Shown here: positions 1 to 64,000 of the stretch, in pieces
Layout of the letters: each line of letters begins with the position of its first letter
How positions within the stretch are numbered: the stretch's first letter is position 1
DNA from: Gnetum montanum
Lineage: Eukaryota; Plantae; Gnetophyta
Assembly: GCA_015680685.1 (NCBI GenBank)
Contig: MNCI01001077.1
Span: 675,037-739,036, forward strand
Length of the DNA stretch: 64,000 bases
Direction of reading: 5' to 3'
Translations under genes and position numbers: made by a program
Notes under the pieces: generated by a model
The model's database searches: none
Told to the model about the DNA's origin: nothing
Seen by the model: the letters and a program-made list of their open reading frames with translations, nothing else

Positions 1-253
1 TAGGAACTCTCAACAACTCATAGTACTTAGCAAAGTTGTCTGAATCTCTTTAAGATAAGTCATTTGTAGTTTACACACAATGTAGTCATTTCATATTTCA
101 TAACCGCACACCGCAATAGCACACACACATACTCAGATTAACTACTGAGTCTATTTGGAGGTATCTGGGCCTTGGTGTTGCCAGAGACTAGCAAGCACCT
201 AAATCCTATTCGAGGACACTCATTGGCGGTTGCATCCCAAATGGTCGCCAACA
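1..253 (+). mobile_element. Probable 3' end of an unrelated LTR inserted into the HAD-like exon of B's accessory gene
   Basis: Homology to the D copy (GGCATCCTGAGATA at ~43673) starts abruptly at 254. The preceding sequence ends ...GGTCGCCAACA, an LTR-like CA terminus. The other end is outside the window. Confidence 0.45.
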
Positions 254-3200
254 GGCATCCTGAGATATCTTTTAGATAATGTGACCACAATCAAGCCAGG
301 AGGAGGGTCTACCCAACACTCCACAAGTTTGAGATGTTTGGCTTGGATTTGGGATATGCTGGAATACCAGTGTTATCATCCTTACAACACATTATACCTC
401 GTGCGCCATGTGGCGACATACTTTCAGAACCCACAGGGGACCATCTACTATATTGGTGGGTGAGTTTCACGTCTTTACTTTTCTTGGTTGTGCAACGTCA
501 GCAACGCTTGGCTAAGAGTTAATAGTGTGCGCTTGTCACCAGGTTCTATCTTGATGATGGCAGGATTCATGATCAGTTGGGTGAGTTGGCCACAACACAA
601 CTAGCCCTATAGGAATTTGCCTCAGCCAGGAGCCTGTGGGTAGTCATGATTGCTCCTTGCAGGGAAGGATACCGTTCCTACCTACACACACTCACCTCTT
701 TCTACAGTAATTTTAGGATGAAGGGTTGGTTGGAAAAGGAGTGGAGAGAACCATTTAAGCATGTTACGCTCGAAGCAATCTTGGCAGCTGAACTCCCACT
801 ATTCCCCTCACCGTATAGACCTGGTGGGTTAACAAGTGGGTGCCGCAGGCTCAAGTTTTTTTTTGCATAGTTTCTTCTCTCTTTTATGTCAAGCATGTTT
901 TGTGATCATCGCTACAGGAGTGAAGAAGCCTCATGAAGTGATGGTGGTGATTCCAAAAAGGCAAGGGGTAGACATTTACTTCAAATATGGTGAAGTATCG
1001 GCAAGCCAAAGCTGGCTAGAACGAGGGGCCCTAGGCCCTTTTCTCAGAAGAATCCAGATGGCTAGGCTTATGGATTTGTTTATGTCACCGAATCCAGGCA
1101 TCCCTACTACTGAGATGCTTTCCTTTGTCAATTCCTTTTCTAGGCAAGTGAGTCGCTTTCGCACATATGTGCAAGGTGTGCGGGTGGTCATTGACATCAA
1201 TGACTAGCTATTTGTAGATTTGTTTGGCATTCCCACTGATGGCACCGATGTGATGTCAAAGGGCAAGTAGGAGTTGATCCTTCAGAAGTAGCATATTGAG
1301 GAGTGGCTAAGGCTCACCAAGGAGTAGAAAGGGTTCCCTATGGACAAGCTTAAGGATAGTCTTGCCATGGGGATATACCCGATCTTTCGTGCCCGTGCAT
1401 TCCCTCAACTGCTCACCCAAGGGAAGGTCTTGGGGCTTGATTAGGCTTGGGTAATATCGGAAGTCGTGGAGGAAGGAGCCTATTATAACTGGGCCGAGTT
1501 CCTATGTAGTGGTTTGCAGGGTGAGATTTTGGGGCTCCATGAGCAAATGGAGTCGCACTCTAACATACACTATGCTTTCTACATAGGCTATTTAAAGTGC
1601 TTTGTAGAGTTCTTGGTGGTCCAGTAGGATGAAGTCTAGTTCAAGATAGATCATGAACAGATTTCCAAGCCATGGATTCAATAGGTCCTTTGGACCATGC
1701 AAGCCCAGGCTCCCCCGAAGATGGTTGGGGATTCATTTTCTGTAATGACTAAAGGTCTAGCAGTTCGTAGCGCTTGCCGCCAGGACAGTGTAGGGGAGAC
1801 CCCCCCTACCATACTCAGCAACATGACACAAGGTGAGAGTCTCAAGGCTGAGACCATGCCTACGGTGTTGCAGAGAAAGAGACCTCCCATGAAGAGGAAC
1901 GAAGACTGTGGTTCAAGTCGCATTGAACGCAACCCCCCATTGGTGAGCATTTAGGGAGCCTGGTATTCTATGCTTAGTTAGGTGGCGCTTTGTAGCATGG
2001 TATCAGTTTTGAGTTAACCTGTCTTGATTTGTCATGTGTATACCCTTTTGTGGGTAGAAGAAGGCGACAAGGAAGTGTCGGCCCTCAGAATGGGGGCGAC
2101 AAATAAAGATGCGAGGGCCCCGGCTTTGGAAGAAAGGGGCCCGGCTAGGAATAATGGAGCTCTTGTCTCCAGAGTAGGGGCTCTTGCTATTAGGGAGCCT
2201 CTTCCTACCAATGAAGAGGTGCCTCCTTGAAATAAAAAATATGCTACTCTCCTGAAAGAAAAAGCACCAACGTATGAGGTAGGAGTTTCTATGGAGTTGG
2301 CTAGGCCTTCTACCGAACCTACCGCGATTGTCTTGCACCAGCAAGAAACAAGATAGTAGTCGGATGCTGGTGAGTTTAGGCTTTGGATGTGCCTTACCAT
2401 AATCCATTCTAGCCATTGCTAAGATACTTAATCATGTAACAGGTGCTACTGATGATGTCTTAGGACCTCCTCCACCCTAGACGAAGTCATGGGCTGAAGT
2501 TCCTAACAAGTTTACGTTTGTTCAGGGGCTTGTTGATGACATGATCAAATGCCTTCAATAGGCAAATCCTCGTGTGTGTAAGTAAGAGTGTTGACAGCCC
2601 CTATGCTACTACGCTGAAACTCTTGGATGTATTGGTTTATGTCATGTTAACGTGATTGTTAAAATTTCTACGTTGAACAGCCTCTCAGCTCAAATGGGAC
2701 CCAACTCGATCTATGGAGATTGGCACGGTTCCCACACTCTCGTCTTATGTGACCGAAGTGTCTCATCATATATTTGATGATGCTTACAAATGTGTCTTGC
2801 ACTCGGCATGCTCTTTATGGGAATGTAGATGTACCAACCAGGAACTGTGAAAACGGGTCCACAAGGGTGTGCAGAGAGAGGCAGAACTAGTCACCAAGGT
2901 AGAGAACCTCAGGTCAAGGATCAATTTCCTCATAAACCATAATCCTAATCTTGTTGATTTGTAGAGGGTTGTAGAGGACTACACTAGTTTTTGGACTGTC
3001 ATCCATCAAAATGTAGAATCCACCCGCGAAATAATCGAATAGCAGATGTAGATGGATTTGCTAGCCTAGAAGTGCCAAGATATGAAGGACATCAGCGCGA
3101 AGGTCTTTGAATGGGGGAAGACCCAGAGGGATCATAAATATACATAAAAGCTAGAAAATGAAACCTATCGAAGGTTGTATAAAGATGCTGCTGTGGAGGC

Positions 3201-3721
3201 ATTCTCGTACGAGACATTCGTGAAGGCCATCGGCACTTTTGAGGCCTATGCCAAGTTTAAAGAACAGGTGAAGGTCATGGAATCTCTGGACTTGGGGGTG
3301 TCCCTTCCTACAGGAGAGACCGCAACTACCTCTCTTTCCTAGGAACCTCTAAAGTGGACAACTTTGGAAAGGGAGAAAGTTTCCGCTGTGAATGCTGAAC
3401 CTAGTGACAAGCGTTGGATGGATATTTCGATAGAGGATATTGAACATCATCTCAGGCTTGGTCTAGACCAGATACCACTTATGACCAATGCAAGCTTCCC
3501 TCAGGTTAGTTGCTTTAATGCTTTGCTACAACTATCATTTATCACATTTGTTGTCCCTAATAACTATATTTTTTTTTGGGATACAGGCTCTCAAAGAAGG
3601 TGTGAGGTTCGTGGAGGGAAGGAATGAGGCGTCGATAGGGGAAAATATAGGAGCAGGTGATGCAAAAGTGGATGAAGTAAGGAAAAATGGTGAAGGTGAT
3701 GCGAACAAAGATAACTCATGA
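254..3721 (+). pseudogene. Antisense accessory gene of element B (end of HAD/FCP1-like domain, PMD/Transposase_32-like domain, coiled coil); 7 exons visible
   Basis: GT-AG introns at 460-542, 824-917, 1943-2057, 2370-2442, 2578-2680 and 3505-3586. Splicing joins ORF-track frames 230..463, 646..870 and 836..1207, and 3364..3627 with 3488..3721. Collinear with 43420-47198. Many in-frame stops. Confidence 0.8.
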
Positions 3722-4099
3722 GAGCATGGGTCTCAACTCCCCCTCTTTCTCCTTTTTTTTTCTTTTTTTTTTGAAAGAATTTATAGACACTACCAATAGG
3801 CAAAACATTTTGAATGGAATGAAAGACTTCAGAAAGGAAACCGATTTTGTATTATCATGTGTGTTATGTAAAGTTTTCATGCTCTTGTATGCTAGTTTTG
3901 GGACATTTCAGGTTGTTTGTTAGTTTTAGGCCATTTTGGGTCATTGCGTAATGAGTAAAGTGAAAGGTGATAATGCTAGTTTTAGGCTATTTCAAGTCGT
4001 TGACACATGTAGCATGCTGAAAGGACGACATACTAACAAGCTAAGTAGAAAGAGAATATGCGAGGATGGTGACTGGGTGGGAGGTCATAAGGCTGCTAT

Positions 4100-7000
4100 G
4101 CTATGCATAGTTGCCTCTTGACCTTTTGTGGGTTGATCAAGACGTAAGGTCGAGGTGTTCCACCAGAGCCTTTGCTCGTGTCACTATCCTTCACTTGAAA
4201 GGGCAACTCCACCCATGCATTTTTGATTTGAGGGTTACCTCATTGGGCGAATCCCTTCGTTGCATGATTGGTGAATGCATGAACAGGTGCTTCATCTTCA
4301 AATCTTGTAACCTCTGAACCCTACTTCATGTTTACGTTGTTGATTGCTTGCGTTACCACCCCATCACCATGGATTATCACCTCCCTACACATGTATGGTG
4401 AGTGAATTTCTTGGTTTATAGGTAAGGAGATGGCCCTAAGTTGTGCTAACAATGATCTTCCCAAGATTAGGTTAAACTCGGGCATTTCTTTGACCATGAA
4501 GAACGTTGCATCTATGGGGAGCTCATTCCCTGCTATGAAGATTACATGAACTGTGCCCTTCACCAGGACATATGCCCCGTTGAAGGACCACAAACATGAT
4601 GTTACCATTGGTTTTATCTAGTTGACCAACCCCATGGTATCTATAATAGGAAAGGAGATGACATTTGTGGCTACCCCATCATCGACATGTACCCTTCAGA
4701 TTTGGTATTGGCCGACCTGAATTGTAATGAAGAGAGGCACCATAGTTACTTAACCTCCTTTGGGATCTTTCTTAATGGCATCGTTGCAAAACGTTAATTG
4801 AGGTATTACAGACTCCATCGGTATAGAGGGGTGTATGACTGAGTGGATCGCTTTCTCGTGTACCGGAATGTTTTCGTTGACCAGAATTGCCGTTAACATG
4901 CGGACTAGAGCCTCGCAGTGAGGGGCAGATGTCATGACTAGGTCGTATAGGCTTAACGTAATGTTTTTCTACCTTAGGGCTTGCCCAACCTAGATGAGGG
5001 CATCCAAGAAGTCTTGGCCACCCATCTATTTGACACGCTCCTCCTTGATTCTCCCTAGAAGATGAATCTCCCGAGGGGAGATGGCCCCGGACCTAGGTTC
5101 AAATTTTTGGTGGCAAGATGCCACAAGCTGTGTAATTGCGTTAACCTTCATCTTTGGTGACAAAGGTGTAAAATTAAAGGGCAAAGGTGTAGTTTTGGAG
5201 ATACTTTTGATGGTATTCCGCTTCGATGCCTTGCCCACCAAGTAGGTTTCTCACGTTGTGGGACGAGGCGGTTGTTTAATGTTATCGCATGGGATGGGGA
5301 CTGTCGAACACATCACCCCCCTAATGATGAATGGAGCTAGAGGTGTTAGTTGATGGGGTCGTGTGGCCCTACCAACAGGTGATGTAGACATAGATGCCCA
5401 TGGTGGGACTTTCAGGATGAAGGACAACTGCGAGCTTGGACCATCCATTGGTGGCATTGGTGCACTATGCTGAGGTACATGAATCACAAATGGCTGGAAG
5501 GGTGGCATGGGAATTGGTTTTTAGGATGTACTAGGCTACTTTCATCTGGAACCAACTATTCTAGGTCAATCAATCTTTGGATGCCATCTTGCAACGACAG
5601 ACAATAATCCATGGTGTGACCACATAGTTGATGGTAGTTGCAAAACCTATCTAGTCTGAAACCCCCTAGGAACCAGAGGCTCATTGGGAAGGACTAAAGA
5701 GGGATTCTTAAGGAGCTCACAGTAGCATCGATGTCTCATGTTTTCTTCCTCTGACATCTGCTTGTGTTGGATGTATCCTGCTGCCAATAGTTTCTTTAGG
5801 AGTTCTGAAGGTTTGAGAGGCATCGGGGTGTATTTCGAACGATCTTTACATTCAAGGTTAGGTTTGGTATATGCAGATGTCTCAGGCATGGCAGGTTGTG
5901 ATGCTTGGCCTAGTTTGGACATAGGGTCATCCGTAGGCATGGACAGTTTCTTGTTATTTTTTCTTCTGCTATTGCTATGTTTGGGTTTAGCCTCAGCTGC
6001 CATAGTAGCCACCATGGTTGTCGGGGCCTTACCCTTGTCCTTTTTTGCAAAACTGTTCTTGTAAATAACGTAAGTTCTGTCTTTGCTTGCCTCAGCCACA
6101 TCTTGTATATCTTTTTTCCAAGCAAAAGCTTGGCTAAGTGAGCGTGGAGCTAGGTAATATAGTTTTGACTTGATGAAGTCGTTCACTGCACCCTTAAAGA
6201 TGACTAACAAGTGAGCCTTTGCAACAGGTTCACGGATTTCGTTAAGGGTTGCGCTCCAACGTTCAATGGATTTTTGGACTGGTTTTAGTAGATCTTTCTT
6301 TACACTCATCAGCTAATCTAGCATGGTTTCTAGCTTCAAGTTATATTTGAAACGTGTCACAAACTAGGTCAAGAGTTCTTCCAAAGTCGAAATGAACGAA
6401 CGTGGCAACGTGTGATACCAATCTAGGGCTTTCCCAGCTAGGAACATGGCAAAGATGCGAATGATCGTATGTGGCCATTGTTGTAGAAACAAAGACTCTG
6501 ACTGGAAGGTGACGAGATCTATATTGGGATCTCCTTCTACGTCATACTTCATGAAGTACGGGAGGAACATCCTGGGTGGTAATATCAAAGCAGGGATTGC
6601 AGGGTTGATGGGGTCATCTTGGTAAAAATCCATGACTTGTATCGTATCGAACCCAACAGCTTTGAGGCTTTTTACTTCATTGGTTATGGTTTGAATGAGC
6701 TAAAATTCTTGGACCAGACCTAGTGACATTGTAGAAGGCTGAGGAACTATGAAGGAAACTCGCATATGTGGCATGGTAGCGGTGGCGATTTGATCCATCG
6801 GCTATGCTGTTGGGGCTGCCCCTGCTAAAGGTGCTATTTACGTTGCCCACCATCTAGTGGAAGGTATTATTGGAGTAGTAATAGTGGGTTGCATTGCCAG
6901 ATAGGCCACTTGGATCACCAGCAGGACAGCCCATGGCCCCATGCCAGGATGAACCATTTGCGGGGTTGAGTAGGCCTGAGGGCGAACGAAGTCAGACATC

Positions 7001-7563
7001 TACGACAACTGTGAAACAGAGGAAGAAGCGAATGGATTTCACCATGTGGATGGGCCTGGGCGCATCATAGTGGGTGGAATGGATGCATATGTAGGAATTG
7101 GTATAGGAGTTATGTGTGGTTGCAAAGTAGGTACAGTATGGACATGCGGTAGGGTAGCCGTGATAGGCATGTTGCGTATTGTGGTAACATGCTGAGAAAT
7201 AGTTTGCGGTGGCACAGTTGCTACAGGTGCAACCGGGGGATAGGGGTGATGAGGTGCTAGGAATGTAGCATGGATACCCATTGCAATTGTTGCTGTAGGC
7301 TGCTGAAGCATGGACGTGATCACAAAGGAGGCGGTTACAGGTAGTGGGTTTGCCTAGAAGGACTAGGTAGGCGGGACAGGAATGGGGATGGCTGGGCCTC
7401 CCTCTTCATATTGGAAATGGAGCTCCTCCTACCCATCTTAAAAGGCATCATCCTGGTTGGACACTATGTGTTGTTGCTTCCTAAGACTTGTCAACTAGAT
7501 TAGTTGATCTAGCAACCTTTGGTACGCTTGTGTTATAGGCATAGAAATGCCCTGGTTAGGAGC
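4100..7563 (-). pseudogene. gag: gag-protease of element B, main part
   Basis: ORFs 6364..6633 (capsid-like KYDVEGDP...AGKALDWY) and 5647..6309, knuckle near 5600-5645, protease VDDG near 4680, and FNLILGRS in 4321..4608. The 3' limit is approximate. Confidence 0.85.
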
Positions 7564-8872
7564 TGAAACACCACAAAATTTAGAGCTCAGTATTTGTCAG
7601 ACACCAAGAAGGACCTTGGGACCCACGAACGACATCGTCTGCATGAGATGTGACATACGACAACCTTGGGGATCGCAACCCTTAATTTTCACTAAGTGTG
7701 CAGTACCAGCGTATATGCCCAGCGTATACGCCCAACAGTACCAGCGTATACGCCCTGCATGGACGCCTAACACTCCCAGCATATATGCCCCAACATAGAA
7801 ATTCGGCCCACACACCCGGTGTACACGCCTTGCCTGTACGCCACAGATGCACACGCCCGACGATGAAGTCTCAATGACAGCATGAAGATAACACCAAAGA
7901 GCAAGGATTGAAGCAAGTGGACATCCTTCAGCGTATACGCCCAGCGTATATGCCCAGCGTATACGCCTGGCATCCTCCAGCGTATACGCCCTGCACCCCC
8001 AGCGTATATGCCCTGCACCCCCAGTGTATACGCCCTGCACCCGTAGCGTATACGCCCTACATCTGCGAGCATATATGCCCGGCGTATACGCCCAGCGCAG
8101 CATCTCCACCCAAGTTCATACGCCCGCCTCATTCAGCGTATACGCCGCCTCACACGGCATATACACCCAGCGTATATGCCCGACAGATGTAATATATTGT
8201 ATTTTTGTAAAGTATGTGCACCCGGTCAATGCGCCACATGTCTCCTAACCTGAGTCTAGCGTAACAACCTATATATAAACCCCGATTTCCCACTTCACAG
8301 AGGTCGGTTGGCAAAATCCTGGAGCACATCAGAGAAAATTTATACTATGCACAAGAGCCGAAACTAGCTTCCCCTGGAGAGCCCTGTACGCCGTACACAG
8401 GGTCTCTACGCTCCGCCTGTCTTGCGAACCAGCCGAGTCATTCCTGCATATGCCGGGGCTTTTCATCCGCTTTGTGTCCCTCACAACTACGTTAAACCGA
8501 TGCACTATACTTTGACTCTGTAATACCATTTTTTACATTTGTAGCACAAGATTTTTTACATTTTACAGTTTGACGTCAACTTGGCCCACGCATTCTGTTC
8601 ACACTCGTTTACGCTCACGCTCTATTCGCATTCGTTTTACGCCATTTACACTTTGTTCACGCTCGCTACATCGTTTATGCATAACCTAGCGTATAGCACT
8701 TTGCGTACGCGTGAGGAAATCCTTGTCTGATCCCCGTGCCGACTACCCAAGGTACTCTGCCTTTGTGCATTCCAGCTCACCCTTAGGTGAAGGCAGGGTC
8801 TTCTATTCTCGTCCTGCGATCTCACGGTCTCTGTTTCCTTCCAGCCAGAGACCGACGATTTAAGGCGGTACA
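7564..8872 (+). repeat. 5' LTR of A (~1.3 kb)
   Basis: TGAAACACCACAAAA...GGCGGTACA. Direct repeat of 23575-24870. TATATATAAA near 8270. Confidence 0.93.
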
Positions 8873-8877
8873 GAAAT

Positions 8878-8894
8878 TGGTGCTAGAAGGAGGG
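8878..8894 (+). promoter_or_regulatory. Primer binding site complementary to the tRNA-Asn 3' end
   Basis: TGGTGCTAGAAGGAGGG, 5 nt after the LTR. Matches the complement of plant tRNA-Asn ...CCCTCCTTCTAGCGCCA (recalled from memory) with one C>T. Confidence 0.85.
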
Positions 8895-9456
8895 CCTCCT
8901 AAAACCCTTACCTGCAAATCCCCAGGGTTTACGCTGTCAAGTGTTTACACCGCCAACTACAAACCACTGCCTACTAAAACTCTTCAGCGTCTAAGCGACC
9001 CAGTCCAAAAACCCAGCCTACAACTGTTTAGCGTTGACGCTGTACATTGTTTACGCCCTCAAAACTTTGCTCAGAAACTCCTACGTTGCTTTGTTTTACG
9101 CTAGCTCCTATTTGAAGCTATGACCTATTTTACGCTCTCCTGTTATATGCTAGCACCTATTTTACGCCCAATTGCTTTACGCTGTGACCTGTTTTATGCC
9201 CAACTGCTTTACGCTGTGACTTGTTTTATGCTAGCTTCCGTTTTACGCTATGACACGCTCCTATATTACACCGTCCTGTTTTACGCCATGATCCTTCTTA
9301 GGCTGTATACGCTCCCCAGCATCGACGCTGACCATATACATTGTATACGTTGTATACGTCGTTACCATACGCTCTCAATTAAAGCGTATACGCTGCACGC
9401 TACATAACACATTAACTTCGCATCTTCAGACCGATTTATATTCGTGACACAGCATC

Positions 9457-12400
9457 ATGAACCCCGCAAACAACAACGCTGTCACTACTCAAACCACCAC
9501 CACCATGGACATCACAGCCATCCACTATCCTGTCGCACAGCACTCAGGGGTGCAACCTATAGCGGGGCCCCGCCGGTCACTAAGGTTACAGGGGAGAGAT
9601 CTAGCCTCCAACATCATCACCCAGGACCAGTATAATTTCATATGTGTTAAATACAAGCTATCCTGGCTGTTGACTGAGCTAAAATGAAAGTAAAGAGGCA
9701 GTTTGAACTCTTTTACAGGGCAGGACACAAGTTCACCCCTTCCCCATATGATGTAATCCTAGTTCCGGAGCAGTATTCGAAGCTCGTCACACAACTCCTC
9801 CTGCAAAGGAGCCACATGTTGGATCGGTATGCACTAGAACCCAAACCAGAAGAGAAGGATGACTTCGCCACTCAATCCGAGCACGAGGACTCCTACCACA
9901 CTCTTAGCCCGCAAGCCCAGGCTAACCTCATTTTTCATCCAGAAATAGGGGAAATCCTGCCCCTCCAGCATCTGGGGTTCACCCAGGCTCAAGCACCACC
10001 ACCTGAAACAGCAGTGCTAGTGCATATTCCTCTCCCTAGCGATTCCCAACTTAACACTTTTCCTCCCACAATCATCCCTGCTGGAGCTGCGGGTTTGTCC
10101 TCGCAAGCACCGCCCCCTCACACTGGCGTGGGGGTGACGCTCCCACCCCGCGTGATAGGGATGCCCCTCAATGGCCGTAACCCAACAAGGAGCCCCTTCG
10201 CATAACGTGATTGGGCAATGGCCACTGATGGATGCCTCATCACACAAACCCTCTCACACCCACATGCCACACTATACCATTCCACTAGTCTATATTCCCT
10301 AGGTACAGCCCCAACCGCAGCAACAACAACATTTCCCATACAATGTGCCATCCTTAGTGCAGACCACTGTAACCTTTCCACAAGCACAACCACCACCCAC
10401 GCAGCTTTCGGCCTTTCAGCCCACCATACAACAATCTAACTTATATAATATACCACAGCCTCAAGCTGCTGCGTCACCAAGCAGCCAAGACTGGGTGGAT
10501 GCCAGGAAATTAATGCAAGAACTTACTGACGAGGTAAAGCGCCTCAAAACGGCCGCCGACGGGGAGTTGAAAGTAGTAGATTTCTATAACGATGACCCCA
10601 TCAGCTCCTCTGTCCCACCTTTGACCTTGCCCAAAGGCATCTCCTTACCGACATTGACCAAATATAACAGGGAGAAGGACCCTAATGCCCATTTGATAAC
10701 ATTTAGATTAGAATGTGCGTTGCTCTAGGCATGACCTCATGCTATTCTATGAGTGTTCCCCATGTCCCTCGCGGGAAGGGCACTCGACTGGTATCGAGCC
10801 TTGCCTAGGAACTCTATCTTCTCCTTGGAGGATTTTTTATGCACGTTTGTGACCCGGTTCAAGTACAACTTGAAACCTGAGGCCATGCTAGACAGCCTCA
10901 TACAGGTCAAGCAAGCACCGCTTGAACCTGTACAGAAGTTTATTCAGAGATGGAGTGCGGCTCTCAATGAGCTACACGAACCAATCTCCCAAACTTATCT
11001 ACTTACAATTCTAAAGGGGGCTATCAACGATTTCTTCAAGTCCAAATTATATTACCTTAATCTGCATGATCTTAACCAGGCATTTGCACAGATCAAGAAC
11101 ATAGAGGAAGCGGCTCAAAATAGCCATGACCCGGCATACTTGACCTTCAAAAATCGACATACTAAAAAGGATAAAGAGAAGGCCAAGACAACTATAGCAG
11201 TAATAGCAGAAGCCCAACAAACGAACATCACCAACCAACAAAAATCACCCGCAACCCCTACTAACTACTATAAACCCACTCCCACAACAGCCCTGGAGTC
11301 ATCATCATCCCAGAACCCAACAAACCGTACACGCAATTTCAAGAGGAAAGAACCCTCTCAATACACGCCTCTGATGATGAAACCGTCCCAGCTCTTTGAT
11401 CAACTCCTGAAAGCTGGGCTGATGAAACATAAGCAGTTATCCCCGGCGGCCATCCAAAGATATGATCAGTTCCTGCCAACTCGTACAGAACCCAAGCTTA
11501 GCAACGCTAGATGAGCCACCAGTACCTAAAGGTTTTAGGATGGATCGTTTCTGCGATTACCATCAATGCAACGGGCAAGGAACGGATTACTGCTTCACCT
11601 TGAAGCAGGATATCCAGTGGATGATCGACGATGGCCAAATCACTTTTGATGAAGCCAACCCGGTCCAGCCACAGAATCAGTCCATGGGGATTTACAAAGA
11701 TCCTCTGAATGCCAACGAGGCTCCATACGTTATTAGCACAATCTGCTTCGATGAGGATCCCGAGATGTCTAACATCAACACCGTTTACCCTAAGCATAAA
11801 CAAGAAACACCAGGTAGGCCCTTCATAATTCAGATTTCTCCCGCTGTCTCTGCATCCACACATCAACCACCACGTGCCCCCGAGCAGCCCTATATTGTCC
11901 GTATACCTTTAGCTGTACCTACATCCTCATAGCCGCCAACCCCTCATGCTCGACTTGCCCCCTTCGTATTCTGAGTACCACCAGCCATCGCAACAGCGGA
12001 GGTTCAACCTCCACTGAAACCAACCCCGTATGTTGTTAGGACATCTAAGAATCCTAACGATTGTCAAACCTCCACCTCACAGGCACAAGGCAAACCTCGC
12101 CCCTACATCATTAGGGTCCCTGGCTAGCCTTCGGCTCAAATGCCTCCCACTAACCAACCGCAATCCTGCCCGCCTCCATACTTGGTGTGCATCCCAAGGT
12201 AATCTGAGGCTCCGAGACCAGCTCCACCTCCACACCACACGCGAGAACGTTTAGCCGATAGGCTTACATGTGAACGCCTGGAGAAGGAACGCCAACAGTT
12301 AGCTCTGGGGCCACCTAAGCCTACTCCACTCAATTCCATACCTATGTCACCAACTAAGAATTAGTTAGACGTAGGTAGTCAAGGTGAACCGTCAAGACAA

Positions 12401-13341
12401 CATGAACCAGCAAAAACTATGACAACGAGCATGAATGATAGGCCGCCAAGACACGAAATAAAGCTGTTGGGCCCAATGGACCCAGTCATCGCTGATAAGA
12501 GCATCTCTAACAGTAGAGACTTTGCGATAGCTTTAACACAAGTCACCCAAGCATTGAAGCAAAAGAACACTTTTTTAAGCTTGTATAACTTGGTGTTAAT
12601 GTCCCAAACTCATCGGGAAGCCCTCGTACGCATGCTAACGTCGATCTCGGTCAATGAGGACTTGCCCCCGAGCGAACCTACCATTCATGCCGTAATGTAT
12701 CCATCCCACAGTGCCATCCCTAAACCCTTGAGCTTCCAGGATGACAACATCAAAGTGGACAAGAACACAGGGGAAATAAAAATAGTCCCCATGTTCATAA
12801 CAATACATATAAACCAATTCAAAATACATAAAGTCCACGTAGACGATGGGGCGGCCACAAACGTCGTACCATACCCCATCATTGAACAACTGGGGCTTAC
12901 CGACTTGATTAAACCAACCACAACAACATGTTTAAGGTCATTCAGCGGGTCACGTGTACTGGTCAAAGGCACGATAACCTTAGATTTCATAGCGGGAGAC
13001 CAGTTCCCCACANTATTGAACTCGACAAGACTAGCCAAAATGACACAAACAAATCACAACTGGTAGGCGTTAAACCTTTGAACATGGGACAAGACTCTTC
13101 TAAAACTGAAACACCTGCATCCAATACTCTACACACATCGCCTCATGAAGAAACCAACACAGAAACAACGACGGACACTGAAGCACTTGAAAATACCGAT
13201 ACCGAAAACATTCTAACGGACGTCTCCTGGACTGAATTGCCATTCAACATGATTAGCGAAGGAGACGCAGAATACAAAATCGTATCGGCTAATACACCCC
13301 TTGACATAGAAATAAAGAAAATCAAAAAACAATTAAAATAA
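9457..13341 (+). pseudogene. gag: gag-protease of A
   Basis: ORF pieces 9457..9687, 9684..10205, 10345..10728, 10753..11514 (SLAGRALDWY), 11462..11932 (FCDYHQCNG.GTDYC) and 12419..13066 (VHVDDGAATN). A single n at 13013 hides the PR C-terminus. Confidence 0.88.
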
Positions 13342-13865
13342 AGCACCCTTCATCCGAAACGACGTTAAACTACATACAGTCCGAAATGACATTAAACTAT
13401 AATAGAGCCAAGAACATTATTAAACAACACCCTTTGTCTGGAAAGACGTTAAACTATCACGTCCATAATGACATAAAGCTAGCCACGATCAGAAATGGTC
13501 GGTCCACCAAGAAATTTATCCGCTGTATCCAAAATATTGCTCGTTTACAATGGGGCCCAGAATGGCCTTAAACTAGGCATAGTGGCCCAAAATGGCCTTA
13601 AACTAGTGCATACCCTGTTTTCCTTTTTACGTACCATTTATCATTATTTCAGTGCATTACATTTAAATAGAAAAGCAAATCCAAAAACATCTTAACATCG
13701 TGTCGTGTGTGCAACCAAATTGAAAATCAACAAAAAATTTCTTACATACAACATTGTTTAATTACAAGTTTCAACTGTTTTCATCCGTTTCAGAATTTCC
13801 AAATCACATTTTTCATATAAATCTGAATCAAACAAAAAAAAAACAAAAACTCAAAAATCAAAACA

Positions 13866-16800
13866 CTAAACATCCGAGGCGGGAGGGTCATCCTCTCTAG
13901 AACCACCAGCGTCAGGGGCCCTTGCTCCACTGGGGCCCGCCTTTTGAGCATCATCACCACCTTTATCTTAGGAACAAACAACCAACATAAGAATAAGCGA
14001 ATGCCAAAATGGTAAACGTTATCCAATGAATTAACTCCATAAGAACAAAACACTTACCATAGGAGATCCCCCTAAGCCGAACTCTAGCCGACGAAGGATT
14101 TCTTCCTCAGGAACACTGGCCCAGTCCGTCCCATCCAGGCCTAAGTCAATGTCTGCCAAAGTCTTCCCTTTGTCGACAGCTGACTAGGTGGGATGTTTCA
14201 ATGGAAATTCTCCAACCGACACTTTCCCAGATGCAGTAGGTGACTCCATTTCCATAGTTGTATTCTGTGTAAAAGTATCGAAGGCCGAACGCAAGCCTAA
14301 ACCCTCCACAAATATTTCTAGTTGGTGCTTTTCGATGAACACCTCTTTTAGCAACCTCTTGTAGTAATGTTTATGATTCTTCTCGTCCTTACCCCACTTA
14401 TGAACCTTAGAAGCAAACGCCTTCCAATCTTGACACTTAAGGTTCAGGAGATCAATTTGAGCTTTGTGTTCTTCCATTCTCCAAGTCAAGGATGCATGAT
14501 GATTCAAAAGGTTCCAATACCTGGTGTATGTAACCTCTGATGTTTGCCAAGAGCGATCGCCACTTAGTCTAGCAGCGGCGAACTCATATCGAGCCTTTAA
14601 CCCGTCACGTTCCTCTGACAATTCGGAGACTTCCTTCTCTTTTGCCTGTATTTGTAGCCACAACTGCTCAATGGAACGCCTGCAAGTCCATAATGACTTA
14701 GCATGGTGCACAAGGCTTTCTGCAACTCCCTCATAAACAGGCCTTGGCACCTACTCCACTTTAGGGGAGAGTGTGGTTACGCTTTCCATGCTAACTCTTT
14801 CTGAGGGATCCCATCTTAGTTTAGCACCTACCCATGCGAAAAATACAAACGTCAAAACTATACAAGCAAGATGCGAAGCTCCAAAGCTTTAAGTGATTCA
14901 TACCTATATCAGGGTGGGGTTCTTGGATCCGTTCAATGACTTACTCCATGATGCTAGCCACAAAATCCCGCTTACTTGGCATTTCTGACCAAATAAGTGG
15001 CTCACGGGTACGAGAAGAACTGACCTCAGCGGTCCTCTCAGGAGGAACCGTCTTCATTGGTACGTCCAAGCGCACCGTTTTGGTCTCACTACCTTCATCT
15101 GGACAGAATAAAAAACACATAAAATAAACAAAAATATAACCCACAAAAAAGGACAACTGACAAGAGAAATCGAAACAGGATAAAAGGAAAAACATACCGT
15201 GCCCTTCATCATCCCCTGGGGGAGTGCCTAAATCCAAATCTCCTTGAAGAAAACTGTGGAACATTTGGTCGACACTACCTTGGTCATCCAACGGCTTAGT
15301 TCCTGTAGTTTTCTCCCTTAACTCCTCCGTCCTGCCACCTTGACTCGTTTCTGTATGCTCCTCCTCGTTGTTTTTCTCCGTATTGGTTTCCTCCTCCTCC
15401 GTGATTGTCTCTAAAGCCTGTTTCCTTACTGTTTTAAAAATCAAGTCAAAGGAAAAATATATCAATGACACATAAGCGATTGAGGTGAAAGTTATAAATA
15501 GAATAAAAACACTAAAGTAATAAGTAGGTGAGTTCCGCTCACTAGGCATCTTGAAGCGTATCCACTTCATGCGTGGCTGGCTCACACTGGAAACGTCCTC
15601 AGCCGGGCGCTCAGGCCTCTTTAGCTTTGCTTTAGCTTGGCCGATGGTTTCCTTGATGACCCGTTCTACCCTTCTAGCAGTGTAAGGCAGCTCATCTGCC
15701 TCCAACCCCACACTATCACGTGTATGGATTGAACCGCCAGATGATCCTCCCGTAGTAACAGAAACAGATTCATCGATACCTTCGGGTGCATTTTGGGATT
15801 TAGCTGTGTCATACAGGTGATGGATCCACAGGTGGGATAGTTGACCCCGATCCCGCAGGACAAACTTGTTATCTGTGCGAACTACCAAGAACTTGGCAAA
15901 ATGGCAAAGATAACCAGTGAAAAATGCAAAGGTGAAATGGGATTGCGCATTGACATTCGAGCGTAATCGCACTATCTCTTTGTGCATGCCCGCCAATAAA
16001 AATTTTGCCCAGTTGTATCGCATCCCTGTTTCCAAAATAGTTCGCATCACACGAACAACCTCAACCCCAAGGCACCTCACCTGGGAAAGTGTTTTGGGGA
16101 ATACCTATGCTCTGAATAGGGGATATAGTTCATTCACTTCTACAACCTTCGCCTTCCCCTGCATCAGGAATCCCTTGGTACCCTTTGCCACGCCTAGCCA
16201 GTCCTCCAATTCCCGGATCATCTGGAGCTCTTTATGAGTTCTGTCTAATACTACATTCAGGCCATCCGCTGGTACGCCAAATAGGTCCAAGAAGAACTTG
16301 GGTGACAGATGGAAAACTACCTTCACACCCTTAATCTGGGTGTTGTAGTATGTGACAGACTCATTAAAGGAGTCTACAATCCCGATCATCTCCCTAATGG
16401 AAAAATCAGGACTCGGCGTCATAAAAAGCTCCATGAGCCCAGCATCATCTAGGCAACGAGCGAGGGATGGAGGAGCATGATTCTGCAACCACTTTTGGGC
16501 CTTAGCCACCCCTCCGAACTTCATTGATAAAGTCGACTCGATTCATCCGGTGGTCACCGGATCCTCACTAGAAGGGATATTAACTATAAAAGCAATGTAA
16601 AGTTGTTATATCAGTGTAAATCCAGGCAATTGGACGAACCTACTAACATATCTAAGAAGTGTTATCATTTACCATCGGTGGTAGATCTAGATGTGCTGCC
16701 AAGATCATGAGAGAAAATTGGCCCATTGTCATTCTAGTCTTCGTGAAGCCACCCATGAGCCTTGCACATCGCAAACACTCTGGAGAACTACTTGTGAAAG

Positions 16801-18137
16801 TGGACCATCGAACCCTTTGTTTGCTTCAGCACAGTCCCACGAAGGTTAGGGCCCGTCAAAAATGCTTCCAGAGTTGTGTGAGCAAGGGCTAATCCTTCAT
16901 CTTCAATGAGAGTCCCATCCAGGTGAGTCTTCGGCCTGTAAGCAAATATGGGTCATAACAAGAAGCGAGCATTGAACGGCGAAAGGAAACAGTCAACTGA
17001 AACATGCCTACCTGGCCACTCGATACACCGTGCCAGGAGGGTTCTAGAATAATGTATGTGCGGGGGTAGCTATGAACAACGTATTGTTGAGATAATCCAG
17101 CCCCTGCGGAAATAATGCCCACACGCACGTTAATGGGCGTGTGGCCCGGGGCCCGTGCGTAGTACCATCTTCGTTAACAAAATGTCCCTCGTCAATGTCT
17201 TGTATAAAAACCATGACACCCTCCGCAGCAACCGGAAGCATCTCTTCAAGCACACTTCGTGCTATCACCTCATCAAAGTTTGATCAGATGGCCACCTCAA
17301 ATTTGTCCAACAGGAAGGATAGAAACCCACATGCGCCTCCCCAGAACCAAACGCCGTCATCATCCACAGTCAGATCCGTGGGAACCTCTTCATCTTCAAT
17401 GGGGCCAACCCACATCAATACCCCAACGAGCTCAACGACAATAAGAAAATGTTTGCTGTCCCTACAGCCAATCGCGACGCTACAATCAATCAGCCATGCT
17501 TCGAAACAACCCGAGAGACGAAAATCACATTATGGATCAATGCTCAAAAATTGAAAAATTTTCTAACTCTTAAACTCAGCGTATACGCTGCATATAGAGC
17601 GTATACGCCGACCAACACTTAGTGTAAAAATGCAATTCAAAACTCAGCGTATACGCTAGCTAGCTCAGTGTCTATGCTAGCCAGCTCAGCGTCTACGCTA
17701 GCCAGCTCAGCATCTACGCTGACAACAATCTGCTTTACGCTGACGCCCGAACCCATTCATGTACAACGTACACGCTGAGCAAACCCTCGGCGTATGCGCC
17801 TTAAATAGAAGTTACACCGACAATAAATAAATTACGCTGACAAACATTTTGCCAATAAAAGCTGTCTACGCTTCACAGTTACGCTCAGTGTATACGTCGA
17901 AAACCCTTATGCTGATACCCTTCTACGCTCGGTGTATACGCCGAGACCGTCTACGCTACAAACAAAAAATAGCATAGAAACAATAGAGGCAGGAATCAGA
18001 GCCTACCTATGAGACGTCACAGGCCACGATGGGATCTTTGTCCTGGGCAGGCCGTGCAGCATAGCCTCCTTCTCTTCCGCAAAGGTCAAGTCAGGACCCT
18101 TCCTGCCCTGGCCCTCCACTTCATTCCCCTTGCCCAT
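13866..18137 (-). pseudogene. Antisense 8-exon accessory gene of A (HAD/FCP1-like, PMD/Transposase_32-like, coiled coil)
   Basis: ATG at 18137 (MGKGNEVEGQGRKGPDLTFAEE), donor at 18006. Approximate further exons: 17500-17012, 16936-16673, 16583-15544, 15428-15199, 15099-14906, 14828-14059, 13961-13866 (TAG). Covers ORFs 17044..17268, 16105..16524, 14941..16080 and 14184..14750. Confidence 0.8.
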
Positions 18138-18392
18138 CTCGGATTGTCTACACTGTCGATGTAAGTTTACGCTGGACAACTATCTATGGTGGCGCTCACA
18201 GGTTTACTCTTCGGTGTCTATGCTAAGGCCCTCCGCATCTACGCTGGAGTTTAATCTTAGGCGTCTACGCTAGGGTCTCTTGTTGGCGTCTACGCTGGGA
18301 GGCAGGTTTACGCTTACACTTACGCTTTAGCAGGTGGTGCTCTGTCGCTTACGATGTCGCTTTCAAAGTAAGAAACAAATGGACCCCCCGTC

Positions 18393-18403
18393 CCTTTATA
18401 TAG
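18393..18403 (-). promoter_or_regulatory. TATA box of A's accessory gene
   Basis: CTATATAAAGG on the minus strand, ~255 nt upstream of the ATG. Equivalent boxes occur in C (31463-31472) and D (42661-42670). Confidence 0.65.
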
Positions 18404-18802
18404 CGCTCAGATGACGCTGACGCTGACGCCGCCACCGCTTACGCCGCCACCGCTTACGCCGCTGTTGCTCCATTTTTTGCCTTTTTTGCTTATTTTTTCA
18501 CCAAAATTTGCCCAATAAAAATTAAAAATTAATTAAAAACAGAGGTTATTGCATCTGGTTTCTCCATAGACCCCATTTTGCACGTTTACGCTAGTTTAAA
18601 CTACCATCATGGCCTGGTACGGCCTTAAACTACCATTTCCCCATCCGATTGTGGCCCGGTACAACCTTAAACTATCATGCATCCAGGTGTGACGATAATC
18701 CACCATCATACACGTACACATAGTTCAAAAATTACTAAAATACATAGAACAATTCCCCCCTTTGCTCACGTGGCTCTCCATTTATTGGCAAAAGCAAGCT
18801 CA

Positions 18803-21800
18803 ATGGACTGTACGCATTTAACCGCGCCGTTGATCATTGATGAACCATTCAGCCATATCACGTGGGACATTAATGTAAACTGCATCAACTTAGGTTCACC
18901 AACGGACGACATGTTCAGAGCCTCAACATGGCAAGCCATAGAAGATTATGAAGGTATGATGAAATTCCTTGACATAGAGGCCGAAAACATCGCCGAAGAC
19001 CCATTAGCTGAAAGCCCCATTACCATGCCTGATGGGGAAATCAAAGTATTAAAATTAAGCGCATTACTACAACCAAAACTAGCGAAAGACATTGAGAATG
19101 TACTTAGGGAAAACATGAAAGCATTCGCTTGGTCCTATACGGACATGCCTTGGCTAGATCCTAGAATTGTCCAACATAATATTATTCTCGACCCCAAACT
19201 AAGACCAGTAAAACAAAAGGCACGAAAAGTTAGACCTGAGGTGGCATTGGCAGTTCGCAATGAGATCACCAAGCTTTATCAAGTTGGTTTCATTCAAGCC
19301 GTTGATTATGCCGAGTGGGTGTCAAACATGGTCATCGTCCCGAAGAAAAATGGAAGCATTCGCTTATGCATTGACTTCCGAGATTTAAATGTAGCAACCA
19401 TAAAAGATGACTTTCCCCTGCCCAGCATTGATCAGCTCATTGACTCGACTACTGGACATGCCTTGCTATCTTTTATGCATGGCTTTTCGGGATACAACCA
19501 AATATGCATCAACCCGGAACATCAACTTCGAACCACCTTCATGACCCCATGGGGAACTTTTTGTTACACCATGATGCCCTTTGGTCTCCAGAATGCAGGG
19601 GCCACATATCAAAGAGCAATGACGTTTATCTTTAGTGATTATATGCTACGGTCACTCAACGATTATTTGGATGATATCGTAGTTAAGTCAAAAATGACCG
19701 AACAACATATACAAGACCTCGACTTAGTCTTAAACCGTTGTTTAAAGTACGAACTAAGACTTAACCCAAAAAAGTGTGTCTTTGGTGTCAAAACAAGAAA
19801 AATGCTCGGATTCATAACCTCTAAAGCAGGGATACGAGTAGACCCCGATAAGGTTAAAGCCATAACAAATCTGAAACCCCCGAGCAACCTTACCGAACTC
19901 CGAGGCCTGCAAGGTAGACTACAATTCATCAGGCGGTTCGTAGAAAAATTAATGGACACACTCAGAGCTATGAATCATCTGTTACGTAAAAGCACCCATT
20001 TTGAATGGACTCTGTAGTGCCAAGAAGCATTCAAAACCATCAAAACAGCACTTGCCCAACTGCCTACGATTTACCCGCCCCAAAACAACAAACTGCTTTA
20101 CATCTACCTTGCCACTTCATAATCATCCATCGCGTCTATGCTTTGCCAAAAATGAGATGATGGAACTGAGGTCCCTGTATACTACTTGAGTCATGCCTTA
20201 ATTGCCCATGAAAAGAAGTACAATGACATGGAGAAGTCATGTTTAGCTTTAGTCTTTTCTCTAAGAAAATGGCGACATTACCTCTTCCGTAATCAAGTCT
20301 TCATAATCTGTAAGGACAATGTACTGAGAGCTATAACAGAGAACATTTATGAAACGAGTCGAATAGCCTGGTGGAAAGCCATGATAGCTGAGTTTGACCT
20401 ATATTACGTAGCGCAATCATCAGTCAAGGGTTCAGCCATAGCAGATCAAATGGCCACATCACCAATGCGTGATCAAGCAACCATAGACCTAGAATTCCCA
20501 AATGAGAACATAAACACCATAGATATAGTGCCCCAAGATTATGACGCCATCCTAAACTTTGATGGAGCATCCACCTCTCGAGGAGGAAGTGCGGCCACTG
20601 TCATCACCTATCCCTCCGGGGAGAGCCAACCCTTTGCCTACCGCTTCAACTTTCATTGTACAAATAACATAGCAGAGTACGAAGGTCTCCTTAGAGGCCA
20701 CGTGGCCGCGCTGGCTTCAGACATCACACGGCCTGTAGTCAGAGGGGGTTCACAACTAGTCCTAAACCAAGTCACAGACGTCTACACATGTAAAGCTTAA
20801 CATTTACAACCATACTGCGATTTGGCGAAACACTTAATAAGGCATTTCGAAAGTATGGAGGTGCAACACATTTCCAGAAATGACAATACTATTGCAGATG
20901 TGTTAGCAACCTTAGCATTAAATATCTCACCTGACATGTTTCACACATTGTCGAGCTCCATAACCAATTGCGCTGAATCCATCACCGACACCCTTAACAC
21001 GTTGCCAATTACATCTGTTAGTACAGCACACGCAATAGAATGGTACGATGACATAAAAGAATACCTTCTACGTTGTGAAACACCACAACATCTAACGAAT
21101 GCACAAAAGGACGCCGTACGAAAACGTTCTAGGCAATACACCCTCGTAGGGGACACACTATGTCGTCGATCCTACGAAGGCATATTGCTAACATGCGTTA
21201 GTAGCAATGACCCCAAACAATAGCTAAACAAATACATGAGGGGCTATGCGGAGGACACATAGCACCAAAAGCCATGGCCACGAAAATAAGATAATTAGGC
21301 TATTATTAGCCGCATATGGAATATGACTGTCTCTCAAAGGTTAAAACATGCGACATTTGCCAAAAGCATAGTAACCTAATCCACGTCTCACCAAACAAGT
21401 TGCATCCAGCGAAAATCATGTGGCCCTTCCAAAAATGGGAATTGGATCTTATTGGCCCGATAACACCCTCATCATCGGCAGGGCATGGTTTCATCATAAC
21501 AACCACTAAATATTTCATGAAGTGGGTAGAAGCTGTTCCCCTCCAAAAAACCACATCTAAACACATGTGTAACTTCATCCTTGAAAACATAGTAACCTGT
21601 TTCGGCATTCCCATGACAATCATCACTGATAACGGGCCACAGTTCAGTAGTGCCGAAACCCAAACTTTTTGTGACAGTCTAGGGATCAAACACTCGTTTT
21701 CCTCCCCTTACTATCTTCAAAGCAATGGGCAAGAAGAAGCAACAAATAAGATGATCATTACAATACTTAAGAAAATGCTAACCTAGAGCAAAAGGAAATG

Positions 21801-21945
21801 GCACGAGCAATTAATCTACGCATTATCGGCATACCACACAACACACCGAACGTCAACAGGTAAGACACCGTACAGTCTTGTTTATGGTTCAGAAGCTGTT
21901 TTACCTTTGGAACTGCAGGTACCATCTTTAAGGATCACACTTTCT
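18803..21945 (+). pseudogene. pol: pol of A: RT, degenerate RNase H, archaeal-type RNase H (aRH), integrase
   Basis: RT: RLCIDFRDLN, MPFGLQNAGATYQR, YLDD. RH: EKSCLALVFSLRKWRHYL. aRH: FDGAS...TNNIAEYEGL...SQLVLNQV...NTIADVLA. INT: HEGLCGGH...CDIC, WELDLIG, TDNGPQF, SNGQEE. Runs into the N gap. Confidence 0.93.
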
Positions 21946-22221
21946 NNNNNNNNNNNNNNNNNNNNNNNNNNNNNNNNNNNNNNNNNNNNNNNNNNNNNNN
22001 NNNNNNNNNNNNNNNNNNNNNNNNNNNNNNNNNNNNNNNNNNNNNNNNNNNNNNNNNNNNNNNNNNNNNNNNNNNNNNNNNNNNNNNNNNNNNNNNNNNN
22101 NNNNNNNNNNNNNNNNNNNNNNNNNNNNNNNNNNNNNNNNNNNNNNNNNNNNNNNNNNNNNNNNNNNNNNNNNNNNNNNNNNNNNNNNNNNNNNNNNNNN
22201 NNNNNNNNNNNNNNNNNNNNN
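21946..22221. other. Assembly gap (276 N)
   Basis: Run of n between the integrase and a tandem array. Confidence 0.99.
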
Positions 22222-22545
22222 ACTATAAACTGATACCACAGAAAAGTCCTGGAATTACGACTATAAACTAATACCACAGAAAAGTCCTGGACCATGACTT
22301 GAAACTGATACCACAGTGTCCGCAAGGACAATGAGCTAGCATCCGTTCGGCATGACAGCAAACTGCCACCGTCCTAACCCTTCAAGTCCACTAAGACTAT
22401 AAACTAGCTTGTCTCTCCATAGTCCACTACGACTAGAAACTGGCAATGTAACGTCCGCCAAGACTCTAAACAGGCAATGTCCAATGGGTTATGACATAAA
22501 ACTAACCCATGATAGTCTGCCAGGATCATAAACTGGCAAGTTCAC
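22222..22545 (+). repeat. ~38-bp tandem repeats downstream of the integrase in A
   Basis: GACTATAAACTGATACCACAGAAAAGTCCTGGA units that decay rightwards. Same family at 32780-33080. Confidence 0.8.
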
Positions 22546-23574
22546 TTCCGGCACATCAATCCACTGCCATGATCATCCATGAGCTTCATTGCATCACCCG
22601 TCATCAATTGCCCTTATCAGTACGGCTATCATCTACATACAGTGCTTGTCGTCCTTCAGCATCTCTGTGCCATCGGTAGCCGTGTAAGTCTAAGCTCATC
22701 TATTTACTTATGGTTTTTCTTGTCTCCTCGAAGTTTTGTTTGCAGGATGACACCCAGAATTTTTGCACAAGAATGCATTTCGTCACGAGCAGCAAGATAA
22801 GACAATGTTCAAAGCATACCCAGCGAGACTAAATCAAACCATTCACCAGTACATCCCCATTCATCGATGAATTCTCTATCCTTCACCAGTGCATTTTATT
22901 CAGCCACACCCTTGACACATCTAGTATAATCAAAACAACGAGCACACTGTGGCACACTACAAAACGTTACAGCAGTTGCGACACACAGCCTGACACCTGA
23001 GCATGAATACAAAAAAAAAATTGAGACCTCTGGCACTTTCCATACAAGCCCCAGGCAGGAAGGTAGTTGTCTCAAAACCAAGCATTCATGTCCAAATCGG
23101 TCAAGAAGCATCCAGTTGCATGGCTTTGGCTCCCCGCCAACAAGTTCCCTCTGAACATTAAACATGGGCCCTGTTCTCCCAAAGAATCTAATACACCCTC
23201 CCGTGGTTTTGACCTTGCCAACAAGTTCTCTTAAAAACTAACCAAGAGCCTTGTTCCCCCAAAGGATGCACATCGCGTGTCTGCACTCCGAGTTTGCTAA
23301 ATCCTGGCTATTGATAAGGATCAGCATGCCACATACCCAAGCATTCCTTGTTCACAACACAATTCCTCAAGTAGTCGTCACTCCCCACAATCTCTTCCCT
23401 TCCACCAGGTACAAATTTTCACTCACCAGATCCCATGTACTAGTGAACACAGTGCGATGACGTCTCGTCAAGTCGCAGCGGGCAATGTCTTCATCAAGTT
23501 GCTTGTGGTGTTTTGCACTTCTTTGTCGACGCTTCTCGGGTCGATTCCTCCAAGCATCAACAAAGAGCGGCCAA

Positions 23575-24870
23575 TGAAACACCACAAAATTTAGAGCTCA
23601 GTATTTGTTAGACACCAAGAAGGACCTTGAGACCCACGAACGACATCGACTGCATGAGATGTGACATACGACAACCTTGGGGATCGAAACGCTTAATTTT
23701 CACTAAGTGTGCAGTACCAGCGTATATGCCCGGCGTATACGCCCAGCAGTACCAGCGTATACGCTCGGCATATACGCCCAGCAGTACCAGCGTATACGCG
23801 CAGTAGTACCAGTGTATACGCCCTACATGCACGCTTGACACTCCTAGCGTATACACCCTAGCATGGACATCCGGCCCACATGCCCGATGTACACGCCTTG
23901 ACTGTACGCCACAGATGCACACGCCCGATGATGAAGTCTCAATGACAGCATGTAGATAACACCAAAGAGCAACGATTGAAGCAAGTGGACATCCTTCAGC
24001 GTATACGCCCAGTGTATACGCCTGGCATCCTCCAGCATATATGCCCTACACCCCCAGCATATACGCCCTACATCCGCCAGCGTATATGCCCGGCGTATAC
24101 GCCCAGCGCAGCATCTCCACCCAAGTTCATACGCCCGCCTCATTCAGTGTATACGCCGCCTCACACGGCGTATACGCCCGACAGATGTAATATATTGTAT
24201 TTTTGTAAAGTGTGTGCACTCGGTCAACACGCCACATGTCTCCTAACCCGAGTCTAGCATAACAACCTGTATATAAACCTCGATTTCCCACTTCATAAAG
24301 GGCGGTTGGCAAAATCCCGGAGCACACCAGAGAACATTTACGCTGCGCACAAGAGTCGAAACCATCTTATGCTGGAGAGCCCTGTATGTTGTACACACAG
24401 TCTCTACGCTCCGCCTGTCTTGCGAACCAGCCGAGTCATTCCTGCATACGCCGTGGCTTTTTGTCCGCCTTGTGTCCCTCACAACTGTGTTAGACCGGTG
24501 CACTGTACTTTGACTCTGTAATACCATTGTTTACATTTGCAGGACAAGATTGTTTACATTTTATAGTTTTACATCAACTTGGCCCACGCATTCTGTTCAC
24601 GCTCGTTTACGCTCACGCTCTGTTCGCATTTGTTTTACGCCGTTTACGTTTGGTTCACGCTCGCTACATCGTTTACGCATAACCTAGCATATAGCACTTT
24701 GTGTACGCGTGGGAAAATCCTTGTCTGATCTACGTGCGGACCACCCAAGGTACTCTACCTTCGTGCATTCTAGCTCACCCTCAGGCACAGGCAGGGTCTT
24801 CTGTTCTCATCCTGCGATCTCATGGTCTCTGTTTCCTTCCAGCCAGAGACCGACGATTTCAGGCGGTACA
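23575..24870 (+). repeat. 3' LTR of A, preceded by the PPT AAAGAGCGG (~23562-23570)
   Basis: Direct repeat of 7564-8872 with TG...CA ends. Confidence 0.93.
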
Positions 24871-25151
24871 GGAACGAATTCCTCCTCGTTGCAATAAGCG
24901 AACTCGAAGCTACATTTTTCTTTAAGTTCATGTAAATAGAAGGGTAGGTTAGACTACACCTTTATACAAAGAAAACTATAATGCTCATGCTGCTGGGCTA
25001 GCCCCTCAGGTCCTCGATTTTGGATCCCGAGAGACCAGCATGCTTCTGGCATTGGATCCAACCATTGTTTGGCACCAGTAGTTCCTTGGACCGTGAAGGG
25101 CACCTTCGTGTTGGAGGCACCAACGGAAGTAGTGGCAGAAGCCATCATCAA
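24871..25151 (-). pseudogene. gag: N-terminus of B gag, separated from the rest by insertion A
   Basis: ORF 24954..25151 is homologous to the D gag start (51299..51490) and to the RRSLRLQ...YNFIC motif of A and C. Confidence 0.75.
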
Positions 25152-25390
25152 GCAAGTGATTATGCAAAAAAATGCTAGAAAATGTAGAACAACAGAAGGA
25201 TTTAAGAAAAGACAAGATGTGGCTTTATGTCATGTAGGATCTCGAAGGGATCATCGAGGTGACCGACCTACACCACACAAGACGCAAACAACCTCAAAGG
25301 GTGTCATGTTTTGACCTATGCTGGCTAGGGTGCAAGATGCATGTAGGACTACTGTAAATAGAAGAGGCAAGTTAAATCACCATTCAAAGG

Positions 25391-26547
25391 TGAAACACCA
25401 CAAAAATCTTTGAGTTTAGCATTTGTCTGACAAAAAGGAGATCCCCATGACCCACAGATGACTTTGGCTATATTTGAAGTCACACCGGACAATTTTGAGA
25501 ATCAAACACCTGGTTTTTACTAAGTGTTGTGCCAGCGTCTACGCCCAGCGTCTACACCCGACGCTCTACATACACGTCTCACGCACGCTCAGCAGGTGCA
25601 ACAGGAGCAAGAATTGAAGCAATTCGACGTTCAGCATCCATCAGCGTATACGCCCCGGCGTATACGCCAACATCTGCCCAGCGTCCACGCCCAGCGTATA
25701 TGCCCAGCGTATATGCCGGCCTGTTGTAGCGTATACGCCTAGCATATACCATGTTTCTAAATTGTAAACACCTGGTCTATACGCCACGTGTCTCCCAGTC
25801 TACTTTTCCCGGTAACCCTACCCATATAAATAGCCCATTTTTTCGCATTTTTAAGGTCAGAAAAATTTTACTAGAGCAGACCCAGAGCAATTACGCTGCA
25901 GAAACCCCTTTACGCTTACGCTTATGCTGGAAGTCCTGTACACCGAGCACAATCCGCGCTTCGTCTATTATGCCAACCAATTGCATCCCTGTGTCCACCG
26001 GGGCTCTACGTCCGCCTTGTGTCCCTACACGACTGCGTTAGACTGGTGCACAACATTTTGACTCTGTAATCCACTGTTTACGTTTGTTGCAAGTTCTTTT
26101 ACAGTTTTATGTTAATTTGGCCCATGCTTTGTTTATGCCTGTTTACGTTCACGCTCTGTTTGCGCCCGCATACGCCCACGGTTTACACCGTTTACGTTTG
26201 CTTACGCCCTACATCTATTTACGTTGTTTACGCTGTCCACACCTGTATACGCTTACGCTGTGCCTATATTTGTTTACATTGTTTACGCCCTACTCTGTTT
26301 ACGTCCTTTACGCTTATGCTCTGTCTACGCCTGTTTCACTGTTTACGCTCCGTTTACGCATAACCCAGTGTATAACACTTCGATGGCGCTTGGGGAAACC
26401 CTTGGCGCGTGCGGACCACCCAAGGTACCCTACCCTCGTGCATTCCAGCACGCCCTCAGGCGAAGGTGGGGTCTTCTGTGCTCACCCTGCTATCCCGCGG
26501 TCTCTGTTTCCCGTTCCAGCCGGGGACTGACGATTTCAAGCGGTACA
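25391..26547 (+). repeat. 5' LTR of C
   Basis: TGAAACACCACAAAA...GCGGTACA. Repeat of 34056-35244. TATAAATA near 25825. Confidence 0.93.
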
Positions 26548-26552
26548 AAATT

Positions 26553-26569
26553 TGGTGCTAGAAGGAGGG
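26553..26569 (+). promoter_or_regulatory. PBS (tRNA-Asn) of C
   Basis: TGGTGCTAGAAGGAGGG, 5 nt after the LTR. Confidence 0.85.
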
Positions 26570-26842
26570 CCTCCGCTTAAACAGTTTGACTACATGCTCC
26601 TCAGCATCTACGCTTATCAGCGTTCTCGCTGCCCCGTTGTCTACACTTTCGATTCTTCAGCGTATACGCTACACATAAACCCTAGCGTATACGCTGCACA
26701 CTTACACCAGCATTTACGCTACATACTTACGCTAGCGTTTACGCTGCATACTTATGCTGGCGTTTACGCTGCATACTTACACCGGTCGCATAGACTACGT
26801 TATCCAGTACATCAATCTCGCACACTCAAAACGTCTATCATC

Positions 26843-29590
26843 ATGAATCCCATAAACATCACCGCTGCTACTACCCAGAACGTTAAGATCTCAGACACAA
26901 CGGCTGCCCAGCAATCTATCACACAACATATGGGAGGGCAATCCACAGTGGGGCCCCGTCAGTCATTGAGGTTGCAACGGAGAGACCTTGCTGCCAACGT
27001 TATAATCCAAGATGAGTATAACTTCATTTGCATTAAGATGCAAGCCGGCCTGGTAGTTGATCAGGCTGAAATGGAAGTAAAAAGGCAATTTGAAATCTTT
27101 TACAGAGGGGGATACAAATTTATCCCTTCCCCATACGATGTAATCCCCATTCCAGAACAATTCTCGGAACTCTTTACGCAGCTCCTTCTGCACAGGAGCC
27201 AATCGCTAGACCAAATTACGGCAGATCCACAACGGGACGAAGAGGATGAATTCACTACCCAATCTGAGCATGAAGACTCCTACCATACTCTTAGTCCACA
27301 TAACCACATGAACCCCATCTTTAACCCAGATGCAGGGGAGGTCATACCCCTCCAACCCCCTAACTCTGCCCACACTCAAGTGCCGTTACAAGAAACATCC
27401 GCGTCAGCCCAGGTCCCTCCCCAGGGCAACCCTTTGCCCAACTCCTTCCCTTTTACAGCTGTGGGTTCATCCTCACAAGCACCACCACCTCACAGTAACA
27501 TGGGAGTGACATTCCAATCCCAAGTGGTAAGAATGCCACATGTTATACCCATGTTCACATCTGCCCACTACATCCCACATGTCCAAACGCACACACCCCC
27601 TTTCACTACCGTAACCCAACAAGGAGCCCCCTCATACAACATGGCCGGACAATGGCCGATGATAGGCACGACGTCGCAGCAGATCTCCCACCACTATGTA
27701 CCACCCCATACATTGCCACCAGCTCATGTGCCCCAGGCACAGCCGCGACCACAGCAGCAACAGCCTCCTCTTTATAGTGTATTGCCCCTAGTGCCACCTA
27801 CTGTACACTTCCCACAAACGCAACCACCAACAATGCAACTTTTAGCCTTTCAATCCACTATTCAACAGTCTAACTCATACAGCGTGCCACAAGCCCAAAC
27901 CGCCATGCTCCCAAACACTCAGGATTGGGCAGATGCTAAAAGAATGATGTAGGAATTAACCGACGAGGTAAAACGCCTCAAGACAGCCGCTGACGGGGAG
28001 TTGAAGGTAGTAGACTTCTATAGCGATGACCCCATCAGCTCTTTCGTCCCGCTTTTAACTCTGCCCAAAGGAGTCTCCCTACCTACGCTAACCAAGTACA
28101 ATGGGAAGACAGATCCTAACGTGCATTTAATAACGTTCAGGTTAGAGTGCGCACTGCTACAAGCATGGCCCCATGCAATTCTTCGCGTGTTTCCCATGTC
28201 CCTCTCGGGGAGAGCACTCGATTGGTATAGGGCGCTCCCAAGAAACTCTGTTTCCTCCTTGGAGAACCTACTACACCAATACGTGACCAGGTTCAAATAT
28301 AACCTGAAACCTGAGGCCACACTAGACAGCCTCATTCAGGTCAAGCAGACACCGCTTGAACTGGTCCAGAAATTTATCCAGAGGTGGAGCGCAGCCCTCA
28401 ATGAGCTGCACGAGGAAATATCCTAGACATACCAGCTCACTATTTTGAAAGGGGCCATCAACGATTTCTTTAAATCCAAGTTGTACTATCTAAACGCGCG
28501 TAATCTCAACCAAGCCTTTGAGCAAATTAAAAATATAGAAGAGGCAGCCCAAAACAGCAACGACTCGGCCTAAATAGCCTTTAAAAATCAACATGCTAAA
28601 AAAGATAAAGAAAAGGCTAAAATGACCATAGCATTGATAGCAGGGGCACAACAACCAAATAGGCCGCCGCAAACCCCTACTAATTACAACGAACCAACTC
28701 CAACGATTGTACAAGAATCATCGTCACAGAATAATCTAGCGAACCGCACACGCAATTTTGATAGGAAAGAACCCTCTCAATATACACCCTCGCCCATGAA
28801 GCCATCCCTGCTTTTTGATCAGCTCCTAAAGGCTGGTTTAATGCAGTATAAACAGTTGTCCCCAACGGCCATCCAAAGACATGATCGGTTCTATCAACTC
28901 ATACAGAACCCAAGCCTGGCAACTCCAGATGAGCCGCCCGTGTCCAAAGGATTCAGGATGGATTGCTTCTGCGACTATCACCAAAGAAACGGGCATGGAA
29001 CGGATTACTGCTTCACTCTGAAGTAGGACATCCAAAAGATGATTGACGATGGTAAGATCACCTTCGACGGGGCCAACCCCGTCCAACCGAAAAACCAGAC
29101 CATGGGGGTGTACAAAGACCCCCTGAACGCTAAAGAGACACCGTACGTAATTACCTCAATCTATTGTGATGATGACTCTAGCACACCCTGCATCAACACC
29201 GTCCATCCCGAAAACAAACAGGAAACATCTAACAAACCATTCGTGGTTCAGATTCCCCTCGCTAACTCTACACCTCAATCACCTCACGCCTCGCAGCAGC
29301 CATTCGTAATCCGGGTGCCCTCCACAATACCCACCTCTGACGTCAGCACACGCTGACAACCATACATAGTGCGCATCCCTCCAGCTAACCCCGCAGGTAC
29401 TCCAACCCCTCACGCTCGGCCTACCCCTTTCGTAGTTCGGGTACCACCTGCCGTTGCAATGACAGAGGCCCAGCCTCTGCCAAGACCAGCCCCATACGTT
29501 GTTAGGCTACCGGTGCAAACTCCTGCCCAATCGTATGCACAACCCCGTCCTGATCCCTATGTCGTAAAAATCCCTGGGCAATCCCAAAAC
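26843..29590 (+). pseudogene. gag: gag of C, truncated before the protease
   Basis: MNPINITAATT... within ORF 26552..27952, then 28001..28426, 28622..29026 (FCDYHQRNGHGTDYC) and 29039..29620. Collinear with A gag. Confidence 0.88.
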
Positions 29591-29659
29591 CTTCATATTA
29601 GCTTGACACTTGGCAGTTGACCAAACCAAACACGACATTTAGGAAACATTGCCACTTAC

Positions 29660-31283
29660 TTCCAGTGTTGGACTTTGAGGTTTCGCCCAGATCAGAAGCA
29701 GATGGGAAAATTGGTCCATTAGGGGCCCAGTCGGCATGCAACAAGCCATGCGCGGCGCATTGTTCAAACGCCTTTCAAAATCTCTTGGGGAAGTTCTTAA
29801 TGGCGTCCCTAGTGTGGGCCAAAATGGTCCTGCGAAGGGTGGGACCCACCTTGAACACTTCCATAGCAGTACGCGCCAATCCAATCCCATCGTTGCCCGC
29901 GTAGGCCCCATCTGGCGTAACTTTTGGCCTGCGGGAAGGCAAAAACATGTGTCGAAACGAGAGTAAGTATTTGAATGTGAAAAAGAGAGGAACAACCAAA
30001 GCTAAGACGAAATTACCTTTCCACCCAGTATACTGTGCCGGGGGGATTCTGAAACAAAGTGTGCGCGTGGCCAGCTAAGAACAATGTGTTGTTGATATAG
30101 TGGGGCCCCCACGGCAGCTGGTCCCACACACGTGTCAATGGATGGACAGACCTCGGACAATCAGGGGGAACACCCTCAGCGACAAGCGGCCCTTCATCAA
30201 TATCCTCCATAAATATTCTGATGCCCTCCGCCGCGCCAGGAAACATGGCCTCAATGATGCTCCGTGCCACATCCTCGCCTAGGTGAGATCAAACCACGAC
30301 ATTGAAATGGTCTAGCAAGAAGGCCAGAAATTTGCAGGCCCCGTCCCGGAACCAGACCCCATTGTGCTCAACGACCAAATTTGGGGTCGGGTCACCACCC
30401 TCCAAAGGACCAAACCATGTCAAAACCCCAACTAACTCAATCATTAGAAGGGGAGGCTCAATGTCTCTGCAAGCCATTGAAACAACACCAAAGATCAATA
30501 CTGAAAACGTCATTTTGGAAATTAGATATTCGCACAAAATTTTTCTAACTGTTACACTCGGCGTATACGCTGGGCATAGGAAAAACAGTTACGCTCGGCG
30601 TATACACTGGGCGTATGAAAACAGTTACGCTCGGCATATACGCTGGGCGTACGAAAGCAGTTATGCTCGGCATATACGCTGGGCGTAGGAAAAACAGTTA
30701 CGCCCAACGTATACGCTGGGCATACGAAAACAGTTACGCTCGGCATATACGCTGGGCGTACGAAAGTAGTTACGCTCAGCGTATACGTTGGGCGTAGGAA
30801 AAATAGTTACGCCCGGTGTATATGCTGGGCGTACGAAAATAGTTATGCCCGGCGTATACGCTGGGCGTACGAAAGCAGTTATGCTCGGCGTATACGCTGG
30901 GCGTAGAAACTGCATACCAAAAACTATCTACGCCATGCATAATACAAAAATTTATGCCGAATAGACTTACGCTGTGAAGTATCCGACTTACGCTTGGCGT
31001 ATACGCTGAGCGTATACACCGAAAATTGTCTACGCTGATATATTACTCTAAACCCTTCATGCTTGGCGTATACGCCGAAACCCTACGCTAACTGTCTACG
31101 CTACAAAGAAAATAGACACTAAAAATCAACGAAAACAGAGTCAAAGGCCTACCTGCCAGAAGATCCGGGCCATGTGGGGACGCTTGGGCGGGGTAGACAC
31201 TGCAGCATCGCCTCACTCTCCTCCGCAAACGTCAGTTCGGGTCCTTTATGTCCTCAGACTACTATTTCTTTACCTCTGCCCAT
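29660..31283 (-). pseudogene. First three exons (HAD-like part) of C's accessory gene
   Basis: ATG at 31283 (MGRGKEIVV*GHKGPELTFAEESEAML), donor GTAGGC at 31152. ORFs 30289..30537 and 30013..30270 align with A 17500-17012. Confidence 0.78.
30551..30910. repeat. Ten 36-37 bp palindromic tandem units in intron 1 of C's accessory gene
   Basis: Unit GTTACGCYCGGCGTATACGCTGGGCGTACGAAARCA, starting at 30551, 30588, 30624, 30660, 30697, 30733, 30769, 30806, 30842 and 30878. Confidence 0.92.
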
Positions 31284-31462
31284 CTCGGCGTCTACACCGT
31301 GGCTCATTTGGTCGGCGTCTACGCTGTGGTTTGCGTGCGTTGTAAACAGGGGTTTTCTCTCGGCGTCTACGCTGGGGTTTCGCTCAGCGTCTACGCTGGG
31401 ATTTTGCTCGCAGTTTATGCTCACGCTCTGAAAGTCAAATGAAAAAATGATGCCCCTGCTCC

Positions 31463-31472
31463 CCTTTTATAG
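31463..31472 (-). promoter_or_regulatory. TATA box of C's accessory gene
   Basis: CTATAAAAGG on the minus strand, in the same context as in A. Confidence 0.65.
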
Positions 31473-31814
31473 CGCGTTGACACTGACGCTGATGCCGCCG
31501 CCGCCGCCACCACTTTTCCATTTTTCTTGCTTTTTGTCTCATTTTTCGTGCTTTTTCGAATTTGCTTTGAATTTTTCAAAAAAGATATAAAATTTACACA
31601 CATAAACCATATAAGACACAAATTTTGGCATTAAACTACCGTCCATTGCCTGGTAAGGCATTAAACTGCCGTCCATTGCCCGGTAAGGCATTAAACTGCC
31701 GTTCCACTGTCATGTTAATCCATTTTCATACATGCACACTAAAGATTGCCACAAGACCTAAAACGACCTCCGCTATCTTACCAGGCTCTCCATTTATTGA
31801 CAGGAACTTGTCTA

Positions 31815-32780
31815 ATGGATTGCAAGCGCTTAACCAAGCCGTTGGTCATTGATGGACCATATGGCGCGATTGAAAGGAATATCGATGTGAATCTCGTCTA
31901 TGCGAGCTCATCAGCAAATGACACAACAATAGCTTCAACATAGTAGACGGTCAACGAATATGAGGGAATGACAAAGTCCCTCGACATTGAAGCTGAAAAA
32001 ATCACTGAAGATCCTTTAACCGAAACTCCCATCACCATGCCCGATGGGGAAATTAAAATTCTAAAGTTGAGTGCATTACTAGAACCACGTCTAGCTAAAG
32101 ATATCGGAAACGTACTTAGGGACAACATGAAAGCATTTGCGTGGTCTTATACAAACATGCCCGGATTAGACCCTCATATCGTCCAGCACAACATCATCCT
32201 TGATCCAAAACTAAGGCTAGTAAAACAGAAAGCACGAAAGGTCAAACCCGAGGTGGCATTGGCAGTTCGTAGTGAGATTACCAAGATCTACCAAGCTGGT
32301 TTCATTAGGGCTGTCGATTACGCCGAATGGGTATCAAACATGGTTATAGTCCTAAAGAAGAACGGAAACATCCGCCTGTGCATTGACTTCCGGGACCTTA
32401 ACGTAGCAACCATAAAGGATGACTTCCCCTTACCTAGCATTGATCAACTAGTTGACTCAACTGCTGGGCACGCCCTCTTATCCTTTATGGATGGGTTCTT
32501 GGGATATAACTAGATACGTATTAATCTAGAACACCAGCTCCGAACCACTTTCATGACACCTTGGGGAACCTTTTGTTACACAATGATGCCTTTTGGTCTC
32601 AAGAACGCTGGGGCCACATATCAAAGGACGATGACATATATTTTCAGCGATTACATCTTACACTCGCTCAATTATTATGTAGATGACATAGTGGTTAAAT
32701 CAAAATCGTCAGAACAACACGTACAGGATCTTGACTTAGTATTAAAACGTTGTCTAAAATACGAACTAAGGCTTAACCCC
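31815..32780 (+). pseudogene. pol: Truncated RT of C
   Basis: MDCKRLTKPL..., ORFs 31968..32513 and 32553..32801 (YVDD). Ends at LRLNP, fused to the 3' tandem array. Confidence 0.9.
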
Positions 32781-33080
32781 AGAATAGTCCTGGAATCATG
32801 ACTATAAAATGATACCACAGAATAGTCCTGGAATCATGACTATAAACTGATACCACAGAATAGTCCTGGAATCACGACTAAAAATCGATACCACAGAATA
32901 GTACAGGATTATGACTTTAAACTAACACCACGGAGTCCACTAAGACTATAAACTAGCTCGTCTCTTCATGGTCCGCTAAGACTAAAAACTGGCAACGTAA
33001 CGTCTGCCACGACGCTAAACAGGCAATGTCCAACGGATTACGACACAAAACTAACCCATAATAGTCTGCTAAGACTATAA
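32780..33080 (+). repeat. ~38-bp tandem repeats, 3' region of C
   Basis: CAGAATAGTCCTGGAATCATGACTATAAACTGATACCA, 3-4 copies, then decayed units. Confidence 0.85.
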
Positions 33081-34055
33081 AATGGCATGTTCATCTTCGA
33101 CTCCTCACTCCACAGCCACATTCATTCATCAAAATTGTTGCATCCCTCATCAGCATCGTCAACATTCGCATTCAATGCTCAGAATCGCCCCAATATTTTT
33201 GTTCACCTGCAGCTGTTTAAATCTAAACTCATTAATTCACTCATGGTTTTCTTGTCTCTTTGGAGTTGTGTTTACAGGATGAAACTCGGAATTTCTCATA
33301 CGAGTGTGTGTCTCATCATTGGCAGCAAGATGAGGCAATGTCCATTCGTCCACCTGGCAAGACTAAATCAAACTGTTAACCCGCACATTTCCATTCCCCG
33401 AAAACCCACTATCTGTTTGCCAAACTATTGCACATTGCAAAACGTTACAGCAGTCGCAATACACAAAACACAATGTTCACGCATGAGTACAAGGACAAAT
33501 TTGAAAAAAAAACGGGACCCTTGGCACTTCCCATATAAGCCCCAGACGGGAAGGTATCGGTCTTGAAAATACGTACTCATGTGAAAAGCAGTCAAGAAAC
33601 ATCCTATCACATGGCTTTGGCTCTTCGCTAACAGTTTCCCCAAAGAAGGGAGCTGTTCCTCCAAAGAATGCAAAACATCACCCTGTGGCTTTGATAGTGA
33701 CAACCGGTTCTCTTGAAAAATCACAAAGAGCACTATTCTGCCAAAGGACGCACATCACATGCTTGGATTCTGAGTCTGCCAAAAGATGGCTATCGACAAG
33801 GACCGGCATGGTGCATCCCTGAACATCCCACTTCCCCAGTATGATCCCTTGGGTAGTCACTGATCCCCATGATCCCTTCCCTCCTACCAGTTACCAATCT
33901 CACACTTTCAATCCCATTCATCACTGAACACGGTACGATGATGTCTGGTCAAGTGGCAAGGGACAAAGCTTTTATCAAGTTGCTTGTGGTGTTTTGTGCT
34001 TCTTTGTCGACGCTTCTCGGGTCGATTCCTCCAAGCGTCAACAAAGAGGGGCCAA

Positions 34056-35244
34056 TGAAACACCACAAAAATCTTTGAGTTTAGCATTTGTCTGAAAAAA
34101 AGAAGATCCCCATGACCCACAGATGACTTTGGCTACATTTGAAGTCACACTGGGAAATTTTGAGAATCAAACACCTGGTTTTTACTAAGTGTTGTGCCAG
34201 CGTCTACGCCCAACGTCTACGCCCAGCGTCTATGCCCGATGCTCTGCATACATGTCTCACACACGCTCAGCAGGTGCAACAGGAGCAAGAATTGAAGCAA
34301 GTCGACGTTCAGCATCCATCAGCGGATACGCCCCGGCGTATATGCCAACATCCGCCCAGCGTCTATGCCCAACGTCTACGCCCAGCGTCTACGCCCAGTG
34401 TATACGCCAACCTGTTGAAGCGTATACGCCCAGCGTATACCATGTTTCTAAATTGTAAATGCCCGGTCTATATGCCACGTGTCTGCCAGTCTGCTTTTCC
34501 CGGTAACCCTACCCCTATAAATAGCCTAGTTTTCCGCATTTTTAAGGTTGGAAAAATTTTACTAGAGTAGACCCAGAGCAATTACGCTGCAGAAACCCCT
34601 TTACACTTACGCTTACACTGGAAGTCTTGTATGTCGAGCACAATCCGCGCTCCGCCTACCGTGCCAACTAGTTGCGTCCCTGCATCCACCGGGGCTCTAC
34701 GTCCGCCTTGTGTCCCTACACGATTGCATTAGACCGGTGCACAACATTTTGACTCTGTAATCCACTGTTTACGTTTGTTGCAAGTTCTTTTACAGTTTTA
34801 CGTTAATTTGGCCGACGCTTCGTTTACGCCTGTTTACGTTCACGCTCCGTTTGCGCCCGCATATGCCCATTGTTTACACCGTTTACGTTTGCTTATGCCC
34901 TACATCTATTTACATTGTTTACGCTGTCCACGCCTGTATACGCTTACGCTGTGCCTATATTTGTTTACGCTGTTTACGCCCTACTCTATTTACGTCCTTT
35001 ATGCTTACGCTCTGTCTATGCTTGTTTCACTGTTTACGCTCTGTTTACGCATAACCCAGCGTATAACACTTCGGTGGCGCTCGGGGAAACCCTTCTTTGA
35101 TCCGCGTGCAGACCACCCAAGGTACCCTACCTTCGTGCATTCCAGCACGCCCTCAGGCGAAGGTGGGATCTTCTGTGCTCACCCTACGATCCCGCGGTCT
35201 CTATTTCCCGTTCCAACCAGGGACCAACGATTTCAGGCGGTACA
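34056..35244 (+). repeat. 3' LTR of C
   Basis: Repeat of 25391-26547, followed by the TSD. Confidence 0.93.
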
Positions 35245-35810
35245 AAAGGCTTATTGTCTCATAGGATTCTAGAGGAACTGTCGAGGTGACCGATCTACAC
35301 CACACGAAGCATAAACAACCACAAAGGGTGTCGACTCTACGCTAATGCAAGTTGGGGTGTGGAAGGCATATGATACTACCGTAAGATGAGAAAATTAACT
35401 AGCGACTAGGTAAGTTTTGTGTCTCGTAGGATCCTAGAGTGACCGTCAAGGTGACCGATCTATACCACATGGAATGGGATACAGAACATAGGCAAGACAA
35501 CTGTAGGATGGGCAAGCTAGCTAGCAATTAGGCAGGCTTTATGTCTCGCAGGGCCCCGAAGGGACCATCTAGGTGACCGGTTTGCACCACATGAGATGGA
35601 GTGCAGCATGCATGCAAGACAACCATAGAATGAGCTAGTTAACTAGTGATCAGAGGCCTTGTGTTATGTAGGGCTTTGGGGGAACCATCGGGGTGACCGA
35701 TCTGCACCGCACAGAGCACAAACAACCACAAGAGGGTGTCACATCTACGTTCGTGTGTATCAAGGTGAAGAAGGTTCATAGAACTACTGTGACACATGGC
35801 AAAGGCACCA
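35245..35810 (-). repeat. 5'UTR tandem repeats of B (one more unit at 25220-25390)
   Basis: Recurring GGCTTTATGTC...GGGACCATCGAGGTGACCGATCTGCACCAC core every ~120-170 bp. Confidence 0.75.
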
Positions 35811-35815
35811 AAAGT

Positions 35816-35832
35816 CCCTACTTCTAGTGCCA
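35816..35832 (-). promoter_or_regulatory. PBS (tRNA-Asn, degenerate) of B
   Basis: TGGCACTAGAAGTAGGG on the minus strand, 6 nt after the LTR end at 35839. Confidence 0.8.
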
Positions 35833-35838
35833 AAAAAT

Positions 35839-37615
35839 TGTAGTAATCGAAAATGTTGGAGGCTAGAAGAACATCAGGGTCGACAGACATAACAGTTCCA
35901 ACCCCGTGCCCACGGCAGGGCAGTGCTAGGTGTGTGCAAACATGAGATGCCCTGAATGATCTTGTCGATCAGACAGGTACTTACATTGGCATCAATATAG
36001 CCTTTTGCAATATAAATTTTACGAATTGTGAAATAGTGCTTATAGGTAGATGCAGTAAGAAAAAAATGAAACTCTAAAAATGCAACAGTAATGTGAAATA
36101 ATCAATAAAGTAGAGATGCGATGGTAATAAGAAGTGATGCTGAACAAGAGAAACGTAAATGCGGTAGTAATATGAGATGGTGCTTGAAGGTAAATAAGAT
36201 AGAAAATAATACAAGAAAGCTAGATAGTAAATGAGAGGTGAAGTAAGATATGATTAGAAACATTCACCGCTTCAGAGCTACAAACTCGCTTGGTCAGGGT
36301 GGATACAATCAGTTGCACAGCGTGATGGAGTGCAGAAATCCAGAGAGTAACCAAGGCGTGTCGAGCAAAAAGAGCTATGTGCTTGGATGTGGACTTGGGT
36401 ACAAACAATGCAGGGTTGTACCAAGGTGGTAGAATGGAGATGGAACCCCATGCCAGATGAGAGAGACTCATTGTTTACAGTGTTAAATAGATAACTTTGA
36501 TGTTACAATGCTAGAGAGAGGAGAATTCTTTGTTCCAAAATTCCAAAGTTCCCACCCCTTGGAAGATTTTTGCTTTAAAAAGGATATGAACTCCTTTGAA
36601 ATTACCAACCTTTAAAAATTGTAGACATTTTTCATGCTTTTTGCTGAGCTATTTATAGGACCAAGGGCATGCAAAAGGGATGGTTTGAATGCTACATGCC
36701 TTGGGCCTTCGTTGTCTTGCTGGCACCACTCGTGCCATTTGTGACCATTGGACCTACAAGATAGTTGCGATGCGAAACTATGTGTAGTAAGTACAATCCT
36801 ACTATGTTGTAATTGTGCCATCAGCATCTAGAGATGTGTAACAATGGTCTGATTATGTGGAGTGCATTGATGTCACACAACCACCTGCATGTCTTGCTAT
36901 GCTTTGTGACGTAGCATGCTTGGTGTAGCATAGCATTTTATCACGTGTTCTACTATATGTCACATGCTTGCTATGCTATGCTACGCTATGTAGCATAGCT
37001 TAGTGTAGCAACTGGCCTTAGTCGTGAAAGCTTTGCAGATTTGCAAACCTTGTCTCTTGCGATGTAGGTCTTGCGAACTCCGTTGACTCCCCCTTTCAAA
37101 CTACCTTTTGTTTCTTTCATAGGATTGCTACGCCTTGCTGCACCATGTAGCTCAGCGTAGCATAGGAGCAGACATGGTCCACCACTTCCTAATGGAAAGG
37201 GACATCATTGCATAACTCGAAATCGGGCGAGGTGAGTGGGTACTGAAGTTGTTACCATGCTACGTTGCATGGCGTATCCTAGTGTAGGACTTCATTTCGC
37301 CATCATCTTTTGAAGTTTGCTATGCTACATAGCGTAGTAGGCTTCGTGACCTAGAAAACTTACTGAACTATTTTTTGCACATCCAGAATGCTGCTGCTGA
37401 CTCCGTGCATTACTTTTGAATAGGCCATCAACTAGGCGGGCTACATTGGTGGATAGGAGGGATGATGTGGAGCTTATCCATGTCCAAAGTAGAAAATCTA
37501 CCTAACTAGCTAGTCTGAACTCAGAATGTTCTTCTCCTAAAGAACTGCCATAGTGCTACATGGATTTCCATGCTTGGTGAAGCAAGAATGACCTCGCATT
37601 TTTTGGAGTGTTTCA
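35839..37615 (-). repeat. LTR shared by D (as 3' LTR) and B (as 5' LTR), ~1.8 kb
   Basis: Minus strand TGAAACACTCC...ACTACA. Homologous to 52429-54120. PPT AAAGAGGG at ~37621-37628 before it and a PBS after it. Confidence 0.9.
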
Positions 37616-38857
37616 TTAATCCCTCTTTATCGACGTCTAGAAGACAGGCTCGATAGATGTCGACAAAGAATACGAAATACCGCAGCAAGAAAAATGCTAA
37701 GGTTGTCACTCCATGACTATTGAGACGTTTCTTGGCTACACTTGAGAGTGTTGCATTGGTTTTACAGAGGTTAAGGCAGAGCGCAGAGATGATATTTAAC
37801 TGAGTCCCTTGTCGGAGTGCTCTGAGGGGCTTCTTTGCATTTTCATCTTTGGCTGGCGCTATTCTTCAACCTCTTGAAGGATAGGTGCTCCCTTCGTAGG
37901 ATGATTTACGTTACATTCATGAAGGGTTTTGACCTACCTATGTTCACCTTCCATATGGCGAGTTGTGTTACGCACGTGTTGGATTCTACACTCTAAAGTA
38001 GATGAGCTAGTCAAGGCACTCACTTCACCATGCTGTAGCAAGAGGTGTCTACGGAGGCATAGGTCTTGCTGGCTGCTAGCATTGTTGTTACTCTTGGGCA
38101 CCATTGCTTGTGTGAGATGCCCAAAGCTATAAGGCTAGCAGTGACCTTGGTAGTGCCGGCATGGAGGAGCTGGCCTCCAAGGTGTCGAGGATTCTTGTGG
38201 ATGCGAATGCACTAGAATCCCCGCCAAAGGCATGCATGCTCAGTTTTAGCTATGGGATTGGCTACCACATAGCTAAACATCACACAAGCTGAAACCTTGG
38301 TAGGGGAATGAAAAGAAACAATATTGTGGCTAGGCCACAATACTGCTGGCACTCCAGATGTGGGAACTAGCCTAGGAACTACTTTCAGGGCAGTGGGCCA
38401 TGGTGATAGTAGGTTTGAAGGGCCAATGTGATGTCACATGGTGTCTTCGAAGGATCAACATGATGCCAAGTGTGGTGGTGCCATGTATGTTCTAGACCAT
38501 GTTCTCATTGTGTCGTGAACTATATCCTAGAGCCACGACATCCCACCCACACGTTGGCATTATGCCCATTCATTCGACGTGCATCTGGTGATGGTGCCTG
38601 CTGAGGGTGCAACATGAACCCAATTTAAGGTCTTGGTAGACCATGTGCTGGTTCAAGGTCTTAGCAGACCACTGTGCTAGTTTAAGGTCCCAGCAGACCG
38701 TACATGCCAATTTTACGTCATAGCAGATGGTTGCTTCCAGTTCAACACCATAGTAGGAATTGCTTGATGCCACTACTTTATCATCATTGCAGAAGTTTCT
38801 TAGTGTTGTTGCCAGTTTATTGTCATAGCAGATGGTGCCTTTTGTTGCCATGGTGCT

Positions 38858-41800
38858 TCAGACATAGTACAGTTTGAGATGCGAGTGATTCACTCGGTTG
38901 GTCAACTCATTGCTATCCATGTCCACCATCTTAAAGGCTCCATTTCCAAAGGCTTTGGTGACCACATAAGGACCTTCCGAATTGGTTGAGAATTTTCTCA
39001 CATGTTCATGGATGACCTTGAGGATGAGGTCTCCCTTCTACATTGGCTATCGATGCAGGTCTGCACAGTGCTTTTGCTATTGTTTGTTCTGATAGTGCTT
39101 GATGCGTCTCAATGTTTTAGGATCATCTAGAGTGAGGTTACCTACGACTCAAGAGGAAATACCACTTTAGATCCATAGACAAGACTATAAGGGGTCTTAA
39201 TTGTTGCAGTTTGGCATGTTGTTTGGTAGGCCCAGAGGACATAGAGTATTTGCTCGTGCCACCACCTCTTGCTGTTGTTAAGCATCTGCTTCAGCAAGTT
39301 AATGATGGACTTATTTGTAGCCTCAACTTGCCCATTCACCTATCGATAATAAAGGGAAGAAAATGATTATTTAATGCCTAGATTGATACAGAAGGTTCAG
39401 GTCTCCATACTGCTAAATTGTGGGCCATTGTTGGTCACAATAGTCATCGCAAGCCCAAACCTAGTTACTATGTTATCAAGGATGAAATGGCAGATTTGCT
39501 GGGATGTCATCTTCCTCAGGGGAATAGCCTCCACCCACTTGGTAAAATACTCCGTGGCAGTGATAATGAAGGTATGCCCTATGAAGGACTTAGGCGTGAT
39601 AGACCCTATGAGGTCTAGTCCCCATCATTGGAAGGGCCACGTGATTTGCATTGGGTGTAGGTCTATAGGTCCTACCTGTATGAGATTTGCATATCTTTGG
39701 CATGTGTTGCACATCTTGACTTTCGACAGGCAGTCATGTTCCATGTAGGGAAAATAGTACCCTAGGCATTTGATTTTTGCCACCATAGCCTTGGGTGCTA
39801 TGTGTTCACCGCACAGCCCTTCATGAATCTCATTAACTACCTTTTGTGCCTGCTCGCCACCCATGCATGCCAGTAATATCCCATCATAGGATTATTGGCA
39901 CAGGGTATCATTTCCCATGATCACGCTTACGAATTGCATCTCTCTGGGCCAATGTCAATCCACTTGGGGGGTTCTCCATGTTGTAGATAAGCTTTAATGT
40001 TATCGTACCACTCCGGGGTATCTACAGCATCGATAGAGGCCACGTGTTCTACCTGAGTGATAGGCTCTATACATTTTGTGATCGCGGTTGGCAAGTTTGC
40101 CAAAGAATGTGATGGGATGTTTAACGCGAGGGTAGCTAGGGCATCTGCTATGGTGTTCTCATTACATGGCACATGTTTCACATCAATGGTTGTGAATTGC
40201 TTGAGTAGGATTTTTGCTAGGTCGCAGTATGGTTGTAGGTGTGTAGCCTTGTAGGTGTATACTTCGGTGACATGATTCACGACTAGTTGTGAATCTCCTC
40301 GAATTTCCAAATGTTTTATACTTAGCGCTAAGGCAATTAAGAGGTCTCTAAGTAGCCCCTCATATTCTTCCATGTTGTTGGTGCAAGGGAACATAAAAAA
40401 ATAAGCAGATGGATACATTTCCCTAGAGGGGAATGTGATCGTGGCAGCAGCGCTACCTCCTCGTATGGTTGAGGCATCGTCAAAATGGAAGGTAGCCACG
40501 AAATGGGATAGGACAATGGCAACATTGCTAACGTATTCATCTAGGAATTCTGGGTCTATGGTAGCCTGGTCGTCGACTGGCGAGGCCATAAGTTGGGTTG
40601 CTATAGCTTCACCCTTTGTCAACAATTGACTTACATAGCATAGGTCGAACTCCGCGGTTATTTCCTTCCATTGGGCTATCCTGCTACTTTCGTACAAGTT
40701 GCTAGTGATATTCTGAAGTATGTTACTTTTGCAAATGATGTTGGTTATGCTGCTGAATAGGTAATGCCGCCACTTTTTTACTGCATATACTAAGGCTAGG
40801 CAATTCCTCTCCACTTTTTTGTATTTTGCCTCGCATGCTACTAGTTTGTGGCTCAGGTAGTACACCGGTATCTCAGAACCATCGTCTCAATCTAACATAG
40901 CAGTGCCACTATGGATGTGTTAGAGGTGGTAAGGTATATGAAGAAAGGCTTGTCCTTTTGCGATGGGTGCACCGTTGGGAGCTGTGAGAGCTCCTTCTTC
41001 AGGTCATCAAAGGATTTTTGACACTAGGTTTTCCATTCAAAGTCATCTACTACCTCCTTGGACTTAACTGCTATGTCATCTATGTAATCGTTTAATGTTT
41101 CTAAGATGTAGTCACTGAAAATGTAGGTCATGGCTTGCTGGTAGGTTACTCTAGCATTCTTGAGTCTGAAAGGCATCATGGTATAGTAGAAGGTTCCTCA
41201 TGGAGTCATGAAGGTTGTTAACAACTGGTGCTCTGGGTTGATGCAGATTTGGTTGTATCCAGAGAAGCCATCTATGAAGGATAGCAAAGCATGACCAGCT
41301 GTGGTGTCGATGAGTTGATCAATTCTCGAGAGTGGGAAGTTGTCTTTGATTGTTGCCTTGTTCAAGTATCAAAAGTCTATAAAAATTCATATCCCTCCCA
41401 TTTTCTTTGAAACTACAACGATGTTGGATACCCACTCTAAATAATTGATTACTAGGATGAAACCTGCTTGGTATAACTTAGTGATTTCATCCCTCATGAC
41501 TAGTGTGATTTTTGGCTTAATTTTATGAGCTTTTTTCTTACTAGCCTTTACGTGTGGATCTAGGACGATGTTATGCCGAATCAACCATGGATCCAGACCC
41601 AACATGTTGTTGTATGACCATGCAAATACATTGATATGGTCCTGTAGAGTTTTAACTACGCCTTCATGTGTTTGTGTGTCTAGGAGGGAGCTGAGTCTTA
41701 ATGTCTTTACCTTCCCCTTTGATGTGGTCACGGGTATCTTGACAAGAGGATCCTCGGTTACATCCCTGACCTCTAAATCTAGGGCTTGGACTAGATGCCT

Positions 41801-41947
41801 GGGCCAATCTGGGAATGCTTCTAAGGTTGCTATAGTGTTAATCGTAGTCGACCCCCAGTTGATAATGTCGGGGTTCAACTATCTTGCGAGCTTGCCCTAT
41901 GGCCCTGCTATCATTAAAGGCATGGAAATGGCACAATGGATTCCCAT
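38858..41947 (-). pseudogene. pol: pol of D: RT (internal deletion near 41050), RH, aRH, INT with GPY module
   Basis: ORFs 41387..41878, 39927..40865, 39625..39864 and 39142..39339. YIDD near 41085. C-terminus EGPYVVTKAFGNGAFK...HLKLYYV-stop. Confidence 0.92.
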
Positions 41948-42660
41948 CTCTTACTTGACCTACCATCATAAGATGAAATCTTGGATAAGGATCATCATAG
42001 ATTGTGTGAAACGCAAATCTACAATGCAACACTGAGATGCAACTTGCTAAGCGAGGTGATTTAAAGATTGAAAGTTTGCTAGTTTAAGGTCATGGTGGAC
42101 CACCAAGGTGCAAGAGTGTAGAATTTCTAATGGAACGTGTGACTGTCGACATGAGAATTTCAAGCTGCTAGTTTAGTGTCATCTCAGACTACCATATTGC
42201 AACATGCAAAATCTTGATATGCAAAACAACAAAAAAAGGAAATTACGAATACGAGTATCAAACTACCAGTGTGAAAATTGAATCATGAAACTACTAGGAA
42301 ATGTGACACTACCTATGTGGAAGAGGATGAGGTGACTCTGGTGTAAGGATATGCTTAGTTTAATGTCATTGCGGACTACGAACGTAATGGGTCAAAACTA
42401 CTATTTTAGGGTCTTTTCGAACCCTGAGGAGTGCAACTATGCTAGGCTCATTAGTTTAAGGTGTTTTCAGACCCTTAATCGAAAATAAATATTATTATAT
42501 TTTTTCTTTATCTTCGGGAAGGCAAGTAGTTGGCTTGAAGTGTGTCAAGGCTTAAATGTTAATAGTGTTATGATGTCATGGCGAGCATGCTACGCTACAC
42601 GGTGCACTCCACATTAATCAGAGAGAGAAAGAGGTAAGTTTTTCCATCTTGCCCTTGCAG

Positions 42661-42670
42661 CTATAAATAG
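42661..42670 (+). promoter_or_regulatory. TATA box of D's accessory gene
   Basis: CTATAAATAG pointing away from pol and toward the accessory gene. Confidence 0.6.
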
Positions 42671-42820
42671 GGGTTAAACATGGGTAATTTCGTTGTTTCC
42701 ACCGTAAGAGCGCAGAACCCTCATCGTAGCATATGGTGAATTCGGAGTGCGAAGCAGTTGTGTTGATCGACTAGCAAGACGAATTTCTACAGTGAAGGTC
42801 ATAAATCTGCAAGGAGGGCC

Positions 42821-45800
42821 ATGGCTCCTAAGACTCATCTGGTGCTTGCAAAGGTTGAGGAGGTGAAAATGCCCTGAGATGCATGCCACAAGCACACGTT
42901 CTAGCATGAGAGAGCACATCGTTGACCTAGTAAGTTTTCATGCCTCCTTCGCTCTTTTCATTTTACACCTTTTGCTATTTTTTTCTTTGGTTTTGCATCC
43001 TATTTGTTCTGCTATTTGTGTTTTCTATGACCATGTTATTTTAGCCTTTGTATCGTTGTGGCCTCTTTCGGTCGTGGCCGATGTGCAAAGGTTTTGTTGT
43101 AAGGCTGCTGGGACTGCTACCATTGCGGCTATCATGCCCGTAGGGCTGGGGAAGTTTAAGCTGTTTAACCTTGGCATGTCATAACGTAAAACGCTTGGGA
43201 GGGTTTGGTCATGTGTGACGAGTGTTTTTTTTATGCATGTTATCAATTATTTTACTGCTACGCTGAGCTACTTGCATGTTTTGACTATGCTAGGCTCTCA
43301 CACCTTTTCTATGCTATGTATGGGTAGAGGATTATGCTATGCTATATTTATGGACTACTAGACGTTGCTATGTTGCACATGTATTGCGTTCAAGTGTGAC
43401 ACCAACATTCGTTGATTAAATTGTGCAAGGCTGGGCCAAGGTCTAGGCTGATCATTTTGGACCTTGGAAGGGTCCTATGCCATGTAAGCAAACCTATGGC
43501 CAATGCTCCTCCTCCCTTGATACATGTGGGAGATCGAGCGGTTTGGTTTAGGGTAGGGGCACAAGACTCCTTGCAATTCCTTCCGAACCACTTTAGTGTG
43601 ATTGTTTAGTCTTTCTTAGAAGAGATGCAAGCATCTGGCATAATAGAGGCCATGTTGCCAAGGGAAAATCGGGGCATCCTGAGATACCTTTCCGATGAGG
43701 GGACCATGAGCAAGCAGGGAGGGGGGTCCAGCCAACATGCAATAGGGTTGAGGCATTTAGCCTAGATCTGGGACATGCAGGAATACCAGTGCTATCACCC
43801 GTACAACACATTGTACCTCACACATCACATGGCGATGTACTTTCAGAACCCATAGGGGATAGTCTATTGTGCTGGTGGGTGAGTTTTGCATCTTTTCTTT
43901 GCTTCATTGTGCAACAGCATCTATACTTGGCTGAATGCTAATAGTGTGTGTTTGTCACCAGGTCCTACATTGATGATGATGGGGTTCATGATCAACCAAA
44001 TCTGCTGGCTATGACACAGCTAGCCCTACAGGAGTTTGCTTCCGCCAAGAGCTTGCGGGTGAGCGTGATTGGTCATTACGGGGGAGAATACCGTAGTTAC
44101 CCATGCACGCTCATCAATTTCTACAATTAGTTTAGGGTGAAGGATTGGCTGGACAAGAAGTGGAGAAAACCTTTAAAATAGGTCACACTTGAAGCAGTTC
44201 TGGCGATTGAACTCCCGCTATTCCCATTACCGTATAGACGTGTTGGGTCAAAAGGTAGGCACCACATGCTCAAGTATTTTTGTAATCTTTGCATTCTCTG
44301 CATTATTAGGCTATGTTTGTTTTGTGAAAATCATTTTAGGGGCAAGGAAGCCTCACGAGGTGATGGTGGTAACCACCAAGAGGCAAGGGGAAAACATCTA
44401 CTTTAAATACAGTGAAGTAGCAATGAGCTAGAGCTAGTTAGAATGAGGGACCCTAGAATCTTTACTCAAGAAAGTTTTAAATGTGGGGCTTATGGATCTA
44501 TTCATGGCTCCAAATCTGGGCATCTCTACTACCTAGATGCTCTCCTTGGTCAACTCCTTCTCTGGGAAGGCGAGTCATTTTCATGACTACGTGCGGGGCG
44601 TGCAGGTGGTCATTGACATCGATGACCAGCTATTTAAGGATTTGTTTGGCATTCTTGCCGATGGAGCCCCCGTACTGTCGAAGGAAAAATAGGAGTTAAC
44701 CTTGCAGAAGTAGCATATTGAGGAGTGGTTGAGGCTCTCCAAGGAGCGAAAAGGATTTCCCATGGAAAATCTTAAGGATAGCCTTGCCATGGGGATATAC
44801 CTAGTCTTTTGTGCTCGTGCATTTCATCAACTGCTCATCGAAGGAAAGGTCCTAGGGCTTGAGTAGGCTTGGGTAATGTGGAAAGTCATGGAGGAGGGGG
44901 CCCATTACAACTGGGCCAAATTCCTATGTAGTGGTTTATAGGCTGAGATCTTGGGACTCCGTGAGCAAATGCAGTCTCTCTCTAACATACACTATGCCTT
45001 CTACATAGGCTATTTAAAGTGCTTCGTAGAGTTCTTGGTGGTTCAAGAGGATGGAGTCTGGTCCATGCTAGACCATGACCAGATTCCGAAGCCATAGATT
45101 CAGCAGGTCCTCCAAACTATGCAAGCCCAAGATCCTCCAAAAATGGTTGAGAAGTCATTGTCTATATGACTAAAGGTCTGGCAGTTCGTAGCGCTCGCAG
45201 CTAGGACAGTGTAGGAGAGACCCCCCTGTTATAGTTGGTAGCATGATATAGGGTGAACGTCTCATAGCTGAGACTATGCCCAAGGATCTGCGAAGGAAGA
45301 GACCTCCCCCAAACAAGGAAAGCTCTCATGAAGAGGAAGGACAGAGATTGCGGCTAAAGCTGCGGCGAACACAACCCCCCATTGGTAAGCATTTTTGTAT
45401 AATGCTTATTTTGTTATAGTTTGCTATGTTATGCTGTGCTAGGTGGTGTGACGTAGCATAGCACCTATTTTGAACCAGCTTGTTTTGAATCGATGCAAAC
45501 ATGCCTTTTTTACTTAGCAAAGGAAGAAGAAGATGAAGAAGAAGACAATGAGGAAGTATTAGCCCTTAGGACAAGGCTGACGAATAAATATGTGGAGGCC
45601 CCAATTTCAAAGAAAAGGGCCCCAATTAGGAATAATGGAGATCCTTTCTCTAGGACAAAGGCTCTTGTCATTATGGATCCTCTTCCTACCAATGAAGAGG
45701 TACCTCCCCAAAATAAAAAAGATGTTGGTCTCTTGAAAGGAAAGGCACTAGTGCATGAGGAAGGGACTTGCATGGATTTGGTAGGGCCCTCTACCATGTC

Positions 45801-47198
45801 TACCACGATCATCTTATCTCAATAAGAAGAAAGACTGTAGTTGGGCAGTGGTGAGTTTGTGAGACGTCTGCCTCATTATAGTCCATTTTGGCTATTGCTA
45901 ACATGCTTAATCGTGTAACAGGTGTTACTGCTAACACCGCGAGACCTCCTCCGCCTCATACAAAGTTGTGGGTCGACGTCCTTGACAAGTTTACGTTTGT
46001 GCAGGTACTTGTTGATGATATGATCAGACGCCTTCAACAAGTGGACCCTCATGCAGGTAAGTATCAACGTTAACTGCCCTTATGTTTCTACGCTGAGGCT
46101 TTCGAGTTTCTTGATTATGCTATGCTAACGCAATTACTACGCTCTATGCGTTAAATAGACTCTCAGCTCAAGTGGGACCCGACACGACCTATGAAGGTTG
46201 GCGTGATGCCCACACTCTCACCTGACGTGATCGAGGTATCTCATCACATGTTTGATGAGGTTTATAAGTGTTTCTTGCACCCGGCATGCTCTCTGTGGGA
46301 ATGTAGGCACACCAATGAGGACTTGTGGAAATGCGTCCAAAGGGCTGAGCAGAGAGAGGCCAACTTGGCTGCCGAGGTGGAGAATCTTAGGTCGAGGAAT
46401 ACTTTTCTTATAAACCACAACCCTGACCCAGTTGATTGGAAGAGGGCTATAGACGACTACATCAGGTTTGGGACTGTCGTTCATCAGAACATTGAATCCA
46501 CCTGCAAGATAGTCGAATAGCAAAGGTAGATGAACTTGCTAGCCCAGAAGTTCCAAGACATGAAATACATTAGCACTAAGGTCTTCTAATGGGGAAAAAT
46601 CGAGAGAAACCATAAACATATGTACAAGATGGAGAATGAGACCCACTAGAAACTGTATAGAGACACTACTATGGAGGCATTCACGTATGAAGCATTCGTG
46701 AAGGTCATCGGTGCTTTTGAGGCCTATGCTAAGTTTAAAGAGTAGGTAGAGGTCATGGAATCTCCTAACTTGACGGTGAACCTTCCGATAGGAGGGACCA
46801 CAACCACTTCCCTTTCCATGGAACCTCTAAAATGGATGATCGCGGAAAGGGAGAAGGCTGCTACAGTGAATGTTGAACCCAGCGACAGGTGTTGGATGGA
46901 TATTTCGATAGAGGAGATTTTGTGTCACCTCAGGCTTGGTCTAGACCAAATACCCCTTGAGACTAGCGTAGGCTCCTCTCAGGTTAGTCGGTTTCATGTT
47001 ATGTTATAGCTTGCATTTATTGCATTTTTTGCCCTAGCTAACTACTTCATTCTTACAGTGCAAGCTCCATATGAGGGTGCGAGACCTATGGGGAGAGGGA
47101 ATGCAAGATCGTTAGAAGGCAATGTAGGAGCGGGTGATGCAAAAGTAGATGAAGCGGAGGCAAATAGTGAAGGCATTGCAACTAGAAACAACCCATGA
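42821..47198 (+). pseudogene. Antisense accessory gene of D (first exon uncertain)
   Basis: HAD-like exon ~43420-43878 (SRLIILDLGRVL...VWFRVGAQDSLQFLPNHFSVIV*S...IWDMQEYQCYHPYNTLYL...FQNP). Introns at the same sites as in B. ORFs 45493..45825, 46191..46520 and 46755..47009. Stop at 47196-47198. Confidence 0.8.
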
Positions 47199-47714
47199 TA
47201 GCATGGGAGTTTCCTTTTTCAAAAATTTTTATTTTTGAAAATTTTGCAACATTGCCAATAGGCAAAAATTTTGAATGAAATGAAAAACTTCAACAAGGAA
47301 ATCGATTTTGTGTAAACTTGTGTATTATGTAAATTTTTCATGCTTTCATATACTAGTTTTAGGCCATCTCGGGCCATTTCTAGTTTTGGGCCATTTCGGG
47401 CCGTTGTGTGACAAATTAAAGCGATAAGCGATAATGCTAGTTTTAGGCCTTTTTGGGCCAATGCAAAAAGAGGTAGTTCATTAACAAAGAAATAAGGTGA
47501 TGATGCTAGTTTTAGGCCATTTCGGGCAATTAGCGTAGCAGGCTAGAACAGTGGTATGTTAATAAAGTGGAACACAGTGATGCTAGTTTTAGGCCATTCT
47601 AGGTCGTAGTGTAGCATGTCGCACGGTCAACATACTAACAAGGCAAGGAAATGATGAATGTAGAAGGATAGCGATCGGGCCAGAAGCCGTAGGGCTGCTA
47701 TGCTATGCGTAGCT

Positions 47715-50700
47715 ACTTCTTGACCCATCATGGATTGATCAAAACATAAGGTCAAGGTGTTTCACTAGGGCCCCCATTCATATCATTATCCTTCACTTAG
47801 AAAGGCAACTCAACCGATGTGTTTTTGATTTGAGGGCGGGTTCGCTGGACCAACCCTTATGTTGCATGATTAGGTGCTTCATCCTTAGAGGTTGTAACTT
47901 CTAAACCCTATTCAATGCCTACGTTGCGGATTTCTTGCGTTGTCACTTTATCATGACGGATTACCACCTCTCTACCTACATATGTAAGTGGATTTCCTAG
48001 TGTATAGGTGAGGAGATAGCCTTGAGTTGTGCTAACCATGATCTCCCCAAGATTATGTTGAACCCAGGCATTTCTTCGACTACGATGAATGTTGCGTTTG
48101 TCAAGAACCGGTCCCCTACTACGAAGTCTACATGAACTATGCCCTTCACCAAGATGCATGCCCCATTGAACGACCTTAGACACAATGTCATTGTTGGTTT
48201 GATTTGTTTGACCAACCCCAACTTATCCACAATAGGGAAGGGAATGATGTTCGTGGCAGTCCCATCATCAATGTGTACCCTTTGGATCTGGTGTTGGCCG
48301 ACCCAAATTGTGATAAAGAGAGGCATCATAGTTACTTAACCCCCTTCAGGATCTTCCCTAATGGCATCGTTACTAAAAATTAATTGAGGTGTTGTGGAAT
48401 CCGCGAGTACAGAGGGAAGCATTACTGAGTGGATCACTCCCTCTTCTACTAGCATGTTCCCATTGACCAGAATCATGGTTAACATGTAGACTAGAGCCTC
48501 TCGGTGAGGTACAGATGTCATGAGTAAGTCTTACAAGCTCAATGTAGCATTTTTCTACTTTAGGGCTTGCCTGACCTGGGTGAGGGTGTCCAAGAAGTCT
48601 TGGCTACCCACCTTTTTGACATTTTCCTCCTCTTCAATTAGTCCTAGAAGATGAATCTCTCAAAGAGAGATGACCTCGGACCTAGGTTCAAATCCTTGTC
48701 AGCAAGGTAATGTAGGCTATGTAATCATGTCGACCTTCATATTTGGTGATGAAGGTGTAAATACAAGGGGCGAAGGCATAGACTTGGAGATACCTTTGAT
48801 AGTACTTCCCTTCGATGTCTCATCCACTAAGTGGGCTTCTCGCCTTGTGGGGTAAGGAGGTTGTTTAATGTTGTTGCACGGGATGGGGGTTGTCAAAGAT
48901 GTTGGCCTCCTAATGATGAATGGAGCTAGAGGTGTTAACTAACAAGGTCATGTGATCTCGCCTACAGGCAGTGCAGAGGTAGATGCCTGTGGTGGAACTT
49001 TTAGGATGAAGGATAGCTGTGAGCTTGGACCAACCATTGGTGGTATTGGTGCACTACACTGAGGCACAAGAATTTCAAATGACTAGAAGGGTGGCCTCAG
49101 ATCATTGGAAATACTGATGGTGTTGATCATGTAACCAGCATTATTGGTCTTGAGGGGATCTATGTAGACATACATAAATTGATTTTCATGGCGGAATGGA
49201 TTCCTTTCATCCAGCACCATCTTTCCCAGGTTGATTAATCTTTGGATGTCATCCTACAACGACAAACAATAATCCATGATGTGACCACATAGTTGGTGGT
49301 AGTTACAAAACCTATCTAGCCTGAAACCCCTAGGAATAGGGAGGCTTATTGGGCAAGTCCAAAGAGGGATTCCTAAGGAGCTCATAGTAGCGTTGATGTC
49401 TCATGTTTGCTTCCTTTGACATCTGCTTGTGTTGGATGTATCCCGCTGCCAATAGTTGCTTCAGGACTTCTAAAGGTTTGAGAGGTAGTGGAGTGTATTT
49501 GAATGATCTTTGCTCTTGAAGCTAGGTTTAGTGTATGCAGATGTCTCAGGTGTAGGTGTGGGGGGCCTAGTTTGGGCAGAGAGTTAGCTGTAGGTATGGC
49601 TGGTTTCTTGTTATTCTTGCTTCCACTGTTGATAGGTTTGGGCTTAGCCTCGGTTGCCATAGTGGCCACTATGGTTGTTGGGTCCTTACCCTTGTCCTTT
49701 TTTGCAGAGTTTTTCTTGTAAGTGATGTAGGTCGAGTCTTTGCTTGCCTCAACCATGTCTTGTATGCTTTTAGTCTAAGCGAAAGCTTTGCTAAGAGAGC
49801 ATGGAGCGAGATAATACAGCTTGGACTTAATGAAGTCATTCACTACATCCCTAAAGATGGCTAACAAGTGAGCCTCCATGATGGGCTTATGGATTTCGTT
49901 AAGGATCATGCTCCAATGTTGAATGAATTTTTGGATTAGTTCTAACGGGTCTTGTATCATGCCCATCAGCTAATCCAGTGTGGTTTCTAACTTCAAGTTG
50001 TACTCGAAGCATGTCACAAAATGGGTCAAGAGTTCTTTCAAAGTTGAAATGGATGAACGTGGCAATGTGCAGTACCAATCTAGGGTTTTCCTAGCTAGGG
50101 ACATGGCAAAGACACAAATGATCATATGCAGCCATTGTTGCAGTAGCAAAGACTCTAACTAGAAAGTGATGAGATGTGTATTGGAATCTCCCTCCTTGTC
50201 GTACTTCGTGAAGTGTGGGAGAGAAATCATAGGCGATAATATGAAAGTAGGGATTGCAGGATTGACTAGGTCATCCTGATAAAAGTCCATGACTTGCACC
50301 ATGTCAGACCCAATAGCTTTGAGGCATTTTATTTCCTCAGTTAGGATCTAGATGAGTTGAAACGTTTGGTCCAGACCTAGTGACATTGTAGATGGCTGAC
50401 GGATTGTACAGGAAACTCCCACATGCGGCATGGTGGCAGTGGTGGGTTGACCCATTGGCGATGCCATTGGGGCCACCCCTACTAAAGGTGTTGCTTGCAT
50501 TGTCCACCACCTAGTGGGTGGTATTTTCGGACTGGTAATAGCGAGTTGAGTCACCGAATAGACCATTTGGATTACCGGCGGGACAAACCATGGCCCCGTG
50601 CCAGGATGTATCATTTGTGGGGTTGGGTAGGTCTGAGGGCAAACATAGTGAGACATCTGTGATGGTTGTAGAATAGACAAAAAGGTGAATGGGGTCCACC

Positions 50701-51490
50701 ACGTGGATGGGCCTAGGCCCACCATAGTGGGTGGAAAAAATGCATACGTAGGAATTGGCATAGCAGTTATGTGCGGTTGCGAAGTAGGTACAGTATGGAC
50801 ATGCAGTAGGGTAGCCGTGATAGGCATGTTACACACTGTAGGGATGTGTTGATAAACAGTTTGTAGTGGCACAGTTGCTACAAGCACAACCAAGGAATAA
50901 GGATGATGATACATTGAGTATGTGGCATGGCTACCCATTGCAGTTGTGGTCGTAGGCTATTGAAGTGTAGACGTGATGACAAAGGGAGTAGTGACAAACA
51001 ACGGGTTGGCCCAGAAGGACTCGATAGGTGCAATAGAAACAAGGTTGACTTGACCCCCCTTGTTAGATTTGGAATTGAGCTCCTCCTATCCATCTTGAAA
51101 GGCATCATCCTAGTTGGACGCAGTGTCTGGTTGATCCTTAAGTCTAGCCAACTAGATCAATTGGTCTAGTAGACTTTGATACGCTTGCATTAAAAGCAAA
51201 GGAATGTTGGGGATAGGAATGAATTCCTTCCCATTGCAATAAGTGAACTCGAAGCTACATTTTTCATCAAGTTCATGTAAATCCAAGGGTAGATTAGCCT
51301 AAACCTTCATGCAAAGGAAAATATAATGCTCATGTTGCCAGGATAATCCCTCAGGTTCCCTGTTTTGGATTCTGAGAGATCGACATGCTTCCATCGCGAG
51401 GTTCAACGGTTGTTCTGCAAGAGTGGTGCCTTGAACTATGAAGGGCACCTCCGTGTTGAAGGTGTTAACAGCAGTGGTGGCGAAAGCCAT
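47715..51490 (-). pseudogene. gag: gag-protease of D
   Basis: ORFs 51299..51490, 50348..50938, 49775..49966, 49382..49756 and 47997..48329 (VHIDDGTATN...FNIILGRSWL). The 3' limit is approximate. Confidence 0.88.
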
Positions 51491-51559
51491 TGCTAAGTAA
51501 GTGATTATGCAAAAAATGCAAGAAGTGCAAAAAGAACAAAAGGGCTAAAAAAGCAACAG

Positions 51560-52400
51560 AAGGTGGCTTTATGTCTTGCCAAATTCTGGAGGAACCGTCG
51601 AGATGACCGATCTGTACCACATAAAGTATAAAAAATCACAAAGGGTGTCACATTTATGCCAATGTGTGATGAGGTATAGAGCACGTGCAAGACTACCATA
51701 AGGAAAGTTTAGTTGACCAGTGATCAAGAAGGCTTTATGTGTTGCAGGATCCCAGAGGGACCATCGAGGCGACTGACCTGCACCACACAAAGTGCAAATA
51801 ACCGCAGAAGGGTGTCACATTTACACCTATGCAAGCTAGGGTACAGAGCATGTGTAGGACTACTATAAAATGGAAGGCAAGTTAACTTGCAATTGGAAGG
51901 CTTTATGTCCCGTAGGGTTCCAGAGGGATCATCGAGGTAACCGATCCACACCGTACGACGTGTAAACAATCGTAGATGGTGTCGAGTCTACGCTAATGCA
52001 TATCGGGGTGTAGAAGGCTTGCAGGGCTACCGTAAGGTGAGCGAGCTAATCTTGAAGGCTTTACATCTTGCAGGATCCCTGAGGGACTGTCAAAAGTGAT
52101 CAGTCTATTCCACACAAGGTGGGGTCTAGAATGCATGCAAGACAACCGTAAGACAGGAAAACTAACTAGGGATTAAGCAGGCTTTGCATCTTGCAGGATC
52201 CCAGAGGGACCGTCGAAGTGACCGATCTGTACCACATGAGATGAGGCCTTATTTTCTATAGGGCTCTTGAGGAGCCGTCGAGGCAACCGGTCTGCACCGC
52301 ACAAAGTGCAAACAACTATAGGAGGGTGTCACATTTACGCTTACATGTATCAAGGTGCAAAAGGCTCACAGAACTACTGTGACATGTGGAAAAGGCACCA
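51560..52400 (-). repeat. 5'UTR tandem repeats of D (~6 units)
   Basis: Same core as 35245-35810. Confidence 0.78.
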
Positions 52401-52405
52401 AAAGG

Positions 52406-52422
52406 CCCTCCTTCTAGCACCA
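52406..52422 (-). promoter_or_regulatory. PBS (tRNA-Asn) of D
   Basis: TGGTGCTAGAAGGAGGG on the minus strand, 6 nt after the LTR. Confidence 0.85.
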
Positions 52423-52428
52423 AAAAAC

Positions 52429-54120
52429 TGTAGCAACCAAAAATGTCAGTGATTGGAAAACACTAGGGGGTTGATGGGCATGATAGTTTCGACCCCGTAT
52501 TTGTGGGAGGGCTGTGCTGGGTATGTGTAGACACGGGGTGCCCTAAACTATCTGGTCGATCAGATAGGGACTTACATCAGCGTCAATATAGCCTTTTGCA
52601 ATGTAAATAATTTGAAATGCAAGATAGTGCTTAAAAGTAAATGAAGCAGGAGAGAAACTATGAAAAATGCGACAGTAACATGAAGTAATGCTTTAAGGTG
52701 AATAAAATAGAAAATGATGCAAAATGAGACAACAAGCAAGAAATAAAGTAAAGTGTAGTTAGAAACATGCACCACTCTAAAGCTAAAAACTCGCTTAGTC
52801 AGGGTGGATACAATCGATTGCACAGCATGACAGAGTGCAGAAATCTCGAGAGTAGCCAAGGTGTATTGAGTGAAAAGAGCTATGCGCATGGACGTAGACT
52901 TGGGTACAAAAAATGTGGGATTCTACCAAGGTGGTTGAATGGAGACGAAACCCCACACCAGCTGAGCGAGACTCACTATTTACAGTGTTAAAAAGATAAC
53001 TTTGATGTTACAATGCTGGAGACAGGAGAAGTATTCATTCCAGAATTCCAAAGTTCCCATCCCTTGGAAGTTGTTTGCTTTAAAAAGGATGCAAACTCCT
53101 TTGAAATTTCCAACCTTTAAAAATTGCAGACCTTTTACATGTTTCTTTCCAGGGTATTTATAGGACCAAGGGTGTGTGAAAGGGGTGGTTTGAATGCTAC
53201 GTGCCTTGGGCCTTCACTGTCTTACTGGTGCCACTCGTGCCATTTGTAACCATTGGACCTATAAGACAGTTGCGATGTGAACCTATGTGTAATAACTACA
53301 ATCCTACTATGTCATACTTGTGCAAACAGCATCTAGAGACGTGTGCCAATGGTTTGATTAGGTGGAGTGCATTGATGTTGCACAACCACCTACATGTCTT
53401 GCTGTGCTTTGTGACGTAGCATGCTTGGCGTAGAGTAGCATTTTGTCATGCATTCTACCATATGTCACATGCTTGCTATGCTATGCTACGCTACATAGTG
53501 TAGCAACTGGCCATAGTCACAAAAGCTTTGCCGATTTGCAAACCTTGTCTCCTGTGATGCAAGTCTTGTGAACTCCATTGACTCCACCTTTCGAACTACC
53601 TTCTATTTCTTCCATAAGATTGCTACACCTTGCTGTGCCATGTAGCTCAGCATAGCATAGCAGTAGACATGGTTTGCTACTTTTTTACGGAAAGGGACAC
53701 AATTGCAAAACTTAAAATCAGGAGAGGGGAGGGGGTAGTGAATTCTTTGCCATGCTACACTGCGTGGCATAGCATAGCATAGCACTTTGTTTCGCCATCA
53801 TCTTTTGAAGCTTGCTATGCTATATAGCGTAGCGTATTGTAGTAGGCTTTGTAACTTGAAAATTTTGCCAAACTATTTTTTGTGCATTCAGAATGCTGCT
53901 ACTAACTCTGTGCACTGCTTCTGAATAGGCCATTGGCTGGGTAGGCTACTTTGGTGCATAGGTGGGATGATGTGGAGCTTATCCATGCTCAAAGTAGAAA
54001 ATTTTCTGAACTGGTCGGTCTGAACTCATAACGTTCTTCTCCTGGAGAACTGCCATAGTGCTGTGCAGATTTCCATTCCTGGTGAAGCAAGAATGACCTT
54101 GCATTTTTTTGGATTTTTCA
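52429..54120 (-). repeat. 5' LTR of D
   Basis: Homologous to 35839-37615. The plus strand ends ...TTTTTCA at 54120, abutting E gag. Confidence 0.9.
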
Positions 54121-56210
54121 GACCCAACCTATGTCGCATATAAGAATACCTTCACAAAGAAGAACAAAGACAAGGGTAAGGCTGCAATAGCCACAGTGGC
54201 CGCTATGGAAAACGAGGCCAAACCCATCAACAATAACAAGAATAACAAGAAATTGACGACACCTAAAACTAACCCCACATCCAAATAAGGAAATGCACCT
54301 CGACCTTCCACATTTGCACTTAAAACATCTGCACCACCTAAACTAAACTTTTAGCATAAATATCGCTCAAAGTATACCCCGTTGCCTGTCAAGCCTTCAG
54401 ATCTTCTAAAGCAATTACTGGTGGGGGGGTACATCTAACACAAGTGGATGTCAGAGGAGGGAGCTAAGAAAAATCAACGGTACTGCGAACTCCTTAGGAA
54501 CCCCTCTTTGGCATTGCCCAATGAACCTCTAGTTCCTAAGGGTTTCAGGCTAGAGTGATTTTGTGACTACTATCAATAGTGTGGTCATGACATAGATTAC
54601 TGCATGGCATTAAAAGATGATGTCTAAAGGATGATTGATCAGGGGAAACTAGTGGTAGATGAAAGCAACCTAGTATGTCCCAAAAATCAATCTCTGCACA
54701 TTTACACAAAATGATCTTAATGCCAACAATATCAGTTACATTATCAACACCATTAGTGTTGATAGTAATCCTAGATGACCTTAGCAAATGTTTGTGGTAC
54801 ATATGCCTTAGCATAGCACACCAGTACACCAGTAGCTTATCTAACCCCACAACATCCATTTTTCTTGAGTCTCTCCCTAGTCATCTACCCCTACACCACC
54901 TATTCCCCAAGCATCAGCCCTTGCACCACCTATAGGAAAAACTGCACCACCATGTACACTGACACCATTAGCACCATTCATTATTTGAGGGCCAAGTGAT
55001 TCAATAGCCCCTTCCCCCCATAAGATAGCTTCATAGCCTTATCATCCTAAGAAACAAGAAGTGCGCTTCATGGGTAAGATGTCAAAGGAAAGTATTGCCC
55101 TAAGTACTTCCAAGCCTACATCCTTGCCCCCTACAACTACATCCTTTTCAGTGAAAGATAACGTTGCTACGTGTGCACAGTCCTTGCCACCTTGCCCAAA
55201 AGGGTTTGAACCTACACCTAAAACTATCTCTCCTTGGGAAATTCGTCTCCTGGGATGAATGGAAGAGGAGAACAGTAGTAAATAGGGAGGTGGCCAAGAC
55301 CTTTTGAGCACTCTCACTTAGGTCAAGTAAGCTTTGAAACAAAAGAATACTACGCTGAGCCTGTATGACCTGGTCATGACATCTACCTCACACCATGAGG
55401 CTTTGGTCTACATGTTAACAACAATTCCAATTGATGAGAACATGCCAATGGAAGAAAAAGAGATCCACTCAATCATGCTTCCTTCTACTCCTACAGAGCC
55501 TTAGCCATTCCAATTGACTTTCTATGATGATTCCATTAGGGAAGATCCCTAAAAAGGGTCAGGTGACTACACCACCCCTGTTCATCATAATTTGGATCGG
55601 CCAACATAAGATCCAAAGGGTACACATTGATGATGGGGCTGCTACAAATGTCATTCCTTTTCCTATTGTGGATAAGCTAGGTTTGGTCGACTAGATCAAA
55701 CCCATAACAACATCATGCTTAAAGTCATTCAATGGGGCATGGGTCATGGTGAAAGGCGTTATCCACATTAACTTTGTGGCAAGGGATCAGTTCCCCAAAA
55801 ACGCAATGTTCATCATGGTTGAAAAGATGTCTAGGTTTAACCTGATGTTAGGGAGGTCATGGTTAGTGCAACTTAGGGTTGTCTCTTCACCCATTCATTA
55901 GGAGATCCATCTACCCTATGCAGTCAAGGAGGTGGTAATCCATGGCAATGAGGTAGAAATGCAAGCTATTAAAAACATAGATATTGAATAGGTCTTAGGG
56001 GTCATAACCTCTAAGAATGAAGCACCTGCCTCTGTAGATACTAACTGTTCAACAAGAGAGTCGTCTGAACATGCCAGTTCAGAAAATGAAAACATGTGGG
56101 CTGAGTTGCCCTTCCAAGCAGAGGACAATGATGTAGATGAAGGCCAAAGCAAAGCATCTTGGCCTTATGCCACACCCAATCCAAGATGGGTTAGGAAGAA
56201 ATTATGCATA
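54121..56210 (+). pseudogene. gag: gag C-terminal half and protease of E
   Basis: DPTYVAYKNTFTKKNKDKGK..., knuckle near 54560, VHIDDGAATN near 55625, FNLMLGRSWL near 55840. Confidence 0.85.
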
Positions 56211-56669
56211 GCATAGTAGCCCTATTGCTTCCTACCCTATCAACACCCATTGTACAGTTATTGCTTATTCACCTCACATCTATCCATCTATGCTAGGTAC
56301 ACAAACTTACTTCCTTTAAATAGTTAACATATCTTCTATTTACGTTAAACTTCTCCATGGCCGGCTAAAGCCTAAAACTAGTAGTATTTCTTCTATTTAC
56401 ATCACGTCTAATGGCCGGAAATGGCCTAAAACTAGTAATGGCCCAAAATGACCCAAATCTAGCAATGGCCCAAAATGGCCTAAAACTAGTGATGGCCGAA
56501 AATGGCGTAAAACTAAAACATTAAAAAAAAAACATAAAACCAATCACATAGATAATGCATAGGCTAGTATAAGACCAATTTTCTTTAAAATTTGGTTCTT
56601 TCATTCAAATATTTTCCATCAAACAATGTTTGCAACAGTTTTTCAAAAAATACAAAAAATCAAAAAAAC

Positions 56670-57744
56670 CCATGCTATCATAATTCGTCTTTGCCTGCAT
56701 CATCTTCTCCCGTATTGTTTCCTTCCACATTGTTTCCTTCTATGTCACCTTCCTCTGCACCACCCTAAACCAAGCCTGAGGTGGTGCTAGACCTCCTCCT
56801 CCATGATATCTTCACAGTACCTATCACTTGGTTCAACGTTTGCAGTAACTTTCTTCTTTTCAATGGCCATCCATATTAGCGATCCTGGAGAAAAGGAGGT
56901 AGTAGCAGTCACACCTGTGGGATGATCCACTTCCCATTTAGAGATTCAGTAACTGTGACCTGCTCCATGAACTTGTTATAAGCTTTAGAAGCAACAATGG
57001 CATTCAAGAATGATTCATGGATAAACACCTTCACTGAAGCATCCCGGTATTGTTTGCCATAGGTGGCACATTCTAGTTTATACATATGTTTATGGTTCTT
57101 CTGGGACTTCCCCCACTTGTAAACTCTGGTGCTATAATCTTTCTAGTCCTGGTTCTTCTAAGTCAACAAGTCCATCTGCATCCTCTATTTTATTATCTCC
57201 CGAGTAGCTTCATTGTTGTGCTACATGGCTATCCAATATCTAGCATAATCTATGACAATCATGTGTCAACTGCCATCATTGGTATGATGAGTGAGGAGAA
57301 ACTTGTTCATGGATTAGAGGTCTCCCACCTCAGTGCTCAGTTCAGCCTTCTCTTTCTCAGTCCTCTAGACCCATTTCCAAAGGTCTTCATTGACGTGCCT
57401 ACACTCCCACAAGGAGTGTGCCAAGTGCAAAGCGCATTTGCTAGCCTTATCATATATGCGACAAGGAACCTCGGCCACTTCAGGTAGAAATGTAGACACA
57501 GCATCGACTTTCAACACCTATTTTGGGTCCCACTTGAGTTGAGAGGTTGTGATCACATAAAGAGAACATTAGTCACACTAGCGTAGCGAAGTTAGCAACT
57601 CAGGAAGTCTAGCATAGCAAACTCAAAAAGCCTAGTGTAGTAGCTTTACTCACCCACTTCAGGATCGACCTATCTGAGACAACAAATCATGTCTACAATG
57701 ATCCCCTGCATGAAAGTAAGCTTGTCAGGGGTCTCAGCCCATGG
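56670..57744 (-). pseudogene. 3' exons of E's antisense accessory gene
   Basis: The reverse complement reads PWAETPDKLTFMQGIIVDMI..., donor GTGAGT near 57652, then SQLKWDP... and the coiled-coil exon. Homologous to 2480-3720. Confidence 0.78.
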
Positions 57745-58986
57745 TGAAACATCGTGAAATTTTGAGACCTCGATGATTCAAAAAACTCTCGGAGTTTATG
57801 TAAAATATTTTCACAAGTGGCACATTTTGAACTATCTTCTTTTAACTTAAGGCCTGTTACGCTACACTACGCAGTGCAGTGTAATGGATTCCAGAAGGAC
57901 TGAACAAAAAATAAAGGATGCGCAGCAAGAACATTTCAATTTTGCAGGTTAGCTATGTTACGCCGTGTTACGCTATGTAGCGTAATATAGCATAACACAG
58001 CATAACATAAGTAGACAATTGATTCAATCGCAACAATAGAGATGGAAAAATTCAAACATTGGTGGTTCTTACGCCATGATACACTCTCTAGTGTATTATA
58101 GTGTAACTGTAGGATAGTTTGTTACCGAAGCTCTGGCAAGGGTAGATTACAACACACTATACTTCAGAGCGTAACATAGCGTAGCGGCACAAGCTTCAAC
58201 TACAACACATTAGGTCAACAGTATTCTGTGGGCTCAGGACATGCATGATCTAAATTGCATTTTTCTATTGACCCTAATCTTATAAATACCCCAGTTGACA
58301 ATGATCAAAGGGTTGGAAAATTATTTTGGTTAGAAATTTTCTTTTGTTGGAAAGATTGGAAATTTTGTTTGGCACCTATTGGTAATTGCTGACAATTTTT
58401 GCCGAAGATTGGCGAGAGAACAAAAGAGAATCAGTAATCGAAAGAACATCGAAGGTGACCGCCAAGAGCTTTTGATCAGAATCTTCTAGTTAATAGACAC
58501 TTTTCTTCAAGTCTAATTCCCTTGCACCCAAATTGGATAGAACAAGGTAGATTGGCCTCTACTTGTTTCATTTCTGAATAGCTTTCTTGTTCTTGGCATG
58601 TGCTTCATCTAAACCAATGTCTACCTGCAATCATTGTATTCAACATATTTGTTTATAACCTAAATCGTAGATCTCAGGATTTTACATTCTCCAAACTCAA
58701 TTTATTACATATTATTTACATAGATTTTACAATTGTTTTGAATCATTTACATCATTCTCGTTGCCTTCGAGATTACTGATATCATATTTCCCCATCAAAA
58801 TCTGCATCTCATAATAATATTTTTACAAAATTTACTAATTAAGTAAGTCCATGTCTGATCGACAAGATCGTTCAAGGCACCTTGGATTCATTTTCTCTAG
58901 CATGGCCCTCACACGAATCCAGGGTTGGAATTGTGTACATGGAACTTTGCTCGGTATTTCTAGTGATCAACATTTCCATCGTTACA
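57745..58986 (+). repeat. 5' LTR of element F
   Basis: TGAAACATCG...GTTACA, TATAAATA at 58281, followed by a degenerate PBS TAGTGCTAGAAGGAG at 58993-59007. Partner LTR is not in the window. Confidence 0.8.
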
Positions 58987-59238
58987 ATTTTCTAGTGCTA
59001 GAAGGAGTGCCTAAGGTCCAATTTTCATTTCATGGGTAATCTTGTACGTTGTCTATACCCATTTTCAATCGATGTAAACATAATACCTCTGTGGTTGTTT
59101 ACAAGATTGTGTGGCGTAGATCGGTCGCTTCGACGATTCATCTGGAATCCTGCAGGGTAGAAAGTCCATTTTCACCTTAGCTTGCCTTTGCCTTTGTGAT
59201 CTTTATCCTTGTCATCATTACTCTTAAGCTGTGTAGAG

Positions 59239-62200
59239 AATAGCTACAGCAAACACCACTGTCAACATTGCTAACCTCGATAACCCTTGGACACTGCAAG
59301 TTATGCCTCCTGTGGTCAAGCTGCCAACCAATCCGATGCAACCACATCAATCCCTCATGCTCCAAAATAAAGAGCCTGAGGGGCATGCTTAGTGCAGGGA
59401 ATGTTACAATTTCCTCTATGCTAAGCTTGCGGCAAATTTTCCCATGTATCCACAAGAACTCGAAGAGAAATGAGAATACGAGTTCATATACTGCAATGGG
59501 AAAGAATTTATTCCTTCACCTAACACCACTATACCACTGACAGATCAACAATAGTGGATCTTAGATCAAATGCTGATGACCAGGGCATTGACAGAACAAC
59601 AAGAGGAGTTGTTCCATGGTGAAGCACTTCATGATGGGCAGGACGATCTAGATTCCCACTCCGAGGGAGGTAGTCACACTGACTTGGTTGTGGCCCCTCC
59701 CTCCTCGATGTCCTGTGCAAATCCGCTGTTCATGGTCACCACAACCTTGACAATATCTAATGCTAACTAAGTTCCACACTTGTCAAAATCACATTTTTTC
59801 TCTCCAACTACCCTCCAAGGTTGTGTCCCTTCATAAATCATTCCTTCACAACTGCAGTTAGCTAATCCATCTCATCGTATACCTACACCTATGTCACCAT
59901 ATGTACATGCAATACCTACTTTGCAATTACACACAACACCTACATTTATCCCTACTCACATGACAGGACCTACCACTACCATGTGCTGGGCTCCAAACAC
60001 ATCATCCCTTGTAGCATAGCCTATGCAGAGGTCTCATCTCATTCATCATCAGCTCCAGGTCCCATAGGTAGTAAACCCAACTACAGGGTCATTTTTTATG
60101 CCACCGGCTATGCAAGAAGCATATCCTATGGCATAATCGATGGTTGTTGCCCCGTCTGCACCACCTACCAAGTGGTGGATGATACAGGTAGTATAGCCTA
60201 TAGGGACAGTCCCAATAACATTGCACATAGGCCAAGCTGCCACCCCTATCTTGCCACCTGGCATGGCTCATCCTACAATTTCACAAATGGCCTTTTCATA
60301 TACAGGTCTGGATCAAGCCTTCCAGCTTATTCAGATCCTTACTAAGGAAGTTAAATGCCTCAAGGCCACTGGTTCTGACATAATACAGGTCATGGATTTT
60401 TACCATGATGATCCTATTAGTCCAGCAATGCCTATTTTTTCGTTGCCTCCTGGGATACCACTCCCCCATTTTACAAAATACGATGGGGAAGGCGATCCCA
60501 ACACCCATCTAGTCACTTTCAGGTTAGATTCATTGTTATTGCAACAATGGCCACATACCATTATTTGTGTCTTTGCTATGTCCCTAATGGGTAAAGCTTT
60601 AGACTGGTATCGAGCACTCCCACGCTCTTCCATCTCAACCTTGGAAGAGCTATTAACTCAGTTCGTTACTCATTTCAAATAAAACCTGAAACAAGAAGTC
60701 ACACTGGATTAGCTCATGGGAGTTAAGCAAGATCCACTCGAGTTAGTCCAAAATTTTATACAGTGGTGGTGTACCACCTTGAATGAAATCCATGAACCCA
60801 TCACGGAGGCTCACCTATTGGCAATCTTCAAGGGGGTAGTTAATGACTCTATCAAGTCTAAGTTATATTACCTCACTCCCTGCTCCCTTAGCCAAGCCTT
60901 TGCTTAGACTAAGAGCATTCAAGACGCAACAGAGGCTAGTAAAGACCTAGTGTATGTGGTCTACAAAAATGCCCACAGCAAGGGTAAAGACAGAGGAAAA
61001 GCTACAACAACAACCGGAGCAGTGGTAGCCGAGGGGGCCAAGAAGAAAAAAAATAATAACAAAGTACCTGCAAAGCCTACTGAGACCATAACTATCTCAA
61101 ATGATACCGATCAAGAAACTTCACCCACCCCTGAGGCATTTCCATAGCCAAAGCCTAATTTTGAGCATAAAGACTGCTCAAAATACCCAGCTCTACTTGT
61201 AAAGCCTTTAGAACTTCTGAAGAAATTACTAGGAATTGGCCATATTCAACATAAGAATGTGTCCAAGGAAGGTCTGAAATGACACAGATAGCATTGCAAA
61301 TTACTTAAGGATCCCTCCTTGGCCCTGCCAAATGATCCGCCAATTCCCAAAAACTTTAGGCTGGACCGTTTCTGTGACTATCACCAGTTGTGTGGTCATG
61401 ACACGGATTACTATTGGGCGTTGAAAGATGACATTCAACGTATGATCGATCAAGGTAAAATAATCTTAGACAGTAGTAGTCTAGTCCATCCAGAAAATCA
61501 ATCCATGCATGTGTACCAAGACCCATTAAACATAAATAACGTAGGGTACACTATCAACATAGTTGGTACAAAGGGCAATAGCCAAGCACAGCCAAAACAA
61601 CCCTTTGTGCTACATGTGCCTTCTTGCCTGTCTTAGATGAAAATCCCATCCACATCGATGGGTATGGCTTAGCAACAACCCTTTATCCTCTAGGTCCCAT
61701 CTCCTACATTCGTCCCATAGCCTACTATCAATAAAGTCATGGTCTAGCCCAGGCCCACGCCTAGCACACCCTTTGTCATCAGGATGTCAAAGCCGTCAGT
61801 CGCTCCTGCTATGCAGGGGTAAATCTCTAAGTCAACACCTCAATCACAACCTAACAATAAAGGAGAAGGATGTATGACACCTAGTACAGCCAAGGACCAA
61901 GTTACGCTGGGGTTTCCCAAGCCTATGCCCCTCACCTCAGTGCCCTTGACCCCACCCTCTAAAAAAGATGATGCTACACAAATCCAACCATCTTCTCCCA
62001 ACCCGAGAAAACGTAACCTTCAACTAGAAACCATTCCCCCCTGAGAGATTCATCTCCTAGGATGAATGGAAGAAGAGAAAGCCGATAAACAACCAGATCG
62101 TGGACGTGATCTCCTTGATGCTTTTACGCAAGTTAAGTAGACTCTTAAACAAAAAAATACAATGTTGAGCCTATATGACTTTCTAATGACATAACAAAAG

Positions 62201-62983
62201 CATCGTGAGGCCATGGTTCACATGTTAACATCCATACCCATGGATGAAAGCCTACCAGCGGATGAAGAAGCAATCCACTCCATCATGCTTTCCCTCACCG
62301 CTGAACAACCTTGGCCATCCCTACTAACTTTTCATGAAAAATCCATTAAGGATGACCCAAAGAAGGGTGAAGTGACAACAAGGCCTATGTTCATCACTAT
62401 CTGGGTTAGCCAATACCGAATCCAGAGAGTACATGTAGATGACGGGGCAGCTGCCAATGTCATTCCATACCCCATAGTGGATAAACTAGGTTTGATCGAC
62501 CAGATCAATCCCATGACAATGTCATGTTTAAATTCATTCAATGGGGCACAAGTGAAAGTTAAATGGATAGTACACATTAACTTCATATTAGGAAATCAAT
62601 TCCCCACAAATGCAGTGTTTATCATCGTTGAGGAGATGCCTAGTTTCAACTTAATGTTGGGAAGGTCCTGGTTGGCTCAACTAAGGGTAGTTTCATCACC
62701 CATCCATCAGGAGATCCATTTTCCCTAAGCAGGAGGGAAAGTGATCATCCATGGTGATAAGATGATCCCTCATGCTGTTAATAACATAGAAGTGGAATAG
62801 GGTTTGGAAATCAAAATCTCTGAGGATCAGTTTCCTATCCTAATGCTCAGACAGGCCAAAACAGTGGCTAATGAAAACTTGATTTGGGTTGAACTACCTC
62901 TTCAAGAGGAAGATGGTCACATAGAGGAATGGAGTAATAAACATCCTTGTCCATATGCATTTCCAAAAATAAAAAATAATTAA
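59239..62983 (+). pseudogene. gag: gag-protease of F
   Basis: ORFs 60221..60682, 60716..60907, 61319..61636 (FCDYHQLCGHDTDY) and 62213..62728 (VHVDDGAAAN...FNLMLGRSWL). The start is approximate. Confidence 0.87.
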
Positions 62984-63182
62984 GAATTGGTTACAAACTT
63001 AGTAAATAAACACGTTGGCGTGAAATCTCACATTAGTCCACGTTGTTTACTATTATGGAATTTACGCTCTCCCTTTTATGCATTATCCTTATTACGCTTT
63101 TTCATATGCATCATGGCCCGAAATGGCCTGAAACTATTTATGGCCCACCACAGCCTAAAACTGGCAAATGTAATTTACCCCT

Positions 63183-64000
63183 TGAAACACCACAAAATTG
63201 TGTGCCCAGCACTTTCAGACAAGAATCAAGCTAAGTCATGATGCTTCCCAGCATGACCGAAACTTGTGAACTTCATAAACAACATCAAACGGAGTCAAAT
63301 CAAGAAACTAAAAGTTCCTTGAGATCCATTGGATACTACATCAATATCTGGCAACAAGGATTGCAAATTTCAAACTCAAAACACATTGTTTTGGTTAAAT
63401 ATACTTCTTGCACACAGGCCTGCATGCTCAATTTGTAGTAACTGTTGAGTTCCAAAAACATCTCCAAACATGCTAGAATTAAAGGTCTAGACCGTCAAAG
63501 ACCTTCCCCAAGGTCCACAGAAGCTCTTAGGCTCCTGAAAATCATGTTTTGGACTTCAAGTGATGAGTTTTCATGCCTACACTCCCAACATGTACTATCA
63601 TAGACATCCCAAAATAGGCACTCAGACCATGGTCTTCACAAGAAATTAACTCTTAGAGGTAGGGAAACCATCAGGCATCATCCTAGGCTCTCAAAAATCA
63701 AGTTTTAACCTTGAAAAATGGTAGTTTCATGCCTGTATGCTAGCATGCACGCCCAGCGTGTATGCCCAGCATGCAACCTAGTGTGCACCACTTTGAATAG
63801 ATCTGATTGGGCATTTTAGGCAATATTTTGACATGAAGTCAACCCTCAAGGCATGTTCAATGAATCTACAAGTCCACAAGCTCTAGAGAAATTAATTTTT
63901 AACATCAGAAGGATCATTCTTGGCCCTGCATGCCCAGCATGCATGCTCAACGTATAACACAGTGTGCACACTAGAAACATGCCCAAAACGTAGTCAAAAT
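63183..64000 (+). repeat. Start of the LTR of a further element G inserted in F
   Basis: Begins TGAAACACCACAAAA, identical to the A and C LTR start. No PPT before it. Decayed CGCCCAGCGTRTATGC motifs near 63750 and 63930. Confidence 0.7.

What the first reader, a model, noticed from the sequence alone, without database searches (positions are those of the whole stretch)
43420..44100. Accessory protein begins with an FCP1/NIF-family HAD phosphatase-like domain with altered catalytic residues
Seen: D reads SRLIILDLGRVL..VWFRVGAQDSLQFLPNHFSVIV*S..LRHLA*IWDMQEYQCYHPYNTLYLTHHMAMYFQNP. A reads HFLIVVELVGVL..VWFWGGACGFLSFLLDKFEVAI*S..RPLTCVWALFPQGLDYLNNTLFIATPAHTLF*NPPGT, and C is similar. Known: FCP1/SCP/UBLCP1-type domains follow KLLVLD(L/V)x..RP...FL....F(E/D)V.(V/I)WS..K.L..(I/V)W....Y...NT(I/L)..DD......NP. 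Motif order and spacing match. The DxD motif is DLG or ELV and the NT..DD acids are lost in every copy. Inference: a captured pseudophosphatase that could bind phospho-proteins such as the Pol II CTD or act as a decoy.
Basis: partly seen in the sequence, partly recalled or inferred. Interest (0 to 1): 0.85.

Follow-up and report, generated by a model that had tools for sequence, protein, structure and literature searches.

The report
Jumping gene carries disarmed phosphatase domain
Several decayed plant jumping genes here carry, backwards between their protease and reverse transcriptase, an extra gene that is predicted to be spliced and whose first domain comes from a host phosphatase family but has lost most catalytic residues, so it likely serves as a binding or decoy module rather than an enzyme.

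Summary
The domain is real. A profile of the four window copies found 44 proteins among 1.84 billion (best E 3e-8), and 44 of 44 are Pfam NIF. Folds agree. The closest group is not Fcp1/Scp1 but the uncharacterised DxNG 'FCP1-homology' group (0 of 51 host domains have DxD), whose nearest solved relative is UBLCP1. The copies keep the fold but lose the motif IV aspartates in 4 of 4 copies; these losses are not explained by ordinary decay. The domain opens a roughly 1,060-residue accessory gene (8 predicted GT-AG exons in copy A, TATA-like box in three copies, dN/dS 0.2-0.5). It lies antisense between gag-protease and RT-RH-aRH-INT of Tat/Ogre-like LTR retrotransposons. All window copies carry stop codons. 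Best reading: a captured pseudophosphatase used as a binding or decoy module. Pol II CTD binding is not supported, because the Scp1 pocket residues are absent. Splicing and protein were not seen in RNA reads, and no partner is known. Neither this cargo nor this gene position appeared in the surveys I read. New variant of a known kind; interest 0.62.

The parts
43430..43878 (+). Copy D: exon encoding the NIF/FCP1-homology (HAD-fold) domain, 3 stop codons
42660..42671 (+). TATA-like box upstream of the copy D accessory gene
   Evidence: pattern occurs 3 times in the window, once upstream of each of D, A, C; 0.05 expected (pattern drawn from these three sites)
43879..43961 (+). Predicted 83-nt GT-AG intron, phase 2, same position in D, B, A and C
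43962..44254 (+). Next predicted exon (98 aa, no significant NIF similarity)
44340..45384 (+). Predicted exon with a conserved domain of unknown family (about 250 aa, 33-36% identical between A and D/B); frameshifted near its 3' end in D
45518..47199 (+). Remaining predicted exons of copy D: charged linker, predicted coiled-coil-like region, short last exon; boundaries partly approximate
52429..54120 (-). 5' LTR of element D, followed by a primer-binding site
48000..48335 (-). Aspartic protease of element D (end of gag-PR)
   Evidence: Pfam E=0.003, below cut-off
39154..41878 (-). pol of element D: RT, RH, additional RNase H, integrase
35839..37615 (-). LTR shared by D (3' LTR, polypurine tract before it) and B (5' LTR, primer-binding site after it)
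13868..18137 (-). Copy A: best-preserved accessory gene, 8 predicted exons, 7 GT-AG introns, 1,060 codons, 9 internal stops, no frameshift; NIF-like domain at 17463-17017
18393..18404 (-). TATA-like box of copy A
7564..24870 (+). Element A: LTRs 7564-8872 and 23575-24870, 5-bp target-site duplication (1 mismatch), gag, PR, antisense accessory gene, RT, RH, aRH, INT
29659..31283 (-). Copy C: first three predicted exons of the accessory gene; NIF-like domain at 30468-30022; rest deleted
31462..31473 (-). TATA-like box of copy C
25391..35244 (+). Element C: internally deleted relative of A, LTRs 25391-26547 and 34056-35244, perfect 5-bp target-site duplication
254..3987 (+). Copy B: accessory gene from the 3' half of the NIF-like domain onward
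56951..57544 (-). Copy E: only the C-terminal region of the accessory gene found, again antisense and downstream of a protease

Best explanation
These Tat/Ogre-like retrotransposons carry an antisense accessory gene whose first domain is a FCP1-homology (NIF) phosphatase fold that has lost most catalytic residues, and it likely works as a non-catalytic binding or decoy module. Shown: the homology, the residue losses, the gene's position, conserved GT-AG boundaries and purifying selection. Inferred: an ancestral element captured a host DxNG-type phosphatase domain; the gene is transcribed from its own TATA promoter, head-to-head with pol, and spliced into a protein of about 1,060 aa (domain, unknown helical domain, charged linker, coiled coil). 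Inferred, untested: the dead domain binds partners or phosphorylated targets of the host phosphatase and either shields them or tethers them to the rest of the protein, which would help the element's transcription or transposition. Inferred: pol is reached by splicing out the whole gap from the genomic RNA, as reported for Ogre, or by its own transcript.
For: Homology: 44 of 44 profile hits are NIF. A model built from the four copies alone (pLDDT 48) gave Tim50 and Scp1 as top Foldseek rows (E 0.12, 0.17, not significant), and all 50 listed VIA-align rows were HAD-superfamily folds by their titles or my recall (Z 5.6-7.3). With homologues the model reaches pLDDT 86 and 21 PDB matches at E<=0.001; every one of them that is listed is CTDNEP1, Scp or Tim50 (biased by its alignment). 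Selective loss: at 8 active-site columns 4 of 24 residues match the host consensus, against 46 of 66 at other conserved columns (Fisher p=9e-6; three copies are not independent and columns were chosen after viewing). The first motif IV Asp (50 of 51 hosts; Asp206 of Scp1 needed for Mg2+, PMC3215212) is T, V, A, A in D, B, A, C. A and C share the same Ala codon and the same Glu and Val codons in motif I although their synonymous sites are saturated, and Asp-to-Ala is not a C-to-T or G-to-A change. Kept: motif II Ser in 3 of 3, a basic residue at motif III in 3 of 4. Selection: dN/dS D vs B 0.275 (66 codons of the domain), 0.49, 0.21, 0.245 in later exons; A vs C pN 0.26 vs pS 0.83. Gene: copy A reads 1,060 codons over 7 GT-AG introns with 9 stops and no frameshift; two introns sit at matching positions and phases in A and D at 29% identity. 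TATA-like box 3 of 3.
Against: No partner, activity or protein was observed. RNA reads were few (97, 24, 184, 97; 42, 3, 21, 8), none 99% alike to copy D, with no joint at any predicted intron; some reads run into the intron after the domain. Every window copy has stops. Reads from D's relatives appear to keep Asp plus Glu in motif I (8 of 15 reads show the change that gives Glu at +2; unphased, 43 rows not shown), so weak activity in that subfamily is not excluded. Loss of the Mg2+ ligand weakens canonical phosphate binding, so the domain may bind nothing phosphorylated. The activity of the host DxNG group itself is not established by anything I read. The downstream domain has no Pfam or database match, so the role of the whole protein is a guess.
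Confidence: 0.62

Rival explanations
1. The domain is a HAD-fold scaffold reused for a job unrelated to phosphate (oligomerisation, nucleic-acid or chromatin binding, particle assembly).
For: Structural core kept and most polar active-site residues lost; motif III is His in C; long branch (1.2 changes per site to the clade). Other Tat accessory domains are proposed to bind DNA (PMC11963269).
Against: Motif II Ser is kept in 3 of 3 copies and motif III stays basic in 3 of 4 across subfamilies only 30-36% identical.
Confidence: 0.18
2. It is a slow or substrate-trapping phosphatase in the D/B subfamily, like the Scp1 D206A mutant that traps the phospho-aspartate intermediate, and dead only in A/C.
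For: D keeps the nucleophile Asp, Ser and Arg. Reads from relatives suggest Glu at +2 and Ala at motif IV. Scp1 D206A traps the intermediate (PMC3215212, passage read).
Against: Both motif IV acids, the following Lys, the second motif II Ser and the conserved Cys are lost. About half the reads at motif I suggest Glu at the nucleophile (6 of 15).
Confidence: 0.11
3. It binds the phosphorylated Pol II CTD and shields it from host CTD phosphatases.
For: Fold shared with Scp1 and Fcp1; antisense accessory proteins of some Tat elements are nuclear (PMC7264820).
Against: Nearest group is DxNG/UBLCP1-like, not Scp/Fcp1. Positions matching Scp1 F106, Y158, R178, Y188 (numbers recalled; mapped by offset) are K/P/P, Q/I/V, E/N/I/I, G/S/A/S. 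Scp1 binds phospho-Ser5 through Mg2+ (PMC3215212).
Confidence: 0.06
4. It is a neutral captured host fragment that simply decayed.
For: All copies have stops; no spliced reads.
Against: dN/dS well below 1, differences concentrated at third codon positions, conserved introns and promoter box across subfamilies 30-36% identical.
Confidence: 0.03

Closest known systems
DxNG FCP1-homology proteins of plants, algae and protists (Pfam NIF PF03031; e.g. Helianthus 'putative FCP1 domain, HAD superfamily protein' KAM0004709.1, Sphagnum KAH8970694.1)
   Same: Whole-domain similarity and the diagnostic WS, K.L..VW, NT, NP(P) motifs. Second domains of tandem host proteins are also degenerate (DIGG, EMDG, DTGG).
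   Different: 17-26% identity to the short hits; motif IV acids lost in all copies; fused to a retrotransposon accessory protein; the host C-terminal tail is not detectably retained.
UBLCP1 (PDB 3shq), CTDNEP1, Scp1/CTDSP1, Tim50, Fcp1
   Same: NIF-type HAD fold; UBLCP1 best by sequence profile (E 3e-14 vs 2e-7 for Scp1, with a profile made mostly of host sequences).
   Different: No DxDx(T/V), no motif IV Asp, no Scp1 CTD pocket; no UBL or BRCT Pfam match in the parts scanned.
Ogre / Tat LTR retrotransposons with RT-RH-aRH-INT (PMC6317226, PMC4408406, PMC10508981)
   Same: Domain order, gag-PR separated from pol, 5-bp TSD, large size (A 17.3 kb), extra ORF.
   Different: Extra gene lies between PR and RT, not 5' of gag or 3' of INT; it has 7 predicted introns; cargo is NIF, not PMD or Transposase_28; RT is at most 59% identical to any database protein.
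Antisense additional ORFs of Retand/Grande/RIRE2 (PMC7264820, PMC11963269)
   Same: Antisense, family-wide, own promoter, coiled-coil region, unknown function.
   Different: Those lie between pol and the 3' LTR and lack a recognisable host-gene source; this one has a traceable host enzyme fold.
Orchid Ty3/gypsy AlkB demethylase cargo (PMC9289625); Arabidopsis PMD-PP7 fusions and MAIN/MAIL1-PP7L (PMC7156037)
   Same: Captured host enzyme domain in a gypsy element; a transposon-type domain paired with a phosphatase-family domain.
   Different: AlkB cargo is active; PP7 is a different phosphatase superfamily; no PMD match was found here. Analogy only.

Membership tests
NIF / FCP1-homology domain (PF03031) | Significant profile similarity over the domain | tested here: met
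   Single copies below cut-off, but 44 of 44 family-profile hits are NIF; reciprocal 48-58 bits
NIF / FCP1-homology domain (PF03031) | HAD Rossmannoid fold with beta insertion after motif I | tested here: met
   independent, weak; strong, alignment-biased
Active Fcp1/Scp CTD phosphatases | DxDx(T/V) motif I | tested here: not met
   DLGR, ELVG, ELVG; reads of D relatives suggest Glu or Arg at +2
Active Fcp1/Scp CTD phosphatases | Motif IV Asp for Mg2+ | tested here: not met
   T, V, A, A against Asp in 50 of 51 hosts
Active Fcp1/Scp CTD phosphatases | Motif II Ser/Thr and motif III Lys | tested here: inconclusive
   Ser in 3 of 3; Lys replaced by R, R, R, H
Active Fcp1/Scp CTD phosphatases | Aromatic pocket for CTD Pro3 | tested here: not met
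   residue numbers recalled, mapping by motif offsets
Active Fcp1/Scp CTD phosphatases | Phosphatase activity or CTD binding | not testable with these tools
   needs a bench assay
DxNG FCP1-homology group | Nearest relatives and clade membership | tested here: inconclusive
   All hits belong to it (45 of 51 domains with Asn at +2). The three full copies form a clade (100/99) of unsure place; a clade with 14 land-plant domains is not rejected (p-AU 0.76) but not shown. No UBLCP1 or Scp rows were in the tree.
Tat lineage Ty3/gypsy | RT-RH-aRH-INT order | tested here: met
   (elements A and D)
Tat lineage Ty3/gypsy | LTRs, PBS, PPT, 5-bp TSD | tested here: met
   TSD seen for A and C, not determined for D/B; PBS looks like tRNA-Asn (recalled, not tested)
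Ogre subclade | RT phylogeny within Ogre | not tested
   No tree with labelled reference elements; best RT hits 59%
Ogre subclade | gag-PR joined to pol by splicing | tested here: inconclusive
Ogre subclade | Extra ORF 5' of gag or 3' of INT, often PMD | tested here: not met
   Gene lies between PR and RT; no PMD hit on the helical or C-terminal regions

The most novel reading that the evidence does not exclude
An undescribed Tat lineage carries, inside the gap between protease and RT, its own eight-exon gene for a natural substrate-trapping phosphatase decoy: it clamps onto phosphorylated targets of a host FCP1-homology or UBLCP1-like phosphatase and so blocks a host control on retrotransposition, making that uncharacterised host family a retrotransposon-restriction pathway.
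Probability: 0.2. Interest if true: 0.85.

Novelty: new variant of a known kind. Interest (0 to 1): 0.62.

Why it matters
The origin and function of extra genes in plant LTR retrotransposons are open questions; a 2020 review states that most have no host counterpart (PMC7264820). Here one has a traceable host enzyme fold with a clean pseudo-enzyme signature, which gives a concrete test: find what it binds. That would also point to a role for the host DxNG phosphatase group. The layout (spliced antisense gene between protease and RT) also forces an unusual way to express pol.

Tried and rejected
No whole genome is held. Word-based protein searches found nothing: 0 of 1008 candidates for the domain (36-259 aa only) and 0 of 2742 for the downstream domain (136-455 aa only); longer forms were not searched with that tool. 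The four-copy profile found 0 PDB sequences at E<=10. Metagenome scans: 0 of 45 and 0 of 182 pattern matches confirmed. No ESM Atlas result was obtained for either domain. No RNA holder listed. No splice joints in reads; strand bias differed between runs X1 and X2, so transcript direction is unresolved. The next exon adds no NIF score, so host intron inheritance could not be argued; host intron positions were not available. The RT control was read in the wrong frame and is void. Three of the eight stretches (proteins 4, 7, 8) were in the wrong frame, so the exon after the domain and copy E were not tested against Pfam; their deaminase-like hits are meaningless. The first exon model had wrong boundaries for A's third intron and D's fourth and gave 60 stops each; A was corrected, D's later exons were not. 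A first coding exon for D could not be fixed. No complex was predicted, as no partner is claimed. Host plant and Tat subclade were not assigned. ARAGORN found 0 tRNA genes. Literature searches listed no paper placing a NIF/HAD domain in a retrotransposon; only listings were seen for most papers.

Full report
Setting. The window is a nest of decayed plant Ty3/gypsy LTR retrotransposons. Self-comparison, Pfam and the termini define element A (7564-24870, +), C (25391-35244, +, internally deleted), D (54120 to 35839, -), B (in tandem with D, sharing one LTR) and fragments E and F. A and D have gag, protease, then a gap of about 5.5-6 kb, then RT, RH, a second RNase H and integrase, the order of Tat elements with an additional RNase H (PMC6317226, passages; PMC4408406, passages; PMC10508981, parts 1-2 of 3). 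The RT is at most 59% identical to database proteins (best 120 of 2833 hits listed), so neither host nor subclade is assigned. No own genome is held.

Observation. The motifs are present at 43442-43870 (+), and in copies A, C and, in part, B. Singly they fall below the Pfam NIF cut-off (D E=0.0057, C E=0.057, A and B none). A profile of the four copies, with X at stops, found 44 proteins at E<=0.001 among 1.84 billion, best 3.1e-8 and none above 50 bits. All 44 pass the NIF cut-off. A profile of the 51 domains in those 44 proteins scores D, A, C at 57.9, 52.8, 48.4 bits across 432 six-frame segments; reversed segments reach -0.1. A model from the four copies alone was poor (pLDDT 48), yet its best Foldseek rows were Tim50 and Scp1 (not significant) and the 50 listed VIA-align rows were HAD folds (Z 5.6-7.3, a range the tool calls common). 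A second model used 40 rows (4 copies, 35 of the 44 hits, leaving out 9 long ones, and one cluster member with 9% identity). It reached pLDDT 86 and 21 PDB matches at E<=0.001, led by CTDNEP1 and Scp1, TM 0.65-0.71; this is biased by its alignment.

Which family. The hits are the DxNG group: Asn at +2 in 45 of 51 domains, DxD in none. Named members are plant and red-algal proteins, most labelled hypothetical or 'putative FCP1 domain'. The nearest solved relative of this profile is UBLCP1 (E 3e-14), ahead of CTDNEP1 (2e-9) and Scp1 (2e-7). In a tree of 54 rows (B left out) the three full copies form one clade on a long branch of unsure place. A clade with 14 land-plant domains is not rejected (p-AU 0.76; the constrained tree scored 27 log units higher than the free search). 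A plant donor is therefore allowed, not shown.

Active site. Against host consensus: nucleophile Asp (49 of 51) is D, E, E; +2 Asn is G, V, V; motif II Ser is kept; the following Ser and the conserved Cys are lost; motif III Lys (50 of 51) is R, R, R, H; motif IV Asp-Asp (50 and 42 of 51) is TH, VR, AT, AG; the Lys after it is lost. Identity is 4 of 24 at eight active-site columns and 46 of 66 elsewhere (copies not independent). A and C share these codons despite saturated synonymous sites, so the losses predate the copies' decay, whose stops mostly face Trp, Gln or Arg in the sister copy (12 of 19, a count that includes D's frameshifted stretch). Reads from transcribed relatives of D (unphased, 43 rows not shown) suggest Ala at motif IV (6 of 7 reads) and two motif I variants, one with Glu at +2 (8 of 15 reads) and one with Glu at the nucleophile (6 of 15). 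In Scp1, Asp96 is the acceptor, Asp98 a likely general acid, Asp206 helps bind Mg2+, phospho-Ser5 binds through Mg2+, and CTD Pro3 sits in an aromatic pocket (PMC3215212, passages). The matching pocket positions (numbers recalled) are not conserved in the copies, and only partly in the host group. PMC7281111 was searched for these residues without a hit.

Gene. In A, eight exons joined at seven GT-AG introns give 1,060 codons with 9 stops and no frameshift. The introns after the domain and after the next exon match in position and phase between A and D at 29% identity; C and B share the first. A TATA-like box lies 0.8-1.0 kb upstream of the domain exon in D, A and C and nowhere else in the window (3 found, 0.05 expected; pattern derived from those sites). 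dN/dS between D and B is 0.275 for 66 codons of the domain and 0.21-0.49 for three later exons; A vs C pN is 0.26 against pS 0.83 (its RT control is void). The rest of the protein has no family match apart from weak coiled-coil-type Pfam rows in A's C-terminal region (E about 0.05), and only a marginal hydrophobic peak inside the domain. RNA evidence is thin: reads come from relatives, none 99% alike, and no splice joint was seen (about 2% or 26% of each run read).

Mechanism. Most likely (0.62) a captured, catalytically dead domain serving as a binding or decoy module in an accessory protein made from its own antisense promoter. Rivals: scaffold unrelated to phosphate (0.18), slow or trapping enzyme in D/B (0.11), CTD binder (0.06), neutral relic (0.03). 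Homology, residue loss, position and selection are shown; splicing, protein, partner and benefit are inferred.

Comparison and novelty. Antisense extra ORFs are known in Tat elements, mostly between pol and the 3' LTR or 5' of gag, with PMD or Transposase_28 (PMC6317226 passages and Additional file 4; PMC7264820 parts 1-2 of 3; PMC11963269 passages). Additional file 4 lists no NIF, but only at E<=1e-10 in five or more elements, which would miss this domain; Additional files 1 and 3 were too large to read. A screen of 121 angiosperm genomes names no NIF among the domains its text discusses (PMC9289625, section 12); its supplementary chart was not seen. PMC13468544 has no mention of eORF, antisense or phosphatase. 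PMC7156037 (passages) gives a loose analogy of transposon-type domains paired with PP7. Nine literature searches listed nothing on a NIF domain in a retrotransposon; subscription papers such as Steinbauerova 2011 were not read. Verdict: a real, selected, probably non-catalytic NIF domain in an unusually placed accessory gene; new variant of a known kind; interest 0.62.

Noticed in passing
window 35839-37615: One LTR has a polypurine tract before it and a primer-binding site after it: elements D and B form a tandem sharing it. It is 83% identical to D's 5' LTR, falling to 69% in its last stretch, which would fit recombination between two family members.
   Followed up: partly
window 7564-24870 and 25391-35244: A and C are inserted into the 5' part of element B; LTR divergence K2P 0.096 (A), 0.088 (C), 0.18 (D pair), mostly transitions.
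   Followed up: partly
window 41900-42700 and 18400-18700: The accessory promoter box and the start of the pol frame are head to head within about 0.3-0.8 kb; how pol is expressed is unresolved.
   Followed up: partly
window 1-253: Sequence unrelated to copy D replaces the 5' half of the domain in copy B; possibly another insertion.
   Followed up: no
window 30547-30909 and 17643-17720: Tandem arrays (36-bp unit x10; 21-bp unit x3.7) lie in the predicted first intron of the accessory gene; related motifs recur in the LTRs.
   Followed up: no
P0025: A 912-aa protein joins a DxNG NIF domain to a weak Ulp1-protease-like domain (Pfam E=0.0085), a pairing that may indicate another transposon carrying this domain.
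   Followed up: partly
P0008, P0015, P0019, P0029, P0041: Host proteins with two NIF domains have a degenerate second domain (DIGG, EMDG, DTGG, DVSG; DD lost), paralleling the retrotransposon copies.
   Followed up: partly
window 54120-63200: Two more family members (E, F): gag-PR on the + strand, a primer-binding site at 58993; E retains the accessory gene's C-terminal region.
   Followed up: partly
window 21946-22221: 276-base run of N inside element A near the integrase.
   Followed up: no
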